The translations under genes were made by a program, and so were the position numbers. The notes below the pieces were generated by a model. It made no database searches. It was given only the letters and a program-made list of their open reading frames with translations, and was not told the origin of the DNA. Source: Escherichia coli (GTDB lineage Bacteria > Pseudomonadota > Gammaproteobacteria > Enterobacterales > Enterobacteriaceae). From it: 64,000 nucleotides of DNA. This document shows positions 1 through 64,000 of the stretch, piece after piece. Each line of letters starts with the position of its first letter. Positions within the stretch are counted from its first letter, which is position 1. The stretch lies in the NCBI RefSeq assembly GCF_013122565.1, contig NZ_CP053258.1; one strand, 5' to 3'.

Positions 1-625
1 CGAATTCGGTCAGGATTTACAGGCTATTTCTGCGGGCGGTGGGCTTTCTATTCCTTATCAACAGGGTGAAGAGGCGGTTGATACCGAACATTATTATGGT
101 CTGTGGAATGCCGCGCGTGAGCAAATCGCTCGCCATTTGGGCCACCCTGTGAAACTGGAAATTGAACCGGGTCGCTTCCTGGTAGCGCAGTCTGGCGTAT
201 TAATTACTCAGGTGCGGAGCGTCAAACAAATGGGTAGCCGCCACTTTGTGCTGGTTGATGCCGGGTTCAACGATCTGATGCGCCCGGCAATGTACGGTAG
301 TTACCACCATATCAGTGCCCTGGCAGCTGATGGTCGTTCTCTGGAACACGCGCCAACGGTGGAAACCGTCGTCGCCGGGCCGTTATGTGAATCGGGCGAT
401 GTCTTTACCCAGCAGGAAGGGGGAAATGTCGAAACCCGCGCCTTGCCGGAAGTGAAGGCGGGTGATTATCTGGTACTGCATGATACAGGGGCATATGGCG
501 CATCAATGTCATCCAACTACAATAGCCGTCCGCTGTTACCAGAAGTTCTGTTTGATAATGGTCAGGCGCGGTTGATTCGCCGTCGCCAGACCATCGAAGA
601 ATTACTGGCGCTGGAATTGCTTTAA
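1..625 (+). CDS. lysA: Diaminopimelate decarboxylase, C-terminal part (5' end lies outside the window)
   Basis: Open frame runs from window edge to stop at 623-625; translated C-terminus matches my memory of LysA; position next to galR agrees with K-12 order. Confidence 0.85.
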   Translation, partial: EFGQDLQAISAGGGLSIPYQQGEEAVDTEHYYGLWNAAREQIARHLGHPVKLEIEPGRFLVAQSGVLITQVRSVKQMGSRHFVLVDAGFNDLMRPAMYGSYHHISALAADGRSLEHAPTVETVVAGPLCESGDVFTQQEGGNVETRALPEVKAGDYLVLHDTGAYGASMSSNYNSRPLLPEVLFDNGQARLIRRRQTIEELLALELL

Positions 626-631
626 CTGCGG

Positions 632-1663
632 TTAGTCGCTGGTTGCATGATGACTTGCCTCCAGCGACGGAGTTGACACTGAATGGCGACGTACCAGCGT
701 CGGACTAAAGACATTAGTGATTTCCGGGAGAGGGCGATTATCCGCCAGCGCCAAAGCCAGTTCGGCAGCCTGGGTCGCCATCGTCACGATTGGGTAACGC
801 ACGGTGGTCAGGCGCGGGCGCACATAGCGTGACACCAGCACATCATCAAAGCCAATTAACGAAATCTCACCCGGTACATCAATACCATTATCATTGAGAA
901 CGCCCATCGCACCCGCCGCCATTGAATCGTTATAACAGGCTACCGCAGTGAAATTTCTTCCTCGTCCCAAAAGCTCGGTCATTGCCTGTTCGCCGCCGCT
1001 TTCGTCTGGTTCGCCAAATGTCACCAGCCGGTCATTGGCCGCAATACCACTTTCAGCAAGAGCATCGTAATACCCTTGCAGACGATCTTCGGCGTCAGAA
1101 ATAGAGTGGTTAGAGCACAGATAACCAATGCGGGTATGACCTTGCTGAATTAAATGACGCGTAGCCAGCCAGGCACCGTAACGATCGTCCAGAGCAATAC
1201 AACGGTTTTCAAAGCCAGGCAGGATACGGTTGATCAGCACCATACCGGGCATTTGTTTCATTAATGAGGCTAAATCGGCATCTGGGATCATTTTGGCATG
1301 GACGACCAACGCAGCACAGCGATGGCGGATCAGTTGCTCAATAGCCTGACGCTCTTTTTGTTCGTTGTGGTAACCGTTGCCAATCAATAAGAAATTACCG
1401 GTGTGATAAGCCACCTGTTCGACCGCTTTCACCATTGCACCGAAAAACGGATCGGAAACATCACCAACAACCAGACCGACCGTTTCAGTGGTCTGCTGCG
1501 CCAGCGCACGGGCGTTGGCGTTCGGGTGATAGCTAAGAGACTCCATTGCACTATGCACAGCCAGCCGGGACGCTTCGCTGGCTTTGGGTGAATTATTAAT
1601 GACGCGGGAAACGGTGGCGACTGAAACGCCTGCCAGTCGGGCTACATCCTTTATGGTCGCCAT
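632..1663 (-). CDS. galR: Galactose operon repressor, LacI family
   Basis: 343 aa ORF; N-terminal HTH MATIKDVARLAGVSVATVSRVIN typical of LacI/GalR; synteny with aas and lysA. Confidence 0.92.
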   Translation of the reverse strand: MATIKDVARLAGVSVATVSRVINNSPKASEASRLAVHSAMESLSYHPNANARALAQQTTETVGLVVGDVSDPFFGAMVKAVEQVAYHTGNFLLIGNGYHNEQKERQAIEQLIRHRCAALVVHAKMIPDADLASLMKQMPGMVLINRILPGFENRCIALDDRYGAWLATRHLIQQGHTRIGYLCSNHSISDAEDRLQGYYDALAESGIAANDRLVTFGEPDESGGEQAMTELLGRGRNFTAVACYNDSMAAGAMGVLNDNGIDVPGEISLIGFDDVLVSRYVRPRLTTVRYPIVTMATQAAELALALADNRPLPEITNVFSPTLVRRHSVSTPSLEASHHATSD

Positions 1664-1876
1664 GAAAATACCTTAGTGGGTAAACGCTTACATTCTTTCA
1701 GTGTTACGGAAAACGCCCGTTGGTTCAAGGGGTGGCGTGTTTTCATCGTGGGAATGTGAGCCAAACGCAAATAAGTAAGACAAAAAAAGAGATTGCAAAC
1801 CTTTGGTTACACTTTGCGAAACGCTGTTGCGATTGACCGCTGGTGGCGTTTGGCTTCAGGTTGCTAAAGTGGTGAT

Positions 1877-1958
1877 CCCAGAGGTATTGATAGGTGAAGT
1901 CAACTTCGGGTTGAGCACATGAATTACACCAGCCTGCGCAGATGCGCAGGTTTTTTTT
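1877..1958 (+). ncRNA. omrB: OmrB small RNA (RygB), 82 nt
   Basis: Starts CCCAGAGGTATTGATAGGTGA and ends in a GC hairpin plus T-run; shares 5' and 3' ends with the copy at 2074; length and 116-nt spacing match my recollection of the K-12 aas-galR intergenic sRNAs. Confidence 0.85.
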
Positions 1959-2073
1959 TGCCGGTCATCAATCTGTAACAGTAACCGACAATTTACACAC
2001 CTCGTTGCATTTCCCTTCATTCCTTTGCGTTTTCTCGCTGGCGAAGAGTCGTCGTGCAGACCACAATCAAGAT

Positions 2074-2161
2074 CCCAGAGGTATTGATTGGTGAGATTAT
2101 TCGGTACGCTCTTCGTACCCTGTCTCTTGCACCAACCTGCGCGGATGCGCAGGTTTTTTTT
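2074..2161 (+). ncRNA. omrA: OmrA small RNA (RygA), 88 nt
   Basis: Starts CCCAGAGGTATTGATTGGTGAG and ends CTGCGCGGATGCGCAGG plus T-run; 88 nt and 88 nt upstream of the aas start, as I recall for K-12. Confidence 0.85.
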
Positions 2162-2227
2162 CGCACCTAATTTACTGTCGCTCGCGTTCTTTATCTCGTG
2201 TAATCTCCCTCCATTCGCTTTTACTGA

Positions 2228-5594
<3,367 letters not shown>

Positions 5595-5625
5595 TATTTA
5601 ACGCCGGTTTTAACCGGCGTTAATC

Positions 5626-6666
5626 TTATGGTGCAGGATAAGTATAAACCTGATGTACCGCTTCAATTTCAGCTAATACGTCTTCGCTTAACTCCAGATG
5701 CAAACTTTCGACGTTAGTTTTCAGCTGCTCCATCGTGGTTGCGCCCAGCAGAGTGCTGGCAACAAACGGTTGACGGCGTACAAAAGCGAGCGCCATCTGA
5801 GCAGGATCCAGCCCATGACGTCTGGCAATATCAACATACGCCGCGACGGCTTTTTGCGTTTGCTCACCGCTATAGCGGGTGAACCGACTAAAGAGCGTAT
5901 TACGTGCGCCAGCGGGTTTTGCACCATTGAGATATTTCCCGGTCAGCGTACCGAAACCCAGGCACGAATAGGCCAGCAGTTCGACCCCTTCATACTGGCT
6001 GACTTCTGCCAGACCTACTTCAAAACTGCGGTTTAATAGACTGTAGGGGTTCTGAATGGTGACAATACGCGGCAGATCGTGTTTGTCCGCCAGATGCAGG
6101 TAGCGCATTACGCCAAATGCAGTTTCGTTCGACACGCCGATATAACGAATTTTTCCCGCGCGTTGGTACTCTGCCAGTGCGTCCAGCGTATCCAGCAGCG
6201 AAACCGCAGGCGCAGAATCCGTCCAGCTATAACCGAGTTTGCCGAAGCAGTTGGTTGGGCGCTGCGGCCAGTGCACCTGATAAAGATCGAGGTAATCAGT
6301 CTGCAGACGCTTGAGGCTGTCATGCAGCGCTTCGCGGATATTCTTCCGATCCAGCGCCTGATCCGGGCGGATGCCTTTGTCATTATTGCGCGACGGTCCG
6401 CTCACTTTGGAGGCGATAATTAACTTTTCGCGGCTGCCATGTTTCGCCAGCCAGTTGCCGACGTAGGTTTCGGTTAACCCTTGCGTTTCGGGGCGCGGAG
6501 GTACTGGGTACATTTCGGCAACGTCGATAAGGTTAATGCCCTGAGCGACGGCATAGTCGAGTTGTGCGTGGGCGTCGGCTTCGCTGTTCTGTTCACCAAA
6601 CGTCATCGTGCCAAGCCCCAGCGTGCTGACTTCCAGCGAACTGTGGGGTATACGGTGATATTGCAT
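5626..6666 (-). CDS. tas: Aldo-keto reductase Tas
   Basis: Start set at MQYHRIPHSS (ATG 6664-6666), giving 346 aa; the track ORF is extended 18 codons upstream; aldo-keto reductase-like sequence. Confidence 0.88.
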   Translation of the reverse strand: MQYHRIPHSSLEVSTLGLGTMTFGEQNSEADAHAQLDYAVAQGINLIDVAEMYPVPPRPETQGLTETYVGNWLAKHGSREKLIIASKVSGPSRNNDKGIRPDQALDRKNIREALHDSLKRLQTDYLDLYQVHWPQRPTNCFGKLGYSWTDSAPAVSLLDTLDALAEYQRAGKIRYIGVSNETAFGVMRYLHLADKHDLPRIVTIQNPYSLLNRSFEVGLAEVSQYEGVELLAYSCLGFGTLTGKYLNGAKPAGARNTLFSRFTRYSGEQTQKAVAAYVDIARRHGLDPAQMALAFVRRQPFVASTLLGATTMEQLKTNVESLHLELSEDVLAEIEAVHQVYTYPAP

Positions 6667-6773
6667 AGCCGTTTCCTTTTTATAATCACGACATAAGGAA
6701 TATAAAAATGGCAGAGGCAAGGGAAAAGGGAAAGAGAAAAATCTTAAGGCCAGCCGGATGCTGACCTTATTTG

Positions 6774-6992
6774 TTAACGTTCAATAATTTGCGAAACATC
6801 ATCACGGTTAATTTGCATCGCGTTACCTTGCTGATCGTGATAACTCACCAGCCCGGTATCATCATCAATTTCAGGTTTTCCATCGGTCAAAATCATACGG
6901 CCATCTTTGGTCGCCATGACGTAATCACTGGAACACCCGGAAACAGCAAACGCCAGTCCGACTGCAGAAATTATTACTGCCCATTTTTTCAT
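6774..6992 (-). CDS. ygdR: Small lipoprotein, DUF903 family
   Basis: 72 aa; signal peptide with lipobox (AVSGC); paralog of the ORF at 40388; synteny. Confidence 0.85.
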
Positions 6993-7129
6993 CCGGTTAT
7001 CCTCATTTGGCCCACCTATGATAATAGTCTGTTTATAAACTGACGTTATATATCTTGAAAGCAGGAAAATCTTAAACTGTGAGGGTAACAGGAGTGAGTA
7101 CGCCCTCCCGCAGGAGAGCGTACGGAGTA

Positions 7130-7843
7130 TCAGAGCGGATTCTTTTTGTTGCGAATCAGGTTGAGGCTTTCAACCGCAATAGAGAAGAACATCGCGAAGT
7201 AGATGTAACCTTTCGGTACGTGGATGTCGAAACTTTCCAGAATCAGGGTAAAGCCCACCAGAATCAGGAAAGAGAGCGCCAGCATTTTTACCGAAGGATG
7301 GCGTTCGACAAAATCACCAATCGAGCGCGCGGCGAACATCATCACGCCTACGGCAATCACCACGGCGGCCATCATAATAAACAGGTGATCTGACAGACCC
7401 ACAGCGGTAATCACCGAGTCGAGGCTGAAGATAATATCCAGCAGCATAATCTGCACGATAGCGCCGAGGAATGATGAAACGCGTGTTTTCAGCCCTTCTT
7501 CTTCACCTTCAATGGATTCGTGGATTTCCTTGCTGGCTTTCCAGATAAGGAACAAGCCACCCAGAAGCAGAATCAAATCACGGGCAGAAATTTCCTGACT
7601 GAATATTGTAAAAAGCGGATTTGTCAGGCGCGTAACCCAGGCGATTGATGCCAGCAGCGCCAGACGCATAACCATGGCTCCCGCCAACCCCAGACGGCGC
7701 GCATGAGCACGTTGTGCTGTGGGAAGCTTTGCCACCACCAGAGAAAGGAAAATAATATTGTCGATCCCAAGAACGATCTCTAGCAGCGTCAGCGTACCGA
7801 GCGCAAGCCAGGCGTTAGGATCGGTTATCCATGCAAATAACAT
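7130..7843 (-). CDS. ygdQ: Inner membrane protein, UPF0053/TerC family
   Basis: 237 aa polytopic membrane protein; synteny between ygdR and mutH. Confidence 0.85.
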
Positions 7844-7911
7844 CTAAAAAGCCCTGCCAAAAAAATGAAGCGGTAATTATATGCCCGGAAAGCGGCAGGT
7901 CAAAGCGATGG

Positions 7912-8601
7912 CTACTGGATCAGAAAATGACGGGCCAGTAGCGCACTGGTGAAATTCTTCTTCAAATAAAAGCCGCGCGGCAGCGTCAGAATCCGTTCGC
8001 CCCGGGCACCAATGGCTTCGGTAAGCGCTTTCGCATTCGCTGCTTTCGGTCGTATCTGTAAATATTCCCCGTGACGAGCGGTAATCCGCTCAACCTGACC
8101 GAGTACAATCATATCCATTAATTCCTCCCAGTCTTCGCGTAGCTGCCGGTCTTCCTCTTCATTCGGGCTCCACAGCAACGGTGATCCTACGCGACGCTGC
8201 GCCAGCGGGATGCTGCGCTCGCCTTCAACCGGTATCCACAGCACGCGTTTGAGCTTGTGGCGCACGTGGCTGGTTTCCCAGGTTACTCCGCTATTGCCCG
8301 TTAACGGGGCAACACAAACGAATGTTGTTTCCAGCGGACGACCAAGACTATCCACAGGGATAGTTTTAAGTTCCACGCCCAGAGCAGCAAAATCTTGCTC
8401 AGGTTTACTCCCTGCGCTGGCACCTAGCCAGATCTCCAGTAACACGCCAATCCAGCCCTTATCGCGTTTTAAATTCTCTGGCGTAACGAGCCCGGCAAGT
8501 GCCGCCAGTTCTCCCAATGTATAACCAGAAAGTTGCTGTGCTTGCGCTAACAACTGTTCTTCAGTTTCGGGAGGAGAGAGCAGTGGGCGAGGTTGGGACA
8601 T
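7912..8601 (-). CDS. mutH: Methyl-directed mismatch repair endonuclease MutH
   Basis: 229 aa; N-terminus [33 protein letters not shown] recognised as MutH. Confidence 0.93.
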
Positions 8602-8779
8602 GTCACAATACCTTGGTTAAAAAACAAACAGCAATTATGTGCCGAATATTCGCAGTGTAACTTTTTCCACATGCGTTGTTCAATTCTCTGATTTATATTG
8701 CTTTTTAGGTTGCCGGTAATCGAGTTGCGCAACACTGCAACGGGTTTTCCAAATCTGGTCACTGAAAATAAACAGGATC

Positions 8780-9145
8780 TTACACCATGTTATCCACAGA
8801 AAGCTGGGATAACTGTGAAAAACTTCCACTACTGTTTCCATTTACAGCCTTGACGTGCGACGAAACTCCAGTTTTTAGTGGTTCAGTGCTTAACTTAGTG
8901 GCACATTCTGTGGATAAATACGGCATTGGTTGATCTTTCGCCAACCCGTAAATGAGAGGTGTGACCTGGGTCACGAATTACTCTTTTTCATTACTAAAAT
9001 TACATGTAATGCATTGACTTATAATGAATATTTTAAAATGTCTATATCGGGCTTATTCAGAATGCTCCGGGTTTTCCCGTAGTAATTCCGTAGTTCTTCA
9101 CAACTCTATCCACAGAAAAGGTGAATAAAAACGGCTATCCACCCC
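8780..9145. promoter_or_regulatory. DARS2-like DnaA-reactivating sequence (DnaA-box cluster in the mutH-rppH intergenic region)
   Basis: Perfect DnaA boxes TTATCCACA at 8790-8798 (+) and TGTGGATAA at 8909-8917 (-), plus degenerate boxes CTATCCACA 9106-9114 and CTATCCACC 9135-9143, in an AT-rich 680-bp non-coding gap; DARS2 is reported at the mutH-proximal intergenic region in K-12. Confidence 0.55.
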
Positions 9146-9285
9146 TTCCTCTGTTTATAACTCTGCACATAACTGTGAGTTATTCAATTGTTATTAGTGT
9201 GTAATGCCCTGCAGAGAGTGGTTTACCGTCTTCCTGGAGTATGAAACAATCATTCGTATATAAAGCTTTATTTTGAGGTAGTCCG

Positions 9286-9816
9286 GTGATTGATGACGAT
9301 GGCTACCGCCCAAACGTAGGTATCGTGATTTGTAATCGCCAGGGGCAGGTAATGTGGGCCCGGCGATTTGGTCAGCACTCCTGGCAATTTCCGCAAGGCG
9401 GAATCAACCCCGGAGAATCCGCAGAGCAGGCGATGTACCGTGAATTGTTTGAAGAAGTAGGATTAAGCCGTAAAGACGTTCGAATCCTTGCTTCAACGCG
9501 TAACTGGTTGCGCTACAAATTACCGAAACGTTTGGTGCGTTGGGACACGAAGCCGGTTTGTATCGGCCAAAAACAAAAATGGTTTCTCTTGCAGCTGGTG
9601 AGCGGCGATGCAGAAATCAATATGCAAACCAGCAGTACACCAGAGTTTGACGGCTGGCGATGGGTAAGTTACTGGTATCCGGTCAGACAGGTGGTGTCAT
9701 TTAAACGTGATGTCTACCGTAGGGTAATGAAAGAGTTCGCGAGTGTGGTGATGTCATTGCAGGAAAATACGCCAAAACCACAAAACGCATCTGCTTATCG
9801 ACGTAAAAGAGGTTAA
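9286..9816 (+). CDS. rppH: RNA pyrophosphohydrolase (Nudix)
   Basis: 176 aa; Nudix box [23 protein letters not shown] visible. Confidence 0.93.
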
Positions 9817-9828
9817 GTCACGCCAATT

Positions 9829-12075
9829 ATGCTCACTCGCCTGCGCGAAATAGTCGAAAAGGTAGCCAGCGCACCACGCCTGAATGAGGCGTTAAATATT
9901 CTGGTTACCGACATCTGTCTTGCGATGGATACCGAGGTCTGTTCGGTCTACCTGGCCGATCATGATCGACGTTGTTACTACCTGATGGCGACCCGGGGGC
10001 TGAAAAAACCACGCGGTCGCACTGTAACGCTCGCGTTTGATGAAGGGATCGTCGGCCTGGTTGGCAGGCTGGCGGAACCGATAAACCTTGCAGATGCGCA
10101 AAAGCACCCCAGCTTCAAATACATCCCCTCCGTAAAAGAAGAACGTTTCCGCGCATTTTTAGGCGTACCAATTATTCAACGTCGCCAGTTGCTTGGTGTA
10201 CTGGTGGTACAGCAACGAGAGTTGCGCCAGTATGACGAAAGTGAAGAATCCTTCCTGGTGACGCTTGCCACCCAGATGGCAGCTATTCTTTCTCAGTCGC
10301 AGTTGACTGCCTTGTTTGGGCAATATCGCCAGACGCGAATCCGCGCATTACCGGCAGCACCTGGTGTGGCGATTGCCGAAGGCTGGCAGGATGCCACGTT
10401 ACCTTTAATGGAACAGGTGTATCAGGCATCAACGCTGGATCCGGCTCTGGAACGCGAACGACTGACCGGGGCGCTGGAAGAAGCGGCAAACGAGTTTCGC
10501 CGCTACAGCAAACGCTTTGCCGCCGGTGCACAAAAAGAAACGGCGGCTATTTTCGATCTTTACTCGCACCTGCTTTCGGACACCCGGCTGCGTCGCGAAT
10601 TGTTTGCCGAGGTTGATAAAGGCTCGGTGGCAGAGTGGGCGGTAAAAACGGTCATTGAAAAATTTGCCGAACAGTTTGCCGCGCTAAGCGATAACTATCT
10701 CAAAGAGCGGGCTGGCGATTTACGTGCGCTGGGTCAGCGATTGCTGTTTCATCTTGATGACGCTAATCAAGGGCCGAACGCCTGGCCGGAACGTTTCATT
10801 CTGGTGGCAGATGAACTGTCAGCGACAACTCTTGCTGAGCTGCCCCAGGATCGCTTAGTGGGTGTTGTCGTGCGCGATGGCGCAGCCAACTCCCATGCTG
10901 CAATCATGGTACGTGCGCTGGGGATCCCTACCGTGATGGGCGCGGATATTCAGCCTTCGGTGCTGCATCGTCGGACGCTGATCGTCGATGGTTATCGCGG
11001 TGAATTGCTGGTCGATCCGGAGCCGGTACTGCTGCAAGAATATCAGCGGCTAATTAGTGAAGAGATTGAGCTTAGCCGTCTGGCGGAAGATGACGTCAAT
11101 TTACCCGCGCAGTTAAAAAGTGGCGAGCGTATAAAAGTCATGCTCAATGCCGGTTTAAGCCCGGAACATGAAGAAAAACTGGGCAGCCGTATTGATGGCA
11201 TCGGTCTTTATCGCACTGAAATCCCATTCATGCTGCAAAGTGGTTTTCCGTCGGAAGAAGAACAGGTGGCGCAGTATCAGGGGATGCTGCAAATGTTCAA
11301 TGATAAACCCGTCACCTTGCGTACACTGGATGTCGGAGCAGATAAGCAGCTGCCTTACATGCCGATCAGCGAAGAGAATCCATGCCTGGGTTGGCGTGGG
11401 ATTCGCATTACGCTCGATCAGCCGGAGATCTTCTTGATCCAGGTGCGGGCGATGCTGCGTGCTAATGCCGCTACGGGCAACCTGAATATTCTGTTGCCGA
11501 TGGTCACCAGCCTCGATGAAGTTGACGAAGCACGCCGCCTGATTGAACGTGCCGGACGTGAAGTCGAGGAGATGATCGGTTACGAAATTCCCAAACCACG
11601 TATCGGCATCATGCTGGAAGTGCCGTCAATGGTATTTATGCTGCCGCATCTGGCAAAGCGGGTCGATTTCATCTCTGTTGGCACCAACGATCTGACTCAA
11701 TACATTCTGGCCGTTGATCGCAACAATACCCGGGTGGCGAACATTTATGACAGTCTTCATCCTGCAATGTTACGAGCTCTGGCAATGATCGCCCGGGAAG
11801 CGGAAATACATGGAATCGATCTCCGTTTGTGCGGTGAAATGGCGGGCGATCCCATGTGCGTGGCAATCCTCATTGGGCTTGGGTATCGCCATCTGTCTAT
11901 GAACGGACGTTCTGTAGCGCGGGTAAAATACCTGCTGCGGCGCATTGATTATGCCGAAGCAGAAAATCTTGCGCAGCGTAGTCTGGAAGCGCAACTGGCG
12001 ACCGAAGTTCGCCATCAGGTTGCAGCCTTTATGGAGCGTCGCGGCATGGGCGGGCTGATTCGCGGAGGGTTATAG
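9829..12075 (+). CDS. ptsP: Phosphoenolpyruvate-protein phosphotransferase EI-Ntr (GAF domain plus Enzyme I)
   Basis: 748 aa; 13 nt after rppH (operon); Enzyme I-like C-terminal region. Confidence 0.92.
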   Translation: MLTRLREIVEKVASAPRLNEALNILVTDICLAMDTEVCSVYLADHDRRCYYLMATRGLKKPRGRTVTLAFDEGIVGLVGRLAEPINLADAQKHPSFKYIPSVKEERFRAFLGVPIIQRRQLLGVLVVQQRELRQYDESEESFLVTLATQMAAILSQSQLTALFGQYRQTRIRALPAAPGVAIAEGWQDATLPLMEQVYQASTLDPALERERLTGALEEAANEFRRYSKRFAAGAQKETAAIFDLYSHLLSDTRLRRELFAEVDKGSVAEWAVKTVIEKFAEQFAALSDNYLKERAGDLRALGQRLLFHLDDANQGPNAWPERFILVADELSATTLAELPQDRLVGVVVRDGAANSHAAIMVRALGIPTVMGADIQPSVLHRRTLIVDGYRGELLVDPEPVLLQEYQRLISEEIELSRLAEDDVNLPAQLKSGERIKVMLNAGLSPEHEEKLGSRIDGIGLYRTEIPFMLQSGFPSEEEQVAQYQGMLQMFNDKPVTLRTLDVGADKQLPYMPISEENPCLGWRGIRITLDQPEIFLIQVRAMLRANAATGNLNILLPMVTSLDEVDEARRLIERAGREVEEMIGYEIPKPRIGIMLEVPSMVFMLPHLAKRVDFISVGTNDLTQYILAVDRNNTRVANIYDSLHPAMLRALAMIAREAEIHGIDLRLCGEMAGDPMCVAILIGLGYRHLSMNGRSVARVKYLLRRIDYAEAENLAQRSLEAQLATEVRHQVAAFMERRGMGGLIRGGL

Positions 12076-12225
12076 CGCGGATCATATACATATCTTTTAA
12101 CGGTATCCGGCAACCAGCCAGGTCCCCTTGTGCTATTATTCGCACCTTTGGAGCGCCTGAAACCTGCGGCGCGCATTTCAATCGCTGTTCTCTTTCAGCG
12201 AAATAACAAGAACTTGTGGTGACAG

Positions 12226-13101
12226 ATGACCAGTAGCTATCTGCATTTTCCGGAGTTTGATCCGGTCATTTTCTCAATAGGACCCGTGGCGCTTCACTGG
12301 TACGGCCTGATGTATCTGGTGGGTTTCATTTTTGCAATGTGGCTGGCAACACGTCGGGCGAATCGTCCGGGCAGCGGCTGGACCAAAAATGAAGTTGAAA
12401 ACTTACTCTATGCGGGCTTCCTCGGCGTCTTCCTCGGGGGACGTATTGGTTATGTTCTGTTCTACAATTTCCCGCAGTTTATGGCCGATCCGCTGTATCT
12501 GTTCCGTGTCTGGGACGGCGGCATGTCCTTCCACGGCGGCCTGATTGGCGTTATCGTGGTGATGATTATCTTCGCCCGCCGTACTAAACGTTCCTTCTTC
12601 CAGGTTTCTGATTTTATCGCACCACTCATTCCGTTTGGTCTTGGTGCCGGGCGTCTGGGCAACTTTATTAACGGTGAATTGTGGGGCCGCGTTGACCCGA
12701 ACTTCCCGTTTGCCATGCTGTTCCCAGGCTCCCGTACAGAAGATATTTTGCTGCTGCAAACCAACCCGCAGTGGCAATCCATTTTCGACACTTACGGTGT
12801 GCTGCCGCGCCACCCATCACAGCTTTACGAACTGCTGCTGGAAGGTGTGGTGCTGTTTATTATCCTCAACCTGTATATTCGTAAACCGCGCCCAATGGGA
12901 GCTGTCTCAGGCTTGTTCCTGATTGGCTACGGCGCGTTTCGCATCATTGTTGAGTTTTTCCGCCAGCCCGACGCGCAGTTTACCGGTGCCTGGGTGCAGT
13001 ACATCAGCATGGGGCAAATTCTTTCCATCCCGATGATTGTCGCGGGTGTGATCATGATGGTCTGGGCATATCGTCGCAGCCCACAGCAACACGTTTCCTG
13101 A
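12226..13101 (+). CDS. lgt: Prolipoprotein diacylglyceryl transferase
   Basis: 291 aa membrane protein; followed 6 nt later by thyA. Confidence 0.92.
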
Positions 13102-13107
13102 GGAACC

Positions 13108-13902
13108 ATGAAACAGTATTTAGAACTGATGCAAAAAGTGCTCGACGAAGGCACACAGAAAAACGACCGTACCGGAACCGGAACGCTTTCCATTTTTGGT
13201 CATCAGATGCGTTTTAACCTGCAGGATGGATTCCCGCTGGTGACAACTAAACGTTGCCACCTGCGTTCCATCATCCATGAACTGCTGTGGTTTCTGCAGG
13301 GCGACACTAACATTGCTTATCTACACGAAAACAATGTCACCATCTGGGACGAATGGGCCGATGAAAACGGCGACCTCGGGCCAGTGTATGGTAAACAGTG
13401 GCGCGCCTGGCCAACGCCAGATGGTCGTCATATTGACCAGATCACTACGGTACTGAACCAGCTGAAGAACGACCCGGATTCCCGCCGCATTATTGTTTCA
13501 GCGTGGAACGTAGGCGAACTGGATAAAATGGCGCTGGCACCGTGCCATGCATTCTTCCAGTTCTATGTGGCAGACGGCAAACTCTCTTGCCAGCTTTATC
13601 AGCGCTCCTGTGACGTCTTCCTCGGCCTGCCGTTCAACATTGCCAGCTACGCGTTACTGGTGCATATGATGGCGCAGCAGTGCGATCTGGAAGTGGGTGA
13701 TTTTGTCTGGACCGGTGGCGACACGCATCTGTACAGCAACCATATGGATCAAACTCATCTGCAATTAAGCCGCGAACCGCGTCCGCTGCCGAAGTTGATT
13801 ATCAAACGTAAACCCGAATCCATCTTCGACTACCGTTTCGAAGACTTTGAGATTGAAGGCTACGATCCACATCCGGGCATTAAAGCGCCGGTGGCTATCT
13901 AA
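13108..13902 (+). CDS. thyA: Thymidylate synthase
   Basis: 264 aa; classic ThyA sequence including the active-site region [13 protein letters not shown]. Confidence 0.95.
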
Positions 13903-13923
13903 TTACGAAACATCCTGCCAGAG

Positions 13924-13951
13924 CCGACGCCAGTGTGCGTCGGTTTTTTTT
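13924..13951 (+). terminator. Intrinsic terminator after thyA
   Basis: Stem CCGACGC / GCGTCGG with loop CAGTGT, followed by an 8-T run, 22 nt after the thyA stop. Confidence 0.65.
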
Positions 13952-14086
13952 ACCCTCCGTTAAATTCTTCGAGACGCCTTCCCGAAATTTTGCAACGTCC
14001 TGCAACGGCGTAAATAGTCCGGAAGATGCGCCGAAGAAATAGAAACTGGCCCTCGTCTTTTTTTCTCCTCGCTCCATACTGCCGGC

Positions 14087-14557
14087 ATGAAAACACAACG
14101 TGGTTATACGCTGATTGAAACGCTGGTCGCGATGCTGATTTTGGTCATGCTAAGTGCAAGTGGACTCTATGGCTGGCAATACTGGCAGCAGTCGCAACGG
14201 CTATGGCAAACCGCCAGCCAGGCGCGAGACTATTTGCTCTATTTACGTGAAGATGCCAACTGGCATAACCGCGACCACAGTATCAGCGTTATCAGGGAGG
14301 GGACGTTATGGTGCCTTGTGAGTTCCGCTGCTGGGGCGAATACTTGTCATGGCAGTTCACCATTGGTCTTTGTGCCACGCTGGCCCGAAGTCGAAATGAG
14401 CGACCTGACACCTTCGCTTGCTTTCTTTGGCCTGCGCAATACCGCATGGGCCGGGCATATTCGCTTCAAAAACTCAACGGGCGAGTGGTGGCTGGTGGTT
14501 TCGCCGTGGGGAAGACTCCGGCTTTGTCAGCAAGGAGAAACAGAAGGATGCCTGTAA
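14087..14557 (+). CDS. ppdA: Prepilin peptidase-dependent protein A (type IV pseudopilin-like)
   Basis: 156 aa; N-terminal prepilin motif [16 protein letters not shown]. Confidence 0.88.
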
Positions 14558-15111
14558 AAGAGCAAGGTTTTTCTCTGCTGGAAGTGTTGATTGCTATGGC
14601 GATCAGTAGCGTATTGTTGCTGGGGGCAGCACGCTTTCTGCCAGCGTTACAGCGTGAAAGTTTAACGAGCACCCGTAAGCTGGCGCTGGAAGATGAAATC
14701 TGGCTGCGGGTATTTACCGTCGCGAAGCATCTCCAGAGGGCGGGTTATTGTCATGGCAGCTGTACCGGCGAAGGGCTGGAAATTGTCGGACAGGGTGACT
14801 GTGTCATTGTGCAGTGGGATGCGAACAGTAACGGTATCTGGGATCGCGAACCGGTAAAAGAGTCCGACCAGATTGGATTTCGTCTGAAGGAGCATGTGCT
14901 GGAAACGCTACGCGGTGCGACATCCTGTGAAGGTAAGGGCTGGGATAAAGTCACTAATCCGGATGCCATCATTATCGACACTTTTCAGGTCGTACGTCAG
15001 GATGTCAGCGGCTTCTCGCCGGTGTTGACGGTTAATATGCGTGCTGCCAGTAAGTCTGAACCGCAAACCGTGGTGAATGCCAGCTATAGCGTGACAGGAT
15101 TCAACCTGTGA
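14548..15111 (+). CDS. ppdB: Prepilin peptidase-dependent protein B
   Basis: Start chosen at [19 protein letters not shown] (ATG 14548), which has a prepilin leader; the track ORF from 14308 is an in-frame upstream extension overlapping ppdA. Confidence 0.85.
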
Positions 15112-15515
15112 ACCGCGAAAAGGGTGTTTCGTCACTGGCTCTGGTCCTGATGTTGCTGGTTTTGGGTAGCTTGCTATTACAAGGAATGAGCCAACAGGAT
15201 CGCAGTTTTGCCTCTCGCGTGAGCATGGAAAGTCAGTCATTGCGCCGCCAGGCCATCGTTCAGTCGGCGCTGGCGTGGGGAAAAATGCACTCCTGGCAGA
15301 CGCAGCCAGCAGTTCAGTGCTCGCAGTACGCTGGAACCGATGCTCGGGTTTGTTTGCGTTTATTGGCAGATAATGAAGCCTTATTGATTGCCGGTTATGA
15401 AGGCGTTTCGTTGTGGCGAACAGGTGAAGTCATCGATGGAAACATTGGTTTTTCGCCACGCGGCTGGAGCGATTTTTGTCCGCTGAAAGAGGGGGCGTTA
15501 TGTCAGCTTCCCTGA
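15108..15515 (+). CDS. ygdB: Putative pseudopilin-associated protein
   Basis: 135 aa with N-terminal hydrophobic segment; overlaps ppdB stop (ATGA-type coupling); synteny. Confidence 0.8.
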
Positions 15516-15823
15516 AGAATCAACAAGGCTTTAGCCTGCCGGAGGTAATGTTGGCGATGGTGTTGATGGTGGTGATTGTCACTGCGTTATCGGGTTTCCA
15601 GCGAACATTAATGAACAGTCTTGCCAGCAGAAACCAGTACCAACAGCTCTGGCGGCATGGTTGGCAGCAAACGCAACTGCGCGCGATTTCGCCACCTGCA
15701 AACTGGCAGGTCAACCGAATGCAGACATCGCAGGCGGGATGTGTCAGCATCAGCGTTACGCTAGTTTCACCCGGGGGCAATGCAGGCGAGATGACCCGCC
15801 TGCATTGCCCGAATCGTCAGTAG
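15500..15823 (+). CDS. ppdC: Prepilin peptidase-dependent protein C
   Basis: Start at [20 protein letters not shown] (ATG 15500) with a prepilin motif; 107 aa. Confidence 0.85.
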
Positions 15824-15835
15824 TCAGGAGCCGCT

Positions 15836-18800
15836 ATGTTAAGGGTCTACCATTCCAATCGTCTGGACGTGCTGGAAGCGTTGATGGAGTTTATTGTCGA
15901 ACGCGAACGGCTGGACGATCCTTTCGAACCAGAGATGATTCTGGTGCAAAGTACCGGTATGGCACAGTGGCTGCAAATGACCCTGTCGCAAAAGTTTGGT
16001 ATTGCGGCAAACATTGATTTTCCGCTGCCAGCGAGCTTTATCTGGGATATGTTCGTCCGGGTGTTACCGGAGATCCCCAAAGAGAGTGCCTTTAACAAAC
16101 AGAGCATGAGCTGGAAACTGATGACTCTGCTGCCGCAATTGCTGGATCGCGAAGACTTTACCCTGCTGCGGCATTATCTGACTGACGATAGCGACAAGCG
16201 AAAACTGTTCCAGCTTTCCTCAAAAGCGGCGGACCTGTTTGACCAGTATCTGGTCTATCGTCCGGACTGGCTGGCACAGTGGGAAACAGGACATTTGGTT
16301 GAAGGGCTGGGAGAGGCACAGGCCTGGCAAGCGCCGTTGTGGAAGGCGCTGGTGGAATATACACATGAACTCGGACAACCGCGCTGGCACCGCGCCAATC
16401 TCTATCAGCGCTTTATCGAAACGCTGGAGTCCGCGACGACCTGCCCGCCGGGGTTACCTTCGCGCGTCTTTATATGCGGTATTTCCGCGTTACCGCCTGT
16501 TTATCTCCAGGCGCTCCAGGCGCTGGGTAAACATATTGAAATCCATCTCCTGTTTACCAACCCTTGCCGTTATTACTGGGGCGATATTAAAGATCCTGCT
16601 TATCTGGCGAAACTGCTGACCCGCCAGCGTCGACACAGTTTTGAAGATCGCGAATTGCCGCTATTTCGCGATAGCGAAAATGCCGGACAGCTCTTTAACA
16701 GCGACGGTGAACAGGATGTCGGCAACCCGCTACTGGCCTCCTGGGGCAAGTTGGGGCGCGACTATATCTATCTCCTTTCCGATCTGGAGAACAGTCAGGA
16801 GCTGGACGCCTTTGTCGATGTCACGCCAGATAACCTGCTGCATAACATTCAGTCTGACATTCTGGAACTGGAAAACCGCGCCGTTGCTGGTGTGAACATC
16901 GAAGAATTTTCTCGTAGCGATAACAAACGCCCGCTTGATCCACAAGATAACAGCGTCACCTTCCACGTATGCCACAGCCCGCAGCGTGAAGTTGAAGTTT
17001 TACACGATCGCCTGCTGGCGATGCTGGAGGAAGACCCGACACTTACTCCGCGCGACATCATCGTGATGGTGGCTGATATCGACAGCTACAGTCCGTTTAT
17101 TCAGGCTGTGTTTGGTAGCGCACCTGCGGATCGTTACCTGCCTTACGCCATTTCCGACCGTCGGGCGCGGCAGTCGCATCCTGTACTTGAAGCGTTTATC
17201 AGCCTGTTATCGTTGCCAGACAGCCGCTTTGTGTCGGAAGACGTGCTGGCATTACTGGATGTGCCGGTGCTGGCGGCGCGGTTTGACATCACCGAAGAAG
17301 GGCTGCGTTATTTACGCCAGTGGGTCAACGAATCCGGCATTCGTTGGGGGATAGATGACGACAACGTTCGCGAGCTGGAACTCCCCGCCACCGGACAACA
17401 CACCTGGCGATTTGGCCTGACGCGTATGTTGTTGGGTTACGCGATGGAGAGCGCGCAGGGCGAGTGGCAATCGGTTCTACCTTATGATGAATCGAGCGGC
17501 TTAATTGCAGAACTGGTGGGGCATCTGGCTTCCCTGCTAATGCAGCTAAACATCTGGCGTCGCGGGCTGGCACAGGAGCGTCCGCTGGAAGAGTGGTTGC
17601 CGGTTTGTCGCGATATGCTCAACGCCTTCTTCCTGCCGGATGCGGAAACCGAAGCGGCGATGACGCTGATCGAACAACAATGGCAGGCGATTATCGCCGA
17701 AGGTTTAGGTGCGCAGTATGGCGACGCGGTGCCGCTGTCACTATTGCGTGATGAACTGGCACAGCGTCTGGATCAAGAACGTATCAGCCAGCGTTTTCTC
17801 GCCGGACCGGTTAACATTTGTACTCTGATGCCAATGCGTTCAATTCCGTTCAAAGTGGTTTGCCTGCTGGGAATGAACGACGGCGTTTATCCACGTCAGC
17901 TTGCGCCATTGGGCTTTGACCTGATGAGCCAGAAACCGAAGCGTGGCGACCGTAGCCGTCGCGATGACGACCGCTACCTGTTCCTGGAAGCGTTAATTTC
18001 CGCGCAGCAAAAACTCTATATCAGCTATATCGGGCGTTCCATTCAGGATAACAGTGAACGTTTCCCGTCGGTACTGGTGCAGGAACTGATCGACTACATC
18101 GGGCAAAGTCATTATCTACCGGGCGATGAAGCGCTCAACTGTGATGAAAGCGAGGCAAGGGTAAAAGCGCATCTTACTTGCCTCCATACCCGGATGCCGT
18201 TTGATCCGCAAAACTACCAGCCAGGCGAACGACAAAGCTATGCTCGTGAATGGCTACCTGCGGCCAGCCAGGCTGGTAAAGCACATTCTGAATTTGTTCA
18301 GCCGCTGCCGTTTACCTTACCGGAAACCGTGCCGCTGGAAACGCTACAACGATTCTGGGCACATCCGGTGCGGGCGTTCTTCCAGATGCGTTTGCAGGTG
18401 AACTTCCGTACTGAAGACAGCGAAATCCCCGACACCGAGCCATTTATTCTGGAAGGGCTTAGCCGTTATCAAATCAATCAGCAGTTATTGAATGCACTGG
18501 TTGAGCAGGATGATGCCGAACGCTTGTTCCGCCGCTTCCGGGCGGCAGGGGATTTACCGTATGGCGCTTTTGGTGAAATTTTCTGGGAAACACAGTGCCA
18601 GGAGATGCAGCAGCTTGCCGACAGAGTCATTGCCTGTCGCCAGCCGGGGCAGAGTATGGAAATTGATCTCGCCTGCAACGGTGTGCAGATAACTGGCTGG
18701 TTGCCGCAGGTGCAGCCGGATGGCCTGTTGCGCTGGCGTCCCTCTTTATTAAGTGTGGCGCAGGGAATGCAACTTTGGCTGGAACACCTTGTCTACTGTG

Positions 18801-19204
18801 CCAGCGGTGGTAATGGTGAAAGTCGCCTTTTTCTACGCAAAGACGGCGAGTGGCGTTTTCCGCCGCTTGCAGCCGAACAGGCTTTGCATTACCTCTCACA
18901 ACTGATTGAGGGGTATCGTGAAGGGATGTCCGCGCCATTGCTGGTGTTACCTGAAAGTGGCGGCGCGTGGCTAAAAACCTGTTATGACGCGCAAAACGAT
19001 GCCATGCTGGATGACGATTCCACGTTGCAAAAAGCCCGTACGAAATTCCTTCAGGCTTACGAAGGCAACATGATGGTGCGTGGCGAAGGTGATGATATCT
19101 GGTATCAAAGGCTCTGGCGGCAATTAACACCAGAGACAATGGAGGCCATCGTTGAACAGTCGCAACGTTTCCTGTTACCGCTGTTTCGCTTTAATCAGTC
19201 ATGA
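15836..19204 (+). CDS. recC: Exodeoxyribonuclease V gamma subunit RecC
   Basis: 1122 aa ORF directly downstream of the ppd genes; synteny with ptrA, recB and recD. Confidence 0.93.
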   Translation: MLRVYHSNRLDVLEALMEFIVERERLDDPFEPEMILVQSTGMAQWLQMTLSQKFGIAANIDFPLPASFIWDMFVRVLPEIPKESAFNKQSMSWKLMTLLPQLLDREDFTLLRHYLTDDSDKRKLFQLSSKAADLFDQYLVYRPDWLAQWETGHLVEGLGEAQAWQAPLWKALVEYTHELGQPRWHRANLYQRFIETLESATTCPPGLPSRVFICGISALPPVYLQALQALGKHIEIHLLFTNPCRYYWGDIKDPAYLAKLLTRQRRHSFEDRELPLFRDSENAGQLFNSDGEQDVGNPLLASWGKLGRDYIYLLSDLENSQELDAFVDVTPDNLLHNIQSDILELENRAVAGVNIEEFSRSDNKRPLDPQDNSVTFHVCHSPQREVEVLHDRLLAMLEEDPTLTPRDIIVMVADIDSYSPFIQAVFGSAPADRYLPYAISDRRARQSHPVLEAFISLLSLPDSRFVSEDVLALLDVPVLAARFDITEEGLRYLRQWVNESGIRWGIDDDNVRELELPATGQHTWRFGLTRMLLGYAMESAQGEWQSVLPYDESSGLIAELVGHLASLLMQLNIWRRGLAQERPLEEWLPVCRDMLNAFFLPDAETEAAMTLIEQQWQAIIAEGLGAQYGDAVPLSLLRDELAQRLDQERISQRFLAGPVNICTLMPMRSIPFKVVCLLGMNDGVYPRQLAPLGFDLMSQKPKRGDRSRRDDDRYLFLEALISAQQKLYISYIGRSIQDNSERFPSVLVQELIDYIGQSHYLPGDEALNCDESEARVKAHLTCLHTRMPFDPQNYQPGERQSYAREWLPAASQAGKAHSEFVQPLPFTLPETVPLETLQRFWAHPVRAFFQMRLQVNFRTEDSEIPDTEPFILEGLSRYQINQQLLNALVEQDDAERLFRRFRAAGDLPYGAFGEIFWETQCQEMQQLADRVIACRQPGQSMEIDLACNGVQITGWLPQVQPDGLLRWRPSLLSVAQGMQLWLEHLVYCASGGNGESRLFLRKDGEWRFPPLAAEQALHYLSQLIEGYREGMSAPLLVLPESGGAWLKTCYDAQNDAMLDDDSTLQKARTKFLQAYEGNMMVRGEGDDIWYQRLWRQLTPETMEAIVEQSQRFLLPLFRFNQS

Positions 19205-19379
19205 GTGCTGTATAAAAATTGCGCAATCTATCCGCTTACTTTATGATGCGCACCAGTCACGGACTGATGGTTATATAAACATAGGCTGACTCGTGCAGCA
19301 CCAGATTAAATTTTGGCAGATGATTTGCGTTAACCTGTTGAATCTGGCCAGAAAATAAAGTTGATTATGAGGTCCGTGA

Positions 19380-22268
19380 ATGCCCCGCAGCACCTGGTTT
19401 AAAGCATTATTGTTGTTTGTTGCCCTCTGGGCACCCTTAAGTCAGGCAGAAACGGGATGGCAGCCGATTCAGGAAACCATCCGTAAAAGTGATAAAGATA
19501 ACCGCCAGTATCAGGCTATACGTCTGGATAACGGTATGGTGGTCTTGCTGGTTTCTGATCCGCAGGCAGTTAAATCGCTATCGGCGCTGGTGGTGCCCGT
19601 TGGGTCGCTGGAAGATCCCGAGGCGTACCAGGGGCTGGCACATTACCTTGAACATATGAGTCTGATGGGGTCGAAAAAGTACCCGCAGGCTGACAGTCTG
19701 GCCGAATATCTCAAAATGCACGGCGGTAGTCACAATGCCAGCACTGCGCCGTATCGCACGGCTTTCTATCTGGAAGTTGAGAACGACGCCTTGCCCGGTG
19801 CGGTAGACCGCCTGGCCGATGCTATTGCAGAACCCTTGCTCGACAAGAAATACGCCGAACGTGAGCGTAATGCAGTGAACGCTGAATTAACCATGGCGCG
19901 TACGCGTGACGGGATGCGCATGGCACAGGTCAGCGCAGAAACCATTAACCCGGCACACCCCGGTTCAAAGTTTTCTGGTGGTAACCTCGAAACTTTAAGC
20001 GATAAACCTGGTAATCCGGTGCAGCAGGCGCTGAAAGATTTCCACGAGAAGTACTATTCCGCCAATTTGATGAAGGCGGTTATTTACAGTAATAAACCGC
20101 TGCCGGAGTTGGCAAAAATGGCGGCGGACACCTTTGGTCGCGTGCCGAACAAAGAGAGCAAAAAACCGGAAATCACCGTGCCGGTAGTCACCGACGCGCA
20201 AAAGGGCATTATCATTCATTACGTCCCAGCGCTGCCGCGTAAAGTTCTGCGCGTTGAGTTTCGCATCGATAACAACTCAGCGAAGTTCCGCAGTAAAACG
20301 GATGAATTGATTACCTATCTGATTGGTAATCGCAGCCCAGGTACACTTTCTGACTGGCTGCAAAAGCAGGGATTAGTTGAGGGCATTAGCGCCAACTCCG
20401 ATCCTATCGTCAACGGCAACAGCGGTGTATTAGCGATCTCTGCGTCTTTAACCGATAAAGGTCTGGCGAATCGCGATCAGGTTGTGGCGGCCATTTTTAG
20501 CTACCTCAATCTGTTACGTGAAAAAGGGATCGATAAACAATACTTTGATGAACTGGCGAATGTGCTGGATATCGACTTCCGTTATCCGTCAATCACCCGT
20601 GATATGGATTACGTCGAATGGCTGGCAGATACCATGATTCGCGTTCCGGTTGAGCATACGCTGGATGCAGTCAATATTGCCGATCGGTACGATGCTAAAG
20701 CAGTAAAAGAACGTCTGGCGATGATGACGCCGCAGAATGCGCGTATCTGGTATATCAGCCCGAAAGAGCCGCACAATAAAACGGCTTATTTTGTCGATGC
20801 GCCGTATCAGGTCGATAAAATCAGCGAACAAACTTTCGCTGACTGGCAGCAAAAAGCTGCCAATATTGCGCTCTCCTTACCGGAGCTTAACCCCTATATT
20901 CCTGACGATTTCTCGCTGATTAAGTCAGAGAAGAAATATGACCATCCAGAGCTGATTGTTGATGAGTCGAATCTGCGCGTGGTGTATGCGCCAAGCCGTT
21001 ATTTTTCCAGCGAACCCAAAGCTGATGTCAGCCTGATTTTGCGTAATCCGAAAGCCATGGACAGCGCCCGCAATCAGGTGATGTTTGCGCTCAATGATTA
21101 TCTCGCAGGGCTGGCGCTTGATCAGTTAAGCAACCAGGCGTCGGTTGGTGGCATAAGTTTTTCCACCAACGCTAACAACGGCCTTATGGTTAATGCTAAT
21201 GGTTACACCCAGCGTCTGCCGCAGCTGTTCCAGGCATTGCTGGAGGGCTACTTTAGCTATACCGCCACGGAAGATCAGCTTCAGCAGGCAAAGTCCTGGT
21301 ATAACCAGATGATGGATTCCGCAGAAAAGGGCAAAGCGTTCGAGCAGGCGATTATGCCCGCGCAGATGCTCTCGCAAGTGCCGTACTTCTCGCGAGATGA
21401 ACGGCGCAAAATTTTGCCCTCCATTACGTTGAAAGAGGTACTGGCCTATCGCGACGCCTTAAAATCAGGGGCTCGACCAGAGTTTATGGTTATCGGCAAT
21501 ATGACCGAGGACCAGGCAACAACGCTGGCACGCGATGTGCAAAAACAGTTGGGCGCTGATGGTTCAGAGTGGTGTCGTAACAAAGATGTCGTGGTCGATA
21601 AAAAACAATCCGTCATCTTTGAAAAAGCTGGTAACAGCACCGACTCCGCACTGGCAGCGGTATTTGTACCGACTGGCTACGATGAATACACCAGCTCAGC
21701 CTATAGCTCTCTGTTGGGGCAGATCGTACAGCCGTGGTTCTACAATCAGTTGCGTACCGAAGAACAGTTGGGCTATGCCGTGTTTGCGTTTCCAATGAGC
21801 GTGGGGCGTCAGTGGGGCATGGGCTTCCTTTTGCAAAGCAATGATAAACAGCCTTCATTCTTGTGGGAGCGTTACAAGGCGTTTTTCCCAACCGCAGAGG
21901 CAAAATTGCGGGCGATGAAGCCAGAAGAGTTTGCGCAAATCCAGCAGGCGGTAATTACCCAGATGCTGCAGGCACCGCAAACGCTCGGCGAAGAAGCATC
22001 GAAGTTAAGTAAAGATTTCGATCGCGGCAATATGCGCTTCGATTCGCGTGATAAAATCGTGGCCCAGATAAAACTGCTGACGCCGCAAAAACTTGCTGAT
22101 TTCTTCCATCAGGCGGTGGTCGAGCCGCAAGGCATGGCTATTCTGTCGCAGATTTCCGGCAGCCAGAACGGGAAAGCCGAATATGTGCATCCTGAAGGCT
22201 GGAAAGTGTGGGAGAACGTCAGCGCGTTGCAGCAAACAATGCCCCTGATGAGTGAAAAGAATGAGTGA
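19380..22268 (+). CDS. ptrA: Protease III (pitrilysin), M16 zinc metalloprotease
   Basis: 962 aa; signal peptide; inverted zinc motif HYLEHM present. Confidence 0.93.
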   Translation: MPRSTWFKALLLFVALWAPLSQAETGWQPIQETIRKSDKDNRQYQAIRLDNGMVVLLVSDPQAVKSLSALVVPVGSLEDPEAYQGLAHYLEHMSLMGSKKYPQADSLAEYLKMHGGSHNASTAPYRTAFYLEVENDALPGAVDRLADAIAEPLLDKKYAERERNAVNAELTMARTRDGMRMAQVSAETINPAHPGSKFSGGNLETLSDKPGNPVQQALKDFHEKYYSANLMKAVIYSNKPLPELAKMAADTFGRVPNKESKKPEITVPVVTDAQKGIIIHYVPALPRKVLRVEFRIDNNSAKFRSKTDELITYLIGNRSPGTLSDWLQKQGLVEGISANSDPIVNGNSGVLAISASLTDKGLANRDQVVAAIFSYLNLLREKGIDKQYFDELANVLDIDFRYPSITRDMDYVEWLADTMIRVPVEHTLDAVNIADRYDAKAVKERLAMMTPQNARIWYISPKEPHNKTAYFVDAPYQVDKISEQTFADWQQKAANIALSLPELNPYIPDDFSLIKSEKKYDHPELIVDESNLRVVYAPSRYFSSEPKADVSLILRNPKAMDSARNQVMFALNDYLAGLALDQLSNQASVGGISFSTNANNGLMVNANGYTQRLPQLFQALLEGYFSYTATEDQLQQAKSWYNQMMDSAEKGKAFEQAIMPAQMLSQVPYFSRDERRKILPSITLKEVLAYRDALKSGARPEFMVIGNMTEDQATTLARDVQKQLGADGSEWCRNKDVVVDKKQSVIFEKAGNSTDSALAAVFVPTGYDEYTSSAYSSLLGQIVQPWFYNQLRTEEQLGYAVFAFPMSVGRQWGMGFLLQSNDKQPSFLWERYKAFFPTAEAKLRAMKPEEFAQIQQAVITQMLQAPQTLGEEASKLSKDFDRGNMRFDSRDKIVAQIKLLTPQKLADFFHQAVVEPQGMAILSQISGSQNGKAEYVHPEGWKVWENVSALQQTMPLMSEKNE

Positions 22269-25200
22269 TGTCGCCGAGACACTAGATCCTTTGCGCTTGC
22301 CCTTACAAGGCGAGCGCCTGATTGAAGCCTCTGCCGGCACAGGCAAAACCTTTACGATTGCGGCGCTCTATTTGCGCCTGTTACTTGGACTAGGCGGTTC
22401 CGCCGCCTTTCCCCGCCCGCTGACCGTTGAAGAACTGCTGGTGGTCACCTTTACCGAGGCTGCCACGGCAGAATTGCGCGGTCGTATCCGTAGCAATATC
22501 CACGAGTTGCGCATCGCCTGTCTGCGTGAAACCACCGACAATCCACTGTACGAACGCCTGCTGGAAGAGATCGACGATAAAGCGCAAGCCGCGCAGTGGT
22601 TGTTGTTAGCCGAACGGCAGATGGATGAAGCGGCAGTCTTTACTATTCACGGCTTTTGCCAGCGCATGCTCAACCTGAATGCCTTTGAATCCGGCATGCT
22701 GTTTGAGCAGCAGCTGATTGAAGATGAGTCTCTGCTACGCTACCAGGCCTGCGCCGATTTCTGGCGTCGCCACTGCTACCCGCTGCCGCGTGAAATAGCC
22801 CAGGTCGTCTTTGAAACCTGGAAAGGGCCGCAGGCGTTGCTGCGCGATATTAATCGTTACCTGCAAGGCGAAGCGCCGGTTATCAAAGCACCGCCGCCCG
22901 ATGATGAAACGCTGGCTTCCCGCCACGCGCAAATTGTGGCGCGTATTGATACGGTAAAACAGCAGTGGCGCGACGCAGCGGGTGAACTGGATGCGCTGAT
23001 CGAATCTTCTGGTATTGATCGACGCAAGTTTAACCGTAGCAATCAGGCTAAATGGATCGAGAAGATCAGCGCCTGGGCAGAAGAAGAGACCAACAGTTAT
23101 CAGTTGCCAGAGTCGCTGGAAAAATTCTCTCAGCGTTTCTTAGAAGATCGCACGAAAGCCGGGGGGGAAACCCCACGACATCCACTGTTTGAGGCGATCG
23201 ATCAACTGCTTGCAGAACCATTGTCGATCCGCGATCTGGTGATCACCCGCGCATTGGCTGAGATCCGCGAAACAGTAGCGCGCGAAAAACGTCGTCGTGG
23301 CGAATTGGGTTTTGACGACATGTTAAGTCGGCTCGATTCCGCGCTGCGTAGCGAAAGCGGCGAGGTGTTGGCAGCGGCGATCCGTACGCGATTCCCGGTG
23401 GCAATGATCGATGAATTTCAGGATACCGACCCCCAGCAGTACCGAATTTTTCGCCATATCTGGCACCATCAGCCGGAAACCGCATTGTTGCTAATTGGCG
23501 ACCCGAAGCAGGCCATATATGCATTCCGGGGTGCGGATATCTTCACTTATATGAAGGCGCGTAGCGAAGTTCACGCCCACTACACTTTAGACACCAACTG
23601 GCGTTCCGCACCAGGAATGGTGAACAGCGTGAACAAGCTTTTCAGCCAGACTGATGACGCGTTCATATTTCGCGAAATACCGTTTATTCCAGTGAAATCA
23701 GCCGGGAAAAATCAGGCGTTACGTTTTGTATTTAAAGGTGAAACGCAGCCTGCGATGAAAATGTGGCTGATGGAAGGCGAAAGCTGCGGCGTTGGCGACT
23801 ATCAAAGTACCATGGCGCAGGTATGTGCTGCGCAAATCCGCGACTGGCTACAAGCCGGACAGCGGGGCGAAGCGTTGCTGATGAACGGCGACGAAGCGCG
23901 TCCGGTGCGTGCTTCGGACATCAGTGTGCTGGTGCGCAGCCGCCAGGAGGCCGCCCAGGTGCGCGATGCCTTAACGTTGCTGGAAATCCCTTCCGTTTAC
24001 CTTTCGAACCGCGACAGTGTTTTTGAAACTCTGGAAGCGCAGGAAATGCTTTGGTTGTTGCAGGCGGTGATGACGCCCGAACGTGAGAACACCCTGCGCA
24101 GTGCGCTGGCAACGTCAATGATGGGGCTGAATGCGCTGGATATTGAAACGCTGAACAATGACGAACATGCGTGGGATGCGATAGTTGAAGAGTTCGATGG
24201 TTATCGGCAAATCTGGCGCAAACGTGGCGTTATGCCGATGCTGCGGGCGCTGATGTCGGCGCGTAACATTGCAGAAAACTTGCTGGCAACGGCAGGCGGT
24301 GAGCGGCGTCTTACCGATATCTTGCATATCAGCGAACTGCTTCAAGAAGCCGGAACGCAGCTGGAAAGTGAACATGCGCTGGTACGCTGGTTATCGCAAC
24401 ATATCCTCGAGCCAGACAGTAATGCCTCCAGCCAACAAATGCGCCTCGAAAGTGATAAACATCTTGTGCAGATTGTCACGATCCATAAATCAAAAGGGCT
24501 GGAATATCCGCTTGTCTGGTTGCCATTTATTACCAATTTCCGCGTCCAGGATCAGGCGTTTTATCACGATCGCCACTCGTTTGAGGCTGTTCTGGATCTT
24601 AACGCTGCGCCAGAAAGTGTCGATCTCGCGGAGGCCGAACGTCTGGCGGAAGATCTGCGTTTGCTTTACGTGGCGCTGACGCGTTCGGTTTGGCATTGTA
24701 GTCTCGGCGTTGCACCGCTGGTGCGCCGTCGTGGCGATAAAAAAGGTGACACCGACGTCCACCAAAGTGCGCTCGGGCGTTTGCTGCAAAAAGGGGAACC
24801 GCAAGATGCGGCAGGGCTTCGCACCTGTATTGAAGCGTTATGCGATGATGATATTGCCTGGCAAACGGCACAAACTGGTGATAACCAGCCCTGGCAGGTT
24901 AATGATGCTTTAACTGCAGAACTGAATGCGAGGACGCTACAACGATTGCCCGGCGATAACTGGCGTGTCACCAGCTACTCCGGATTGCAGCAGCGTGGTC
25001 ACGGTATCGCTCAGGATCTGATGCCACGGCTGGATGTTGATGCCGCAGGCGTGGTCAGCGTCGTTGACGAACCGACGTTAACACCTCATCAGTTCCCGCG
25101 CGGTGCGTCACCGGGGACATTCTTGCACAGTTTGTTTGAAGACCTCGATTTTACCCAGCCGGTTGACCCGAACTGGGTACAGGAAAAACTGGAACTCGGC

Positions 25201-25803
25201 GGCTTTGAATCGCAGTGGGAACCGGTGTTGACCGAGTGGATCACGGCTGTCCTCCAGGCACCTCTCAATGAAACCGGCGTAAGCCTGAGTCAACTTTCCG
25301 CCCGCAATAAACAGGTGGAGATGGAGTTTTATCTGCCGATTAGTGAACCGCTTATCGCCAGTCAGCTTGATACGTTAATCCGCCAGTTTGACCCGCTATC
25401 CGCTGGCTGCCCGCCGCTGGAGTTCATGCAGGTACGCGGCATGTTAAAAGGCTTTATCGACCTTGTGTTCCGCCACGAAGGGCGTTATTACCTGCTCGAT
25501 TATAAATCCAACTGGTTGGGTGAAGACAGTTCGGCTTACACCCAACAGGCTATGGCAGCGGCAATGCAGGCACACCGCTATGATCTGCAATATCAGCTTT
25601 ATACCCTGGCGCTGCATCGTTATCTGCGCCATCGCATTGCTGATTACGACTATGAGCGCCACTTTGGCGGCGTTATTTATCTGTTCCTGCGTGGCGTTGA
25701 TAAAGAACATCCGCAACAGGGGATTTACACAACCCGACCCAACGCCGAGTTGATTGCCCTGATGGATGAGATGTTTGCCGGTATGACCCTGGAGGAGGCG
25801 TAA
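22261..25803 (+). CDS. recB: Exodeoxyribonuclease V beta subunit RecB (helicase-nuclease)
   Basis: Start at [13 protein letters not shown] (ATG 22261), overlapping the ptrA stop by 8 nt; Walker A ASAGTGKT; 1180 aa. Confidence 0.93.
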
Positions 25804-27629
25804 TGAAATTGCAAAAGCAATTACTGGAAGCTGTGGAGCACAAACAGCTACGCCCGCTGGACGTGCAGTTTGCCCTGACCGTAGCGGGAGATGAACATCC
25901 TGCCGTCACCCTCGCGGCGGCACTATTAAGTCATGATGCCGGAGAGGGACACGTTTGTTTGCCGCTTTCACGACTGGAAAATAACGAGGCGTCGCATCCG
26001 CTGTTGGCGACCTGTGTCAGTGAAATCGGTGAGCTACAAAATTGGGAAGAATGCTTGCTGGCTTCACAAGCGGTCAGCCGGGGAGATGAACCAACGCCGA
26101 TGATCCTCTGTGGCGATCGTCTTTATTTGAATCGCATGTGGTGTAACGAACGTACGGTGGCACGCTTTTTCAACGAAGTGAATCATGCCATTGAGGTTGA
26201 TGAAGCTCTACTGGCGCAAACCCTGGACAAACTTTTTCCAGTAAGCGATGAAATTAACTGGCAAAAAGTTGCGGCGGCAGTGGCGCTGACGCGGCGGATC
26301 TCGGTGATTTCCGGCGGCCCTGGCACCGGTAAAACGACCACCGTGGCGAAGTTGCTGGCAGCGTTAATTCAAATGGCCGACGGCGAACGCTGCCGTATCC
26401 GTCTGGCTGCACCAACGGGTAAAGCTGCCGCGCGCTTAACCGAATCTCTCGGCAAGGCTTTGCGACAGTTACCGCTGAGCGATGAACAAAAGAAACGCAT
26501 TCCGGAAGATGCCAGTACTTTGCACCGATTGCTGGGTGCACAGCCGGGTAGCCAGCGTTTACGTCATCATGCCGGTAACCCGCTGCATCTTGATGTGCTG
26601 GTGGTAGATGAAGCGTCAATGATCGATCTGCCGATGATGTCGAGACTGATAGACGCCTTGCCCGATCATGCGCGAGTGATCTTTCTCGGCGATCGTGATC
26701 AACTGGCCTCGGTTGAGGCGGGGGCTGTGCTGGGCGATATTTGTGCTTATGCCAATGCCGGCTTTACCGCCGAGCGTGCCGGGCAGTTAAGCCGCCTGAC
26801 GGGAACTCACGTTCCGGCAGGAACTGGCACAGAAGCGGCATCTTTGCGCGACAGTCTCTGCCTGCTGCAAAAAAGCTATCGTTTCGGCAGCGATTCTGGC
26901 ATTGGTCAGTTAGCTGCGGCGATCAACCGTGGTGATAAAACGGCAGTGAAAACCGTTTTTCAGCAGGATTTTACTGATATCGAAAAACGGCTTTTACAGA
27001 GCGGCGAAGATTATATTGCGATGCTTGAGGAAGCTCTTGCGGGTTACGGACGTTATCTGGATCTGCTGCAAGCGCGTGCCGAGCCGGATTTAATCATTCA
27101 AGCGTTCAATGAGTACCAGCTTTTGTGCGCCCTGCGGGAAGGGCCGTTTGGCGTGGCTGGACTGAATGAGCGAATTGAGCAGTTTATGCAACAGAAGCGC
27201 AAAATTCATCGTAATCCGCACTCTCGTTGGTACGAAGGCCGACCGGTGATGATTGCCCGTAATGACAGCGCGCTTGGGTTGTTTAATGGCGATATCGGTA
27301 TTGCGCTGGATCGCGGGCAGGGGACGCGCGTCTGGTTTGCGATGCCGGACGGCAATATTAAGTCTGTGCAACCGAGTCGTTTGCCAGAGCACGAAACTAC
27401 GTGGGCGATGACGGTACATAAATCGCAGGGATCGGAGTTCGACCATGCGGCGTTGATTTTGCCGAGCCAACGCACGCCGGTAGTAACGCGAGAGCTGGTT
27501 TATACCGCGGTGACCCGCGCGCGTCGCCGTCTGTCGCTGTATGCCGATGAGCGCATATTAAGTGCGGCAATCGCCACTCGTACTGAGCGGCGCAGTGGTC
27601 TGGCGGCGTTGTTTAGTTCACGGGAATAA
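25803..27629 (+). CDS. recD: Exodeoxyribonuclease V alpha subunit RecD
   Basis: 608 aa; Walker [11 protein letters not shown]; start overlaps the recB stop by 1 nt (TAATG). Confidence 0.93.
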
Positions 27630-27635
27630 ACGTAA

Positions 27636-27680
27636 TTGCCGGATGCGACGTACGAGTGTTACGCATGTCGCATCCGACGA
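27636..27680. repeat. REP-like palindrome between convergent recD and argA
   Basis: Inverted repeat CGGATGCGAC (27640-27649) / GTCGCATCCG (27667-27676). Confidence 0.6.
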
Positions 27681-27690
27681 TTTTCATCGC

Positions 27691-29022
27691 TTACCCTAAA
27701 TCAGCCATCAACACTTTGGATTTACGCTGGTAGTTGTACAACTGCTTTTTGCTTTCGGGCAGTAAATCAATATCCACTGGGGTAAATCCACGTTCCTGGA
27801 ACCAGTGAATACTGCGCGTGGTCAGCACAAACAATTTGCTTAAGCCGCTCTGCTTCGCCTGAGCGGCAATGCGTTCCAGCAGAACCTCGCCCCGTGATGA
27901 GCTGCGGTAATCCGGGTGAACTGCCACACAGGCCATTTCCCCAATCTTCTCTTCCGGGAACGGATAGAGCGCGGCGCAGGCAATAGTCGTGTTATCGCGC
28001 TGAATAATGGTGAATTTGTCGATTTCCATCTCCAGCTGCTCGCGAGAACGGCGTACCAGAATACCTTGCTGCTCCAGCGGGCGAATCAACTCCAGAATAC
28101 CGCCGATATCGTTGATTGTTGCGCGACGAATCTGCTCGGCGCTTTCCATCACAATCTGCGTACCGATACCGTCGCGTGAGAACAACTCTTGCAACAGCGC
28201 GCCATCTTCCTGATAACTGATTAAATGACAGCGACGCACGCCGCTGCGGCAGGCTTTCACTGCGCCACGCAAAAAGCGCACCGTACCGGAGTTGTAATCG
28301 CCTTTCTCTTCCTGGGCTTCTACCCGCGCTTGTGCTTCGTTAGGGAAAAGTTCGGAGACAATATCACCGTCGTCATTAGTGACGCCCTGGGAAGAGCAAA
28401 AACCAATCATCTTTTCAGCTTTCAGTTTGATGGCCAGTTGAGTGGCAATCTCTTCCGAGGTCAGATTAAAGCTCTCGCCAGTGACTGAAACAGCGACCGG
28501 CCCCATTAGCACTATTGCACCGCTGTCCAGTTGACGATGGATCGCGTCTTCATCAATCCGCCGGATACGCCCGCTATGGCAGTAATCCACGCCGTCATCG
28601 ACGCCCAGCGGCTGGGCAATAATAAAATTGCCACTGACGACGTTGATATGCGCGCCCTGCAGCGGCGTGTTATTGAGACTCATCGACAGGCGAGCAGTAA
28701 TATCCAGTTGCAATGTTCCTGCAGCCTGCTTCACTAGTTCCAGTGTTTTGGCGTCGGTCACACGTATATTCTTGTGATACAGCGGTTCGTGGTGATGCGC
28801 AGCCAGATTTGCGTCGATCTGCGGACGTGCGCCATAGACCACCACCAGACGGATGCCGAGGCTGTGCAACAACCCGATATCATTAACGATACTGGAGAAA
28901 TTCTCATGCTCAATGGCTTCACCGCCGAGCATGATGACAAACGTTTTTCCCCGGTGGGTATTGATATAGGGAACCGAATGGCGGAATCCCTCGACCAGCT
29001 CGGTTTTACGTTCCTTTACCAC
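27691..29022 (-). CDS. argA: N-acetylglutamate synthase
   Basis: Start set at a GTG (29020-29022) giving [20 protein letters not shown]..., 443 aa as I recall for ArgA; the track ORF extends 22 codons upstream. Confidence 0.88.
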
Positions 29023-29253
29023 GGCACACCTCTTTGCATGATTATTCGAAATTATTGTATTTTTATTCTGTTTTTTCGCAGGGTGCAAGTGTAAATTTTA
29101 TGCGAGAGCGACTTTTTTATCAGTAATGCCGTGAATATAAAAAGAATGTTTACCGTTTATTAGATGACAGATTATGCGTCTTTCGCTAAAGTTTCCGGTC
29201 AAATTAGTCGTTTACTTGTTACACAGCTTAGATTTCTTTTGCTCGGGAGAGGC

Positions 29254-30507
29254 ATGTCAGGATCCAACACTGCAATCAGCCGTCGTCGTTTACTGCAAGG
29301 CGCGGGCGCCATGTGGCTATTGAGCGTAAGTCAGGTCAGTCTGGCTGCGGTCAGCCAGGTCGTGGCGGTGCGCGTCTGGCCTGCGTCCAGCTACACCCGT
29401 GTGACGGTAGAATCAAATCGTCAGCTGAAATATAAGCAGTTCGCGTTGAGTAACCCGGAACGCGTGGTGGTGGATATCGAAGATGTAAACCTGAACTCGG
29501 TACTCAAGGGGATGGCGGCACAAATTCGTGCAGACGACCCGTTCATCAAGTCGGCGCGCGTCGGGCAATTTGACCCGCAGACCGTACGCATGGTTTTTGA
29601 ATTAAAGCAAAACGTAAAACCGCAGCTGTTTGCCCTTGCGCCGGTCGCCGGGTTTAAAGAGCGTCTGGTGATGGACCTCTATCCGGCCAATGCACAGGAT
29701 ATGCAGGACCCGCTGCTGGCGCTGCTGGAGGATTACAACAAAGGCGACCTCGAAAAGCAGGTGCCGCCAGCGCAAAGTGGTCCACAACCGGGTAAAGCAG
29801 GGCGCGATCGTCCGATTGTCATTATGCTTGACCCTGGCCACGGTGGCGAAGACTCCGGTGCGGTGGGGAAATACAAAACGCGCGAAAAAGATGTGGTATT
29901 GCAAATAGCTCGCCGTTTGCGCTCTCTGATCGAGAAAGAGGGCAATATGAAGGTGTACATGACGCGCAATGAAGACATCTTCATTCCGTTGCAAGTGCGC
30001 GTAGCAAAAGCCCAGAAACAGCGTGCTGACCTGTTTGTCTCTATCCATGCCGACGCCTTTACCAGTCGCCAGCCGAGCGGTTCCTCGGTGTTTGCGCTCT
30101 CAACCAAAGGCGCAACCAGTACTGCGGCAAAATATCTGGCACAAACCCAGAACGCCTCGGACTTGATTGGTGGCGTGAGCAAAAGCGGTGACCGCTATGT
30201 CGACCACACCATGTTCGATATGGTGCAGTCGCTGACCATTGCCGACAGCCTTAAGTTTGGTAAAGCGGTGCTGAATAAGCTCGGTAAAATCAACAAGCTG
30301 CATAAAAATCAAGTTGAACAGGCCGGGTTTGCCGTACTAAAGGCACCAGATATTCCCTCCATTCTGGTCGAAACGGCGTTTATCAGTAACGTTGAGGAAG
30401 AGCGTAAACTGAAAACGGCGACCTTCCAGCAGGAAGTTGCGGAGTCTATTCTTGCGGGGATTAAAGCGTATTTTGCCGATGGGGCGACGCTGGCGAGAAG
30501 GGGATGA
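29254..30507 (+). CDS. amiC: N-acetylmuramoyl-L-alanine amidase AmiC (Tat-exported)
   Basis: Start at [21 protein letters not shown] (twin-arginine signal), ATG 29254; amidase_3 domain; 417 aa. Confidence 0.9.
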
Positions 30508-30682
30508 TGTTTTTAATTTATTCAATGAATTTATGTTTCATTGAATAAATATTATTTACATAAATGTTGAACGATGGTTTTGTGACTGCTGTCGAATATT
30601 TGAATATCGGCTTAAAAAATAAGCCTGCCATCTCTTTTATTAAGCACAATTCCGTGTAAGGTATACGCATTAGTTAATTATC

Positions 30683-30754
30683 TTGTAACTGTTAAATCAG
30701 GCAAGGCAATGTTTGAAGTAATTATTACTTCTGACATGCCTTGCCTTTTTTTTT
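30683..30754 (+). promoter_or_regulatory. RAT-like sequence overlapping an intrinsic terminator (antitermination leader)
   Basis: TCTTGTAACTGTTAAATCAGGCAAGGCAA resembles bgl/sac RAT elements (TTGTTACTG...CAGGCAAAACC); it overlaps the 5' arm of a long imperfect hairpin (30698-30746) followed by a 9-T run; RBS GGAG and ATG 30766 follow immediately. Confidence 0.6.
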
Positions 30755-30765
30755 GGAGCCATGGA

Positions 30766-31590
30766 ATGATCATCGAAAAAGTCATGAACAATAATTGTGT
30801 ACAGGCATCGGTGAACGGACAGGAGGTTATCATTTCTGGGCCTGGCGTTGGTTACAATAAAAAATATGGTATGTCGGTCCCTGAACATCCTGCAAACCGG
30901 ATTTTTTATGTCAGAAATGAGCAAAAAAATAAACTCTACAAATTGATTGAGCATGTGGGTATTGAGTATATTTTTGTTGCCGAAAAGATAGTGCATTATG
31001 CGGAGAGTAATCTCGAAAAAAAACTCAATCCATCGCTACTACTGATTCTTGCTGATCACATTTCGAATGCAATATCCCGAGTCGTCTCAGGCATACAAAT
31101 TAATAATGTTTTCCTTGAGGAAATCAAAGCGTTGTACAAAGCAGAGTATGCAATAAGTCGTGATGCATTAACAATCATTAATGAGCAATTTAGCGTTCAA
31201 CTACCGGATGATGAGATTGGTTTTATAGCATTGCATATTTTAAATAATTATGAGAATTCAGTTGATTATGAATCAGTACGGATTATTGAGCTGTCTCAAA
31301 AAATCACGGAGCTTATTGAAGTAGTTTATAACAGAAGAGTGGACAGAAGTTCATTTAACTACTCCAGATTTATGATGCACCTTAAATATTTTTCTAGTCG
31401 TGTGTTATGTAATGAAAAAATAAAACAGAAAAATATTGGTGATATCTATGAGCAGTTTCTTGAAAAAGATTTTCAGTTACAACGTGCCATTCATGAAATT
31501 GAAAGATATCTGTACGCAACTTTTAAATATGATTTGATTCTGGAAGAAAAACTATATCTTTCTATTCGCATCAAAGTATTAATGGACTAA
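30766..31590 (+). CDS. BglG/LicT-family transcription antiterminator (CAT RNA-binding domain plus two PRD domains)
   Basis: Start at MIIEKVMNNNCVQASVNGQEVIISGPGVGY (CAT-domain pattern) with RBS GGAG 8 nt upstream; PRD-like histidines (LILADHISN, IALHILNN); about 274 aa; AT-rich codon usage. Confidence 0.75.
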   Translation: MIIEKVMNNNCVQASVNGQEVIISGPGVGYNKKYGMSVPEHPANRIFYVRNEQKNKLYKLIEHVGIEYIFVAEKIVHYAESNLEKKLNPSLLLILADHISNAISRVVSGIQINNVFLEEIKALYKAEYAISRDALTIINEQFSVQLPDDEIGFIALHILNNYENSVDYESVRIIELSQKITELIEVVYNRRVDRSSFNYSRFMMHLKYFSSRVLCNEKIKQKNIGDIYEQFLEKDFQLQRAIHEIERYLYATFKYDLILEEKLYLSIRIKVLMD

Positions 31591-31621
31591 TTATACATAA
31601 CATTTTCATGAGATAACCCGT

Positions 31622-33202
31622 ATGAAACAAAAGAAAGCCTGGAGTTTTTTTCAGAGCCTGGGGAAGGCATTTATGTATCCCATCGCTCTGTTAAGTGTAT
31701 GTGGTATGATGTTAGGGCTGGGAAGTGGTTTAGCCAGCGATGATATGGCAAAATTAATTCCAGTGTTGGCTATTCCGTTAATTAAAACCATACTTGATTT
31801 TATTGTTAGCCTTGGTTTGTTTGCCTTCGTTAATTTACCTGTATTGTTTGCGATAGCTATACCTTTGGGATTATTAAAAGAGAAAGATGATAAAGCCTAT
31901 GGCGCTTTTTCTGGCTTAATTGGCTTTATGGCGATGCATCTTGGAACGAACTTTTATCTTAAACAGCACGACTTATTGGTAGCTGCTGACCAAATGTCGA
32001 CACATGGGCAAACCATCATACTCGGGATCCAGTCATACAATACCAGCGTGTTGGGTGGGATTGTGGCAGGGTTATTAGTCGCCAGCATGTATAAAAAGAT
32101 CGTTAACTTACGTATTCCTGAATCATTAGGGTTTTATAGTGGCCCACGCCTGGTGCCTATCATTACACTGATTGTGATGAGTGGATTTGGTCTGATCATT
32201 CCTTTTATCTGGCCGCCATTTTTCAATCTTTTCATGCTCATTGGTCACTGGATTTCAACTTCCGGTCCTGTTGGTTATTTCTTCTATGCTGTTGCCGAAC
32301 GCGTGACGATACCTTTTGGCTTAAATCACTTGGTGACATCAGTTTTCCGCTTTACCCCAATCGGCGGATCGGCAGTGATTGGCGGTGAAGAGTATTACGG
32401 CACCCTGAACATGTTTATGGCATACGTCAAAGAGAATGCGGTCATTCCGCTGGATTTGGCGGGGAAAATGGAGCAGGGCAAACTGATGATTCAGTATGGT
32501 CTGGCTGGAGCCGCGCTGGCGATGTATCGCACTGCTCATGCTCAAAACAGAAGGGCTATCAAAGCATTGCTGATTTCCGGTGTGCTCACGGTAATTATTG
32601 GCGGCGTCAGCGAGCCGATTGAATTTCTGTTCTTATTTGTCAGCCCGCTGTTGTTTGTCTTCCATGCCTTTATGAATGGATTGGCTAACATGGTTCTGCC
32701 ATATATGGGCGTGAAGATGGGCTTTACTGGCGATCTGATTCAATTTATTAGCTTTGGTGTCTTACGTGGCACAAGAACGGGATGGCCATTAGCGGTATGT
32801 GTTGAAGTGGCTTATTTCTTCATTTATTACTTTGTGTTCCGTTGGACCATTCTCAAATTTAACCTGATGACTGTAGGCCGTGAAGAGTCCAGTCCTGTCA
32901 CGCTGAACGCTCACGAAGAAACTGCAATAGCTAACATCCCAGTTCATGATAAATCAGAGTTGCAGGCAGCGGAGCAAATGGTTAAGGCTCTGGGTGGTAA
33001 AGAAAATATTAAATCACTGGATAATTGTGTAACTCGTTTGCGTTTAACTATCGCGGATATGGGATTGATAGATGAGGCTGCAATAAAAAGGGCCGGAGGA
33101 ATTGCGGTTGTGAAACTTGATCAAAATACCTTACAAGTCATTATCGGTACAAAAGTCATCGCACTACGTCGGGATATGGATAACTACATGGGGATATGTT
33201 GA
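31622..33202 (+). CDS. PTS EIICB component, glucose/maltose (MalX-like) family
   Basis: 526 aa; N-terminus FFQSLGKAFMYPIALLSVCGMMLGLGS and C-terminal EIIB motif SLDNCVTRLRL closely resemble MalX/PtsG as I remember them; no EIIA domain. Confidence 0.8.
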   Translation: MKQKKAWSFFQSLGKAFMYPIALLSVCGMMLGLGSGLASDDMAKLIPVLAIPLIKTILDFIVSLGLFAFVNLPVLFAIAIPLGLLKEKDDKAYGAFSGLIGFMAMHLGTNFYLKQHDLLVAADQMSTHGQTIILGIQSYNTSVLGGIVAGLLVASMYKKIVNLRIPESLGFYSGPRLVPIITLIVMSGFGLIIPFIWPPFFNLFMLIGHWISTSGPVGYFFYAVAERVTIPFGLNHLVTSVFRFTPIGGSAVIGGEEYYGTLNMFMAYVKENAVIPLDLAGKMEQGKLMIQYGLAGAALAMYRTAHAQNRRAIKALLISGVLTVIIGGVSEPIEFLFLFVSPLLFVFHAFMNGLANMVLPYMGVKMGFTGDLIQFISFGVLRGTRTGWPLAVCVEVAYFFIYYFVFRWTILKFNLMTVGREESSPVTLNAHEETAIANIPVHDKSELQAAEQMVKALGGKENIKSLDNCVTRLRLTIADMGLIDEAAIKRAGGIAVVKLDQNTLQVIIGTKVIALRRDMDNYMGIC

Positions 33203-34410
33203 TGGATATTTTTAATACCTCAATTTCTCGTAAAGGAACATATTGCACACAATGGGACTTTTGTGAAGACAGATTTGGTGTAAAAGATGTATTACCATTC
33301 TCTATTTCAGATATGGATCTTCCGATACCGGAAGCTATCATCAGAACATTAAAAAAACGTCTGGAACACCCGATTTTAGGGTACAGTCGTTGGCAGCATG
33401 ATGACTATCTGAATTCGATAGTCAATTGGTATCATCAACAATATAAAACAGAGATTCAACCAGAATGGATCACCTATAGCCCAAGCGTGATGTATTCAAT
33501 ATCTAAGGCAATAGAAATATTGACATTGAATGGAGATAATATTCTCATTTTCACGCCTGTTTATAACGCATTTTATGATGTGATTAAGCATAATGGTCGA
33601 AACATGCTAACAACCTCTTTGATGAAAGAAAATGGGAGAGGCTACGTTATCAACTGGCAAGACTTTGAGCTTAAAATTAAAAGCGCGAAGATGGTGTTAT
33701 TATGTAATCCTCATAACCCGACAGGAACGGTCTGGTCGGAAGACGATCTTCACAGAATCGCAGCATGCTGTGCAAGGCATAATATTTGGTTATGTTCAGA
33801 TGAAATACATAGTGATTTTGTTTTTAATCATAGTTTCACGTCAGCGCTAACAATAAAAGATGACAAAGTGGTGGTGTTTAATTCGATTTCGAAAACATTT
33901 AATGTTCCTGCGCTAACCGGATCATATATGATTTCAACTGACGATAATTTTAATCATAAGTTCAGAACGATATCGAGGTATCGCGATTTTGTAAACTCCC
34001 CATCAGTACTGAATGTAATTGCGACCATTGTTGCCTATAATGAATGTGAAGAATGGTTAAAGTCATTAAAGGTACATATTGCCTCTAACATTCAATTTAC
34101 CTTGCAGTATTTAAATGAAAATATTCCGGAATTGATCGTATGGCCAGCTGAGGGCTGCTATTTTTCGTGGGTTGATTGCTCGGCCCTTGGTTATCCCTTT
34201 GATAAATTTTACCGTCGATTAATTAACGAAGGGAGAGTAGGTATTATGGCGGGGCATGTTTATGGTACTGAAGGAGAGGGCTATCTGCGTCTTAATCTGG
34301 CCTGCAGTCGAGAAAAATTATATATGGGGCTTGCGCGCCTTGCGAGTGTAATTAAAAATATTAATCAGGAAAAAGAAAATGAACAATACGGATCTTATCC
34401 ATCTTATTAA
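33202..34410 (+). CDS. PLP-dependent C-S lyase / aminotransferase class I-II, MalY/PatB-like
   Basis: N-terminus GTYCTQWDF..DRFG..DVLPFSISDMD closely parallels MalY (GTWCTQWDY..DRFG..LLPFTISDMD); start taken at ATG 33202 (TGATG overlap with the PTS stop, GGGGA 7 nt upstream); alternative ATG at 33196. Confidence 0.78.
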   Translation: MDIFNTSISRKGTYCTQWDFCEDRFGVKDVLPFSISDMDLPIPEAIIRTLKKRLEHPILGYSRWQHDDYLNSIVNWYHQQYKTEIQPEWITYSPSVMYSISKAIEILTLNGDNILIFTPVYNAFYDVIKHNGRNMLTTSLMKENGRGYVINWQDFELKIKSAKMVLLCNPHNPTGTVWSEDDLHRIAACCARHNIWLCSDEIHSDFVFNHSFTSALTIKDDKVVVFNSISKTFNVPALTGSYMISTDDNFNHKFRTISRYRDFVNSPSVLNVIATIVAYNECEEWLKSLKVHIASNIQFTLQYLNENIPELIVWPAEGCYFSWVDCSALGYPFDKFYRRLINEGRVGIMAGHVYGTEGEGYLRLNLACSREKLYMGLARLASVIKNINQEKENEQYGSYPSY

Positions 34411-34975
34411 ACATTTTATGCGTAACGAACATAAAGCAGTAGAAGAGGTTATTGATTCCCCCCTTTCGGAAGTCGCGAATTTAATTAAAATATTACAATC
34501 TTGCCAGGGAAAAGTTGTTTTTATTGGTGTTGGGAAATCTGGCATTATTGCCAGAAAACTTGCTGCAACATTTGCCAGCACCGGAACTCCCTCGTTTTTT
34601 GTTCACGGTACGGAAGCGGTACACGGCGACCTTGGGATGGTGGCGAAAGACGATGTTGTTATTCTTATTTCAAACAGTGGTGAGACGGCGGAAATCCTGG
34701 CGACACTGCCTAGTTTGAAAAAAATGGGTAATTATTTGATCTCTTTTACCCGCAGTCATCACTCATCGCTTGCGATAAGTTGTGATTTATCTGTTGAAAT
34801 CCCCGTCAAAAGTGAGGCGGATAATTTAGGTTTAGCACCGTCATGCTCGTCTACTGTTGTTCTGGTTGTTGGTGATGCGGTGGCGCTTGCACTCTCTGAA
34901 TTGAAAAAATTTACTCGTGCTGATTTCGGCTTATATCATCCAGGAGGTGCACTCGGCATTAAAGCAAATTCATAA
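34379..34975 (+). CDS. SIS-domain sugar-phosphate isomerase (KdsD/GutQ-type SIS without CBS domains; candidate arabinose-5-phosphate isomerase)
   Basis: 198 aa; VFIGVGKSGIIARKLAATFASTGTPSFFVHGTEAVHGDLGMV matches the N-terminal SIS domain of arabinose-5-P isomerases; no CBS tail; RBS AGGA upstream; overlaps the upstream gene by 32 nt. Confidence 0.75.
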   Translation: MNNTDLIHLIKHFMRNEHKAVEEVIDSPLSEVANLIKILQSCQGKVVFIGVGKSGIIARKLAATFASTGTPSFFVHGTEAVHGDLGMVAKDDVVILISNSGETAEILATLPSLKKMGNYLISFTRSHHSSLAISCDLSVEIPVKSEADNLGLAPSCSSTVVLVVGDAVALALSELKKFTRADFGLYHPGGALGIKANS

Positions 34976-35046
34976 TTTCAAAGTATAAATACAGTAACCG
35001 GTCACGCCATCTTTTGGGGTGGCGTTCATTGAAGTGAGTGTCAGCT

Positions 35047-35994
35047 ATGAAAAATGTTCTGGTCACCGTCCCCAGCTTTTCAGCACGCTGTGTTTCCGCC
35101 AGCAAGTTGCTAAGAGAGAATAATTTTAACCTTATTATTAAGAATAATGTGGAGCATCTGCTTAAATCAGAATCCACTGCATTACGAGAATCTATTTGCG
35201 CGGTCATCGCCGGAAAAGATTGTTACCAGGCGGACACGCTATCATTGCTGCCTGGTGTGAGAATAATATCGAGATTCGGGACGGGGATAGATAATATTGA
35301 TCTTCGTGCAGCACAACAATCCGGTATTGTAGTCAATAATGCGGTTGGGATTAATTCAAATGCTGTCGCGGAATTTATCATTGGACTTATCTTCGCGAGC
35401 ATGAGAAATATTCCTGGCAGCTATCATGCGATGCAAAATGGCTACTGGGGTGAGTCGCATGGCTATGAATTACAAGGCAAACGGATTGGCCTGGTTGGCT
35501 ACGGCAATATAGGTAAAACCCTGGCAAAAAGGTTATCCGGTTTTGATGTTGAGCTTTTAGCTTATGACAAACAACCCGATTATCAGGTTGCTGACAAAGT
35601 TGGAGTTCAGTTTGTATCAATTGAAGATATCTTTATGCAGTCGCATGTCATCATTGTTCTTTTGCCTTTTTCTCCTGAGCTGGAGAACTTCATTAGTCAT
35701 AAATATTTGTCGATGATGCGCAATGGTGCTCTAATCATCAATGCCGCAAGGGGAAAGTTGCTGGATGAGGGCGCTTTACTACAGGTGATTGAAGAACGAA
35801 ATGTGTTTGCGGCGCTGGATGTGTTTAGCTCTGAACCGTTGGCGCAATTTAGCCCACTGCTACATGCCAAAAATATCATTACAACGCCGCATATTGCGGC
35901 CGCCACCGTTGAGTCATACCAGCAAACCGGTACACACGTTGCCCAGTCGATAATTGATTACTTCGCAGGAAGGGAGATAAAAAACGTGTTGTGA
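35047..35994 (+). CDS. D-isomer-specific 2-hydroxyacid dehydrogenase (NAD-binding)
   Basis: About 315 aa; Rossmann motif GLVGYGNIGKTLAKR; family-typical TTPHIAAAT near the C-terminus; alternative GTG start at 35038. Confidence 0.75.
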   Translation: MKNVLVTVPSFSARCVSASKLLRENNFNLIIKNNVEHLLKSESTALRESICAVIAGKDCYQADTLSLLPGVRIISRFGTGIDNIDLRAAQQSGIVVNNAVGINSNAVAEFIIGLIFASMRNIPGSYHAMQNGYWGESHGYELQGKRIGLVGYGNIGKTLAKRLSGFDVELLAYDKQPDYQVADKVGVQFVSIEDIFMQSHVIIVLLPFSPELENFISHKYLSMMRNGALIINAARGKLLDEGALLQVIEERNVFAALDVFSSEPLAQFSPLLHAKNIITTPHIAAATVESYQQTGTHVAQSIIDYFAGREIKNVL

Positions 35995-36020
35995 GTTCAG
36001 CGAACGAAGTTTTTAAATAC

Positions 36021-36056
36021 AAAAAAACCGCAATTTGTGGAACACATTGCGGTTTA
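36021..36056 (-). terminator. Intrinsic terminator downstream of tRNA-fMet (minus strand)
   Basis: Minus-strand hairpin AACCGCAAT / ATTGCGGTT followed by a 7-T run, immediately 3' of the tRNA. Confidence 0.6.
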
Positions 36057-36062
36057 TCAGCA

Positions 36063-36139
<77 letters not shown>

Positions 36140-36357
36140 CCACCCCGCGTCCGTGGATGCGCACTATACTCCGCTCGCGTTTTCATGCAACCTTTTTTTT
36201 ACCCCGATCACGGTTCTGGCATGATTTTGAACAAAAACAAATCACTAAAGCCTATTTTTTGTGCAAAATTTGCGTCAGGGAGAGGCTGCTCATTTCATTA
36301 AACGCGGCGGTTTGTTATCTTCGTTGCGCCTTATTTTTTAACCTGAAGAAGAGAACA

Positions 36358-37455
36358 ATGAAAGGACGTTGGGTAAAGTACCTTCTTATGGGCACGGTTG
36401 TGGCAATGCTTGCCGCCTGCTCTTCCAAACCAACCGATCGCGGACAGCAATATAAAGACGGGAAATTTACCCAGCCTTTCTCTCTGGTGAACCAGCCAGA
36501 TGCCGTTGGCGCGCCGATTAACGCCGGTGATTTTGCTGAGCAAATTAACCATATCCGTAATTCGTCACCGCGTCTGTATGGCAACCAGAGTAATGTTTAT
36601 AACGCGGTGCAAGAGTGGCTGCGCGCAGGCGGTGATACCCGCAATATGCGCCAGTTCGGCATTGATGCCTGGCAGATGGAAGGTGCCGACAACTATGGTA
36701 ACGTGCAGTTTACAGGCTATTACACGCCGGTAATTCAGGCGCGCCATACCCGCCAGGGCGAGTTCCAGTATCCGATTTACCGTATGCCGCCAAAACGTGG
36801 TCGTCTGCCGTCTCGTGCGGAGATCTACGCGGGGGCATTGAGCGATAAATACATCCTCGCTTACAGCAACTCTCTGATGGATAATTTCATTATGGATGTG
36901 CAGGGTAGTGGGTATATCGACTTTGGTGATGGCAGCCCCCTTAACTTTTTCAGCTATGCAGGGAAAAACGGTCATGCCTATCGCAGCATTGGTAAGGTGC
37001 TGATCGACCGTGGCGAAGTGAAAAAAGAAGATATGTCGATGCAAGCGATTCGTCACTGGGGCGAAACACACAGTGAAGCCGAGGTTCGCGAGCTGCTGGA
37101 ACAGAACCCGTCTTTTGTCTTCTTTAAACCGCAATCTTTTGCACCGGTGAAAGGGGCAAGTGCGGTGCCGCTGGTTGGTCGTGCTTCTGTTGCCTCTGAT
37201 CGTTCCATTATTCCGCCAGGTACTACCTTGCTGGCAGAAGTGCCGTTACTGGATAATAACGGCAAATTTAATGGTCAGTACGAACTGCGTCTGATGGTGG
37301 CGCTGGATGTCGGTGGCGCAATCAAAGGCCAACACTTCGATATCTATCAAGGGATCGGGCCGGAAGCCGGACACCGTGCAGGTTGGTACAACCACTATGG
37401 ACGGGTTTGGGTACTGAAAACGGCTCCGGGCGCAGGTAACGTCTTTAGCGGCTGA
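36358..37455 (+). CDS. mltA: Membrane-bound lytic murein transglycosylase A
   Basis: Start at MKGRWVKYLLMGTVVAMLAACSS (lipoprotein signal, ATG 36358), 365 aa; the track ORF from 36037 is an upstream extension that would overlap the tRNA. Confidence 0.92.
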   Translation: MKGRWVKYLLMGTVVAMLAACSSKPTDRGQQYKDGKFTQPFSLVNQPDAVGAPINAGDFAEQINHIRNSSPRLYGNQSNVYNAVQEWLRAGGDTRNMRQFGIDAWQMEGADNYGNVQFTGYYTPVIQARHTRQGEFQYPIYRMPPKRGRLPSRAEIYAGALSDKYILAYSNSLMDNFIMDVQGSGYIDFGDGSPLNFFSYAGKNGHAYRSIGKVLIDRGEVKKEDMSMQAIRHWGETHSEAEVRELLEQNPSFVFFKPQSFAPVKGASAVPLVGRASVASDRSIIPPGTTLLAEVPLLDNNGKFNGQYELRLMVALDVGGAIKGQHFDIYQGIGPEAGHRAGWYNHYGRVWVLKTAPGAGNVFSG

Positions 37456-37543
37456 TGTGATATTCTGTATGCCGTTTTGACGGATATGACAGGGTGAGGG
37501 GTAACCTTACATCCTGATTATTGACTAAGTGCGTGTTGTTCAT

Positions 37544-37641
37544 GCCGGATGCGGCGTGAACGCCTTATCCGGCCTACAAATCATGCAAATCCAAAATATT
37601 GCAGGAGTTATGTAGGCCTGATAAGCGTAGCGCATCAGGCA
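37544..37641. repeat. BIME: two inverted REP elements
   Basis: GCCGGATGCGGCGTGAACGCCTTATCCGGCCTACA (37544-37578) and the inverted copy TGTAGGCCTGATAAGCGTAGCGCATCAGGCA (37611-37641). Confidence 0.75.
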
Positions 37642-37693
37642 ATTATGCGTTTAGGGTGAGGGATAACCTCACCCTTTTTAATTCAGAGGTGCT

Positions 37694-38500
37694 ATGTCTG
37701 TTGTAATTAGTGATGCCTGGCGTCAGCGTTTTGGCGGCACTGCGCGTCTGTATGGTGAAAAAGCGTTGCAACTGTTTGCTGACGCGCATATTTGTGTGGT
37801 CGGTATTGGCGGTGTCGGTTCCTGGGCGGCGGAAGCGCTGGCGCGCACGGGGATTGGCGCAATCACGCTTATCGATATGGATGATGTGTGCGTCACCAAT
37901 ACCAATCGGCAAATTCATGCCCTGCGCGATAACGTTGGGCTGGCAAAAGCGGAAGTTATGGCGGAGCGTATTCGCCAGATTAACCCGGAGTGCCGTGTAA
38001 CGGTGGTGGATGATTTCGTGACGCCGGATAACGTAGCGCAGTATATGAGCGTGGGTTATTCGTACGTGATTGATGCCATTGATAGTGTACGGCCCAAAGC
38101 GGCGCTGATTGCTTATTGTCGGCGCAATAAAATCCCACTGGTCACAACCGGTGGCGCGGGTGGGCAGATTGATCCGACGCAGATTCAGGTTACCGATCTG
38201 GCGAAAACGATTCAGGACCCGCTGGCGGCGAAGTTGCGTGAGCGCCTGAAAAGCGATTTTGGCATAGTGAAAAACAGTAAAGGTAAGCTCGGCGTGGATT
38301 GCGTGTTCTCTACCGAAGCATTGGTGTACCCGCAGTCAGACGGTACGGTGTGTGCTATGAAAGCCACGGCAGAAGGGCCGAAGCGGATGGATTGTGCATC
38401 TGGATTTGGCGCGGCGACGATGGTGACCGCCACCTTTGGTTTTGTTGCGGTTTCTCATGCGCTGAAGAAGATGATGGCGAAAGCGGCGCGTCAGGGGTAA
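37694..38500 (+). CDS. tcdA: tRNA threonylcarbamoyladenosine dehydratase (ThiF/MoeB-like E1 fold)
   Basis: 268 aa; nucleotide-binding motif VVGIGGVGSWAAEALARTG; synteny with csdA and csdE. Confidence 0.9.
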   Translation: MSVVISDAWRQRFGGTARLYGEKALQLFADAHICVVGIGGVGSWAAEALARTGIGAITLIDMDDVCVTNTNRQIHALRDNVGLAKAEVMAERIRQINPECRVTVVDDFVTPDNVAQYMSVGYSYVIDAIDSVRPKAALIAYCRRNKIPLVTTGGAGGQIDPTQIQVTDLAKTIQDPLAAKLRERLKSDFGIVKNSKGKLGVDCVFSTEALVYPQSDGTVCAMKATAEGPKRMDCASGFGAATMVTATFGFVAVSHALKKMMAKAARQG

Positions 38501-38506
38501 ACAATC

Positions 38507-38540
38507 AGGTCGGATGCGACGCGAACGTCTTATCCGACCT
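38507..38540. repeat. REP palindrome between convergent tcdA and csdE
   Basis: AGGTCGGATGCGACGCGAACGTCTTATCCGACCT. Confidence 0.7.
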
Positions 38541-38550
38541 GGTTCTGTGC

Positions 38551-38994
38551 TTAAACCTGCTTCGCCGCAGCGATAATCGCCTCGCTTAACGCATTCAACC
38601 CCTGGCTGCGTGAGGCGCTAAGGTGCGCACGCAATCCCAGCTCATCAAACAATGCCAGCGGCGACTGTGCCTGCAATTCGGCGGCGGTTTTCCCCTCAAC
38701 GGCAGTCAACAACACCGCCAGCAGGCCGCGCACAATGCGCCCTTCACTGTCGCCAAAGAAGTGCATTTTACCGTTTTCAGCCACGGTATATCCGAGCCAG
38801 ACGCGGTTTTCGCATCCGGCAATCTCTTTAGCCTGCGCTTTTAACTCGTCTGGCAAAGCCGGAAGCTGTTTCCCCAGCATGATCAACTGGCGATATTTAT
38901 CTTCCCATTGCGTCAACGGTGCGAAGGTATTGCGTAACGTTTCTGCGGTTACGGTTGTGCCGAACGGATGTCCGGCGAATTGCGGGTTCGTCAT
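38551..38994 (-). CDS. csdE: Sulfur acceptor protein CsdE (SufE-like)
   Basis: 147 aa; SufE-family sequence; adjacent to and overlapping csdA. Confidence 0.9.
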
Positions 38995-40199
38995 TAATCC
39001 ACCAATAATTCCAGCGCGCGGTCAACGGCATTCACCAGCGCATCCACATCACTCTTTGTATTATATGGCGCAAAAGAGGCGCGCAGAGTGCCGGTTACGC
39101 CTAATTCTGCCAGTAGCGGCTGAGCGCAATGCTGCCCGGCCCGCAGGGCAATACCGTACTCCGCCAGCAGCGTCACCATATCGCTGTGATGAACACCCGC
39201 GAAATCAAAGGCCAGCAGGCTGGAATCCTGGCAGCGGAATGAGCGGAAGCCAGGACGTTTTGCCAGCGCATCTTCCGCCAGCGTTGCTAAGCTACGGCTC
39301 CAGCTTTCGGCCTGGTTGATATCGTAATCTGCCAGCCATTCCAGCGCCGCGCTTAATCCTATGACACCAGCGACATTTGGCGTTCCGGCTTCCAGTTTCC
39401 ACGGCGCAGATTGAGTCGTGAAGCCGTCAAAACTCACTTCGTGAACCATTTTGCCACCGCCCAGCCAGGGCGACATCGCTTCCAGCAGTTCTGGTTTGCC
39501 ATACAGCACGCCGATACCTGTCGGGCCATACAGTTTGTGACCTGAAAAAGCATAGAAATCAATATCCAGTTGCTGAACATCCGCGGGGAAATGCACCGCC
39601 CCCTGAGCACCATCAACCATCACTACCATCCCGGCTGAATGAGCAAAGGTAATCGCTCGCGCCAGATCCGGGCAACCGCCAGTAACGTTCGACATCTGAC
39701 CCAACGCCAGAATCCGACTACGGGGAGTAATCAGTTCTGGCAACAAATCGACATCCGGCAGTCGCTGCGCATTAAGCGGCAATTTCACCACTTTGGCTCC
39801 AGTTTGTTGGGCGACCATCAGCCAGGGAACGAGGTTAGCGTGATGCTCTGCCACGCTGACAATAATCTCATCGCCCGGTTGCAGACGCGGACGCGCATAG
39901 CATTGTGCCACCATGTTGATGGATTCAGTGGTGCCGCGCGTCCAGACGATATTTTTGTCATACGATGCATTCAGTAATTGTGCCACTTTTTCCCGCGCAG
40001 CTTCATAACGCGCGGTCAGGCGTTGGGCTTCGGCAAACTGGCTGCGATGGACGTTTCCGGCGCTCAGGCTGTAAAACTGTCGGGTGGCTTCAACCACGGC
40101 TTCAGGTTTAAGCGCGGTCGCGGCGCTGTCGAGATAGACGCCCGCATCCTGTAGTGCGGGAAACTGGGCGCGAAACTGCGCGGGATTAAAAACGTTCAT
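38994..40199 (-). CDS. csdA: Cysteine desulfurase / cysteine sulfinate desulfinase CsdA
   Basis: Start at [16 protein letters not shown] (ATG 40197-40199), 401 aa; class V aminotransferase-like; the track ORF is extended 12 codons upstream. Confidence 0.9.
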
Positions 40200-40387
40200 G
40201 GTACTCCTCGGCTTGATGCACCGATCGTGACGCAAAATTCACTTTGATACAAGGATAGTGCTAACCATCAGAATTATCTGGATATCCTGGCGAAGCCGCG
40301 TAAGTAACATATGCTGAATAGTGTTAGGCATTAATTTTAGCCTGTTAATCAATACTATTAAGATTTATTAATCGCTTTAAGGAGAAG

Positions 40388-40618
40388 ATGATGAAAAAGA
40401 CTGCCGCAATTATTTCTGCCTGTATGCTGACTTTTGCCCTGAGCGCCTGTTCCGGTTCAAACTATGTGATGCACACCAATGACGGACGTACCATCGTCTC
40501 TGACGGCAAACCACAGACTGATAACGATACCGGTATGATTTCGTATAAAGACGCTAATGGCAACAAACAGCAGATCAACCGTACTGACGTGAAAGAGATG
40601 GTCGAACTGGATCAGTAA
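40388..40618 (+). CDS. ygdI: Small lipoprotein, DUF903 family
   Basis: 76 aa; lipobox LSAC; paralog of ygdR at 6774. Confidence 0.85.
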
Positions 40619-40634
40619 TTCGCGATCGCAAGGT

Positions 40635-40840
40635 AAAAAAAAGCACCGCAATTAGGCGGTGCTACATTAATCACTATGGACAGACAGGGTAAATGTACAG
40701 GAAGTGAAAAAAGGTAGCTTTGCTACCATGGTCTGAATCGCAGACCAATTGCAAACACAACAACACAACATCACAACCGTAAGCCAAAAGTTCACCAGAA
40801 CACGCATTCCGATAAAACTTTTCGTTCCGGCTCAGGAAGT
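40635..40840 (-). ncRNA. gcvB: GcvB small RNA
   Basis: Minus-strand read begins ACTTCCTGAGCCGGAACGAAAAGTTTTATCGG and ends GCACCGCCTAATTGCGGTGC plus U-run; includes the GT-rich stretch TGTTGTGTTGTTGTGTT; 206 nt, divergent from gcvA. Confidence 0.88.
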
Positions 40841-40968
40841 GCCGCCACTATAGGTATTTGCTGGTAGAAGCTCAACGGACAATTTATAATGGCTCAGATT
40901 AAAAAAACTAATAGGTTACACAGTGTGATCTAATTGTTAAATTCATTTAACATCAAAGTTTAAAAGCC

Positions 40969-41886
40969 ATGTCTAAACGATTACCACCGCTAAATGCCTT
41001 ACGAGTTTTTGATGCCGCAGCACGCCATTTAAGTTTCACTCGCGCAGCAGAAGAGCTTTTTGTGACCCAGGCCGCAGTAAGTCATCAAATCAAGTCTCTT
41101 GAGGATTTTCTGGGGCTAAAACTGTTCCGCCGCCGTAATCGTTCACTCCTGTTGACCGAGGAAGGTCAAAGCTATTTCCTCGATATCAAAGAGATATTTT
41201 CGCAATTAACCGAAGCGACGCGTAAACTCCAGGCCCGTAGCGCCAAGGGGGCGTTGACGGTCAGTTTACTCCCTAGTTTTGCCATTCATTGGTTGGTTCC
41301 GCGACTTTCCAGCTTTAATTCAGCTTATCCGGGAATTGACGTTCGAATCCAGGCGGTTGATCGTCAGGAAGATAAGCTGGCGGATGATGTTGATGTGGCG
41401 ATATTTTATGGTCGGGGCAACTGGCCGGGGCTACGGGTGGAAAAACTGTACGCCGAATATTTATTGCCGGTGTGTTCGCCTCTACTGCTGACTGGCGAAA
41501 AACCCTTGAAGACCCCGGAAGATCTGGCTAAACATACGCTATTACATGATGCGTCACGCCGTGACTGGCAGACATATACCCGACAATTGGGGTTAAATCA
41601 TATCAACGTTCAGCAAGGGCCAATTTTTAGCCATAGCGCCATGGTGCTGCAAGCGGCTATCCACGGGCAGGGAGTGGCGCTGGCAAATAACGTGATGGCG
41701 CAATCTGAAATTGAAGCCGGACGTCTTGTTTGCCCGTTTAATGATGTTCTGGTCAGTAAAAACGCTTTTTATCTGGTTTGTCATGACAGCCAGGCAGAAC
41801 TGGGTAAAATAGCCGCCTTTCGCCAATGGATCCTGGCGAAAGCCGCTGCTGAACAAGAAAAATTCCGCTTTCGTTATGAACAATAA
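40969..41886 (+). CDS. gcvA: Glycine cleavage system transcriptional activator, LysR family
   Basis: 305 aa; LysR-type HTH N-terminus. Confidence 0.92.
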   Translation: MSKRLPPLNALRVFDAAARHLSFTRAAEELFVTQAAVSHQIKSLEDFLGLKLFRRRNRSLLLTEEGQSYFLDIKEIFSQLTEATRKLQARSAKGALTVSLLPSFAIHWLVPRLSSFNSAYPGIDVRIQAVDRQEDKLADDVDVAIFYGRGNWPGLRVEKLYAEYLLPVCSPLLLTGEKPLKTPEDLAKHTLLHDASRRDWQTYTRQLGLNHINVQQGPIFSHSAMVLQAAIHGQGVALANNVMAQSEIEAGRLVCPFNDVLVSKNAFYLVCHDSQAELGKIAAFRQWILAKAAAEQEKFRFRYEQ

Positions 41887-41904
41887 TTTACGTAGGGTAC
41901 GACC

Positions 41905-42300
41905 ATGACCAGCCGTTTTATGCTGATTTTCGCCGCCATTAGCGGCTTCATTTTTGTGGCTCTGGGCGCTTTTGGCGCGCATGTGTTAAGTAAAACCATG
42001 GGGGCCGTTGAGATGGGCTGGATCCAGACCGGCCTCGAATACCAGGCGTTTCATACGCTGGCGATCTTAGGTCTGGCGGTGGCAATGCAGCGTCGCATCA
42101 GTATCTGGTTTTACTGGAGTAGCGTTTTCCTCGCGTTAGGCACGGTGCTGTTCAGCGGCAGCCTTTATTGCCTGGCACTGTCCCATCTGCGTTTGTGGGC
42201 GTTTGTCACTCCGGTTGGCGGCGTGAGCTTCCTTGCGGGCTGGGCGTTAATGTTAGTTGGTGCTATCCGTTTAAAGCGCAAGGGCGTAAGTCATGAATAA
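41905..42300 (+). CDS. ygdD: Inner membrane protein, DUF423
   Basis: 131 aa, four hydrophobic segments; overlaps the rlmM start. Confidence 0.85.
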
Positions 42301-43393
42301 GGTTGTATTGCTGTGCCGTCCGGGCTTTGAAAAAGAGTGCGCCGCAGAAATTACCGATAAAGCCGGCCAGCGGGAAATTTTCGGTTTTGCCCGCGTGAAA
42401 GAGAATGCGGGTTATGTCATTTATGAATGTTATCAACCTGATGATGGCGATAAGTTAATCCGTGAGCTGCCGTTCAGTTCATTAATTTTTGCCCGCCAGT
42501 GGTTTGTGGTGGGGGAACTCCTGCAGCATTTGCCGCCAGAAGATCGTATTACCCCCATTGTCGGCATGTTGCAGGGCGTAGTAGAGAAGGGCGGTGAACT
42601 GCGTGTTGAAGTTGCCGATACCAACGAAAGCAAAGAGTTGCTGAAATTCTGCCGTAAATTCACTGTTCCGCTACGCGCTGCCTTGCGCGATGTCGGGGTG
42701 CTGGCGAACTATGAAACGCCGAAGCGTCCGGTTGTGCATGTATTCTTTATTGCACCAGGCTGCTGCTATACCGGTTACTCATACAGCAACAATAATTCGC
42801 CGTTCTATATGGGCATTCCGCGCCTGAAATTTCCGGCAGATGCGCCGAGTCGTTCCACGCTCAAACTGGAAGAGGCATTTCATGTGTTTATTCCTGCGGA
42901 TGAGTGGGATGAACGCCTGGCGAACGGGATGTGGGCGGTGGATTTAGGCGCTTGCCCTGGCGGCTGGACCTACCAACTGGTGAAGCGCAACATGTGGGTT
43001 TATTCCGTCGACAACGGCCCGATGGCGCAAAGTCTGATGGATACCGGGCAGGTGACGTGGCTGCGGGAAGATGGTTTCAAATTCCGTCCGACACGCAGCA
43101 ATATCTCCTGGATGGTATGCGATATGGTTGAAAAACCGGCGAAAGTTGCGGCATTGATGGCGCAGTGGCTGGTTAATGGCTGGTGCCGTGAAACCATTTT
43201 CAACCTCAAACTGCCGATGAAAAAACGCTACGAAGAAGTATCACACAATCTGGCGTATATTCAGGCACAGCTTGATGAACATGGCATAAATGCTCAGATT
43301 CAGGCGCGGCAGTTGTATCACGATCGCGAAGAAGTGACGGTGCACGTCCGCCGCATCTGGGCTGCGGTGGGTGGTCGTCGCGACGAGCGATAA
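42293..43393 (+). CDS. rlmM: 23S rRNA 2'-O-ribose C2498 methyltransferase
   Basis: 366 aa; synteny with ygdD and fucR. Confidence 0.88.
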
Positions 43394-43436
43394 CAGGCAA
43401 GGCCGGGGCGTCGTCTCCGGCCTGCTACCCTTTCCG

Positions 43437-44168
43437 TCAGGCTGTTACCAAAGAAGTTGCAACCTGGCGCTCATCAGAAATAATGTGCGTTACCTCATCC
43501 AGATGCCCGATGCGGGCTTCCCCTGAACGATTAAATTTACTTTTATCAATCAATAACAACGATTGCGCGGCACGTTTTAATAGCATCGATTTGTAATCAG
43601 CGTTGATGGCATTGGAGTCCCACAGTGCGCCGCTGCTATCGATCCCTTCACAAGAAAAAATAAACAGATCGATTTCCAGCGATTTAAGTTGGGAAATCAG
43701 CGAGGGATTGACGTAACAGCCATATTTGCGCTCAAGTGTGCCGCCGGAACTGATCAGTTGAATGCGTTCGCGTTTACCGAGTTCATGGCAAATCGGATGG
43801 CTATTGGTGAAGACCAGAATGTTGATGTCAGGCAACTGGCGTGCCAGATACCAGCAGGTTGAACTGGCGTCTAAGGCTATTACCATCCCTTCTTCAATCC
43901 ATGCGAGCGCCTCGCGCGCGATATCTGCTTTATGCGCATAATGGCTTTTCAGCCGGATGTGAAAGGGATCGCCACTGTCTTGATTTTGACGGTGGATATA
44001 TTTAGCGCGCCCATGATTGCGCAGAATTTTACCCTGCGTCTGTAATTCATTGAGATCGCGACGAATGGTTTCTTTACTGACCTTTAGCTGTTCAGAGAGA
44101 GCTTCCGTGGTCAGGCTGGTATGGTTCAGCAGCAGGTCGACTATCGCTTGCTGGCGTGCCGCTTTCAT
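43437..44168 (-). CDS. fucR: L-fucose operon activator, DeoR family
   Basis: Start at MKAARQQAIVDLL (243 aa); the track ORF begins 3 codons earlier (MKNMKAAR). Confidence 0.9.
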   Translation of the reverse strand: MKAARQQAIVDLLLNHTSLTTEALSEQLKVSKETIRRDLNELQTQGKILRNHGRAKYIHRQNQDSGDPFHIRLKSHYAHKADIAREALAWIEEGMVIALDASSTCWYLARQLPDINILVFTNSHPICHELGKRERIQLISSGGTLERKYGCYVNPSLISQLKSLEIDLFIFSCEGIDSSGALWDSNAINADYKSMLLKRAAQSLLLIDKSKFNRSGEARIGHLDEVTHIISDERQVATSLVTA

Positions 44169-44225
44169 ATTTTTCACCCCATCATTCGATAACCGCCCGC
44201 GTCATGCGGGCGTACCGGTATGAGA

Positions 44226-44648
44226 TTACGGTGTTACCCCTTTTTTTAAAAGAATATTCCCGTACTTCGCTCGTTCGCCTGTGATAACGATCGCAAAGGC
44301 TTTTTGTGCCCGTTCATAAAACGCAAAACGATTGATGCGGATGATGTCAGGACACGGGGCTTGTAGTGAAAGCGCATTACGGTAACGTCGTTCTACTTCA
44401 GGATCGAGAGTGTCACCTTCTACCGCCGCCATCATCACCAGCGGCGGTGCATAACTGTCCAGTTCAAATAACGGGATAATCGCCTGGAGCAAGTCGCTCA
44501 CCAACAGGCCATCAGCGCGGATCACCTGCGGTCCCATCGAATGGGCGGGAAAGTGAGCATCGGAAAAAATAATTTCATCTCCATGCCCCATCTCTGCCAG
44601 CACTTTCAATAGTTCGGGAGAAATTAACGGCGAAATTGTTTTCAGCAT
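44226..44648 (-). CDS. fucU: L-fucose mutarotase
   Basis: 140 aa; RbsD/FucU family; synteny. Confidence 0.9.
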
Positions 44649-44649
44649 T

Positions 44650-46068
44650 TCACACTTCCTCTATAAATTCAGGTTCAGTTTGCGGGTAGAAATAACGGTA
44701 CTGATAATGAATCTGTGCGCGGGCTTCTTCCGGGCTGTTAAATTCCCCTATGCCATACCAACCGAACAGCGCAGCTCCTGCGACGGTCGTTTCGGCGTCG
44801 TCGAGAACTTTTACCGGAATATCAAGCATATTGGCTTTAATCTGATTCCACAATGTGTTGCGACTTCCTCCGCCGACTAACAATAATTCAGAGGCTTTAA
44901 AGTGCCCGATTTTTTCCAGCATCTGTAGATTGCGCTGTAATTGCGCAGTTAACCCTTCCAGCGCCGCGCGATAGAAATGCCCCCGCGTGGTATTAAGCGT
45001 CACTCCTTGCCAGCCAGCGTTCTGACACGACAATAAATCACACTGCATTTTCACGCCATCCGCGCCAGGCGCGATCAGACGAGCCTCTTCAATCAACATT
45101 TGCCAAGGTGTTTCAGCCGTCCAGAACAGTTTTCTCACCCATTCCAGCACGCCTGATGCCAGCCATTGCATACCTGGGTTATACAACCCTGCCTGGCTAT
45201 CCAGTTCGCAGGTGGAACCGGCGTACTGACTTAACAGCGAAGTATCAACCTGGGCGCTGCGAACCATTAAAATTTCCCATGTACCTGAAGAGAGCACGGG
45301 TTCATTTTGTTCAGCACCAGCGCCAAAAAGGGCGAACTGGGTATCGTGACCTGCGGAAATCACCGGTATGCCAACGGGTAAGCCGAGCATTGCTGCGGCG
45401 CTGTTCTGTAGCGTACCAATCTGTTCACCCGCTTCCACCAGACGAGGGAAAAGTCGGCGTGGAATACCGGTGGCTTGTAAAATTTGCGGACTGAAATCGC
45501 GTTGCTGGATATCCAGCATCTGGCTGGTTCCGGCCATCGTGATATCAGTAGTGAATTCACCGGTTAAACGGTGGTTAATCAGCGACGAAATAAAGAGCCA
45601 GGCGTGCGCGCGTTCCAGCAGTTGTGGATGATTTTCTTTCAACCACACCAACTTATATAACGTATTGAAACTAAAGGCTCCGACGCCAGAAATAGCCTGC
45701 AACTGCTGTGCGGAGATCAACCGTTCAATATTGTCCATAACCGCTGCTGTTCGCGGACATTTCCAGCTAATGATCGGATAGAGCAGATTGCCTTGCTTAT
45801 CTACCAGAGCGCCATCCACACCAAAGGTGGTGACGGCGATACCGCGGATGTGGCATTCAGTCAGTTCACTATTGATTTGCCGACAGCAATCAGAAAAGCG
45901 TTGCAAAATGGCGTCTAAAGACCACTGGTGCCAGGTGTTGTTTTCCATCGCGATATCGCTGGCATTAGGCGTTGAGGCGCGGGCAACAATTTTTCCCTGC
46001 CGATTAACCGCGATGGCCCTGACATTGGTCGCACCACAGTCGAGTACCAGGATAACTTCTTGTTTCAT
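44650..46068 (-). CDS. fucK: L-fuculokinase
   Basis: FGGY kinase family; start at [17 protein letters not shown] (472 aa); alternative upstream ATG at 46098. Confidence 0.88.
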
Positions 46069-46086
46069 AATCGCTCCTGCAATATA

Positions 46087-46156
46087 GCCGGATAACATTG
46101 CTTATCCGGCTAACCACTCTTGCTTGTTCAGGCCCGGTAGCCGGAGCGACCGGGCA
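46087..46156. repeat. REP-like palindromes between fucK and fucI
   Basis: GCCGGATAACATTGCTTATCCGGC and GCCCGGT-AGCCGGAGCG-ACCGGGC palindromes. Confidence 0.5.
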
Positions 46157-46176
46157 TCACATCAGGGAGTAATGTA

Positions 46177-47952
46177 TTAACGCTTGTACAACGGACCGTA
46201 GTTCTGGCAAGCGCGGTAATCCTGGCCTTCAATATCCATGCCGTGCGCAGCCCAGGCAGAAGGACGATACACTTTGGTCTCTTCAACGTTGTGCATACAT
46301 ACCGGGATACGCAGCATGGAGGCAAGAGTGATAAAGTCTGCGCCAACGTGGCCGATGGTTAGAACCCCGTGGTTAGCGCCCCAGTTCGCCATTACCGAGT
46401 ACACATCCGTAAACGGCCCTTTACCGGTGAGGCGCGGTGCAAACCAGGTGGTTGGCCAGGTTGAGTTGGTGCGTTTGTTGAGGATGTCATGCACATCCTT
46501 CGGCAATTCCACGCTCCAGCCTTCCGCGATTTGCAGTACCGGTCCCAGGCCTTTGATGATGTTGACACGAGTCATGGTGAACGGGACGCCGCCTTCGGTA
46601 AGGAAGCGGGAAGAGTAACCGCCGCCACGGAAGTATTCGTGGATCGCCGGGCACCATTCGGTAGCGGCGAGGCAAGCGTCAGCCTCTTGCTGAGAGATTT
46701 CCCAGTGCGGCTTCATCGTCGGGTTACCTTCGCTGTCGCGTTGTTTACAGGAACCGTCCAGCGCAGCAGAACCTGAGTTGATCAAATGGATGATGCCGTG
46801 TTCTGCCAGTCCATGGAGTTTATGCCCCGTTACACGCTCAATTGCTTCTGGTGACCAGTAGGTACGCACATCGGCAAATACCTGAGCGGTGCCGGTGAGT
46901 TGGTGACCCATTAGCATTGCCACGCCGTTAAGACTGTCGTTTTCGGTCGCCACGACAAAGGGTTCGCGCACGCCATTCCAGTCAAATGAACTGTTGAGGA
47001 TCGCTTCGGCGGTGTCACCATTGGGATATTGATCGGTCCAGTGACGTTGTCCCTGGAAGCCCGCAGCGATGGCGTTGTAGCCAAGTGATTCTTCCACGCG
47101 ACCAATATCGGCCAGTTTGCTGTTGCCTTGCATCATGTCGCGGATACACATCGCCATCAGTAAACTTTCGCGCAGAACTGCGCGGCTTTGCTCGGCATTG
47201 CGTTGATACTGTTTGTTATTTTCATCTTCGCCATAGCGGAAGTTTTTATCAGCCCAGGCCAGTGCCATTTCCAGTTCGGCTTCGTCGTAAATCTTCTGAT
47301 CGATACGGCGGCGCAGTTCGGTCATATCCACCGCCTGGACTTTCATTCCCAGCCAGGATTCAAAGAAGTTGTGATCAACGATGGAACCGGCGATACCCAT
47401 CGAAACGCCGCCCAGCGACAGGTAGCTTTTACCTTTCATGCTGGCGACGGCCAAACCGGCGCGGGCAAAGCGCAGCAGTTTTTCTTCAACATCGGCAGGA
47501 ATCGATGTGTCATCGGCATCCTGAACGTCATGACCGTAAATAGAGAATGCCGGGATGCCTTTCTGGCTGTGAGCTGCCAGAGCTGCTGCCAGGTAAACAG
47601 CGCCGGGGCGTTCAGTGCCGTTAAAGCCCCAAATGGCTTTCGGGCGGGTTGGATCCATGTCGATGGTTTCACTGCCATAGCACCAGCAAGGCGTTACCGT
47701 AATGGTGAGGCCTACATTCTGGCTGCTGAATTTTTCTTCGCAAGCAGCGGCTTCAGCCATACCCGCGATACAGGTATCGGAAATGACACACTCGACGGCA
47801 GCTCCGCAGGCATGGCGCAGTTTCTCGGTCAGCAGTGCAGCCGTGGCTTTCGCCATATTCATTGTTTGTTCTTCAAGCGACTCACGAACACCCATGCGAC
47901 GACCGTCAATAACCGGGCGGATACCAATTTTCGGTAAGCTGATTTTTTTCAT
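46177..47952 (-). CDS. fucI: L-fucose isomerase
   Basis: 591 aa; synteny within fucPIKUR. Confidence 0.92.
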
Positions 47953-47984
47953 TACAGATTCCTCACTTTATTCGGAAAATATGT

Positions 47985-49301
47985 TCAGTTAGTTGCCGTT
48001 TGAGAACGGAAACGGGCAAAGATAAAGATGACCGCGAAGCAGAGTGCGGGGATCAGTTCAGCAGTGGGGATGTTGCCCGCCGCGTCACTGACAAAACCCA
48101 TGACCGGAGTGACAATACCGCCGCCAATGATGGTCATAACGATGAAGGACGAACCGTATTTGGTGTCCTGGCCGAGATTCTTAATGCCCAGCGAGAAGAT
48201 TGTTGGGTACTGAATCGACATAAAGGCGCTGCATAAAGTCAGGGCTATTAAGCCCACATGACCGCCAGCGAAGGCTGAGATCAGGCACAGTGCCATAGCG
48301 ATTAATGCGTAGGCGGCCAGGACTTTGTGTGGTGCGAAGCGACTGATGAGCCAGGTACCGGTGAAACGACCAATAAAGAAGCACACCATGGTTCCGGTTA
48401 AATAGTTAGCGGCAAAGCCTGCAGTCATACCTGGAATTTCTTCTACAGCGTAGCGAATCAAATAGCTCCAGCAGGCCGTTTGTGCGCCGACGTAGCAGAA
48501 TTGCGCTAATACTGCCCAGCGCCAGTGGCGAATACGCGCCAGGCGAGAAAGCGATGCGGAGAACGATCCTTGTTTGGCGTCACTGTGATTATCACTCTGC
48601 AATGCCGGGAATTTCGTCAGCATGATCAGCAGGGCGACCAGTAACACGATAGCCACGATGATCATATAAGGTGTCTGTACCGATAATACCAGGCTGTGTT
48701 TATACGCACTCAATTGCTCTGGAGACATTTTATCGAGAACGTCTTGCGATTGATGTGGCACGTTAGACAAAATAAGACTTTGCCCAAAGACAACCGCGAT
48801 AATTGCGCCAAATGAGTTAAATGTTTGCGCAAGATTTAAGCGGAAGTGACCACTGCTTTCCGGCCCTAATACCGTAACAAAAGGGTTTGCGGCAGTTTCC
48901 AGACAACCTAATCCGGCTGCAATAATAAATAGGCCAACTAAAAATAAGGTGTAGTTCATTATTTCTGCAGCGGGCCAGAATAATGCAGCACCCAGGGCAT
49001 ATAAAAATAATCCGGTAATAATCCCTGCTTTATAACTGAGTTTTTTCATCAATATCCCAGCAGGGATTGGGATAATGAAATAACCAAAGTAAAAGGCCGA
49101 TTGGATCAGGCCAGCCTGGAAATTTGTCAGCGTAAAAGCCTGCTGGAATTGAGGTAATAATATGTCGTTAAGATTATTGGCTACCGCCCAAAGAAAAAAC
49201 AGTGAGCACAGCAGCGCGAATGGAATAATGTAACTTCTGCTTTGCCCTGCATCTTTATCTACCGCACGGTAACTCTGCGTTTGTATTGATGTGTTTCCCA
49301 T
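47985..49301 (-). CDS. fucP: L-fucose:H+ symporter (MFS)
   Basis: 438 aa, 12-helix transporter; first gene of the fucPIKUR unit. Confidence 0.92.
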   Translation of the reverse strand: MGNTSIQTQSYRAVDKDAGQSRSYIIPFALLCSLFFLWAVANNLNDILLPQFQQAFTLTNFQAGLIQSAFYFGYFIIPIPAGILMKKLSYKAGIITGLFLYALGAALFWPAAEIMNYTLFLVGLFIIAAGLGCLETAANPFVTVLGPESSGHFRLNLAQTFNSFGAIIAVVFGQSLILSNVPHQSQDVLDKMSPEQLSAYKHSLVLSVQTPYMIIVAIVLLVALLIMLTKFPALQSDNHSDAKQGSFSASLSRLARIRHWRWAVLAQFCYVGAQTACWSYLIRYAVEEIPGMTAGFAANYLTGTMVCFFIGRFTGTWLISRFAPHKVLAAYALIAMALCLISAFAGGHVGLIALTLCSAFMSIQYPTIFSLGIKNLGQDTKYGSSFIVMTIIGGGIVTPVMGFVSDAAGNIPTAELIPALCFAVIFIFARFRSQTATN

Positions 49302-49847
49302 AGCATCCTCTTAGGTTCAGAAGCTTAAGCACGTAATCGGTTATGTTTTCAAAAGTGCAAAACCAGCGAGTTCGGGCTTCATATCAGTGAATATTTGCCT
49401 GTCTGAAATGAACTCATGGATTCATTTTCAAATAAAAAACGCTCTGTAATATGACGGCGGTCACACTTATTAGCTGGAAGGTGACTTTATGTGACTACCA
49501 TCACTTTAATAATCGAAATTTCATGCCCGTTTCAGAAAATAAATCATAAAAAACACAAACCAGATGCCCGTATTAATTGTTTATGCCGAAAACGGGCATT
49601 CCTGGCTTGGGTGAATATAAAAATGACCGTTTTGATAAATATTTTTAAGAGCGGTCATTTTTAATGGGGTTATAAAAAGAGAACTTGCAGTTATTTACTG
49701 TGATTAGTTGAACCAGATCACAAAATATAAGCTTGTGAATTTCTTTCTTGTTAATCAGGAAGAAGATCGTGGGTAATTAAACGCCTAATTCAATAGTGTG
49801 AAAGGAACAACATTATTGCCCTGTTTTGAATCAGAGAGAGGTAGCTA

Positions 49848-50495
49848 ATGGAACGAAATAAACTTGCTCGTCAGATTATTGACACTTGCCTGGAAATGAC
49901 CCGCCTGGGACTGAACCAGGGGACAGCGGGGAACGTCAGTGTACGTTATCAGGATGGGATGCTGATTACGCCTACAGGCATTCCATATGAAAAACTGACG
50001 GAGTCGCATATTGTCTTTATTGATGGCAACGGTAAACATGAGGAAGGAAAGCTCCCCTCAAGCGAGTGGCGTTTCCATATGGCGGCCTATCAAAGCAGAC
50101 CGGATGCCAACGCGGTTGTTCACAATCATGCCGTTCATTGCACAGCAGTTTCCATTCTTAACCGACCGATCCCCGCTATTCACTACATGATTGCGGCGGC
50201 TGGCGGTAATTCTATTCCTTGCGCGCCTTATGCGACCTTTGGAACACGCGAACTTTCTGAACATGTTGCGCTGGCTCTCAAAAATCGTAAGGCAACTTTG
50301 TTACAACATCATGGGCTTATCGCTTGTGAGGTGAATCTGGAAAAAGCGTTATGGCTGGCGCATGAAGTTGAAGTGCTGGCGCAACTTTACCTGACGACCC
50401 TGGCGATTACGGACCCGGTGCCAGTGCTGAGCGATGAAGAGATTGCCGTAGTGCTGGAGAAATTCAAAACCTATGGGTTACGGATTGAAGAGTAA
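49848..50495 (+). CDS. fucA: L-fuculose-1-phosphate aldolase
   Basis: 215 aa class II aldolase; divergent from fucP across a 546-bp control region. Confidence 0.92.
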   Translation: MERNKLARQIIDTCLEMTRLGLNQGTAGNVSVRYQDGMLITPTGIPYEKLTESHIVFIDGNGKHEEGKLPSSEWRFHMAAYQSRPDANAVVHNHAVHCTAVSILNRPIPAIHYMIAAAGGNSIPCAPYATFGTRELSEHVALALKNRKATLLQHHGLIACEVNLEKALWLAHEVEVLAQLYLTTLAITDPVPVLSDEEIAVVLEKFKTYGLRIEE

Positions 50496-50522
50496 TTTCG
50501 TAAAGCAACAAGGAGAAGGATG

Positions 50523-51671
50523 ATGGCTAACAGAATGATTCTGAACGAAACGGCATGGTTTGGTCGGGGTGCTGTTGGGGCTTTAACCGATGAGGTGAAA
50601 CGCCGTGGTTATCAGAAGGCGCTGATCGTCACCGATAAAACGCTGGTGCAATGCGGCGTGGTGGCGAAAGTGACCGATAAGATGGATGCTGCAGGGCTGG
50701 CATGGGCGATTTACGACGGCGTAGTGCCCAACCCAACAATTACTGTCGTCAAAGAAGGGCTCGGTGTATTCCAGAATAGCGGCGCGGATTACCTGATCGC
50801 TATTGGTGGTGGTTCTCCACAGGATACTTGTAAAGCGATTGGCATTATCAGCAACAACCCGGAGTTTGCCGATGTGCGTAGCCTGGAAGGACTTTCCCCG
50901 ACCAATAAATCTAGTGTACCGATTCTGGCAATCCCCACCACAGCAGGCACTGCGGCAGAAGTGACCATTAACTACGTGATCACTGACGAAGAAAAACGGC
51001 GCAAGTTTGTTTGCGTTGATCCGCATGATATCCCGCAGGTGGCGTTTATTGACGCTGACATGATGGATGGTATGCCTCCAGCGCTGAAAGCTGCGACGGG
51101 TGTCGATGCGCTCACTCATGCTATTGAGGGGTATATTACCCGTGGCGCGTGGGCGCTAACCGATGCGCTGCACATTAAAGCCATTGAAATCATTGCTGGG
51201 GCGCTGCGAGGATCGGTTGCTGGTGATAAGGATGCCGGAGAAGAAATGGCGCTCGGGCAGTATGTTGCGGGTATGGGCTTCTCGAATGTTGGGTTAGGGT
51301 TGGTGCATGGTATGGCGCATCCACTGGGCGCGTTTTATAACACTCCACACGGTGTTGCGAACGCCATCCTGCTACCGCATGTTATGCGTTATAACGCTGA
51401 CTTTACCGGTGAGAAGTACCGCGATATCGCGCGCGTTATGGGCGTGAAAGTGGAAGGTATGAGCCTGGAAGAGGCGCGTAATGCCGCTGTTGAAGCGGTG
51501 TTTGCTCTCAACCGTGATGTCGGTATTCCGCCACATTTGCGTGATGTTGGTGTACGCAAGGAAGACATTCCGGCACTGGCGCAGGCGGCACTGGATGATG
51601 TTTGTACCGGTGGCAACCCGCGTGAAGCAACGCTTGAGGATATTGTAGAGCTTTACCATACCGCCTGGTAA
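50523..51671 (+). CDS. fucO: L-1,2-propanediol oxidoreductase (iron-type alcohol dehydrogenase)
   Basis: Start at MANRMILNETAWFGRGAV (382 aa); Fe-ADH-like sequence. Confidence 0.92.
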   Translation: MANRMILNETAWFGRGAVGALTDEVKRRGYQKALIVTDKTLVQCGVVAKVTDKMDAAGLAWAIYDGVVPNPTITVVKEGLGVFQNSGADYLIAIGGGSPQDTCKAIGIISNNPEFADVRSLEGLSPTNKSSVPILAIPTTAGTAAEVTINYVITDEEKRRKFVCVDPHDIPQVAFIDADMMDGMPPALKAATGVDALTHAIEGYITRGAWALTDALHIKAIEIIAGALRGSVAGDKDAGEEMALGQYVAGMGFSNVGLGLVHGMAHPLGAFYNTPHGVANAILLPHVMRYNADFTGEKYRDIARVMGVKVEGMSLEEARNAAVEAVFALNRDVGIPPHLRDVGVRKEDIPALAQAALDDVCTGGNPREATLEDIVELYHTAW

Positions 51672-51689
51672 ATGCGCTGATTTGATAAT

Positions 51690-51719
51690 GCCGGATGCGA
51701 CGTTTGCGGCGTATCCGGC
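51690..51719. repeat. REP palindrome between convergent fucO and xni
   Basis: GCCGGATGCGACGTTTGCGGCGTATCCGGC. Confidence 0.7.
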
Positions 51720-51725
51720 ACGCCG

Positions 51726-52592
<867 letters not shown>

Positions 52593-53960
52593 TTAATCGC
52601 AGGCAACGATCTTCATTGCCAGGCCGCCGCGAGAGGTTTCGCGGTACTTGGCATTCATATCTTTACCTGTTTCGTACATGGTTTCGATAACTTTATCGAG
52701 GCAGACGCGCGGCTCGCTGGTACGGCGCAGCGCCATACGTGCGGCGTTCACCGCTTTTACTGCCGCAATGGCGTTACGCTCGATGCATGGCACCTGTACC
52801 TGTCCGGCAACCGGGTCACACGTCAGACCGAGGTTGTGCTCCATGGCGATTTCCGCCGCGATGCACACCTGCGCCGGGCTTGCACCTAACAGTTCTGCCA
52901 GACCAGCCGCCGCCATTGAACACGCCACGCCAACTTCACCCTGGCAACCCACTTCAGCACCAGAAATCGACGCGTTCATCTTATAAAGAGAACCAATGGC
53001 GCTGGCTACCAGCAGGTAACGAGCCAGTGAGTTAGCGTTCACTTCGCGGATAAACTTGTCGTAGTACGCCAGCACTGCCGGGATAATCCCGCACGCACCG
53101 TTAGTCGGCGCAGTCACCACGCGTCCGCCAGCAGCGTTCTCTTCGTTCACTGCCAGTGCAAACATGTTGATCCAGTCAACAACCGCCATCGGGTCAGTGG
53201 TGGTTTTATCCTGGCTGACCAGCATCCGGCGTAGTGCCGCAGCACGGCGTGGAACGCGCAGTTTGCCAGGCAACACGCCTTCGGTGGAAATACCGCGCTC
53301 AATACCGCCACGCATGACTTCCCATACGTTCGCCAGGTGCTGTTCCAGCTCTTCTTTGCTGTGCAGCGCCAGCTCGTTTTTCATCATCAAGCCAGAGAGT
53401 GACAGCCCGGTTTCCTGACAATGTTTTTGCAGATCGGCTGCTGAACTGTACGGATAAGGAACTTCAACCGGTGCGCTATTCTGCTGGCCAAAATGCTCTT
53501 CATCAACGATAAAGCCACCGCCAATAGAGTAGTAAGTCTGGCTGTAAACGACTTTATCGCCCGCCAGCGCGGTAATGCGCATACCGTTTTCATGCAGAGA
53601 AAGGTTGTCGGCATGGAAGTTCATGCACTGATCAACCGGGAACTCCACTTCATGCTGACCGTTTGCCAGCATCAGGCGACCATGAGTATTCACATCCTGA
53701 ATAAAACCAGGGATGGAATCGATATCCACGGTATCCGGCAGGTTACCCGCCAGGCCCATAATAATGGCGATATCAGTGTGGTGGCCTTTACCGGTCAGAG
53801 AGAGCGAGCCGTACACGTCAACCACCACGCGGGTCACGTCTTTAAGCAGGTTACGGGCAATCAGATCGTCGGTAAATTGTTTACCCGCTTTCATTGGTCC
53901 AACGGTATGAGAACTGGAAGGGCCAATGCCGATTTTGAAAATATCGAATACGCTAATCAT
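52593..53960 (-). CDS. sdaB: L-serine dehydratase 2
   Basis: 455 aa; Fe-S serine dehydratase family; downstream of sdaC. Confidence 0.92.
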
Positions 53961-54017
53961 AGGAAATACATCGCGTTAAAACGGAGGAAGCGCCGCCCGA
54001 AAGCGGCGCGAAAGGAC

Positions 54018-55307
54018 TTAGCTGAACAGAGAGTAGAAGATTGCGGAGATTGCAATCAGACCCATCACGACAACGAATACGTTGCTGATGTGACCGCTGT
54101 ACTTACGCATTGCCGGTACTTTCTGAATTGCGTACATCGGCATCAGGAACAGGATCATCGCGATGATTGGGCCGCCCAGGGTTTCAATCATACCCAGGAT
54201 GCTCGGGTTCAGGGTGGCAACAATCCAGGTCGTTACCAGCATGAACAGCGCAGTGATACGGTTCAGCTTGTTGATTTCGATAGACTTACCTTTACCACGC
54301 AGAGATTTAATCACCATACCGTTGAAGCCTTCACGTGCGCCCAGGTAGTGGCCGAGGAAGGATTTGGTGATAGCGATAATCGCGATAATCGGAGCCATCC
54401 ACGCGATAACCGGTGCGTTAAAGTGGTTAGCCAGGTAAGACAGAATCGAGATGTTCTGCTCTTTAGCCGCAGCCAGGTCTGCCGGAGTCAGGCTCAGTAC
54501 ACAGCTGAAGACGAAGAACATTACGGTCAGCACCATCATGATGTGTGCGAATGCCAGGATCTTCGAGCATTTCTGTTCTGCCATATCGCCGTACTCTTCA
54601 CGCTTCGCAACGGCGAAAGAAGAGATGATCGGAGAGTGGTTGAACGAGAATACCATTACCGGAATTGCCAGCCACAGGGTCATCCACAGACCGTTTCCGG
54701 TTGCAGATGCAGTGTCCAGAGACAGCGTTTCCAGTGCTGCGCCGTTCCACTGCGGGATCAGGTACAGAGCCAGCAGCATCAGTACGCCAACAAACGGGAA
54801 CACCAGAATACTCATCGCTTTAACGATCATCTGCTCACCGAAGCGAACGATGGTCATCATACCCACGATCAGGATCAGCGACAGAATCGCACGCGGCGGT
54901 GGCGTCATACCCAGCTGGTGAGACATGAAGCTTTCAACTGTATTGGTGATTGCCACGCTATAAACCAGCAGGATCGGGTAGATAGCGAAGAAGTAGAGCA
55001 GGGTAATCAGTTTACCTGCGCCAATACCAAAGTGTTCTTCTACAACCTCGGTGATGTCTTCGCCCGGGTTTTTACCAGACAGTACGAAGCGAGTCAGGCC
55101 GCGGTGAGCAAAAAACGTCATCGGGAACGCAAGGATAGCCATGATGATCAGCGGGATCATACCGCCAACACCGGCGTTGATTGGCAGGAACAGCACGCCC
55201 GCGCCGATTGCCGTGCCGTAAAGGCCCAGCATCCACATGGTGTCTGTCTTGCGCCAGGCACTACGAGAGTCTTTCGACGCAATCGTGCTGGTTTGAGTCG
55301 TTTCCAT
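54018..55307 (-). CDS. sdaC: Serine:H+ symporter
   Basis: 429 aa hydrophobic transporter, HAAAP family. Confidence 0.92.
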
Positions 55308-55863
55308 CTATTTCTCCTGGAGGAATGCAAATAATTCAGCTTTTAGCCAGTTCAGCCCGGGAAGGTGCCTGACCGTAAAAATGAAATCTGTCTATCGGCG
55401 ATGGCTTAATCATTTACCGCCGTAATAATTTGAGGGCGGAAAGATACACACAAGTTATGTATCTATCAGTGATCTTGATCCCAAATACAATAATCTACTT
55501 GGAAGATAGATTATCCCAACGCTTTACTCTGTAAATCAAAAGTAAAAGAGAATTTAAGGGCAATATTTGCCCATTAAACGACATCTGACTTCTTCCGGGG
55601 CGCGCAATATATGTAGGTTGAACTGAAAAAATCAATACTTTTAGTTAATCATGGCGATAATTTCTTTTTCATAGCGATAAAATACGGTTTATGAAAATAG
55701 GGAAACGTTTGCGTTGCAACATAAATTGTATGACATATTAACTGTGATGATATTTGTCGCGTGAGGGTGGTAAGAAACATTCATATAACAAATGAAATGA
55801 GTTGATGAGTAAGTGACCAAAAACGAGAAAACCCGGCAACAAACGTCACCGGGGGAGGGGAGA

Positions 55864-57228
55864 TTACGTGCAGATTTCGTAGCAAGGGATGTAGGCTGAG
55901 CCTGGCAACTTCATACGATGCTGGGCAACAAAACCCTGTAGCAGGTCGTCCATACGACGCATAATCTCTTTATCGCCGTTGATTTTGTAAGGACCAAACT
56001 CTTCAATGGCGCGAATACCGACTTCTTTTACGTTACCCGCCACAATACCGGAGAACGCACGGCGCAGATCGGCAGCCAGCACTTCAACAGGTTGATCCGG
56101 GTAAAGCTTCAGATTAGCCATATTCTCGTGAGACGGCTCAAACGGCATTTGCAAATCTGGTGCAATGCGCATTGACCAGTTAAAGCTGTAAGCGTCACCA
56201 GTGTCGCGGCGATTTTCTTTCACCAGCGGCATCGATTTTTTCATCTGACGAGCGACTTCAGCGGCGTCATCAATGATGATGCGGTAATGGCGGCGCGCGT
56301 TTTCGCCCAGCGTATGTACGACAAACTCGTCCAGTACGCGGAAGTAGTCGGCGCTCTCTTTCGGGCCGGTGAGGATCAATGGTAAAACCTGATCTTTGTT
56401 GGCCGGGTTCATTAAAATTCCCAGCAAATACAGCAACTCTTCTGCCGTACCCACACCGCCAGGGAAGATAATGATGCCGTGAGCGATACGGACAAACGCT
56501 TCCAGACGTTTTTCGATATCCGGCATGATGATCAATTCGTTGACCAGCGGGTTAGGCGGTTCAGCGGCGATAATCGACGGCTCTGTCATACCAATAAAAC
56601 GACTGTCTTTGTAACGCTGCTGCGCGTGTCCGACCGCAGCACCTTTCATCGGCGCTTCCATCGCTCCCGGACCACAGCCGGTGCAGATATTCAGCTCACG
56701 CAGGCCCAGCTGGTTTCCGACGCGACGGGCATACAAATACTCATTTTCGTTAATTGAGTGACCGCCCCAGCAGACCACCATATTTGGCGCTTCACCCACA
56801 TGCAGCGCGCGAGCGTTACGCAAGATGGAAAAGACCAGGTTAGTGATGTGGACGGAGTTGTCGAGATTCAGGTTGGGAAAACGAACGGTATTATGGATTT
56901 GCCCGTAAACGAAGAGAATGTCTCGCAGAACCGCGAACAAGTTGGCCTGCAAAGCGCGAATAATTCGCCCATCGACAAAAGCCTCTTCCGGGGGATTAAT
57001 CAGTTCCAGCTTTACGCCGCGTTCACGGCGCAGGACGTTAATATCGAAATTTTCAAAACGAGACAGCAATTCTTTGCTGTTATCGGTCAAACTACCGGAG
57101 TTCAGTACGGCAAGTGAACAGTTGCGAAACAGTTGATAGAGGTCGCTGCTGGCGGTGCGTTTAAGCATATCCACTTCCAGCTGCGACAACATATCCATGG
57201 AGCCAAGCGGGCTAATATGTGTAATCAA
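55864..57228 (-). CDS. ppnN: Pyrimidine/purine nucleotide 5'-monophosphate nucleosidase (LOG-like)
   Basis: 454 aa; formerly ygdH; synteny. Confidence 0.88.
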
Positions 57229-57339
57229 GAAAAACTCCTTATGGGACGAATATCGTCATTCCCTTTGATTACAATAGCCCTGCCTGATGACCTTTCACAA
57301 CCTTCTGCGTGAATCCAGCACGCAAAATTGAGAAAAAAT

Positions 57340-58188
57340 TTATTGCCGAACCAGTCTTGTGGTCGATGGGACAAAATCGCTATTACTGCGCCACGGGTTA
57401 ATGTCCAGACCGCCACGACGGGTATAACGTGCGTAAACGCTCAATTTCTCTGGCTGGCAGAAGCGTAACAGGTCATTAAAGATGCGTTCCACGCACTGTT
57501 CGTGGAACTCGTTGTGATGACGGAATGAGACCAGGTAACGCAGCAGTTTTTCTCTGTCAATTTGGCGTCCACGATACTGAATTTGGATCGAACCCCAATC
57601 TGGTTGATGGGTGATCAGGCAGTTTGATTTCAGCAGGTGGCTGACAAGCGTCTCTTCCACTACTTTTTCACCACAGGTGGCATTCTCCAGATAGTCAGTA
57701 GTGAATTCATAGTTATCGATAGTGATATCCAGGTCATCAATGCAGGTGCCATTGAAATGACCTATCGGCTGGCCTTCCAGTTCATCAAGACGATATAACG
57801 CCACGCTAACCTTACCCTGAGCGCAAGTGCTTAAGTCGCGCTCCAGCGTCTGGCGCACCTCATCCCAGTTATTAAAACGCGTCTGGTTAAAACTGTTGAG
57901 ATAAAGCTTAAAACTCTTCGACTCAATCAGATTTACGCTGGTGTAATCAAGTTCAACGTGACCGACGGCGACCTGCGGCAAACCTTTCGCATTCAGCCAG
58001 GAAAGTTCATACAGCGTCCAGATATCCGTACCGTGAAAAGGCAGGTTATCCGCTTTCAGACCCAGCGGGTCGCGATTCAGGCTGCGTGGAACGCCTTGCA
58101 GTAGGCTGGCGTCATAGGTATCCCGGTAATCGGTTGATTTTCCAAGAGTCAGGCCCGCAAGTGCCTGATGGTTTGCATAAGAAGACAT
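57340..58188 (-). CDS. queF: NADPH-dependent 7-cyano-7-deazaguanine reductase
   Basis: 282 aa two-domain YqcD-type QueF; synteny. Confidence 0.9.
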
Positions 58189-58255
58189 GTTTCACCGTCA
58201 TAAACCAGATAAACTAAACGACAAGTGTATCTGGTTTAAGTGAAGAGAGAAATTA

Positions 58256-58801
58256 GTGGACGATTTGACCGCACAAGCCCTGAAAGATTTTACTGCACGC
58301 TACTGCGATGCGTGGCATGAAGAGCATAAAAGCTGGCCGTTAAGTGAGGAACTGTACGGCGTTCCTTCACCGTGCATTATTTCAACTACTGAAGATGCCG
58401 TATACTGGCAACCCCAGCCGTTTACCGGGGAACAAAATGTAAACGCGGTTGAACGCGCTTTTGATATTGTGATACAACCCACAATTCATACCTTTTATAC
58501 GACTCAGTTTGCCGGGGATATGCACGCGCAGTTTGGCGATATCAAACTGACATTGCTGCAAACCTGGAGTGAAGACGACTTCCGTCGGGTGCAGGAAAAT
58601 CTGATTGGTCATCTGGTGACTCAGAAAAGGCTAAAACTGCCGCCCACGCTATTTATCGCGACGCTGGAAGAAGAGTTAGAGGTCATCTCGGTGTGTAATC
58701 TCTCCGGTGAAGTGTGCAAAGAGACGCTGGGAACACGTAAACGGGCGCATTTAGCCTCAAATCTTGCGGAATTCCTTAATCAACTTAAGCCTCTTCTGTA
58801 A
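58256..58801 (+). CDS. syd: SecY-interacting protein Syd
   Basis: 181 aa; synteny. Confidence 0.88.
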
Positions 58802-59011
58802 TCCAAATACCCCATCTGGTTGTAAGAGATCTCTTACAGACTCTGTAGGAGATCGCCAGGAAATAAGCGAATACTTAAAAAGATAAGAATCGTTGTTTTC
58901 ATTTAAAAACAACATGTTGCTTGTTAATTCCTAACTTTCATATGAAATTTTCCTTAAGGCATTGTCTGTAAGCGCCTTGTAAGACTTCGCGAAAAAGACG
59001 ATTCTATCTTC

Positions 59012-59380
59012 GTCGACAGGGAGTCAGACAACGAAGTGAACATCAGGATGATGACACTTCTGAAGGACACACCAGGATGGTGTTTCAGGGAAAGGCTTCT
59101 GGATGAAGCGAAGAGGATGACGCAGGACGCGTTAAAGGACACCTCCAGGATGGAGAATGAGAACCGGTCAGGATGATCCGGTGGGTCAGGAAGGCCAGGG
59201 ACACTTCAGGATGAAGTATCACATCGGGGTGGTGTGAGCAGGAAGCAATAGTTCAGGATGAACGATTGGCCGCAAGGCCAGAGGAAAAGTTGTCAAGGAT
59301 GAGCAGGGAGCAACAAAAGTAGCTGGAATGCTGCGAAACGAACCGGGAGCACTGTGAATACAGTGCTCCCTTTTTTTATT
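59012..59380 (+). ncRNA. csrB: CsrB small RNA (CsrA-sequestering)
   Basis: About 369 nt with roughly 20 GGA motifs (CAGGATG, AGGACA and similar) and a 3' terminator GGGAGCACTGTGAATACAGTGCTCCC plus T-run; between syd and yqcC as in K-12; the 5' end is approximate within about 10 nt. Confidence 0.88.
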
Positions 59381-59422
59381 CCTGCTATCCTTCGCGGCAG
59401 TTTTTCTTATTGAGGTTGCTTT

Positions 59423-59752
59423 ATGACCACTCATGACCGCGTTCGTCTCCAGTTGCAGGCGCTTGAAGCGTTACTGCGTGAACATCAGCACTGGCGAAAC
59501 GATGAACCCCAGCCGCATCAATTTAACAGTACCCAACCGTTCTTTATGGACACCATGGAACCACTGGAGTGGTTGCAGTGGGTGCTGATCCCGCGAATGC
59601 ACGATTTGTTAAATAACAACCAGCCGTTACCGGGCGCTTTTGCTGTTGCACCCTATTATGAAATGGCGCTGGCGACGGACCATCCGCAACGCGCGCTTAT
59701 TCTGGCTGAGTTGGAAAAACTGGATGCTCTTTTTGCGGATGATGCGAGCTAA
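59423..59752 (+). CDS. yqcC: DUF446 family protein
   Basis: 109 aa; overlaps the truC start by 1 nt. Confidence 0.85.
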   Translation: MTTHDRVRLQLQALEALLREHQHWRNDEPQPHQFNSTQPFFMDTMEPLEWLQWVLIPRMHDLLNNNQPLPGAFAVAPYYEMALATDHPQRALILAELEKLDALFADDAS

Positions 59753-60534
59753 TGCTGGAAATACTCTATCAGGATGAATGGCTGGTTGCGGTAAATAAAC
59801 CCTCCGGCTGGCTGGTTCACCGCAGCTGGCTGGATCGCGACGAGAAAGTAGTGGTCATGCAAACCGTGCGTGACCAGATAGGCCAGCATGTTTTTACTGC
59901 TCATCGTCTGGACCGACCCACTTCTGGTGTGTTGTTGATGGGATTATCCAGCGAGGCCGGACGGCTGCTGGCACAACAGTTTGAACAGCACCAAATCCAG
60001 AAACGTTACCATGCGATTGTGCGCGGCTGGTTGATGGAAGAAGCGGTGCTGGATTATCCACTGGTGGAAGAACTGGACAAAATCGCTGATAAATTTGCCC
60101 GCGAAGATAAAGGCCCGCAGCCAGCAGTGACGCATTATCGCGGTCTGGCGACCGTAGAAATGCCGGTAGCGACCGGACGTTACCCGACCACGCGCTACGG
60201 CCTGGTGGAACTGGAGCCGAAAACCGGACGCAAACATCAGCTTCGCCGACATCTTGCCCATTTGCGTCATCCGATTATTGGCGATAGCAAACATGGCGAT
60301 TTACGCCAGAATCGCAGCGGTGCTGAGCATTTTGGTCTTCAGCGGTTAATGCTGCATGCCAGTCAGTTGTCATTGACGCATCCTTTTACTGGCGAGCCGC
60401 TGACTATTCACGCGGGCCTGGACGACACCTGGATGCAGGCGTTATCACAATTTGGCTGGCGCGGTCTGCTTCCTGAAAATGAAAGGGTTGAGTTCAGTGC
60501 GCCATCGGGTCAGGATGGAGAGATAAGTTCCTAA
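59752..60534 (+). CDS. truC: tRNA pseudouridine(65) synthase
   Basis: 260 aa; RluA-family motif [14 protein letters not shown]. Confidence 0.9.
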
Positions 60535-60551
60535 TCCAGGGAGAAAACGGT

Positions 60552-61001
60552 ATGGCGGAAATTGGTATTTTTGTCGGCACCATGTACGGAAATTCGCTGT
60601 TAGTGGCGGAAGAAGCAGAAGCAATTCTGACCGCACAGGGCCACAAAGCAACGGTATTTGAAGATCCTGAATTAAGCGACTGGCTGCCCTATCAGGATAA
60701 GTATGTTCTGGTGGTTACGTCCACGACCGGGCAGGGCGACCTTCCTGATAGCATTGTGCCGCTCTTTCAGGGAATCAAAGATAGTCTGGGCTTCCAGCCG
60801 AATCTGCGTTATGGCGTGATTGCGCTCGGCGACAGCAGTTATGTAAATTTCTGCAATGGCGGCAAACAGTTCGATGCCTTGTTGCAGGAACAGAGCGCTC
60901 AGCGGGTTGGCGAAATGCTGTTGATTGACGCCAGTGAGAACCCGGAACCGGAAACGGAATCAAATCCGTGGGTCGAACAGTGGGGCACGCTGTTGTCCTG
61001 A
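60552..61001 (+). CDS. yqcA: Flavodoxin-like protein
   Basis: 149 aa; flavodoxin-like N-terminus [15 protein letters not shown]. Confidence 0.88.
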
Positions 61002-61435
61002 TATGTTCAGCGAGCGGTAAATGCCGTTTTAGCGGTGCTGAATCGAATCTTTTCAGGCAAATGCCAGTAAAAACTGCTTCATAGCGCGGATTTTTACTGG
61101 CGTTTGCCTGGAGTCAAGCGATCCATTTCATACTCTTCTTTATTTCTTCGTTTTAACCCTTCCTTTCTTGTTCTTGTTTTCATTTCCGTGAAGTGGATTC
61201 CACCGTCCAGGGCTAATGCCAAAATCGGGCCTCATTGAACGCATTAATGTTGTGTTGTTGCACGGTGAGCCGCTATGGCGCGCTTTTTATACTGCTATTG
61301 CCAGATATAAACACGCGCCGTATTCGGCGAACGACCTATAAAAACGGCAAAAAACACCCTACGTCACCTCTGATTTCCTGGCGATGTCGCAGTCCAGAGT
61401 GAGCGTGGCTAACGCGAATTTTCAGGAGTGCAACA

Positions 61436-62788
61436 ATGAGTTCTTTAAGTCAGGCTGCGAGCAGTGTGGAAAAACGCACGAATGCTCGTTACTGGATAGT
61501 GGTGATGTTGTTTATCGTCACATCCTTCAACTACGGCGACCGCGCTACGCTTTCTATTGCCGGTTCGGAAATGGCCAAAGATATCGGCCTTGATCCCGTG
61601 GGAATGGGCTATGTGTTCTCTGCCTTCTCATGGGCTTATGTTATAGGGCAGATCCCTGGTGGTTGGTTGCTGGATCGTTTTGGTTCAAAACGCGTCTACT
61701 TCTGGTCGATCTTTATCTGGTCGATGTTTACCTTGCTGCAAGGCTTCGTCGATATCTTTAGTGGATTCGGCATTATCGTTGCCCTGTTTACTCTGCGCTT
61801 CCTGGTCGGGCTTGCTGAAGCGCCATCTTTCCCCGGCAACAGTCGCATTGTTGCGGCCTGGTTTCCGGCGCAGGAAAGGGGAACGGCGGTGTCGATTTTT
61901 AACTCCGCTCAATACTTCGCAACGGTGATCTTCGCGCCGATTATGGGCTGGCTGACGCATGAAGTGGGCTGGTCACACGTCTTCTTCTTTATGGGCGGTC
62001 TGGGCATTGTCATCAGCTTTATCTGGTTGAAAGTCATCCACGAGCCAAATCAACATCCGGGGGTAAATCAGAAAGAGCTGGAGTATATCGCCGCGGGTGG
62101 CGCGCTGATCAATATGGATCAGCAAAACACCAAAGTTAAAGTGCCATTCAGCGTGAAGTGGGGACAGATCAAACAACTGCTCGGGTCACGGATGATGATC
62201 GGCGTTTATATTGGTCAGTACTGTATCAACGCCCTGACTTACTTTTTCATTACCTGGTTCCCGGTTTATCTGGTGCAGGCGCGTGGGATGTCGATTCTGA
62301 AAGCGGGCTTTGTGGCTTCCGTTCCGGCGGTTTGCGGTTTTATCGGCGGTGTGCTGGGTGGGATTATTTCCGACTGGCTGATGCGCCGCACGGGATCGCT
62401 GAACATTGCGCGTAAAACACCGATCGTAATGGGCATGTTGCTGTCGATGGTGATGGTGTTCTGCAACTACGTCAACGTTGAGTGGATGATCATCGGCTTT
62501 ATGGCGCTGGCCTTCTTCGGTAAGGGCATCGGGGCGCTGGGTTGGGCAGTAATGGCAGATACCGCGCCAAAAGAGATCAGCGGTCTTTCAGGTGGCCTGT
62601 TCAACATGTTCGGTAACATTTCTGGCATCGTCACGCCAATCGCAATTGGTTATATCGTTGGCACGACTGGCTCGTTTAATGGGGCGCTGATTTATGTTGG
62701 TGTTCATGCCTTAATCGCGGTACTGAGCTACCTGGTACTGGTGGGCGATATCAAGCGTATCGAGCTGAAACCTGTCGCGGGGCAATAA
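61436..62788 (+). CDS. gudP: Glucarate/galactarate transporter (MFS)
   Basis: 450 aa; N-terminus [26 protein letters not shown] as I recall for GudP. Confidence 0.9.
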
Positions 62789-62789
62789 G

Positions 62790-64000
62790 ATGACGACACA
62801 ATCCAGTCCTGTTATTACTGATATGAAAGTCATTCCGGTCGCCGGACATGACAGCATGTTGCTCAATATTGGTGGTGCGCATAACGCATACTTCACCCGC
62901 AATATCGTGGTACTCACCGATAATGCCGGGCATACCAGCATTGGTGAAGCGCCGGGCGGAGAGGTGATTTATCAAACACTGGTCGAAGCTATTCCGATGG
63001 TGCTGGGCCAGGAAGTTGCGCGCCTGAATAAAGTGGTTCAGCAGGTGCATAAAGGTAATCAGGCCGCCGATTTTGATACCTTCGGTAAAGGTGCCTGGAC
63101 CTTTGAATTGCGCGTTAATACCGTGGCGGCGCTGGAAGCCGCCTTGCTTGACCTGCTAGGTAAGGCGCTGAATGTTCCGGTCTGCGAACTGTTAGGGCCA
63201 GGCAAGCAACGCGATGCTATTACCGTCCTCGGTTATCTGTTTTATATCGGTGATCGGACCAAAACCGATCTTCCTTATCTGGAAAATACGCCGGGCAACC
63301 ATGAGTGGTATCAGTTGCGCCATCAGAAAGCGATGAACAGCGAAGCCGTTGTGCGTCTGGCGGAAGCCTCACAGGATCGCTACGGCTTTAAAGATTTCAA
63401 ACTTAAGGGCGGCGTGTTACCTGGCGAGCAAGAAATCGACACTGTTCGTGCATTGAAGAAACGCTTCCCGGATGCGCGGATTACCGTTGATCCCAACGGT
63501 GCATGGCTGCTTGATGAAGCCATTTCTCTGTGCAAAGGGCTGAATGATGTTCTTACCTATGCCGAAGATCCATGCGGCGCAGAACAGGGCTTCTCCGGAC
63601 GTGAAGTGATGGCGGAGTTTCGGCGGGCGACCGGCTTGCCCGTCGCGACTAATATGATCGCCACCAACTGGCGCGAAATGGGTCATGCGGTGATGCTCAA
63701 TGCGGTAGATATTCCACTTGCCGATCCGCACTTCTGGACGCTTTCCGGTGCAGTCCGAGTGGCGCAGCTTTGCGACGACTGGGGGCTGACCTGGGGCTGC
63801 CATTCCAACAACCATTTCGATATCTCTCTGGCGATGTTTACCCATGTGGGCGCGGCGGCACCGGGTAATCCTACCGCTATCGATACCCACTGGATTTGGC
63901 AGGAGGGCGATTGTCGCCTGACCCAAAATCCGCTGGAGATTAAAAACGGAAAAATTGCCGTTCCTGATGCGCCCGGTCTGGGCGTGGAACTGGACTGGGA
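62790..64000 (+). CDS. gudX: Glucarate dehydratase-related protein, enolase superfamily (3' end outside the window)
   Basis: ATG at 62790 one nt after the gudP stop; open frame to the window edge (not in the ORF track because no stop is reached); begins [31 protein letters not shown]. Confidence 0.85.

Follow-up and report, generated by a model that had tools for sequence, protein, structure and literature searches.

The phoU-bglG intergenic region of Escherichia coli K-12 contains, directly past the phoU stop, a perfect AT-rich 14-bp repeat, ACAAATCCCAATAA-CTTAA-TTATTGGGATTTGT (L030:16613-16645, minus strand), that has reportedly been described as a terminator or as a dyad-symmetry element of the silencer in papers by Schnetz and by the Mahadevan laboratory. 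We found that this repeat is absent from the bgl-free strain 6EVA (L031), that its d-score as a terminator is -34.8, and that its B2 allele (L038) carries two changes, both of them G.U wobbles on the phoU-sense strand. A DNA-level silencer has been described upstream of bgl (PMC8836124), and the upstream promoter regions of bgl are non-homologous between genera, while the RAT/terminator leader is homologous (PMC2646131). Another acquired locus silenced by H-NS is exsBA of Vibrio parahaemolyticus, for which an intergenic AT-rich cruciform that is attenuated by HlyU has been reported (PMC10325908).

We have analyzed a comparable arrangement in a 64-kb stretch of an E. coli genome (the window), in which the gene order is recD(+), argA(-), amiC(+), a 5.5-kb module of ~40% GC, tRNA-Met(-) and mltA. 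The module encodes five proteins and corresponds to c3405-c3410 of PAI-CFT073-metV (PMC2831201). The two genes at its start form the pafR/pafP pair known from the metV island (Baum et al. 2014, cited by PMC8882828). The pafR-pafP module has been linked to the urinary-tract fitness of uropathogenic E. coli (PMC2831201), and the same link is credited to Baum et al. 2014 in the summary given by PMC8882828. The genes concerned, together with the terminator on the tRNA side, are the following:

29254..30507, plus strand: amiC CDS, N-acetylmuramoyl-L-alanine amidase (open reading frame and RefSeq annotation of near-identical E. coli loci)
30766..31590, plus strand: PRD/CAT antiterminator of the BglG family, pafR of the metV island (Pfam CAT_RBD and PRD, annotation; name via PMC8882828)
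31622-33202, plus strand: PTS EIICB permease
33196-34410, plus strand: MalY/PatB-like aminotransferase
34379-34975, plus strand: SIS protein
35038-35994, plus strand: 2-hydroxyacid dehydrogenase
36025..36055, minus strand: canonical terminator of the tRNA-Met gene, AAACCGCAAT...ATTGCGGTTT followed by a T-run
36073..36149, minus strand: tRNA-Met (CAT), single copy in the window

There is an overlap of 32 nt between the aminotransferase and SIS genes and one of 7 nt between the PTS and aminotransferase genes, which suggests a tightly packed operon with translational coupling. The single tRNA-Met of the window reflects copy-number variation of a tandem tRNA array, which has three copies of the gene (metZWV) in K-12, 05-3629, E69 and A. 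hermannii and two at the E. whittamii locus.

Just past the TGA stop of amiC (30505-30507) we found a perfect inverted repeat at 30516-30550, with 14-nt arms and a 7-nt loop, that reads ATTTATTCAATGAA-TTTATGT-TTCATTGAATAAAT. The elements between amiC and the antiterminator gene are, in order:

30508..30509, no strand: similarity breakpoint between module-bearing and module-free E. coli, directly past the amiC stop
30516..30529, plus strand: left arm of the hairpin, ATTTATTCAATGAA
30530..30536, plus strand: hairpin loop TTTATGT (TTTATAT in most alleles; 1 of 7 columns variable)
30537..30550, plus strand: right arm of the hairpin, TTCATTGAATAAAT
30551..30559, plus strand: U-rich tail ATTATTTAC, interrupted and weak, no canonical U-run (tail score 1.79)
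30579..30605, plus strand: conserved block TTTTGTGACTGCTGTCGAATATTTGAA with a TGTGA half-site (4 of 27 columns variable, 15%)
30610..30626, plus strand: second small hairpin, GGCTTA-AAAAA-TAAGCC
30683..30703, plus strand: RAT-like target sequence for the antiterminator, TTGTAACTGTTAAATCAGGCA; shares its end with the leader terminator (5' arm)
30700..30754, plus strand: strong leader terminator, GGCAAGGCA...TGCCTTGCC followed by T9 (d-score +38.5)

The earlier note on this DNA had described 12-nt arms (30518-30529 and 30537-30548) placed 11 nt after amiC; arms and distance are both confirmed, and they form the core of the longer repeat, whose 14-nt stem begins already 8 nt past the stop because amiC ends at 30507. 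A sub-palindrome, TTCAnTGAA, is present within each arm. The palindrome is real and non-random, an AU-rich hairpin that is conserved in its lineage and stands on the side of the paf module facing amiC. No perfect hairpin-type repeat in the 64-kb window is longer, although it shares this rank, and when 200-bp blocks were shuffled, so that local composition was preserved, any 14-nt arm turned up over the 64 kb in 1 of 100 shuffles. As RNA the palindrome folds with -15.3 kcal/mol (z = -2.45 against shuffled sequence, 81-nt context). The window holds two other perfect repeats of the hairpin type, a GC-rich one of 14 bp at 15775-15810 (GGGCAATGCAGGCG/CGCCTGCATTGCCC, 8-nt loop) and one of 12 bp at 5598-5623 (TTAACGCCGGTT/AACCGGCGTTAA, 2-nt loop). 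No further copies of the dyad were found in the window with up to 3 mismatches, nor in plasmids, and with one place per genome in 1688 genomes the palindrome is not a multicopy repeat of the REP, ERIC or MITE type. An Rfam scan of 30300-31000 at a permissive threshold gave chance-level eukaryotic matches alone, with E values of at least 1.

Module-free E. coli genomes align to positions 30000-30508 of the window (query 1-509) and K-12 diverges from 30509 onward, so that the palindrome, as the earlier note had it, is located at the island junction. Since the similarity to module-free genomes ends at 30508, it lies inside module-specific DNA, 8 nt from the breakpoint. The module is carried by 1687-1690 of the 5426 complete E. 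coli genomes (~31%), and among these complete genomes the palindrome segment was matched only in the ~1688 that bear the module, i.e., it is specific to this haplotype. When the junction was compared with island-free strains, no palindrome was found there and a GC-rich amiC terminator was present instead. The possibility envisaged in the earlier note, that the palindrome is an unchanged part of the amiC 3' UTR of island-free strains, therefore does not apply. The amiC-metV spacer of K-12 is 73 bp long and contains two terminators, that of amiC (AAAAAGGCGCTGAATGGCGCTTTTTT) and that of the convergent tRNA-Met operon. The module-bearing arrangement is without either of them; the tRNA side of the module has the new canonical terminator at 36025-36055, and on the amiC side the palindrome is the sole hairpin. 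Like the K-12 amiC terminator, it is a sense stem-loop a few nucleotides past the stop of the same gene, in the same position (the canonical amiC terminators start at +6 after the stop in K-12 and at +5 in Atlantibacter). The amiC stop codon itself is TGA or TAA among module-bearing alleles, and in some B2 strains synonymous-looking differences are clustered in the last ~40 nt of amiC, which suggests recombination tracts that may reach into the gene.

In spite of this position, the hairpin scores poorly as a terminator. The opinion of the earlier note that it is no canonical intrinsic terminator is borne out by the 2 G-C pairs among 14, by the negative d-score and by the empty terminator scan. 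Actually, its d'Aubenton-Carafa-type d-score ranges from -38 to -67, and that of true terminators nearby from +3 to +38 (K-12 amiC +3.6, A. hermannii amiC +3.2, leader +38.5). The hairpin energy is modest (-12.8 to -14.8 kcal/mol) and the tail AUUAUUUAC is interrupted, with a tail score of 0.9-2.3 across alleles and no uninterrupted U-run. A terminator scan of 30300-31000 requiring at least 3 G-C pairs gave no match, the palindrome not being called, and a consensus scan in and near the palindrome found neither a terminator nor a plus-strand promoter. The hairpin shares with intrinsic terminators the conserved pairing with G.U-tolerant variation, and differs from them in being AU-rich, 14-16 bp long, with a 7-nt loop, an interrupted tail and strongly negative scores. 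By position it qualifies, as a sense hairpin past the stop with no other terminator before 30700-30754. The small hairpin at 30610-30626 was considered as the real canonical terminator of amiC and rejected, as its d-score is -53 to -64 and its register shifts between lineages: it has a 9-bp stem, GTCGGCTTG/TAAGCCGAC, in B2-type alleles and a GCCAGA/TCTGGC register in E. whittamii. In the literature we found no transcript-end data for module-bearing strains, and what we found on c3405-c3410, pafR and the regulation of PAI-metV gives genomic and virulence context only.

The first canonical terminator 3' of amiC on the plus strand is that of the module leader. Together with the RAT it stands directly upstream of the antiterminator gene, in the same design as the K-12 bgl leader (the bgl RAT of K-12 being GGATTGTTACTGCATTCGCAGGCAAAACC), and the pattern TTGTWACTG-N(3-10)-CAGGCA has one match, at 30683-30703. 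The RAT is invariant across all Escherichia alleles, and the leader is nearly identical in Citrobacter and Atlantibacter. The earlier note had thought of the island antiterminator as a binder of the palindrome; this is an RNA-binding CAT/PRD protein, and its RAT-like target lies outside the palindrome. The palindrome itself was discarded as a RAT target, having no similarity to RAT, with RAT and terminator (30683-30754) 150-200 nt downstream. Between the palindrome and the conserved block there is a variable spacer (30551-30578), and the block (30579-30605) may serve the module promoter as an activator site, of the CRP type or another; the motif TTTGTGA is also seen upstream of the module in Atlantibacter and in L037, a contig of another enterobacterium.

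The palindrome varies in the population. We have compared 11 distinct alleles over the 75 nt past the end of amiC, from related genomes, the stems of which belong to seven types. In the list that follows L and R are positions in the left and right arm, and the genome counts were derived from identity bands:

Window/07-4299 allele: perfect stem; 45 genomes
O111/O26-type allele: L12 G-to-T, which breaks a G-C pair; about 217 genomes
M1/5-type allele: R4 A-to-G; about 254 genomes
UTI89/AST85-type allele: R4 and R12 A-to-G, 16-bp stem; with the ST131-type, most of the remaining ~1174 genomes
ST131-type allele: the UTI89-type changes plus an R6 T-to-C mismatch; count shared with the UTI89/AST85-type
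E69 and L022 allele: L3,L4 TT-to-CC with R11,R12 AA-to-GG, and R3 C-to-A; single records
E. whittamii allele: L13, L14 and R9 A-to-G (all G.U), and R11 A-to-C; single record

The perfect form is thus found in 45 of the 1688 module-bearing complete genomes, and most of the others have 1-3 stem substitutions. Throughout these changes the structure is preserved and the sequence is not. Standard pairs make up 91.9% of the pair cells (10 distinct rows), and 34-57% when the partners are slid as a control. Both partners have changed in two of the pairs and one partner in four others, E69 and L022 having two fully compensated pairs, from U-A to C-G. Besides, RNAalifold recovers the helix from the alignment. 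The statistical support is modest: the covariation value was exceeded in 19 of 500 column shuffles. By a parsimony count, 9 of the 13 inferred substitutions keep the pair and 4 break it (binomial P = 0.008 for the former, assuming that a neutral change keeps the pair one time in three), and the pairing has been retained across lineages in which the spacer flanking the hairpin diverges by 18-32%. The constraint is not strict, since two common alleles have a true mismatch (L12 in O111/O26 and R6 in ST131). Also, the double changes are adjacent and belong to one lineage, so that they possibly come from one palindrome-templated event and not from selection.

This variation bears directly on the proposal of the earlier note that the palindrome is a protein-binding site, in its most specific form an operator at which a dimeric regulator would bind the DNA and control the module or amiC, be this regulator a global factor or a specific but unlinked repressor. 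The perfect dyad of the window allele, the TTCAnTGAA sub-palindrome in each arm and the position upstream of a regulated operon would agree with an operator. Conserved half-sites would then be predicted, yet 36-43% of the stem columns vary with the pairing kept (5 of 14 in one arm and 6 of 14 in the other), compared with 50% in the adjacent, neutral-looking spacer and 0-21% in the conserved promoter and RAT blocks, and most alleles are asymmetric as DNA. None of the module proteins is a DNA-binding regulator, a search of the 64 kb with up to 3 mismatches gave no second site, the complete E. coli genomes have no other near-copy, and the dyad centre lies ~137 bp upstream of the presumed transcription start. 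By eye, we saw no convincing match to the consensus sequences of CRP, Fur, ArgR, IHF, Fnr, NagC/Mlc, Cra, the LysR type (T-N11-A), PhoP, the DnaA box, dif/Xer or Tus-Ter. A CRP site within the palindrome was rejected for the odd 7-bp spacing, which does not suit the consensus, and a Ter-like sequence, TTGTAACT, for being located in the RAT and not in the palindrome and for missing the critical G. An operator is for us very hard to believe in, the least credible of the explanations that we have considered.

The changes on one side of the stem also differ between the strands. Among the six one-sided transitions, five lead from A to G and so yield G.U pairs on the strand that is sense for amiC, and one is of the reverse kind (5 against 1 wobble events; P ~0.11). 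These five are wobble pairs in the sense RNA alone, and therefore the sense RNA folds much better than the antisense, in all 8 alleles and by up to 8.6 kcal/mol: -16.4 against -8.3 kcal/mol in UTI89, -15.5 against -6.9 in AST85 and -11.4 against -4.7 in E. whittamii. A hairpin formed by DNA would give the same strand bias, because, by its positive GC skew, the sense strand serves as the template of the lagging strand as well. As a whole, the pattern of variation fits an RNA stem-loop better than a sequence-specific operator or an integration scar.

A different explanation at the DNA level is that the palindrome is a structural element of the upstream silencer of the module, acting as a nucleation or high-affinity site of H-NS, through cruciform extrusion or by destabilising the duplex. 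Indeed, it is located in the most AT-rich 200 bp of the region, the GC content being 28.5% at 30500-30699, against ~40% in the module and 52-57% in the core, so that AT-rich acquired DNA upstream of a promoter, as expected of an H-NS silencer, is present here. It lies ~135-140 bp upstream of the presumed transcription start, which must precede the RAT (30683). The ATAAAT/ATTTAT cores of both arms match 7 of 10 positions of the H-NS motif, TCGATAAATT. In the form of single-stranded DNA, the allele of the window also folds well (-10.7 kcal/mol, z = -5.1 against shuffled sequence), and the layout is that of bgl: a core gene, an AT-rich repeat, an AT-rich spacer, the promoter, the RAT/terminator and the antiterminator gene. 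The likeness to the bgl upstream silencer region extends to the AT-rich DNA that separates a core gene from the promoter of a PTS operon under antiterminator control, within acquired DNA. However, the dyad is imperfect as DNA in ~97% of module-bearing genomes, and one-sided changes have been tolerated only as G.U or G.T on one strand, with loss of the duplex symmetry. H-NS binding requires AT-richness and not dyad symmetry or conserved pairing, which is the signal at the amiC locus, and it leaves the two-sided changes in two pairs unexplained. Moreover, Citrobacter, Atlantibacter and L037 run the same module and RAT leader without the element. For a cruciform to be extruded in vivo, 14 bp is a short arm length. 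A cruciform-forming repeat was rejected, as in place of a near-perfect DNA dyad across the population we found 45 perfect forms in 1688 and 1-3 asymmetric changes in the majority alleles. The likeness to the exsBA cruciform consists in an AT-rich inverted repeat in intergenic DNA of an H-NS-silenced acquired locus, and the amiC repeat differs in having no known cognate attenuator, in its short arms and in the imperfection of most of its natural alleles as DNA. Taken together, we regard such a silencer element as unlikely.

The hairpin is present beside amiC in all the Escherichia loci with the module that we have seen, i.e., E. coli of several phylogroups, the divergent E. coli E69, E. whittamii and five metagenome contigs. 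It is absent from the orthologous modules of Citrobacter, Atlantibacter and L037, whose antiterminators are 76-79% identical and whose RAT leaders are near-identical. In Citrobacter the module is at a different locus, beside tRNA-Asp. Atlantibacter hermannii and a related lineage have amiC, a GC-rich canonical terminator, ~350 bp of AT-rich DNA, the module and tRNA-Met. In L037 (328-420; Logan SRR28502117 contig) amiC is followed by a K-12-like terminator sequence and by a 14-nt fragment of the tRNA-Met 3' end, TGGCTGCGGGGGCC, beyond which there are ~480 bp of unrelated DNA and then the pafR-like module. From its sequence, L037 seems to preserve the att-type junction formed when an island first integrated at tRNA-Met, a junction that would have been lost in Escherichia. 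As in bgl, the DNA upstream of the RAT is unrelated between genera, in contrast to the shared RAT leader. In each genus the module stops beside a convergent tRNA gene, at the 3' end of the latter (tRNA-Asp in Citrobacter, tRNA-Met in Escherichia and Atlantibacter), and no integrase was seen in the retrieved flanks (Citrobacter L008, L010 and L024; window 36025-36149).

In the window, no second copy of the tRNA 3' end, TGGTTGCGGGGGCC, was found at the distal junction with up to 2 mismatches, and the flanks of the module showed neither direct repeats nor att-like sequence; local alignment of 30509-30640 with the module upstream regions of Citrobacter, Atlantibacter and L037 was no better than with shuffles, so that the palindrome segment has no traceable source. 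Lacking the tRNA fragment, flanking repeats and cross-genus similarity, the Escherichia junction is secondary, and the hairpin is an Escherichia-specific feature of this secondary junction. An integration (att) scar of a tRNA-targeting island was rejected, there being no direct repeat of the tRNA 3' end at the junction. These data apply as well to the suggestion in the earlier note of a junction scar, which fared no better: a passive scar predicts a decay of the pairing that has not occurred, and the tRNA-Met fragment of the integration type seen in L037 is absent here. A broader version holds that the palindrome is a non-functional relic, arisen by chance or when the module was brought up against the amiC stop by a secondary deletion or replacement, and kept by recency or by palindrome-templated replication errors. 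In favour of this, 8 nt separate it from the breakpoint, and it occurs once per genome and in Escherichia alone, at a junction from which the K-12-type terminators and the 14-nt tRNA-Met fragment of L037 have gone; real mismatches occur in common alleles, and the adjacent double changes in one lineage fit a single templated event. Against a relic are the pairing retained across lineages with so divergent a flanking spacer, the excess of pair-keeping changes (P about 0.01), the bias of one-sided changes to one strand, and the absence of direct repeats on the flanks, of att-like sequence and of transposon ends. We judge it improbable that the palindrome is a relic of this kind.

The phoU-bgl hairpin provides a parallel at a second locus. 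Like that of amiC, it borders an acquired PTS operon of the BglG type, precedes UAUAUAUAAC and a spacer rich in AT, has a negative terminator score, is absent where the islet is absent and has G.U variants on the sense strand. It has no sequence similarity to the amiC hairpin, and its stem has four G-C pairs and a 5-nt loop. By analogy, this parallel supports the reading as an RNA stem-loop.

Our preferred reading is accordingly a tentative one, that the palindrome encodes a stem-loop of the RNA within the 3' UTR of amiC, serving as a weak, non-canonical terminator or as a barrier at the 3' end; we consider it quite possible, a little short of probable. It is favoured by the position at the place of the missing terminator, the conserved pairing without conserved sequence, the compensatory changes and the bias to the sense strand. 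Both the formation of the RNA hairpin in vivo and its terminating or stabilising role are what we infer from these features. The AU-rich hairpin of 14-16 bp would take the place of the missing amiC terminator, 5-8 nt past the stop, and would be transcribed by the RNA polymerase leaving amiC. With its interrupted U-rich tail it would cause, at best, weak and non-canonical termination or pausing, and it may block 3'-to-5' exonucleases and in this way define a stable 3' end of amiC. Polymerases that read through would cross the promoter region of the module and stop at the RAT-associated leader terminator (30700-30754), 150-200 nt downstream, a stop that would be lifted when the PafR antiterminator is active.

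The hairpin is most likely a non-canonical gene-end RNA stem-loop, a fairly ordinary feature. A far bolder idea is that a "boundary hairpin" has been selected repeatedly on the upstream side of BglG-type PTS islets acquired by E. coli (amiC-paf, and phoU-bgl in K-12), as a deliberately weak AU-rich stem-loop that would replace the strong terminator of the core gene and set the fraction of read-through into the RAT leader, so that the antiterminator would gate expression coming partly from a housekeeping promoter while the islet promoter is silenced by H-NS. We think this very unlikely. The practical value of the finding is modest, a previously unannotated gene-end element beside the cell-division amidase gene amiC. 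It is also a small case, found in nature, of conservation that is strand-specific and tolerates G.U, and is of help in telling palindromes that act at the level of RNA from those acting at the level of DNA. Should the hairpin terminate only weakly, transcription of amiC would enter an antiterminator-controlled leader in ~31% of E. coli, and if so both the stability of the amiC mRNA and the basal expression of the module would be affected.

Follow-up and report, generated by a model that had tools for sequence, protein, structure and literature searches.

A candidate RAT/terminator switch in the leader of a pafR-pafP-type antiterminator operon of Escherichia coli

The antiterminator operon between amiC and tRNA-Met

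The DNA analysed here, a 64,000-nt stretch of Escherichia coli (GCF_013122565.1, contig NZ_CP053258.1) that we call the window, carries a five-gene operon on its plus strand. The genes of the operon and the features of its upstream region are as follows:

30581..30596, plus strand: CRP-like TGTGA half-site (speculative), conserved, upstream of the leader
30654..30667, plus strand: promoter-proximal block GTGTAAGGTATACG, conserved
30681..30707, plus strand: RAT-like antiterminator hairpin (U2-G27 in RAT numbering), with a conserved core at 30683-30704
30699..30746, plus strand: intrinsic terminator hairpin; the 3' half of the RAT serves as its basal 5' arm (30699-30708)
30746..30754, plus strand: U-tract (T9), read directly
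30755..30768, plus strand: Shine-Dalgarno sequence GGAG (30755-58) and start codon ATG (30766-68) of the antiterminator gene
30766..31590, plus strand: antiterminator gene, 274 aa, with CAT, PRD1 and PRD2 domains
31591..31621, plus strand: intergenic gap of 31 nt, without RAT or terminator
31622..33202, plus strand: PTS EIICB gene of the glucose/maltose (MalX-like) family, without an EIIA domain
33202-34410, plus strand: PatB/MalY-type C-S lyase (NCBIfam match)
34379-34975, plus strand: short KpsF-like SIS protein (NCBIfam match)
35038-35994, plus strand: PGDH-like 2-hydroxyacid dehydrogenase (NCBIfam match)

The operon is a horizontally acquired sugar-transport operon, sited in an island between amiC and tRNA-Met. 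This island is present in 1688 of 5426 complete E. coli genomes (about a third), and its carriers include the B2 ExPEC strains UTI89 and IHE3034. Given this distribution, the locus is therefore very probably pafR-pafP (c3405-c3410 of strain CFT073), in which the antiterminator gene is very probably pafR (c3405) and the EIICB gene very probably pafP; these names are used below. PafR has been described as an antiterminator with in vivo-specific expression (PMC9981650; PMC8882828), and full virulence in a mouse UTI model reportedly needs both pafR and pafP (PMC8882828; PMC9981650).

Domain searches agree with the first-pass annotation, which had read the first two genes as an antiterminator and an EIICB. 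Pfam assigned a CAT_RBD domain (PF03123) to residues 1-55 of PafR (E 8.7e-14) and PRD domains (PF00874) to residues 73-160 (E 1.6e-23) and 178-266, the second match being weak (E 0.016). Over the whole protein, all NCBIfam scores lie below the respective cut-offs: 230.5 against 300 bits for LicT, 181.8 against 320 for GlcT and 104.7 against 322 for BglG. Since in addition the closest non-orthologous relatives are only 34-37% identical, PafR forms a separate subfamily, outside the LicT, GlcT and BglG equivalogs. The PTS protein scores 539 bits against TIGR02004 (PTS-IIBC-malX; cut-off 632) and has its EIIB_glc domain at residues 412-509; it is presumed to be the sensor that phosphorylates PRD1.

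PafR can be aligned with the LicT structures 1TLV, 1H99 and 6TWR, its residues 57-270 covering PRD1-PRD2 of 1TLV and 1H99. In this alignment, His98, His157 and His205 of PafR correspond to LicT His100, His159 and His207. The position of LicT His269 is occupied by Arg268 in all PafR orthologues and by histidine in clostridial relatives. In 1H99, both phospho-histidine positions of PRD2 (His207 and His269 in LicT) have been replaced by Asp.

The translation start of pafR is placed at ATG 30766, 12 nt 3' of the U-tract, in keeping with the ribosome-binding site and ATG that had been noted directly after the hairpin; it is equivalent to the PGAP start in near-identical genomes. Another ATG at 30761 lies only 2 nt downstream of GGAG, and its reading frame closes after a single codon. 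Downstream, the pafR reading frame ends at 31590 and that of pafP starts at 31622, and the earlier remark that no second terminator separates them holds: the 31-nt gap has neither a hairpin nor a U-tract, and neither the gap nor its vicinity gave a covariance-model match at E<1.

A consensus scan of the leader returned no plus-strand promoter and no good -35 element. The conserved promoter-proximal block contains a candidate -10 element, TAAGGT (30657-30662), from which transcription might start near 30669. T8, A9 and T13 of a nine-leader alignment (A3; eight orthologues plus the window) are invariant, and they correspond to T-12, A-11 and T-7 of the -10 hexamer. Farther upstream, the TGTGA half-site keeps a fixed spacing from the promoter-proximal block while its surroundings diverge in E. 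coli, E. whittamii, Citrobacter, Atlantibacter and the metagenome locus L008; the right half-site is weak (TCGAA). A CRP-like element at this place, speculative as it is, would be centred some 80 to 85 nt upstream of the putative start site.

Mutually exclusive RAT-like and terminator folds

The first-pass annotation had pointed to a RAT-like element in the sequence TCTTGTAACTGTTAAATCAGGCAAGGCAA (30681-30709). The pattern TTGTWACYGN{4,8}CRGGCA has a single match on both strands of the window, against an expectation of 0.01. Two covariance models, R1 built from canonical RATs only and R2 from retrieved canonical RAT sequences only, so that the paf RAT stood outside both training sets, gave the same core (30683-30704) as their top match in the window, at 22 bits (E 9e-5) and 15.7 bits (E 0.013), respectively. 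R2 also recovered full-length RATs, absent from its training set, upstream of LicT-like genes at two further loci. Elsewhere in the window the covariance models gave only weak matches (E at least 0.1), and E. coli genomes that carry the 42-nt RAT have it once, with no further copy at BLAST sensitivity. An Rfam search of the leader gave no family at the gathering score. RF03530 (bglG-cis-reg), which like the paf leader joins a RAT to a terminator and represents the leaders of bglG/licT operons, scored 19.5 bits against 80. This negative is uninformative, because RF03530 also misses the validated K-12 bgl leader and thus omits enterobacterial RATs; the family does match a C. tertium licT leader (38 bits).

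The predicted RAT hairpin (RNAfold) consists of the lower and middle pairs U2-G27, C3-G26, U4-A25, U5-A24, G6-C23 and U7-G22 and the upper pairs C10-G21, U11-A20 and G12-C19, with A8 and A9 unpaired and a UUAAAU loop. Its folding energy is -6.3 kcal/mol, compared to -7.2 kcal/mol for the K-12 bgl RAT. The alignment to known RATs bears out one part of the likeness and not the other. The sequence core is present (UUGUNACUG, a loop region of 4-6 nt and CAGGCAA), together with the upper and middle stems and internal loop 2, so that the element is canonical only over positions 4-25 of 29; the models align it to positions 4-25/26. By contrast, the basal 2-bp G-C stem (1-29, 2-28) and the lower asymmetric internal loop (loop 1; position 3 versus 26/27) were found by neither R1, R2 nor RNAfold. 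Positions 1-3 are AUC instead of GGU or GGA, which prevents the basal stem from forming, and positions 28-29 are CA; in place of the lower loop, a continuous U2-G27, C3-G26 extension is predicted. Several other registers for a basal stem, among them -1 and 0 with A29 and A30, were tried by hand and rejected, since position 0 varies among U, C and A without compensation and its pairing with A29 is not kept. LicT is known to contact both loops of its RAT (PMC3105407).

The terminator hairpin (30699-30746, beginning one nucleotide after the start first proposed, 30698) has 21 pairs, and each arm carries one unpaired base at two points. It folds at -28.5 kcal/mol, against -9.6 +/- 2.5 kcal/mol for 200 shuffles (z -7.66), none of which is as stable (0/200). 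The nine T residues reported behind it are found at 30746-30754, where the first T also contributes to the last stem pair. A simple terminator scanner missed this hairpin because it needs an uninterrupted stem adjoining the T run, and the stem here is interrupted.

The RAT does overlap the 5' arm of the long hairpin, as claimed: eight paired RAT nucleotides (30699-30706) are part of the terminator base, an overlap equal to the 8 nt reported for licS (PMC5393181). The two folds, at -6.3 and -28.5 kcal/mol, are mutually exclusive. When the RAT is enforced, the structure lies 13.6 kcal/mol above the terminator fold, compared to 10.6 and 8.9 kcal/mol for the K-12 bgl switches, which are established by experiment; the basal 10 bp of the terminator are lost, and no stem adjoins the U-tract.

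Conservation and possible readings of the leader

The same leader is found 5' of orthologues in E. whittamii, Citrobacter and Atlantibacter, and it accompanies the operon through four genera and into another chromosomal location: at L008 a different gene precedes the operon, and the leader is kept. The order of the five genes is identical in E. coli, Atlantibacter and L008. Of the 5426 complete E. coli genomes, 1688 carry the operon, and the same number carry the 42-nt RAT. Among 100,044 species genomes, the paf-type RAT was detected only in E. coli, E. whittamii, two Citrobacter species and Atlantibacter, besides one match in a Cytophagales MAG that we regard as chance, since neither a terminator nor a CAT gene follows it.

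All nine aligned leaders fold the same terminator hairpin (-25.7 to -30.1 kcal/mol) and have an invariant U-tract (9/9). The terminator pairing is kept in 96.6% of cells, with compensatory G-C to A-U changes at 30706/30739 and 30715/30731, and none of the slid registers checked on the alignment comes close. A self-complementary UAAUUA (30674-79 versus the terminator loop) was rejected as a conserved element, being absent in Atlantibacter.

We consider it likely that 30681-30754 acts as a single-checkpoint, autoregulated, PTS-controlled RAT/terminator switch, in which PafR would be the RNA-binding protein and the PTS the input. A weak promoter some 12 nt 5' of the RAT would start transcription, and by default the nascent RNA would fold into the 21-bp hairpin; termination in U9 would then yield a leader transcript of about 85 nt and keep the operon off. 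An active CAT-PRD protein may bind and stabilise the weak RAT hairpin, whose formation would sequester the eight nucleotides required by the terminator base; the distal hairpin that remains, 9-10 nt from the U-tract, would then let polymerase continue through pafR, pafP and the three catabolic genes. On the model of BglG/BglF and LicT/BglP, an idle MalX-like EIICB would phosphorylate PRD1 at His98/His157, and an EIICB engaged in substrate transport would remove these phosphates again. The operon would thus be silent unless the EIICB transports substrate, as the first-pass annotation had suggested; both PRD1 histidines are conserved. Because the regulator and the sensor both lie behind the sole terminator, the circuit would be positively autoregulated and dependent on basal read-through.

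Some doubt attaches to this reading from the RAT itself. It is conceivable, though unlikely, that the leader holds a constitutive terminator or insulator, that the RAT-like core is a decayed relic and that PafR acts on other RNAs, in which case operon expression would be set by promoter control and the fraction of read-through. Baum 2014 reportedly stated the targets of PafR in UPEC as unknown, a point we counted for the relic. The RAT also lacks the basal stem and loop 1 and shows no covariation across the leaders, although covariation is silent on its structure, since the stem is invariant and 100% paired. Moreover, many RAT-like motifs are without antitermination roles (review, PMC12591593). 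A relic, however, is expected to decay, whereas the RAT portion not needed for the terminator, apical loop included, is near-invariant in four genera: of the 19 columns in the RAT 5' half and loop one is variable, against 24 of 59 in the flanks (37-45%; p 0.004; 9 leaders). The sole change in the RAT stem, G27 to A, preserves the pairing of U2 and is matched by a compensating change in the terminator.

A functional RAT might instead respond to a different CAT-domain antiterminator of the host, for example BglG, given that the core is common to the paf and bgl RATs and that cross-talk is documented between B. subtilis family members (PMC3105407). We judge this less probable still, in view of the strict co-occurrence of RAT and pafR and of the specificity determinants. 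Arg occupies the specificity position in BglG and in a C. tertium LicT, whose RATs have A26, and A26 is required by LicT-type (Arg27) proteins (PMC1635312); PafR, like SacT, has Pro at this position, and the paf RAT has G26.

Two remaining readings are very improbable. The hairpin and T9 might be the terminator of amiC, which lies on the same strand with its stop codon 190 nt upstream, and the RAT likeness coincidental; against this, the operon at L008 follows a different gene with an identical leader, K-12-type genomes with amiC and without the island also lack the element, the RAT motif has a chance expectation of 0.01 per window, and a separate AT-rich palindrome directly follows amiC. Equally improbable is translational control or leader-peptide attenuation, in which a ribosome starting at ATG 30709, in frame with pafR, would melt the terminator, or the RAT 5' flank (30677-30681) would pair with AUGAU at 30766-30770 in the start-codon region, as predicted by RNAalifold and the single-sequence MFE: the ATG is not conserved (ACG in Citrobacter, Atlantibacter and L008) and lacks a usable Shine-Dalgarno sequence, and the gain from the long-range pairing is small, about 2.5 kcal/mol, without covariation.

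Within the preferred switch, a further and distinctly tentative suggestion concerns recognition. The paf RAT may typify a minimal subclass (upper stem, loop 2 and middle stem) that, with a Pro26/Asn31 CAT domain, is bound by PafR asymmetrically or with a geometry unlike that of LicT, which engages its two loops quasi-symmetrically. If so, such elements would be missed by searches that demand the canonical RAT structure, and the paf RAT would be the missing direct target of PafR. The virulence-linked operon would then be a positive-feedback, possibly bistable switch, as its sole terminator precedes both regulator and sensor, and would be induced only in vivo.

The leader thus offers a concrete candidate RNA target for PafR. 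A terminator of -28.5 kcal/mol in front of both regulator and sensor would be a simple possible reason for the lack of expression in culture, and a reporter fused to the leader could serve in screens for the inducing PTS substrate. The non-canonical base of the RAT is relevant to the question of what share of the two-loop RAT is required by a CAT dimer. Overall, the general picture of BglG-family antitermination is unchanged, with a candidate switch of the ordinary kind apart from that base.

Comparison with known antitermination systems

The paf operon resembles bglGFB of the same host in that a CAT-PRD regulator gene comes first and a PTS sensor gene follows, and in having a weak RAT hairpin with a similar energy gap between RAT and terminator. 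The bgl operon has two RAT/terminator pairs; compared to this, paf has only one and none between regulator and permease. The paf RAT lacks the basal GG/CC stem and the A3/A26-A27 loop of bgl and carries G26 rather than A26. Correspondingly placed in the protein, PafR has Pro26 instead of the Arg of BglG, and it reaches only 105 bits on the BglG equivalog (cut-off 322). The permeases also differ, being a MalX-like EIICB without EIIA in paf and a beta-glucoside EIIBCA in bgl.

In RAT sequence, the B. subtilis SacT/sacPA and SacY/sacB systems share with paf the UAAA apical tetraloop and G26, and the 3' strand CAGGCAAGAC of the Citrobacter and Atlantibacter RATs is identical to that of sacB. At the two specificity positions, PafR combines the Pro of SacT (Pro26) with the Asn of SacY (Asn31). 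Positions 1-3 set the two apart (AUC in the paf RAT versus GGU/GGA in the sac RATs), as do sugar specificity and the catabolic genes. The B. subtilis RAT sequences used here were checked against the positions described in PMC1635312.

Similar to paf, B. subtilis GlcT/ptsG has a glucose-family permease and a RAT whose lower region departs from the canonical lower loop, and GlcT is the second-best NCBIfam match of PafR (182 bits). However, the ptsG RAT keeps its lower part closed with a base triple (PMC1635312), whereas a continuous helix without such a closure is predicted for paf. In addition, the glcT-ptsG RAT lies between regulator and permease, and glcT itself does not lie behind it.

In nagY-nagE of E. 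faecalis, a single RAT/terminator occupies the 5' UTR of the antiterminator gene, and the gene for a PTS EII comes next; NagY is autoregulated, its RAT has low similarity to the consensus, and the system is linked to virulence (PMC9981650). It differs from paf in the RAT sequence, in the additional trans targets of NagY such as hylA, in its Gram-positive host and in its N-acetylglucosamine permease. Nevertheless, the architecture, the autoregulated regulator (proposed for paf), the low-similarity RAT and the virulence link are features that nagY-nagE has in common with paf.

Organization of the paf leader and operon

The spacer 3' of amiC is 258 nt long and AT-rich (GC 0.30). On reading 30670-30770, the RAT-like stretch UAUCUUGUAACUGUUAAAUCAGGCAAGGCAA is the first element, followed by the remainder of a long inverted repeat and the start of a five-gene operon.

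Features of the locus, in window coordinates
30507: end of amiC; the window is E. coli chromosome
30681-30707: RAT-like stretch
30699-30746: terminator hairpin
30746-30754: T run of nine T, read directly
30755-58: GGAG, read directly
30766: ATG of the antiterminator; PGAP start identical in near-identical genomes
30766-31590: antiterminator, 274 aa, with CAT_RBD (E 8.7e-14), PRD1 (E 1.6e-23) and a weaker PRD2 (E 0.016)
31622-33202: MalX-like EIICB without an EIIA domain
33202-34410: PatB/MalY-type C-S lyase
34379-34975: short KpsF-like SIS protein without the CBS half
35038-35994: PGDH-like dehydrogenase
36073-36149 (-): tRNA-Met

Folding with RNAfold revealed a terminator hairpin of 21 bp with a single unpaired base per arm at two points, and a free energy of -28.5 kcal/mol, compared to -9.6 ± 2.5 kcal/mol for shuffled sequences (z -7.66). 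The first-pass annotation had placed this hairpin correctly to within one base, and the nine T residues, ribosome-binding site and ATG that it described downstream were found on reading the sequence. A consensus terminator scanner missed the hairpin, solely because it needs an uninterrupted stem adjoining the T run. Neither a hairpin nor a U-tract occurs in the 31 nt that separate the antiterminator and PTS genes, as expected from the earlier claim that no second terminator lies there; the operon therefore has one checkpoint.

Residues 57-270 of the antiterminator align with LicT regulatory-domain structures, and in NCBIfam it scores best against LicT, GlcT and BglG, each time under the cut-off. 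By alignment, His98 and His157 correspond to PRD1 residues His100 and His159 of LicT, and His205 to LicT His207. The fourth site, the second PRD2 phospho-histidine (LicT His269), is Arg268 in all PafR orthologues (window 31567-31569) and His in the clostridial relatives; the two PRD2 positions are exactly the ones changed to Asp in 1H99, a structure of activated LicT. Arg268 suggests an altered HPr-dependent control of PafR.

A block of six genes, c3405-c3410, labelled "PTS system, maltose/glucose specific", belongs to PAI-CFT073-metV and is shared by all four UPEC strains compared (PMC2831201), and the metV-island regulator is named pafR, along with pafP, in reviews (PMC8882828, PMC9981650). 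Given this block and naming, the regulator and PTS genes of the operon are very probably pafR and pafP. According to these reviews, both are required in a mouse UTI model, influence biofilm and motility, and show in vivo-specific expression. Of 5426 complete E. coli genomes, 1688 carry the operon, which always adjoins amiC and falls into two main allele classes; carriers include the B2 strains IHE3034, UTI89 and NC101. Each of the 1688 has a single copy of the 42-nt RAT element, at least 95% identical, where RefSeq holds no annotation. One of the 1688 locus copies sits on a record typed as plasmid.

The genes at 31622-35994 (EIICB, C-S lyase, SIS protein and dehydrogenase) form an unusual set. 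GC in this region is 0.30-0.48, compared to 0.54-0.56 in amiC, and the paf island was evidently horizontally acquired. At the place of the single tRNA-Met after the operon, strain USMARC-49610 has three tandem copies.

Identity of the RAT-like element

The two experimentally established RATs of K-12 bgl, GGATTGTTACTGCATTCGCAGGCAAAACC and GGATTGTTACCGCACTAAGCGGGCAAAACC, were fetched and share UUGU.ACUG and CAGGCAA, in register, with the window element. The pattern TTGTWACYGN{4,8}CRGGCA has one match on both strands of the 64 kb, with 0.01 expected. A covariance model (R1) was trained on canonical RATs only, four from B. subtilis, two from K-12 and three upstream of the C. tertium licT-PTS operon, with the paf element left out; the B. 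subtilis sequences were compared with the positions that PMC1635312 describes. Its top match in the window is 30683-30704 (22 bits, E 9e-5), the runner-up having an E of 0.1. A second model (R2), trained only on the five fetched RAT sequences, again ranks the paf element first (15.7 bits, E 0.013), and recovers full-length RATs outside its training set, upstream of other LicT-like genes (23.6 and 20.5 bits in locus L015; 18.9 bits in L013). The RAT/terminator element is confirmed as observed. The RAT aligns with R1 and R2 at positions 4-25/26 only, and neither model finds a counterpart for the basal G-C stem (1-29, 2-28) or the lower internal loop. The element reads AUC at positions 1-3 and CA at 28-29, and RNAfold lengthens the middle stem by C3-G26 and U2-G27 in place of the canonical base.

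With -6.3 kcal/mol, the paf RAT hairpin has the low stability of genuine RATs (bgl t1, -7.2), and a fold forced to contain the RAT lies 13.6 kcal/mol above the terminator fold, compared to 10.6 and 8.9 kcal/mol in the two bgl switches. The overlap with the 5' arm of the terminator, also claimed at first pass, amounts to eight paired RAT nucleotides in the terminator base; the same number is reported for the licS RAT/terminator (PMC5393181).

A weak RAT-model match, GGGUUGUU[24]CAAAACC (35539-35577 (-); 12-13 bits, E 0.1-0.25), lies antisense to the fifth operon gene and is kept in orthologues (L004 11540-11578 (-); L006 11784-11821 (-)); it covers the basal RAT part only and is probably a chance match within coding sequence. 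In the C. tertium licT-PTS-GH1 operon (L014), one canonical RAT precedes licT (5802-5821) and two more lie inside the 318-nt licT-PTS spacer (6869-6890, 7077-7098); the third seems to have no obvious terminator after it in the sequence shown.

Conservation of the leader and its fit to PafR

PafR orthologues share 76-79% identity; the next relatives, clostridial LicT proteins, are at ~36%, with nothing between. The orthologous five-gene operon occupies the same amiC site in Atlantibacter hermannii, while in a metagenome contig (L008) it sits elsewhere on the chromosome, flanked by an LTXXQ gene and dnaQ/rnhA. Those of Citrobacter sp. MGH106 and FP75, E. whittamii and a third E. coli allele were found by a paf-type RAT scan of 100,044 species genomes, which returned only these enterobacteria and one chance match.

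In the alignment of nine distinct leaders (A3), only 1 of 19 columns varies in the RAT 5' half and apical loop, which the terminator does not use, versus 11 of 30 in the upstream flank and 13 of 29 in the distal terminator (RAT 5' half against both flanks, p = 0.004, Fisher test). All nine adopt the same terminator fold (-25.7 to -30.1 kcal/mol), with 96.6% of cells paired, and slid registers all reach at most 54%. Compensatory changes occur at 30706/30739 (G-C in five leaders, A-U in four), which also turns U2-G into U2-A at RAT position 27, and at 30715/30731 (G-C in seven, A-U in two). The RAT stem is invariant and shows no covariation in A3, so covariation speaks neither for nor against the RAT structure. 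A constitutive terminator with a relic RAT would agree with the missing basal part, but is at odds with the near-invariant RAT 5' half, and we consider it unlikely.

LicT contacts RNA through residues 5-10, Gly26, Arg27, Phe31 and Gln32; specificity is determined at two of these, Arg27, which is Pro26 in SacT and Ala26 in SacY, and Gln32, whose counterpart in both SacT and SacY is residue 31 (Asn in SacY), and LicT-type recognition needs A26 in the RAT (PMC3105407; PMC1635312). PafR, which reads KVMNNN...G25-P26-G27-V-G-Y30-N31-K-K, combines the Pro of SacT with the Asn of SacY, and the paf RAT resembles the sacB and sacPA RATs in its G26 and its UAAA tetraloop. By contrast, BglG and C. tertium LicT have Arg in place of this Pro, and their RATs have A26. 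This pairing of a G26/UAAA RAT with Pro/Asn, versus A26 with Arg, points to PafR, not BglG, as the partner of the paf RAT. Cross-talk with BglG is very improbable, in view of the G26/Pro26 match and the strict co-occurrence of the RAT with pafR.

That the hairpin is the amiC terminator is extremely unlikely, being excluded by the L008 locus and by the absence of the element from genomes with amiC but without the island. A perfect 12-bp inverted repeat, TTATTCAATGAA-N7-TTCATTGAATAA (30518-30548), lies 11 nt past the amiC stop codon; it is kept in E. coli and, in altered form, in E. whittamii, is not conserved in Citrobacter or Atlantibacter, and may serve as terminator of amiC or as a palindromic protein-binding site.

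The RAT 5' flank (30677-30681), which reads AUUAU or, in most alleles, AUCAU, is complementary to AUGAU around the start codon of pafR (30766-30770). They pair when the terminator is folded (RNAalifold and single-sequence MFE), with a gain of only ~2.5 kcal/mol and no covariation at this pairing, which could damp translation of leaky transcripts. Leader-peptide or translational control of the operon is exceedingly improbable, since ATG 30709 is not conserved and this long-range pairing is marginal.

Proposed switch and comparison with known systems

The elements and their conservation support the first-pass reading of an antitermination switch, with a RAT that departs from the canonical form. 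By default, transcription would terminate in the U9 tract, leaving a leader RNA of ~85 nt; active PafR would stabilise the RAT, so that the basal 10 bp of the terminator are lost and polymerase can read on through pafR, pafP and the three enzyme genes. By family analogy, idle PafP would phosphorylate PRD1, and PafP transporting substrate would release PafR. Without an EIIA domain, PafP would presumably draw phosphate from EIIA-Glc, the donor of glucose-family EIICB permeases such as MalX and PtsG. With regulator and sensor both downstream of the sole terminator, induction would need basal read-through and be self-reinforcing, which fits the reported in vivo-only expression (PMC9981650).

We infer the location of the paf promoter from a conserved block, GTGTARGGTATA, with TARKGT (30657-62) as the likely -10; no good -35 was found in the leader. 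A TGTGA half-site (TGTGACTGCTGTCGAA, 30581-30596), ~80-85 bp upstream of the guessed start, keeps a constant spacing to the promoter-proximal block in all four genera; its right half is weak, and it may represent a CRP site of class I. In E. coli ES7, one of the 1688 genomes, an IS5-like ISEc68 is inserted in the leader at about window 30673/30674 (L022 4175-5468), between the candidate -10 region and the RAT, and therefore cuts off the RAT/terminator and operon from the native promoter. This case resembles the cryptic bgl operon, which is activated by IS insertion.

Altogether, the sequence supports the leader of this named, poorly understood, virulence-associated operon as a new RAT-terminator of the BglG/SacY class, with PafR binding and antitermination predicted; the element may already appear in the primary literature on pafR. 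Canonical RATs possess a basal stem and a lower loop, whereas the paf RAT has neither. Compared to the two checkpoints of bgl, paf has one, placed ahead of the regulator as in nagY-nagE of E. faecalis.

Follow-up and report, generated by a model that had tools for sequence, protein, structure and literature searches.

The 'malX' marker locus of Escherichia coli: a transporter and PatB-type lyase operon with predicted control by antitermination

A MalX/MalY-like gene pair in the 64-kb stretch of Escherichia coli DNA analysed here (the window) belongs to a locus that is already known, namely the paf operon (pafR-pafP, c3405-c3410) of CFT073, which is the 'malX' PAI marker of ExPEC. The evidence makes it likely that this operon is antiterminated, that its EIICB transporter is fed by a Crr-type EIIA, and that its lyase acts as an enzyme and not as an anti-activator of MalT. 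What hundreds of ExPEC virulence-typing studies have scored as 'malX' is not the maltose malX but the transporter of this operon with its antiterminator.

Five genes make up the operon, a PTS module that was acquired horizontally and is of Firmicute-like origin. It lies on a low-GC island of 5562 bp (positions 30509-36070) flanked by amiC and a tRNA-Met gene, the boundaries of which were set by alignment with the island-less site of O157:H7. GC content is 0.39-0.42 within the island versus ~0.52 in the flanks. The island takes the place of the 72 bp that separate amiC from metV in island-less E. coli and is carried by 1689 of 5426 complete E. coli genomes (31%), which makes it accessory, whereas native malXY belongs to the core (5423 of 5426). 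No flanking repeats were seen at the island edges in the alignment to the island-less site. Simple insertion at the tRNA with direct repeats was considered and rejected, given the replaced spacer and the lack of such a repeat. The following features were assigned.

30680-30708, plus strand: RAT-like antiterminator binding site AUCUUGUAACUGUUAAAUCAGGCAAGGCA, overlapping the terminator 5′ arm (from sequence)
30699-30754, plus strand: leader intrinsic terminator, a long hairpin followed by nine U (from folding)
30766-31590, plus strand: pafR-type PRD antiterminator of the BglG/LicT family, 274 aa (NCBIfam LicT model, PDB matches)
31622-33202, plus strand: pafP-type PTS EIICB of the glucose family, 526 aa (BLASTP, NCBIfam models)
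33202-34410, plus strand: PatB/MalY-family PLP-dependent C-S beta-lyase, 402 aa (TIGR04350)
34379-34975, plus strand: SIS-only phosphosugar isomerase, KdsD/GutQ-like without CBS domains, 198 aa (NCBIfam, PDB)
35047-35994, plus strand: D-isomer-specific 2-hydroxyacid dehydrogenase, phosphoglycerate-dehydrogenase-like, 315 aa (NCBIfam)
36028-36057, plus strand: candidate operon terminator (CCGCAAT..ATTGCGG then TTTAT), read off the sequence
36073-36149, minus strand: tRNA-Met (metV family) at the right island edge (ARAGORN; Rfam tRNA, 61 bits)

The genes thus run in the order PRD antiterminator, EIICB, lyase, SIS-only isomerase and 2-hydroxyacid dehydrogenase, with the SIS gene overlapping the 3′ end of the lyase gene by 32 nt. 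The CFT073 paf locus consists of the same five genes, likewise ordered and located at the same chromosomal site beside amiC, and its leader carries the same RAT site and terminator. Protein identity between the two loci is 94.5% for the antiterminator, 97.5% for EIICB, 85.6% for the lyase, 98.0% for the SIS protein and 96.8% for the dehydrogenase, with dS of 0.34-0.50 in the first three genes. In CFT073 a type VI secretion cluster separates the operon from the tRNA, whereas the window has none there, and the window lyase is extended at its C-terminus by 11 aa, in a stretch overlapping the SIS gene. Genes c3405-c3410 have been described as a PTS set retained by UPEC inside PAI-CFT073-metV (PMC2831201), and pafR and pafP as metV-island genes needed for mouse UTI (PMC8882828).

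The leader of the operon carries the elements expected for control by antitermination. The RAT-like site occurs only once in the 64-kb window, where 0 matches are expected by chance, and the same element is present upstream of all paf-type operons examined, from Citrobacter to Clostridioides difficile. The terminator that it overlaps has a fold energy of -30.3 kcal/mol (z -4.8), and none of 200 shuffled sequences folds as well. Compensatory changes in the stem are found in Citrobacter and Enterobacter (GGCAAGGCA/TGCCTTGCC versus GGCAAGACA/TGTCTTGCC), and the arrangement of RAT site and terminator is kept in all paf-type loci examined. A consensus scan missed this terminator because the scan has a loop limit of 8 nt, while folding recovered it; the candidate terminator at the far end of the operon likewise went uncalled in the consensus scan because its loop is 11 nt. 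An Rfam E-value scan of positions 30300-36400 returned the tRNA only, with no match to the RAT families.

The product of the first gene aligns over its full length (residues 1-270) with the NCBIfam LicT model at 230 bits and matches LicT PRD and CAT structures in the PDB, including the CAT-PRD1 region. Pfam hits to CAT_RBD and PRD are recorded for its Citrobacter orthologue, which is 78% identical. Three of the four PRD histidines (LicT H100, H159, H207 and H269) are kept in the window antiterminator, within ADHI, ALHI and MHLK. The fourth, at the LicT H269 position, is Arg in E. coli and Citrobacter and His in other paf-type regulators, so that control of the E. coli and Citrobacter proteins may differ from that of LicT. 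Antitermination by PafR of CFT073 is reported by Baum et al. 2014, as summarised in PMC9981650 and PMC8882828.

The overall plan resembles those of BglG/BglF and LicT/BglP, where a regulator with CAT-PRD1-PRD2 architecture is paired with a PTS permease that serves as sensor, and where RAT and terminator overlap. The terminator is followed first by the regulator gene, an order also seen in the bgl operon. The island departs from both systems in having a permease of the glucose/maltose family without an EIIA, and a regulator that scores below every curated equivalog cut-off and has Arg in place of the LicT H269 histidine.

The transporter aligns with K-12 MalX over its full length (42% identity, E 5e-145 by BLASTP), with its EIIB cysteine, Cys469, encoded at 33026-33028 within the motif SLDNCVTRLRL. 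It falls below the cut-offs for the MalX family (538.7 versus 632.2 bits for TIGR02004, and 526.1 versus 665 for NF007509). Within the paf clade EIICB proteins are 62-97% identical, versus 40-45% to MalX. Only IIC and IIB models match the protein (residues 6-521), and neither an EIIA domain in EIICB nor an EIIA gene in the island was found. Because it has no EIIA of its own, we infer that EIICB takes its phosphate from a host Crr-type EIIA; in Firmicutes, the orthologous operons encode an EIIA of the Crr type, with 41% identity to Crr.

The lyase scores 368.5 bits on TIGR04350 (PatB family; cut-off 340), with residues 4-384 of 402 covered; its reading frame may start at 33196 or 33202, and the length of 402 aa is counted from the RefSeq-type start. 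It is 37% identical to K-12 MalY (full-length BLASTP, E 2e-100); identity is 50% with C. difficile MalY and 66% with the paf-type lyases of Citrobacter. The PLP lysine, K231, is encoded at 33892-33894. Equivalents of MalY Y121, D201, H204, S230, S232, K233 and R372 are all kept in the lyase, a set restricted to residues that were confirmed as invariant in the alignment. In the same alignment, MalY positions 175 and 241 are T175 and T241. Judged from its sequence, the protein is predicted to be a PatB-type PLP enzyme with its catalytic site intact, either a C-S beta-lyase or a cysteine desulfhydrase, and C-S lyase activity is plausible. Its C. difficile orthologue is a cysteine desulfhydrase in vitro, acting on free cysteine, according to work cited in PMC6143707. 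A metagenome protein 55% identical to the lyase (P0021) is a chimera with an E. coli-like first half and a second half from another PatB, and was left out of the second alignment.

An earlier note on this DNA, made from its letters, had proposed a horizontally acquired pair closely parallel to MalX and MalY, governed by a PRD antiterminator rather than a MalI-type repressor, with an EIICB devoid of EIIA. The two ORFs do lie at the positions that it gave. The acquisition is borne out by the GC contrast with the flanks, the occurrence in 31% of genomes and the replaced amiC-metV spacer. Its account of regulation agrees with the PRD gene directly upstream of the pair and the RAT site and terminator in the leader, and no MalI-like gene was found near the island pair. 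The lack of EIIA holds for both the protein, which shows only IIC and IIB, and the island. The kinship with MalX and MalY stands: at 42% and 37% identity these are paralogues far beyond chance, but the paralogy is moderate, with no 'close parallel'. Both of the motifs that the note had quoted are present, including GTYCTQWDF..DRFG..LPFSISDMD at the lyase N-terminus, although the lyase motifs are not specific to MalY because they are invariant across the whole PatB family.

Comparison with other loci places the island pair in a clade separate from MalXY, with its nearest counterpart outside enterics being CD3027-CD3031 of C. difficile. All 11 paf-type loci counted have a PRD gene, EIICB, lyase and SIS gene, while the 62 MalXY-type loci counted have neither a PRD gene nor a SIS gene. 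The K-12 malI-malX-malY locus shares with the island an EIICB without EIIA followed directly by a PatB-family PLP lyase. It differs in having a divergent LacI-type MalI in place of the PRD antiterminator and RAT/terminator, whereas the island has additional SIS and dehydrogenase genes and no MalT-contact patch (see below).

The C. difficile operon consists of genes for an antiterminator, malX, malY, a phosphosugar isomerase and EIIA-Glc. It shares with the island the order antiterminator, EIICB, lyase and SIS, at identities of 36%, 68%, 50% and 52%, respectively. Unlike the island, however, it encodes its own Crr-type EIIA and lacks a dehydrogenase. The RAT and terminator, present as four tandem 104-bp copies, are placed after the regulator gene and ahead of EIICB, and its antiterminator keeps the fourth PRD histidine where the window has Arg.

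The SIS counterpart in CFT073, c3406, is reportedly an arabinose-5-phosphate isomerase (attributed to Mosberg et al. 2011). The match of the window protein to the NCBIfam KdsD and KpsF models is confined to their N-terminal halves, with its residues 30-195 aligning to positions 36-201 of the 328-position KdsD model, and the PDB entries 5UQI/5VHU are almost identical to it (E 6e-123 over 198 aa). Among the versions of the operon, those of E. coli and Citrobacter alone include the dehydrogenase gene, which is an enteric-specific addition.

The anatomy of the locus suggests how these parts may work together. Transcription would start in the leader and normally end at the hairpin and its run of nine U. 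When a sugar is under transport, EIICB would cease to phosphorylate the PRDs of the antiterminator, and the antiterminator, acting as described for antitermination in the literature, would then bind the RAT over the 5′ arm of the terminator to allow read-through of the five genes. EIICB is predicted to import and phosphorylate a glucose-family sugar with phosphate drawn from Crr-type EIIA, the lyase would act as a PatB-type enzyme, and the SIS protein would serve as the phosphosugar isomerase of the operon.

A rival proposal, which we regard as possible but doubtful, couples the lyase chemically to the transporter. EIICB might deliver a phosphorylated sugar-amino-acid or sugar-cysteine conjugate that is degraded by the lyase, the SIS protein and the dehydrogenase, such that the operon encodes a complete catabolic pathway for a compound of host or dietary origin. 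The proposal draws on the gene neighbourhood: of the 80 species loci scanned, 71 have an EIICB gene immediately upstream of the lyase gene and in the same orientation. Represented among them are Bacillota, Fusobacterium, Brachyspira, Vibrionaceae, Enterobacteriaceae and alphaproteobacterial MAGs, with at least three regulator types in use (MalI, RpiR and PRD). Within the paf clade the SIS gene always follows that of the lyase, and all genes are under purifying selection. However, adjacency by itself is no proof of a common substrate, and we know of no such substrate from decades of work on MalXY. The SIS enzyme is reported to act on a pentose phosphate, which suits it poorly to a route for hexose conjugates. 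Moreover, the C. difficile lyase works on free cysteine in vitro, as cited in PMC6143707.

The same neighbourhood also invites the speculation, which we think rather unlikely, that EIICB and PatB-type lyase form an ancient two-gene unit spread across phyla, whose regulators have been swapped repeatedly and whose lyase acts on the cargo of the transporter. If this were true, the paf version, having an isomerase and a dehydrogenase as well, would be the fullest form of an undescribed catabolic pathway, its substrate would explain the purpose of MalX and MalY in E. coli, and the ability to bind MalT would have been gained late, within the E. coli lineage. The recurrent adjacency of transporter and lyase is a lead, and only a lead, on the physiological role of MalXY-type pairs.

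A mainly sensory locus is improbable. In such a case EIICB would sense a host signal, the antiterminator would act on distant virulence or biofilm transcripts, and the enzymes would be passengers. Baum et al. 2014 reportedly found that the paf promoter was silent in all in vitro conditions tried, and that over-expression of PafR changed distant genes; the paf system may therefore be more sensory than catabolic. According to reviews of that work, PafR expression alters virulence, biofilm and motility genes, and pafR and pafP mutants are attenuated in mouse UTI (PMC8882828, PMC9981650). Nevertheless, the leader of the operon itself holds the only RAT-like site in the 64-kb window. From Clostridioides to E. 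coli, moreover, the enzyme genes strictly accompany the regulator, and they are under purifying selection (dN/dS of 0.13 for the lyase).

The earlier note had suggested that the island lyase might function like its paralogue MalY, binding MalT and so repressing the maltose regulon upon induction of the operon; this is very unlikely. The idea is attractive. In its favour, lyase and MalY share a full-length fold and 37% identity, the best PDB match of the lyase is MalY itself (1D2F/8BOB, 301 bits), and every host has a native MalT. We assessed it by a residue-based test of the interface. The MalY residues that contact MalT are A84, C181, D182, E185, S218, N219, A221 and R222, of which A84, C181, E185, S218, N219 and A221 were found functionally important in screens (PMC10427625). 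At these positions the window lyase carries E, E, D, H, L, T, K and D and thus keeps one of eight, and in the CFT073 allele all eight differ. Zero to four are kept in other PatB-family lyases, which puts the window lyase at the background level of the family.

The changes at this patch include the charge reversals R222D and A221K, and the salt bridge of E185 is lost. MalY of Vibrio furnissii, which has just D182C and S218V, fails to repress (PMC10427625). Even MalY orthologues that are 72-73% identical keep just zero to three of the eight residues, and the patch therefore appears to be confined, among the sequences sampled, to E. coli MalY. Since the MalT-binding surface of E. coli MalY is absent, the lyase is unlikely to be a MalT anti-activator, though it might in principle bind MalT in another mode, and cross-talk between the island lyase and MalT is dropped as unsupported.

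That the pair is what remains of a transferred operon in decay, and has lost its function, can hardly be credited. Of the five proteins, the lyase does differ most between the two E. coli allele classes (85.6% identity), and some database records show frameshifted lyase-SIS fusions, but we reject this reading because dN/dS is 0.04-0.16 across the five genes, indicating purifying selection, and all five ORFs are intact in both the window and CFT073, and in addition the catalytic residues are invariant and at least 80% of the island is found in 1686 genomes.

The operon is the locus scored by marker PCR, albeit as a divergent allele. The RPAi f/r primers for malX of Johnson & Stell 2000, as printed in PMC12058657, match CFT073 pafR and pafP exactly and give a product of 922 bp, whereas they have mismatches at 8 of 22 and 4 of 22 positions to the window allele. 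This pattern of exact and mismatched priming identifies the window operon as the same locus in divergent form. With 8 and 4 mismatches, the classic marker PCR would probably score this strain as negative. The window belongs to the minority allele class, with 261 genomes at 99% or more versus 1422 at 90-95%, and this second class (261 of 5426 complete genomes) is probably missed by the classic primers, so that PCR surveys are likely to under-count the locus outside phylogroup B2.

The window is E. coli chromosome in which the island lies between recD-argA-amiC and tRNA-Met, mltA, tcdA, csdE, csdA, and its GC content falls to 0.39-0.42 at 30.5-36.1 kb, compared with ~0.52 in both flanks. Alignment to the island-less O157:H7 site places its boundaries at 30509-36070, where the island replaces the 72-bp amiC-metV spacer. 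Five open reading frames, all in one orientation, occupy the low-GC stretch:

30766-31590, PRD antiterminator, 274 aa
31622-33202, EIICB, 526 aa
33202-34410, PLP lyase, 402 aa
34379-34975, SIS-only isomerase, 198 aa
35047-35994, 2-hydroxyacid dehydrogenase, 315 aa

RefSeq labels these genes as PRD protein, PTS EIIC, MalY/PatB protein, KpsF/GutQ isomerase and phosphoglycerate dehydrogenase. A horizontal origin of the EIICB-lyase pair, as put forward in the earlier note, holds as a descriptive interpretation. A single tRNA-Met gene (36073-36149) separates the island from mltA in the window; tandem arrays of three are found in K-12-like strains, CFT073, KSC207 and O157:H7 SS17. Just inside the island's left boundary, 5′ of the leader, is a perfect 12-bp inverted repeat (30519-30549; TTATTCAATGAA ... 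TTCATTGAATAA, spacer 7 nt), which could be a protein-binding site or an insertion relic. The last 32 nt of the lyase gene (34379-34410) are also the start of the SIS gene, read in another frame, and databases contain several lyase-SIS fusion proteins of 550-592 aa from E. coli and Shigella. These presumably arise from a 1-nt indel within the A-rich overlap, and the records could represent genuine variants or errors of sequencing.

The locus has been described before, as paf or c3405-c3410 of uropathogenic strain CFT073, and 1689 of 5426 complete E. coli genomes carry the island. CFT073 has the same set of five genes adjoining amiC, but a type VI secretion cluster lies between this set and the metV tRNAs. 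The SIS protein is nearly identical to PDB 5UQI/5VHU (E 6e-123, 198 aa), and its CFT073 counterpart, c3406, was reportedly shown by Mosberg et al. in 2011 to be an arabinose-5-phosphate isomerase. A 2010 paper (PMC2831201) lists genes c3405-c3410, which belong to PAI-CFT073-metV, as a 'PTS system, maltose/glucose specific' retained in UPEC. The names pafR and pafP were given to the first two genes. Reviews of Baum et al. 2014 (PMC8882828, PMC9981650) place both in the metV island, describe PafR as an antiterminator and state that pafR/pafP mutants show attenuation in mouse urinary-tract infection. The RPAi f/r primers of the ExPEC 'malX pathogenicity-island marker', whose sequences are printed in PMC12058657, match CFT073 exactly, one in pafR and the other in pafP, 922 bp apart. 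The EIICB gene of the window is thus an allele of the long-used malX marker gene.

The earlier note placed the EIICB and lyase genes correctly, quoted their motifs accurately and described them as a second MalX/MalY-like pair. Alignment confirms paralogy, with 42% identity between EIICB and K-12 MalX (523 residues, E 5e-145) and 37% between the lyase and K-12 MalY (387 residues, E 2e-100). The word "second" is also correct, since native malXY is found in 5423 of the 5426 complete genomes. The quoted lyase motifs are invariant throughout the PatB family and so do not point specifically to MalY; the lyase is 50% identical to C. difficile MalY, versus 37% for the E. coli protein.

Using the lyase alignment to scan one genome per species yielded 80 loci, 71 of which have an EIICB gene immediately 5′ of the lyase in the same orientation. 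With the C. difficile (L004) and Citrobacter (L007) reference loci added, the 82 loci form two clades and a remainder of nine loci with no adjacent EIICB. The 11 paf-type loci have an EIICB with 62-97% identity to that of the window and 40-45% to MalX; a PRD antiterminator is always present beside it, as is a SIS gene. Their hosts are E. coli, Citrobacter, one Enterobacter, Enterococcus termitis, C. difficile, a Clostridium, Massilicoli and Solobacterium. In the 62 MalXY-type loci, EIICB is 53-87% identical to MalX and neither the antiterminator nor the SIS gene is ever present; the regulator is MalI in gammaproteobacteria (18 loci) and others elsewhere. In Paenibacillus larvae (L088, 4416-8043), a MalXY-type pair without MalI is followed by an RpiR-type regulator (HTH_6 plus SIS), a third regulator class on the same two-gene unit. 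The linkage of EIICB to a PatB-type lyase across phyla is the most interesting residue of this analysis. It hints at a common, as yet undiscovered, substrate, a speculative reading of low probability.

The window EIICB consists of IIC and IIB domains only, lacking an EIIA domain as the earlier note had observed, and there is no EIIA gene among the island's genes. The note's suggestion that the transporter would borrow host Crr gains support from the Firmicute paf-type operons, which encode their own EIIA with 41% identity to E. coli Crr.

The 258-bp leader includes a RAT-like sequence, AUCUUGUAACUGUUAAAUCAGGCAAGGCA, at 30680-30708, whose 3′ part also serves a long hairpin (30699-30746; -30.3 kcal/mol, z -4.8) as its 5′ arm; nine U residues follow the hairpin. 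The RAT core occurs once in the 64-kb window, with no occurrence expected by chance, and all paf-type operons recovered have this RAT-plus-terminator unit in front. Substitutions in the stem are compensatory, with GGCAAGGCA/TGCCTTGCC in E. coli versus GGCAAGACA/TGTCTTGCC in Citrobacter, and the Enterobacter stem differs again. The regulator is a full-length match to LicT, with all but one of the four PRD histidines retained. In E. coli (window 31555-31575, residues about 264-270, LSIRIKV) and in Citrobacter, Arg occupies the position that corresponds to LicT His269, the second histidine of PRD2, whereas orthologues from Enterobacter, Enterococcus, Clostridioides, Clostridium, Massilicoli and Solobacterium have His there. 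Antiterminator control of the operon, as proposed earlier, is well supported by this anatomy, with activity taken from the literature. In C. difficile, four tandem 104-bp copies of the unit (92% matches) lie between the regulator and EIICB genes (L004, 5974-6392). In this unusual multi-gate design, read-through would need four antitermination events in succession.

Against the PatB C-S lyase model (cut-off 340) the lyase reaches 368.5 bits; it retains the PLP lysine K231 and has equivalents of MalY Y121, D201, H204, S230, S232 and R372. PMC6143707 cites its C. difficile orthologue as a proven cysteine desulfhydrase whose gene shows the strongest up-regulation in biofilm. Comparison of the window and CFT073 alleles indicates purifying selection on each of the five genes (dN/dS 0.04-0.16; lyase 0.13). 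On these grounds the lyase is plausibly a functional enzyme, with predicted C-S lyase activity.

The earlier note also proposed that the lyase cross-regulates the maltose activator MalT, and this idea finds no support. In the cryo-EM structure of MalT-MalY, MalY makes contact through A84, C181, D182, E185, S218, N219, A221 and R222, six of which are functionally important according to screens, and V. furnissii MalY, which has only D182C and S218V, is unable to repress (PMC10427625). At these eight positions the window lyase aligns E, E, D, H, L, T, K and D, including charge reversals, such that one of eight contact residues is kept (none in the CFT073 allele). This is the family background, as other members scanned keep 0-4 of the eight. 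Even the MalY orthologues of Enterobacter and Siccibacter malI-malX-malY loci (L060, L080, L083, L084), at 72-73% identity, keep 0-3. The surface that forms the contact patch is variable, and among the sequences sampled E. coli MalY alone has it intact. Cross-regulation of MalT by the island lyase therefore appears very improbable from its residues, and repression of MalT by MalY may itself occur only in E. coli and the relatives closest to it.

The island occurs as two allele classes, with 261 genomes at least 99% identical to the window and 1422 at 90-95%. CFT073 belongs to the second class (92.6% DNA identity), and its most diverged protein relative to the window is the lyase (85.6% identity). 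Divergence is mosaic: dS is 0.34-0.50 for pafR, pafP and the lyase gene (30766-34410), and 0.09-0.13 for the SIS and dehydrogenase genes (34379-35994), which resemble the flanking core genes (0.09-0.21). The operon's 5′ half thus has an older history than its host. The RPAi f/r sites in the window (31467-31488 and 32367-32388) have eight and four mismatches, respectively, and malX-marker PCR would probably type the window strain as negative and miss the 261-genome allele class.

Follow-up and report, generated by a model that had tools for sequence, protein, structure and literature searches.

REPs, or palindromic units (PUs), which are extragenic and highly repeated, are imperfect palindromes of 30-40 nt with a conserved GTAG/CTAC tetranucleotide at their foot (reviews); stabilisation of upstream mRNA and binding of IHF have been ascribed to them (reviews). 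Two kinds of BIME are distinguished in the reviews: BIME-1 is composed of a Y and a Z1 unit with a long conserved L linker, often with an IHF site, and occurs as a single copy of ~140 bp, whereas BIME-2 combines Y with Z2 units, joined by short S linkers, and forms tandem arrays. BIME-2 and atypical BIMEs have been credited with strong gyrase binding (review). The presence or absence ("excision") of a whole BIME-1 among E. coli isolates was reported by Bachellier et al. (1997), as that work is related in PMC1187871.

In this study, we analysed a window of 64,000 nt from Escherichia coli (GCF_013122565.1, contig NZ_CP053258.1; position 1 is its first letter), in which a first-pass annotation had placed a BIME and a terminator-like hairpin between mltA and tcdA. 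Elements of this kind are already known, as is the K-12 copy at the same locus, and the terminator is present in published 3'-end maps. The hairpin duplication and the dimorphism between alleles with the BIME (filled) and without it (empty) were absent from the first-pass annotation. Our preferred account, to which we assign a probability of roughly 0.8, is that a promoter-hairpin module between the two genes received a BIME-1 together with a duplication of its hairpin, and that the BIME is dispensable and has been repeatedly lost or amplified.

The element between mltA and tcdA

The features of the locus, in window coordinates, are as follows.

36358..37455, + strand: mltA coding sequence, the upstream gene (stop TGA at 37453-37455; RefSeq annotation under matches)
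37458..37466, + strand: extended -10-like motif TGnTAnnnT, TGATATTCT, putative tcdA promoter (predicted start ~37472-37474)
37491..37515, + strand: left, degenerate hairpin copy without a T-run, AGGGTGAGGGGTAACCTTACATCCT
37516..37652, no strand assigned: complete BIME-1 of 137 nt (left motif, Y REP, L linker, inverted Z1 REP, right motif)
37543..37577, + strand: Y-type REP (palindromic unit), ending in CTAC, TGCCGGATGCGGCGTGAACGCCTTATCCGGCCTAC
37578..37611, + strand: L linker, 34 nt, with the IHF-core-like ATCCAAAATATTG at 37589-37601
37612..37641, - strand: Z1-type REP, inverted, beginning with GTAG on the + strand, GTAGGCCTGATAAGCGTAGCGCATCAGGCA
37653..37681, + strand: intrinsic terminator with a 9-bp stem and 5-nt loop (37653-37675), then TTTTAA
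37686..38500, + strand: tcdA ribosome-binding site and coding sequence (GAGG 37686-37689, ATG 37694, ORF 37694..38500)

Both genes are on the + strand of the window, the map order in K-12 being reversed, and they are 97.6% (mltA, against b2813, 1098 nt) and 97.9% (tcdA, against b2812) identical to their K-12 counterparts. The mltA stop and the tcdA start are separated by a 238-bp spacer, as they are in K-12. Beyond tcdA, csdE and csdA are on the opposite strand and convergent with it in both the window and K-12, so tcdA and the csd genes do not form the unit from which the first-pass annotation had the BIME separating mltA. Between the stops of the convergent genes tcdA and csdE, 50 bp apart, is a lone degenerate REP-like palindrome, GGTCGGATGCGACGCGAACGTCTTATCCGACC (38509-38540), which is without a GCCTAC tail and gave a sub-threshold match to the Rfam family naRNA4; the sequence printed for the csdE "primary" 3' end in the K-12 Term-seq data, 2945008(+), includes the K-12 version of this palindrome.

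No exact match to the window was found in 5426 complete E. coli genomes, the best being 99.0% identical over 20 kb, and the strain differs by 1-2% from all the complete E. coli genomes searched; other Escherichia species are more distant (90-96% identity). The 1.4 kb from mltA to tcdA (36900-38300) reached at most 97.9% identity among the 5426 genomes versus 99.0% for 38000-58000, which points to a locally divergent stretch, perhaps recombined, of a lineage outside that collection. A further difference from K-12 was observed between amiC and mltA, where the window has a single initiator-type tRNA-Met (CAT) gene (36073-36149, - strand) in place of the tandem pair metZ-metW of K-12; the Term-seq table names metV farther along. 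The ~80 nt between the single gene and the upstream ORF leave no room for further tRNA-Met copies.

The first-pass annotation had proposed two opposed REP palindromes, and its positions proved right to within 1 nt. Both units are imperfect palindromes of 30-40 nt with a GTAG/CTAC foot, and both are extragenic, between the mltA stop and the tcdA start. The first folds at -21.3 kcal/mol (z = -4.6) and the second, whose short sequence reads GCCTGATGCGCTACGCTTATCAGGCCTAC on the - strand, at -12.9 kcal/mol. A search with the REP tail CTTATCMGGCCTAC bore out membership of the REP family, as it occurs exactly twice in the 64-kb window, at these two units and on opposite strands; when up to two mismatches were allowed there were three matches, the third of which, elsewhere, needs both mismatches. 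In 100 shuffled sequences the mean number of matches with up to two mismatches was 0.38, and none of the 100 reached three. The region also matches a median of at least 40 places per E. coli genome and therefore represents a dispersed repeat.

The boundaries of similarity to other genomic copies are exactly 37516-37652 (query 117-253, 88.5% identity), and over these 137 nt the element is 88.5% identical to the BIME-1 between fepA and entD. Its left and right motifs, GATTATTGACTAAGTGCGTGTTGTTCA and ATTATGCGTTT, have variant forms in the fepA-entD copy. The L linker, unique within the window, can be aligned with its counterparts at fepA-entD and yaaX-yaaA, and 37577-37619 matches Rfam family RF02751 (ES036/CssrF) with 46.5 bits against a gathering threshold of 37.6 (E = 1.3e-7); a literature search on ES036/CssrF returned no relevant paper. 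We take the two units to be Y and Z1 by their consensus sequences, and this assignment is supported by the identity to the fepA-entD element. The opposed Y and Z1 units, the long and conserved L linker between them and the single unit of 137 nt in the window are all attributes of BIME-1, and the Z1 length of the second unit, the L linker and the single copy are at odds with BIME-2. By its sequence, then, the element is a BIME-1, the IHF-binding class, and not a gyrase-binding BIME-2. That the palindromes are chance inverted repeats outside the REP family has practically no probability, as the general abundance of short palindromes in intergenic DNA is all that speaks for it and it is contradicted by exact REP-tail matches on both arms (0.38 expected), dozens of matching places per genome, the identity to the fepA-entD copy over 137 nt and an Rfam match above threshold.

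In the copy of the K-12 annotation used (NC_000913.3), REP and RIP features are lacking altogether, the known element at yaaX-yaaA included, and so the comparison with K-12 was made by sequence; it gave 97.5% identity over 204 nt of the mltA-tcdA stretch.

Of the two DNA-binding proteins named in the first-pass annotation, IHF fits the BIME-1 class, but the remark on gyrase probably does not apply here, as strong binding of gyrase is a reported trait both in BIME-2 and in atypical BIMEs. In K-12, the IHF ChIP-chip data of Myers et al. (2013) include a region at 2943738-2944077 (U00096.2 coordinates), equivalent to window positions 37481-37820 and thus covering the whole BIME; the offset of ~1978 between K-12 genome versions used here is our own estimate, checked solely at the metZ promoter peak. 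As the region is 339 bp wide, its signal may come from another site. In the IHF literature searched, Myers et al. (2013) was the only source of IHF data specific to the locus.

Within the linker, ATCCAAAATATTG has by our own reading two mismatches to WATCAANNNNTTR, which we take to be the IHF consensus core, whereas typical L linkers, ATTCAATATATTG, as seen in other Escherichia, have one mismatch to the consensus. The IHF core of the E. coli copy is therefore degraded relative to that in other Escherichia. The L linker of the window copy is a likely but putative IHF site.

The terminator hairpin and the putative tcdA promoter

The hairpin at 37653-37675 has the sequence AGGGTGAGG-GATAA-CCTCACCCT and is followed by TTTTAATT. 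Six of the nine pairs of its stem are G-C, and its fold (-17.6 kcal/mol, z = -4.6) is far steadier than that of shuffled sequence. A terminator scan of 37200-38000 identified this hairpin as the sole terminator-like site, with a predicted RNA 3' end at 37681; the tcdA ATG (37694) is 14 nt past the last T of the run, as the first-pass annotation had stated. Term-seq of K-12 (Adams et al. 2021) identified position 2945855(-), which precedes the tcdA ATG by 13 nt, as a 3' end, with the sequence ...GCCCUUUUUAA. That end had an average read count of 32337, a Rho score of 0.55 with no Rho termination region, an intrinsic-terminator score of 12.2 (cut-off 3 or more), and a read coverage of 107 upstream and 65 downstream (Adams et al. 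2021). Its equivalent in the window is 37681. A GC-rich stem-loop directly before a U-run is thus present in the window, and Rho-independent 3' ends just past the stem are documented for the K-12 orthologue only. The hairpin and its T-run are, on the data for the K-12 orthologue, a true intrinsic terminator. The K-12 Term-seq and IHF ChIP-chip data together agree with a BIME and a terminator between the two genes. The window has CCTCA in place of the K-12 CCTCG and its stem is, if anything, better paired. We also considered that the hairpin might itself be a dispersed repeat and rejected this, as it is single-copy, or two-copy in filled alleles.

Since there are just 13 nt from the terminator 3' end to the ATG, transcripts of tcdA must start upstream of the hairpin. 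A simple sigma-70 promoter scan of 37200-38000 returned no site, and a relaxed scan returned, apart from an extended -10, weak -35/-10 pairs only, the -35 region being poor. Of 70 species loci, 32 had the extended -10-like motif TGnTAnnnT no further than 21 nt from the mltA stop (shuffled sequences: mean 2.2, maximum 10), a comparison that provides no probability as the loci are related. It was found in 21 of the 22 loci that have the GGGTGAG hairpin motif, and its variation falls on the least important positions of an extended -10. A sigma-70 ChIP-seq peak of K-12 at 2944078, labelled csdL (= tcdA), has been reported (Myers et al. 2013), and with the estimated offset it maps to ~37480 in the window, 10-20 nt from the predicted tcdA start; the published start-site tables that were searched had no entry for this gene. 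We infer that the tcdA promoter is the extended -10 at the mltA stop, upstream of the BIME. With the likely promoter there, the BIME would be inside a transcribed leader and 3' UTR rather than at a boundary: in filled alleles it is transcribed within the mltA 3' UTR and, probably, within a tcdA leader of ~210 nt as well. The hairpin would then end mltA transcripts and attenuate those from the tcdA promoter.

The stem GGGTGAGG/CCTCACCC was invariant, or changed in ways that preserve pairing through G-U, in 18 sequences from ~12 enterobacterial genera, whereas the loop varied in sequence and length and the upstream spacer was also free to vary. In the alignment of these sequences 98.8% of cells were paired and there were no double changes; a covariation test is uninformative here as the stem hardly varies. 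Such conservation could mean that the hairpin acts on tcdA above all, as a regulated attenuator or riboregulator, or that it is a palindromic DNA operator, and that it is not simply the terminator of mltA, in which case the conserved sequence would reflect recognition by a protein or RNA controlling read-through into tcdA. The position of the hairpin, between the inferred tcdA promoter and the ATG and 13 nt short of the latter, would suit this reading, as would the fall of K-12 coverage merely from 107 to 65 across a strongly scored terminator. However, folding revealed no anti-terminator structure or ligand-binding fold, the hairpin has no Rfam family, and other genera have unrelated hairpins at this place, or none, which suggests that position outweighs sequence. 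The operator variant is further opposed by every stem substitution keeping its pairing via G-U, as expected of an RNA helix. We therefore consider a mainly regulatory hairpin unlikely, though a serious candidate, and retain the plain terminator of mltA, which may also attenuate tcdA, as the preferred reading.

A different arrangement was observed in loci of the Cedecea/Buttiauxella type (L043, L051, L057, L065, L069, L074 and others), which have another hairpin, GGGCTGTATAATCAGCCCG, with a T-run upstream of tcdA, where the GGGTGAG terminator sits in the loci that have it. Its loop holds TGTATAAT, a near-perfect extended -10, which suggests that the loop of this terminator may double as the promoter of the next gene.

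Filled and empty alleles

The BIME-1 is bracketed by a direct repeat of 20 nt (37491-37510 and 37653-37672, 90% identity, spacing 162 nt), the left copy of which belongs to a degenerate version of the terminator hairpin (fold -15.8 kcal/mol). A 361-nt query with the gap at its centre was covered to 80% or more in 2751 of 5426 complete E. coli genomes, representing the filled state, and with longer flanks the locus was found in 5375 of the 5426. In an evenly spaced sample of 60 rows, 30 spanned 1401 bp and 28 spanned 1238-1239 bp. Empty alleles, the state of nearly all the other genomes, lack exactly the 162-163 bp between the repeats, including the left hairpin copy, and retain one perfect hairpin. 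They have at least three forms: one has the loop GGTAA, which among filled alleles is private to the left hairpin copy, another has CCTCG, private to the right copy in K-12-type filled alleles, and a third looks ancestral. In a tree of 1163 flanking sites, empty and filled alleles were intermixed, and some pairs had near-identical flanks.

For the fepA-entD BIME-1, in contrast, the full 541-nt query was found in 5345 of the 5426 genomes and none of 24 sampled rows was shorter; no comparable flanking repeat was seen there (one allele, read by eye), and as this sets one locus against one other the contrast is illustrative.

Two other observations concern the repeated unit. In Escherichia sp. MOD1-EC7003 (L006, 1-785), at least 4.8 tandem units of 162 nt, each a BIME-1 plus one hairpin and 96% matching, run into the contig end, whereas BIME-1 is usually described as single-copy. 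In K-12, Term-seq in two growth conditions detected an antisense 3' end at 2946049/2946050 (+), approximately window 37486 (-), which is 5 nt beyond the left hairpin copy in the antisense direction; the window version of that copy folds weakly on the - strand (-6.5 kcal/mol, z = -0.5).

The BIME appears dispensable, as it is missing from about half of E. coli with the locus otherwise unchanged. At the RNA level, the two REPs and their flanking motifs would fold very stably upstream of a 3' end protected by the terminator, the whole mltA 3' UTR having a predicted fold of -91.7 kcal/mol (z = -6.4 against shuffles), and at the DNA level the L linker would offer an IHF site. It is plausible, by analogy with other REPs, that the BIME adds to the stability of mltA mRNA or alters read-through into tcdA. 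A stronger proposal would be that the BIME is selected here, either stabilising mltA mRNA against 3' exonucleases or organising the DNA via IHF, and so setting the mltA/tcdA ratio. The effects on upstream mRNA and the IHF binding reported for REPs, the far better fold of the 3' UTR than of its shuffles, and the IHF occupancy in K-12 are all compatible with selection. Yet about half of E. coli genomes are without the BIME and show no other change at the locus, a stable terminator hairpin downstream already guards the 3' end, and the E. coli copy has a degraded IHF core compared with other Escherichia. Selection for the BIME at this site is accordingly improbable in our judgement, and we favour a dispensable element.

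Proposed origin, loss and gain of the element

A single hairpin without a BIME was found in Salmonella, Enterobacter, Phytobacter, Leclercia, Huaxiibacter, Pseudenterobacter and others. The lone hairpin in these genera and the conserved stem indicate that the hairpin is older than the BIME. E. albertii and three other Escherichia that are not K-12-like are all filled, with the same right-hand junction, and the left hairpin of E. albertii is complete but diverged, which suggests that the whole 23-nt hairpin was duplicated.

These observations can be joined in a single sequence of events. The ancestral gap would have had an extended -10 tcdA promoter at the mltA stop and, ~20-30 nt on, a GC-rich hairpin with a U-run, ending 13 nt before the tcdA start, which would have terminated mltA transcripts and attenuated transcripts from the tcdA promoter. 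A 137-nt BIME-1 would then have come to sit directly upstream of the hairpin in an ancestor of Escherichia, with a second hairpin copy left on its far side; the right copy would have kept the U-run and its role in termination, and the left copy would have decayed. Recombination or slippage between the 20-25-nt copies could later have deleted the BIME on several occasions, so that about half of E. coli are left with one hairpin, and could have produced the tandem array of 162-nt units seen in a single Escherichia lineage. The direction of events, arrival followed by loss, is one we infer from the alleles compared. The filled Escherichia outgroups, the three empty forms and the mixing of filled and empty alleles on the tree make it the simplest reading that the filled state is ancestral for E. 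coli and that the BIME was lost several times between the hairpin copies, with varied crossovers, although recombination among E. coli lineages weakens any count of independent deletions. An ancestral polymorphism of filled and empty alleles may have contributed.

The opposite polarity would have the empty allele ancestral in E. coli and the BIME-1 as a recent, spreading insertion made by a REP-associated transposase, with the flanking repeat as its target-site duplication. The single hairpin of the outgroup genera is what this would predict, presence or absence of BIME-1 among isolates is already known, and TnpA-REP cleaves and recombines BIMEs in vitro (review). A recent insertion is quite improbable, however, given that E. 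albertii and every other Escherichia species or lineage examined besides E. coli, four in all, have the BIME at that junction, that two of the empty types bear substitutions private to the left or the right copy of filled alleles, and that flanks are near-identical in filled and empty alleles. In addition, enzymes of the IS200/IS605 type make no long target duplications (review), and the flanking direct repeats of 20-25 nt represent the whole hairpin, unlike the duplications of known transposases. Ancestral filling with repeated loss is thus retained for E. coli.

How the BIME-1 first came to be flanked by hairpins is a separate matter. Possibly, the terminator hairpin is a preferred landing site at which insertion duplicates the entire 23-nt hairpin, for example through staggered cuts at the base of an extruded hairpin, but we hold this to be rather doubtful. 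The layout of a left hairpin, a GATTnTTGACnAAG motif, REPs and a right hairpin is found in Escherichia and in one distant Kosakonia/Phytobacter-like genome (L026). If the two arose independently, the locus would preserve a rare footprint of BIME-1 movement; shared ancestry with repeated loss fits the L026 layout equally well. The gap of L026 (Kosakonia sp. S29) is 231 nt long and has a left hairpin GGGTGAGGACTATCTCACTCT, then GATTTTTGACAAAG, which may be compared with the left motif of the E. coli BIME-1, REP-like units, and an intact hairpin with a T-run. L017, which is related to L026, has a REP and no left hairpin copy. Five Citrobacter loci (L009, L028, L031, L032, L035) have another inverted REP pair, 2-3 nt past the mltA stop, in a gap that is without the GGGTGAGG hairpin and without TGnTAnnnT. 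The different REP pair of Citrobacter indicates that another REP family colonised the mltA-tcdA gap independently.

In about half of E. coli a BIME is enclosed by a probable promoter on one side and an attenuator or terminator on the other, which amounts to a natural experiment, in which related filled and empty strains could reveal the effect of a BIME-1 on mRNA stability, on IHF-dependent organisation of DNA and on expression of tcdA, a tRNA-modification gene. The flanking hairpin duplication also offers a simple route for BIME-1 turnover, deletion or amplification mediated by the repeat, that requires no transposase.

The closest relatives of the window element are the BIME-1 (alias RIP or RIB) of K-12, including the mltA-tcdA (ygdL) copy of MG1655, which have the same Y unit, L linker, inverted Z1 unit and flanking motifs; like them, it is a single extragenic copy of 137 nt at the 3' end of a transcription unit. 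It is unlike a typical BIME-1 in being flanked by a 20-25-nt duplication of the adjacent terminator hairpin, and its IHF core strays further from the consensus than that of a typical L linker. BIME-2 and atypical BIMEs, the gyrase-binding REP clusters, belong to the same REP family and have the Y unit in common with the window element, but BIME-2 has Z2 units, S linkers and tandem arrays where the window element has a short Z1, an L linker and one copy. The hairpin resembles intrinsic terminators in its 9-bp GC-rich stem, 5-nt loop and U-run, with the K-12 3' end 6 nt past the stem, and departs from ordinary ones in its place, with an end 13 nt short of the next start codon and downstream of the probable tcdA promoter. 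As in the cases of Bachellier et al. as presented in PMC1187871, natural isolates either have or lack a whole BIME-1 at a fixed locus. At mltA-tcdA, the end points of the loss are the two hairpin copies, with at least two crossover positions, and the same repeats also allow tandem amplification.

Follow-up and report, generated by a model that had tools for sequence, protein, structure and literature searches.

The 64-kb stretch of Escherichia coli DNA analysed here (the window) carries, on its minus strand, the canonical and already known gene for the small regulatory RNA GcvB. With a probability of about 98%, the feature is the chromosomal gcvB of a non-K-12 E. coli, encoding an untranslated, Hfq-dependent sRNA that would be expressed from a sigma-70 type promoter and pair with amino-acid transporter mRNAs. 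Comparing 36000..46000 of the window with all 4227 Rfam families revealed a GcvB match (RF00022) at 40635..40840 (-), which spanned the complete model (1-204/204) and scored 199 bits against a gathering score of 42 (E = 1.8e-47). The first-pass annotation had called a 206-nt GcvB sRNA on this strand, a call that was to fall if the Rfam model found nothing; the model instead matched at full length, far above threshold and at exactly the two end positions given there. The same match was obtained when the whole window was scanned, as the lone GcvB copy in 64 kb. Read on the minus strand, the gene starts with ACTTCCTGAGCCGG and ends with GCGGTGCTTTTTTTT.

Alignment to the K-12 gene, the other comparison proposed at the outset, showed 100% identity (206/206) to gcvB b4443 (NC_000913.3 2942696..2942901), with the flanking genes alike; the curated K-12 MG1655 record lists this locus as ncRNA gcvB b4443, 'small regulatory RNA GcvB', 206 nt, between gcvA and ygdI. 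Since the surrounding 6 kb differ from K-12 at 98 of 6001 positions (1.6%), the window stems from a non-K-12 E. coli. At that rate about three differences would be expected per 206 nt, but none was found within gcvB, which is better conserved than its coding neighbours. No evidence contradicting the identity as gcvB was found in the sequence analyses.

The genomic surroundings are likewise those of K-12. The window has the gene order rlmM-ygdD-gcvA <> gcvB-ygdI-csdA-csdE-tcdA, corresponding to fucR-rlmM-ygdD-gcvA / gcvB / ygdI-csdA-csdE-tcdA in K-12, and runs in the reverse orientation. Because both neighbours lie on the plus strand and gcvB on the minus strand, gcvB is divergent from gcvA and convergent with ygdI (Table 1), in agreement with the placement between ygdI and gcvA, divergent from the latter, in the first-pass annotation. 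GcvA is the published activator of gcvB (PMC9299463, PMC4474525). At the other end, 16 nt separate the ygdI stop codon from the gcvB 3' end, and ygdI is a neighbour rather than a functional part of the gcvB system.

Table 1 Features of the gcvB locus. Positions are those of the window; GcvB nucleotides are counted from nt 1 (40840) to nt 206 (40635).
Feature	Position	Strand	GcvB nt	Basis and remarks
ygdI, YgdI/YgdR lipoprotein gene, convergent neighbour	40391..40618	+		NF033216, 113 bits; K-12 annotation
gcvB sRNA gene	40635..40840	-	1-206 (206 nt)	RF00022 and K-12 identity
Stem-loop 5, intrinsic terminator with U8 tail	40635..40663	-	178-206	Terminator scan
Stem-loop 4	40664..40697	-	144-177	Rfam consensus; loop holds R3
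R3 seed ACCCUGUCUGUCC	40690..40678	-	151-163	In the loop of stem-loop 4
R2 seed core CACUUCCUGUACA	40694..40706	-	135-147	Highly conserved (upper-case) in Rfam consensus; role PMC9299463
Stem-loop 3 and U6, internal terminator-like hairpin	40707..40727	-	114-134 (hairpin 114-128)	
Stem-loop 2	40729..40747	-	94-112	Rfam consensus; 3 pairs change on both sides
R1, G/U-rich linker between stem-loops 1 and 2	40748..40780	-	61-93	Unpaired in Rfam consensus; conserved across species
Stem-loop 1	40781..40832	-	9-60	Rfam consensus; mean unpaired probability 0.23
gcvB promoter-like site	40847..40875	-		Consensus scan; -35 TTGAGC 40875..40870, 17-nt spacer, -10 TATAGT 40852..40847
TATAAT, placed as -10 of the divergent gcvA promoter	40885..40890	+		Read from sequence
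CTAAT box (ATTAG on the gcvB strand), candidate GcvA-site core	40908..40912	+		-72..-68 from gcvB +1
gcvA, LysR-type regulator, divergent neighbour	40969..41886	+		NF008352, 512.8 bits vs cut-off 288; K-12 annotation

Related loci were collected by scanning species-representative genomes with the pattern TTGTGTTTGCA-N(25-55)-CACTTCCTGTA, which returned at least 120 loci; of the 120 listed, 119 are in Enterobacterales or Pasteurellales. The one other, at 602..815 of a Flavobacteriales MAG (locus L087), was rejected as GcvB and taken for a chance match: it has no gcvA, lacks the 5' and 3' GcvB elements and appears to be coding sequence. As the lone chance match outside Gammaproteobacteria among the matches listed, it illustrates that matches to a 22-base exact pattern need context checks. 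In a tblastn search with the GcvA of the window, every genuine locus among the matches listed that had sufficient flanking sequence (105 of 105) showed a gcvA lying upstream in the opposite orientation, and the 14 genuine loci without a GcvA match all had less than 235 nt of upstream sequence. The divergent gcvA is kept even in Pasteurellales/Pasteurellaceae, although their GcvA is only 46-54% identical.

For structural analyses, the window sequence was aligned by MAFFT with 40 non-redundant Enterobacterales sequences (alignment A1, 41 sequences). Pasteurellaceae, for which gcvA linkage was still scored, were left out of A1 and thus of the covariation analysis because their identity to the window row in a preliminary MAFFT alignment that included flanks was only 36-45%, which would make the placement of stems untrustworthy. 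Near-invariant blocks in A1 were the 5' end (ACUUCC..GCCGGAACGAAAAG), the linker R1, the sites R2 and R3, and the terminator stem, while stem-loops 1-3 varied. The invariance of the two 11-mers that made up the search pattern follows from how the loci were selected. This does not apply to the remaining blocks, and the independent Rfam consensus shows conservation at those positions too. When the Rfam structure was imposed on A1, 84.3% of cells could pair, as compared to 35-50% with the partners slid by 1-3 columns. In addition, 18 pairs changed on both sides, where shuffles gave 9.7 +/- 1.5, and none of 500 shuffles reached the observed value on any measure. These comparisons indicate that the five-hairpin structure is backed by covariation in the 41 Enterobacterales sequences.

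The anatomy of the RNA was obtained by mapping the Rfam consensus structure onto the window sequence (Table 1). Ten of the 18 pairs changing on both sides fall in the apical helices of stem-loop 1. Stem-loop 2 has only 60% of cells paired, which reflects gaps that MAFFT misplaced in its loop and no real mispairing. Stem-loop 3 was matched in the terminator scan at 40727..40713, followed by TTTTTT; here, 90% of cells were paired and three pairs changed on both sides. In the final hairpin, stem-loop 5, 96.6% of cells were paired across the 41 sequences. Its stem (40663..40642) has eight pairs, six of them G-C, closing a loop of 6 nt, and a T8 run extends from it to 40635. A terminator had been placed at 40635-40662 before; it is indeed present, and its stem begins one base further 5', at 40663, a trivial correction. 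A Rho-independent terminator with a poly-U tail is a typical Hfq-binding 3' end.

Three published seeds, R1, R2 and R3, are located between and within these hairpins, and most GcvB targets use the G/U-rich R1 (PMC9299463, PMC4474525), the main published seed region (PMC9299463). The GT-rich single-stranded motif on which the first-pass annotation had focused, TGTTGTGTTGTTGTGTT, was found at a single site of the window, 40770..40754 (-), corresponding to GcvB nt 71-87 inside R1. It is part of a 19-nt G/T-only run, the longest on either strand of the 64 kb (the next is 17 nt, followed by three of 15). An 8-nt extension of R1, which forms part of this 17-mer, was present only in the Enterobacteriaceae-type sequences of A1. 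The earlier description is thereby refined, R1 being one of three published seeds (PMC9299463). R2 is invariant in A1, partly by construction, as 11 of its 13 bases were in the search pattern; R3, outside the search pattern, is nearly invariant in the 41 sequences. In the published work, R3 was defined by mutating G156, G160 and C162 (PMC9299463); gcvB of the window carries identical bases at all three sites.

Folding calculations predict R1 and the U-runs to be accessible. The RNA has a predicted free energy of -62.1 kcal/mol (z = -3.6 relative to 200 dinucleotide shuffles, 0/200 as stable). Partition-function calculations gave unpaired probabilities of 0.68 for the GT-rich motif, 0.82 and 0.92 for the U-runs and 0.60 for R3, compared to a mean of 0.39 for the whole RNA, which bears out the single-stranded character ascribed to the motif. 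The minimum-free-energy fold weakly pairs part of R1, and the linker as a whole averages an unpaired probability of only 0.49; R1 is open in the centroid structure and in the Rfam consensus.

An open reading frame of 46 codons inside gcvB (40807..40667 (-), MRVLVNFWLTVVMLCCCVCNW...) could in principle be translated instead of, or alongside, action as an RNA, a reading we consider very improbable. The ORF exists in the window sequence, a version of 44-46 codons from this ATG persists in roughly a dozen closely related Enterobacteriaceae, and Salmonella retains the ORF as well, but this persistence would be expected from near-identical RNA sequence alone. Kosakonia (ATT), Trabulsiella, Enterobacter Bisph1, Mangrovibacter and Enterobacter R1 have lost either the start codon or the frame, and the ORF is missing from every genus outside Enterobacteriaceae, while the RNA blocks and hairpins stay conserved; moreover, the 8-nt R1 indel between the groups would shift its frame. 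The 20 nt before the ATG hold no Shine-Dalgarno sequence, and the ATG itself is located at the apex of stem-loop 1. We therefore rejected the coding reading, and we regard a dual-function GcvB in the clade of E. coli, Salmonella and close relatives, with low-level translation of the ORF, as just as improbable. The title of Urbanowski et al. 2000, as cited in PMC9299463, likewise calls GcvB an untranslated RNA. A decayed or non-functional pseudo-sRNA copy, or a chance resemblance, is less probable still and practically negligible: natural disruptions of gcvB do occur (in one E. coli genome by an IS4-like element after nt 125) and nothing specific speaks for one here, whereas the window copy matches the functional K-12 gene at every base, has an intact promoter and terminator and carries no insertion, which excludes this reading; it is also the only copy in the window and more conserved than the coding neighbours.

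Turning to the control region of the untranslated gcvB RNA, the -10 box of the promoter-like site is followed by a 6-nt discriminator, GGCGGC, and an A at 40840, the predicted gcvB +1. We aligned the 135 nt upstream of +1 from 25 Enterobacterales species, in which CCTATAGT and TTGA are invariant or nearly so. Between -75 and +1, hardly any position varies from Escherichia to Proteus and Photorhabdus, and conservation collapses farther upstream. The conserved block holds the gcvB -35 and -10 boxes, ATTAG followed by a T-run, and CATTATAA. ATTAG hardly varies among the 25 species (each column conserved in 90% of rows or more), and the T-run after it is conserved; on the plus strand, ATTAG reads CTAAT, which we take from footprinting by the Stauffer laboratory to be the core common to GcvA binding sites. 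A second copy of CTAAT is found at 40930..40934. The CATTATAA block is invariant across the 25 species, and its plus strand reads a perfect TATAAT. If, as we presume from published mapping, gcvA starts about 72 nt upstream of its ATG at 40969, its start would lie near 40897. On that reading, the gcvA and gcvB promoters would be arranged back to back, with one candidate GcvA site serving both. Compared to K-12, the gcvA-gcvB spacer shows only two substitutions, at 40921 (-81 from gcvB +1) and at 40964 (5 nt before the gcvA ATG), both outside the block conserved across species.

GcvB has been described as an Hfq-dependent RNA of ~200 nt, divergent from gcvA and activated by GcvA/GcvR at high glycine; most targets pair with R1 through C/A-rich sites that overlap the ribosome-binding site or precede it, and GcvB decay is controlled by the SroC sponge (PMC9299463, PMC4474525). 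The role that the first-pass annotation gave to the GT-rich region agrees with this published account of R1. The locus in the window has every sequence and structural element that this published model requires, unchanged from the founding strain. Regulation of the promoter, Hfq dependence, target pairing and its consequences are probably those of the published work. Following this model, plentiful glycine would lead GcvA, with GcvR, to turn gcvB on, and transcription from the sigma-70 type promoter of gcvB, arranged back to back with that of gcvA, would yield the 206-nt untranslated, Hfq-dependent sRNA. Its five hairpins would leave the linkers R1 and R2 and the loop with R3 exposed, and these seeds would base-pair with many mRNAs, at C/A-rich stretches located at the ribosome-binding site or shortly upstream of it. 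The targets would be amino-acid and peptide transporter mRNAs and amino-acid biosynthesis mRNAs encoded elsewhere in the genome, such as oppA, dppA, gltI, cycA and gdhA, and pairing would block translation and lower mRNA levels.

The known GcvB targets lie outside the window. A scan for local targets, in which duplex energies were computed for R1 (nt 63-93) and positions -50 to +21 of 75 ATG-ORFs in the window (100 aa or longer, called mechanically), gave no signal: the best duplex had -26.4 kcal/mol, while for shuffled R1 the best duplex per shuffle averaged -24.2 (sd 1.8) and the most stable one reached -28.4. Several of the top duplex matches were spurious antisense ORFs. PMC9299463 names none of sdaC, argA, lysA, csdA and ygdI as a target.

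Comparison with known GcvB RNAs places the window copy closest to that of K-12 (b4443), with which it has in common the 206-nt sequence, the strand relation to gcvA and ygdI, the promoter boxes and the terminators; there is no difference in the RNA, and the two differ only in the spacer, at the two positions given above. GcvB of Salmonella enterica shares the five-hairpin layout, R1 with the 8-nt extension, R2, R3 and the linkage to gcvA, but carries a small number of substitutions, located in stem-loops 1 and 2 and in the loop of the terminator, consistent with the description of the E. coli and Salmonella RNAs as ~10 nt apart with structure and function common to both (PMC9299463). In Yersinia, Serratia, Proteus, Photorhabdus and Pasteurellaceae, GcvB is again divergent from gcvA and has the 5' end, the R1 core, R2, R3 and the terminator conserved. 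In contrast to the window copy, these five groups have a shorter R1 without the 8-nt extension, and their stem-loops 1-3 differ in sequence, with compensating changes.

Other RNA features were also noted in the window. CsrB RNA is present at full length at 59021..59380 (+) (RF00018, 384 bits vs a gathering score of 71), and a tandem pair of OmrA/OmrB-family sRNAs is located at 1877..1958 and 2074..2161 (+) (RF00079, 86 and 97 bits). A short match to the ES036 (CssrF) sRNA at 37577..37619 (+), modestly above threshold (46.5 vs 37.6 bits), lies just upstream of tcdA (37694..38500). Between mltA and amiC, the window has a single initiator tRNA-Met (anticodon CAT; 36073..36149 (-)) at a site where K-12 has three tandem copies (metZ, metW, metV), which would mean either that the strains differ in copy number or that the assembly has collapsed the repeat.

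Among complete E. coli genomes, the gcvB sequence was present in 5425 of 5426 (megablast), with at least 99% identity in 5389, and one genome had no match. The collection held 5429 matching places, one of them on a plasmid. A natural disruption was observed in E. coli OkiPb01677 (L003, NZ_AP042483.1, 3001..4560), where the match breaks off at nt 125 and the two gcvB halves are separated by an IS4-like transposase gene of the ISVsa5 family. RefSeq/PGAP records of E. coli showed no feature under the gcvB match among the rows inspected, and a gcvB feature was found only in the curated K-12 record among the records inspected. The empty slot is a gap of annotation practice, neither a sign of novelty nor evidence against the gene, and the ygdI-gcvA intergenic region that looks empty in these records should not be taken for unexplored sequence. 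The importance of the finding is one of correct annotation only: this strain has an intact, reference-identical copy of GcvB, which has been described as the master sRNA regulator in enteric bacteria for the transport and metabolism of amino acids (PMC9299463).

Follow-up and report, generated by a model that had tools for sequence, protein, structure and literature searches.

The question raised by positions 59012-59380 of the DNA studied here is whether a stretch crowded with GGA triplets is the gene for the regulatory RNA CsrB, and whether that RNA would work as its counterpart in Escherichia coli K-12 does. In textbooks, csrB figures as a global regulator that acts through the protein CsrA on carbon storage, biofilm, motility and virulence. 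We refer to the whole 64-kb stretch that was analysed as the window; the genes csrA, barA, uvrY and csrD fall outside it. There is hardly any doubt that the plus strand of 59012-59380 is csrB, the CsrB small RNA gene of an E. coli-type chromosome. It is a well-known, ordinary gene, and its identification brings no new biology.

Identity and chromosomal setting

An earlier note on this DNA had read the locus as the CsrA-titrating small RNA CsrB and had set a search with the CsrB covariance model beforehand as the test that could refute this reading. An Rfam 15 scan of the whole window gave a match to RF00018 at 59021-59380 on the plus strand, with 384 bits and E = 1e-111 against a gathering score of 71. 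The match spans model positions 1-356 of 356 and is not truncated. The covariance model, the identity to K-12 b4408, synteny, the placement of the GGA triplets, covariation and the upstream UvrY repeat, each described below, all agree with the reading.

A gapless end-to-end alignment with K-12 csrB (b4408) shares 366 of 369 bases (99.2%), and the ends of the window's gene, 59012 and 59380, coincide with the ends of the K-12 annotation. In the K-12 MG1655 record, the ncRNA gene is found at NC_000913.3 complement 2924156..2924524, between yqcC and syd. The 369-nt sequence was found in 5,425 of 5,426 complete E. coli genomes, with a median of one per genome, and the exact allele of the window is carried by several of these complete genomes. 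K-12 and strain 2452 share with the window the gene order queF (on the minus strand), syd, csrB, yqcC, truC, yqcA, which the window presents in reverse orientation relative to K-12. The order syd, csrB, yqcC, truC, with queF divergent, is kept in 49 of 49 Enterobacterales loci, as far as their contigs reach. Coordinates of the features discussed are collected in Table 1.

Table 1. Features of the csrB locus, its neighbours and other RNA genes in the 64-kb window
Feature	Position	Strand	Basis
csrB, non-coding CsrB RNA, 369 nt, 22 GGA	59012..59380	+	RF00018, K-12 identity, GGA count, fold
queF	57340-58188	-	flanking ORF
syd	58256-58801	+	flanking ORF
yqcC	59423-59752	+	flanking ORF
truC	59752-60534	+	flanking ORF
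yqcA	60552-61001	+	flanking ORF
18-bp inverted repeat TGTAAGAGATCTCTTACA, predicted UvrY-P site	58821..58838	.	pattern and PMC4682653 position
Partial extra repeat TGTAGGAGA	58844..58852	+	read from sequence
IHF-consensus-like AAACAACATGTTGCTT, putative	58907..58922	.	pattern search, between UvrY box and promoter
Putative weak sigma-70 promoter, TTGTAA-17 nt-GATTCT	58977..59005	+	by eye from +1 position
Segment absent from shorter RNAs (A1 columns 316-372)	59219-59265		alignment A1
GGA sites 18-21 (59283, 59297, 59307, 59325)	59283..59327	+	numbering per PMC5027483
Unstructured GAAACGAACC with RNase E "necessary cleavage site"	59336..59344	+	PMC5027483 positions, +1 = 59012
Intrinsic terminator, stem GGGAGCACTGT/ACAGTGCTCCC, loop GAAT, T7	59345..59380	+	terminator scan, inverted-repeat search
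OmrA/OmrB tandem	1877-1958, 2074-2161	+	Rfam, 86 and 97 bits, reach gathering scores
ES036/CssrF	37577-37619	+	Rfam, 46.5 bits, reaches gathering score
GcvB	40635-40840	-	Rfam, 199 bits, reaches gathering score

Strand and 3' end

The strong terminator claimed at the end of the RNA was found by the terminator scan as an 11-bp hairpin followed by seven T. The stem pairs 59345-59355 with 59360-59370, has 7 G-C pairs and a 4-nt loop, and is followed by TTTTTTTATT. Among the 50 aligned sequences described below, this helix (helix 16) is 99.2% paired, with four pairs changed on both sides.

The competing explanation that survives best, although we consider it very improbable, is that the minus strand supplies the product, or that the region is a long 5' leader of yqcC and not an independent RNA. 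The minus strand does fold well (z = -7.9), as expected because the hairpins are symmetric, but the Rfam match is on the plus strand only, the minus strand would show UCC instead of GGA, and the T-run of the terminator is on the plus strand, the same hairpin on the other strand being followed by GGTTCGTTTC. We rejected a minus-strand gene, finding no terminator tail, Rfam match or GGA on that strand. As for a leader, yqcC starts at 59423, only 43 nt past the T-run and on the same strand, and there may be some read-through of the terminator into yqcC; the K-12 annotation and published 3' RACE and decay mapping, however, end the RNA at the terminator (PMC5027483). We continue with csrB as an independent RNA read from the plus strand.

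GGA motifs

The earlier note had estimated roughly 20 to 22 GGA; we counted 22 in 59012-59380, with 21 inside the Rfam match. K-12 CsrB has 22 numbered GGA sites, site 22 being in the terminator (PMC5027483). By the same numbering all 22 positions are the same in the window, and site 22 again lies in the terminator, at 59346. The three motifs that had been singled out are all present (CAGGATG in 6 copies, AGGACA in 2 and AGGAAG in 2), CAGGA(T/A/C)G occurs 9 times, and AGGA accounts for 14 of the 22 triplets. On the plus strand elsewhere in the 64 kb, a 369-nt stretch holds a mean of 4.8 GGA (sd 2.4). The maximum is 22 on the plus strand, at the csrB locus, and 16 on the minus strand, making csrB the most GGA-dense 369-nt segment of the window, whichever strand is read.

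csrB consists largely of G and A (118 G, 112 A, 65 C, 65 T), and for this reason a shuffled csrB is still rich in GGA: dinucleotide-preserving shuffles of the region contain 14.6 +/- 2.5 GGA, and the 22 observed are only about 2.6 sd above them. The motif CAGGAHG, by comparison, was observed 9 times against 0.26 expected, with a maximum of 3 in 1000 shuffles. The statistical weight rests on CAGGAHG together with the structure and not on the raw GGA count. The SELEX consensus RUACARGGAUGU had no match in the csrB RNA with up to two mismatches allowed, but this consensus is not useful as a membership test, since the natural sites are of the shorter CAGGA(U/A/C)G type.

A GGA-rich stretch of this kind might also be degenerate repeat DNA, whether tandem or dispersed, or a group of short protein-coding ORFs, and not a structured RNA gene at all, a reading to which we give next to no credence. 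Its attraction is that a repeat search of csrB does return families built around TCAGGATGA, that mechanical ORFs overlap the locus (46 aa on the plus strand; 45, 62 and 71 aa on the minus strand), and that AGGA resembles a Shine-Dalgarno sequence. The families are only short (10-25 nt) and dispersed, however, and Tandem Repeats Finder, run over 58900-59500 at its lowest score (30), reported no array. The motifs had earlier been called periodic, which is right insofar as they are loosely repeated, but the distance from one GGA to the next varies from 4 to 32 nt (median 14) and they form no tandem array. Evidence from relatives, given below, bears on the ORFs.

RNA fold and exposure of the GGA sites

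The plus-strand RNA has a minimum free energy of -122.7 kcal/mol (z = -4.8 against shuffles). To place the GGA sites, we transferred the Rfam consensus structure onto window coordinates. Counting GGA in predicted hairpin loops had been suggested as a check on the assignment, and the consensus structure puts 11 in hairpin loops (59046, 59075, 59101, 59125, 59148, 59171, 59189, 59209, 59241, 59297 and 59325) and 8 in single-stranded linkers. One more, at 59020, is upstream of the start of the Rfam model, and only 59152 and 59346, the latter in the terminator, are buried in stems. The thermodynamic fold agrees with this placement and adds the GGA at 59256 as a twelfth in a hairpin loop. An unpaired probability of at least 0.65 is predicted for 19 of the 22 GGA.

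Conservation among the Enterobacterales

Relatives were collected by scanning one genome per species with an 18-nt exact seed, AAGGATGAGCAGGGAGCA, from the conserved 3' part of csrB. The scan returned 79 loci, about 55 of which are Enterobacterales csrB with alignment scores above 80. About 24 of the 79, with alignment scores below 30, were discarded as chance matches in unrelated phyla. Fifty sequences, that of the window among them, were aligned by MAFFT without reference to structure (alignment A1), and a structure of 77 base pairs, made up of the Rfam hairpins and four additional local hairpins taken from the fold, was tested against it. Pairing is found in 91.0% of cells and falls to 35.6-50.9% if the 3' partners are displaced by 1-3 columns, a comparison in which a structure derived from the window and Rfam favours the observed pairings over the slid ones. 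Both sides have changed in 51 of the 77 pairs, and none of 500 shuffles reaches any of the five measures. The hairpins of csrB are kept by compensatory changes across the Enterobacterales.

The CsrB RNAs of these relatives contain 19-28 GGA (median 22.5), and most of the individual GGA sites are retained in 72-100% of the A1 sequences. In A1 there is hardly any variation in the 3' third of the RNA, which runs from GGA site 18 to the terminator. GGA is present at sites 19-21 in 100% of the 50 sequences, although sites 19 and 20 are inside the search seed; as the seed lies within the RNA, the invariance of these two sites and of helix 14 is partly by construction.

No reading frame is conserved in the same manner. 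The 46-codon ORF at 59036-59176, the sole plus-strand ORF of any size, is interrupted or shifted in 42 of the 49 relatives, and the longest ORF in the relatives' csrB ranges from 21 to 84 codons without constancy. The substitutions preserve base pairs and not codons, which together with the full-length 384-bit model match speaks against a repeat or an ORF cluster; csrB is non-coding. The earlier note's warning that the repetitive structure might be taken for a tandem repeat or a short-ORF region is reasonable, but the danger proves harmless here, with no array reported and no ORF conserved.

The CsrB or RsmB RNAs (RF00018) of other Enterobacterales, such as Citrobacter, Kosakonia, Erwinia, Pantoea, Edwardsiella and Serratia, share with the window the position between syd and yqcC, the hairpins and a UvrY-type box. 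Those of Erwinia, Pantoea, Mixta, Izhakiella, Winslowiella and CwR94 measure only 307-329 nt, compared with 369 in the window, and are without GGA sites 16-17 and the CACAUCGGGGUGGUGUG hairpin that the Escherichia-type RNA has.

Two of the loci found by the scan are unusual. Enterobacillus tribolii DSM 103736 (NZ_QRAP01000005.1, 7700-9299 of the extracted locus L081) has three full-length copies of csrB in tandem, all in one orientation and spaced by about 610 nt; every copy scores 232-239 bits against RF00018 and contains 27-28 GGA. The array lies between syd and yqcC, as the single csrB does elsewhere. We know of no described tandem triplication of csrB. The other is NZ_PVBT01000018.1 (locus L075), a 797-nt contig from an alphaproteobacterial assembly labelled Phyllobacterium myrsinacearum, which bears an E. 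coli-like csrB with an alignment score of 310 to the window RNA over the available 343 nt. This copy is most likely contamination of the Phyllobacterium assembly.

Relation to other sponge RNAs

That the locus is the paralogue CsrC or another member of the Csr/Rsm clan would fit the shared architecture of GGA hairpins and terminator and the common Rfam clan (CL00106), but it is scarcely credible given that CsrB is the best-scoring clan family at the locus, over all 356 positions, and that both the 99.2% identity to b4408 and the position between syd and yqcC are those of csrB. CsrC, of about 245 nt, is located elsewhere on the chromosome. Both it and the Pseudomonas RNAs RsmY, RsmZ and RsmX are shorter than CsrB, with fewer sites. 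These RNAs resemble CsrB in being GGA-hairpin RNAs that sequester CsrA or RsmA and in being under a response regulator of the GacA/UvrY type, but they belong to separate families at other loci (PMC7652899; PMC4682653). They also differ in control: IHF is needed for csrB and not for csrC (PMC4682653), and Pseudomonas is without CsrD, its sponge RNAs being long-lived (PMC7652899; PMC5027483).

Elements for turnover

The published work on decay of K-12 CsrB can be carried over to the window position by position. In K-12, GGA site 19 is at nt 286-288 and the loop of site 21 at nt 313-318, sites 18-21 have been studied by in-line probing, CsrA bound at sites 20 and 21 shields the RNA from RNase E, and RNase E cleaves at A327 and A331 (PMC5027483). 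The last two correspond to 59338 and 59342, and both are A in the window. The GAAACGAACC segment that contains them is nearly invariant in A1. There are zero differences from K-12 within 59179-59350, an interval that covers GGA sites 18-21 as well as A327 and A331.

Upstream regulatory DNA

The pattern TGTRAGN6CTYACA has a single match in the 64-kb window, the 18-bp inverted repeat upstream of csrB, with its centre at -183/-182 relative to a +1 at 59012. Phosphorylated UvrY has been shown to footprint the 18-nt inverted repeat TGTGAGAGATCTCTTACA of E. coli csrB, with the same centre, and a partial repeat is described 5 bp downstream of it, where we read TGTAGGAGA (PMC4682653). A UvrY-type box is present upstream of csrB, at a distance that corresponds to the one here, in all 47 related loci that have enough upstream DNA.

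Between this box and the promoter, AAACAACATGTTGCTT has one mismatch to WATCAANNNNTTR on each strand, which suggests an IHF site. For csrB, PMC4682653 places a putative IHF site between the two regions where UvrY crosslinks and gives an approximately 10-fold dependence on IHF.

The csrB promoter is probably the weak sigma-70 sequence listed in Table 1, whose hexamer GATTCT ends 6 nt upstream of +1. A sigma-70 consensus scan of 58600-59600 detected no promoter at threshold; the lack of a consensus promoter might be expected of an activator-dependent promoter such as that of csrB. Two TGTAAG sequences, at -45 and -34, are candidate half-sites for UvrY and fall within the promoter-proximal crosslinking zone published for E. 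coli csrB, -56 to +25 (PMC4682653). Like the promoter, the half-sites are assigned from their sequence and position.

Differences from K-12

The window csrB and the K-12 gene have the same length, ends, strand relative to their neighbours, terminator, UvrY box position, RNase E sites and flanking syd and yqcC genes. Three substitutions separate the RNAs. At nt 52 (59063), C is replaced by A, changing CAGGACA to AAGGACA directly 5' of GGA site 3 with the GGA kept. At nt 167 (59178), U to C turns a G-U pair into G-C in the hairpin of GGA site 12, and at nt 340 (59351), G to A turns a G-U pair into A-U in the terminator stem. The structure accommodates all three, pairing being kept or tightened, and most relatives have A at nt 340, K-12 being the odd one.

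A further difference is in the UvrY box, where position 58824 is A in the window and G in K-12. With A, the box becomes a perfect 18-bp palindrome and matches the idealised consensus TGTAAGN6CTTACA exactly. In megablast, a 55-nt query with the A of 58824 at its centre had 0 matches among 5,425 complete E. coli genomes, whereas a control query of the same length with G matched 5,424, and a 91-nt query around the position was 98.9% identical in every complete E. coli genome. From these three queries, the A allele is absent from the complete-genome collection. A is found at the corresponding position of the box in other genera (RIT691, Erwinia OLFS4 and Enterobacillus).

How much weight to give this allele depends on the lineage. 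Over the 12 kb at 52000-64000, where the gene order is that of K-12, the closest match to the window among 5,426 complete E. coli genomes reaches only 99.3% identity; judged from this comparison, the source is an Escherichia/Shigella-type lineage poorly represented in the complete E. coli collection. Private SNPs are to be expected where the nearest complete genome is this distant, and for the same reason we do not treat the SNP at 58824 as significant. It is unlikely, in our estimation, that the change from G to A is a lineage-specific up-mutation of csrB transcription which, with the stem-tightening changes, perhaps shifts the CsrA set-point. Such a shift, produced by 58824 A and the two stem-tightening changes in the RNA, would if true affect biofilm, motility and carbon storage. 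The A could just as well be a private SNP without effect, or an error in sequencing.

Across the syd-csrB-yqcC region the window differs from K-12 at 18 positions, and five of these (58895, 58909, 58913, 58920 and 58931) cluster within 37 bp. This cluster is in A+T-rich DNA upstream of csrB and overlaps the IHF-like sequence.

Proposed mechanism

Since every element listed above is present and unchanged, we infer for the window csrB the mechanism established in K-12, and we would be surprised if it were any other. Transcription of the plus strand would begin at 59012 and stop at the intrinsic terminator (59345-59377). The RNA folds as a string of short hairpins, showing its GGA triplets, mostly as CAGGA(U/A/C)G, in loops and linkers, and each GGA would bind one face of a CsrA dimer, according to the literature on the near-identical K-12 RNA. 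One CsrB molecule is reported to hold about 18 CsrA subunits by means of CAGGA(U/A/C)G in loops and single-stranded regions, sequestering CsrA away from mRNAs (PMC7652899). The window's CsrB probably sequesters multiple CsrA dimers in the same way, and by withdrawing CsrA from its lower-affinity mRNA targets it would relieve CsrA-dependent repression or activation.

Synthesis would be switched on by BarA-UvrY, with phosphorylated UvrY acting at the 18-bp repeat 183 bp upstream and IHF assisting; csrB transcription is known to depend on both BarA-UvrY and IHF (PMC4682653). Decay would begin with an RNase E cut in the unstructured segment just 5' of the terminator. The block to this cleavage by CsrA at sites 20 and 21 is released by CsrD and EIIA-Glc (PMC5027483; PMC7652899), and in the window's host CsrD and unphosphorylated EIIA-Glc would be expected to overcome it when a preferred carbon source is present.

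Annotation of csrB and other RNAs in the window

In PGAP-annotated complete E. coli genomes, a query with csrB only found no feature under it ("none"), and a wider 601-nt query in RefSeq E. coli records found only yqcC annotated. The feature table of strain 2452 has no row for csrB, while the K-12 reference has an ncRNA feature. csrB is systematically unannotated in most RefSeq E. coli records. Labelling it matters for annotation only, and recognizing it from the sequence avoids spurious short-ORF or repeat calls.

Other RNA genes recognized by Rfam in the window are included in Table 1. In addition, the window has a single initiator-type tRNA-Met (CAU) gene at 36073-36149 on the minus strand. 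K-12 has three tandem tRNA-Met copies, metZ, metW and metV, beside mltA and amiC. If the window's tRNA gene is at the same position, this suggests a difference in copy number arising in this lineage by recombination between the repeats.
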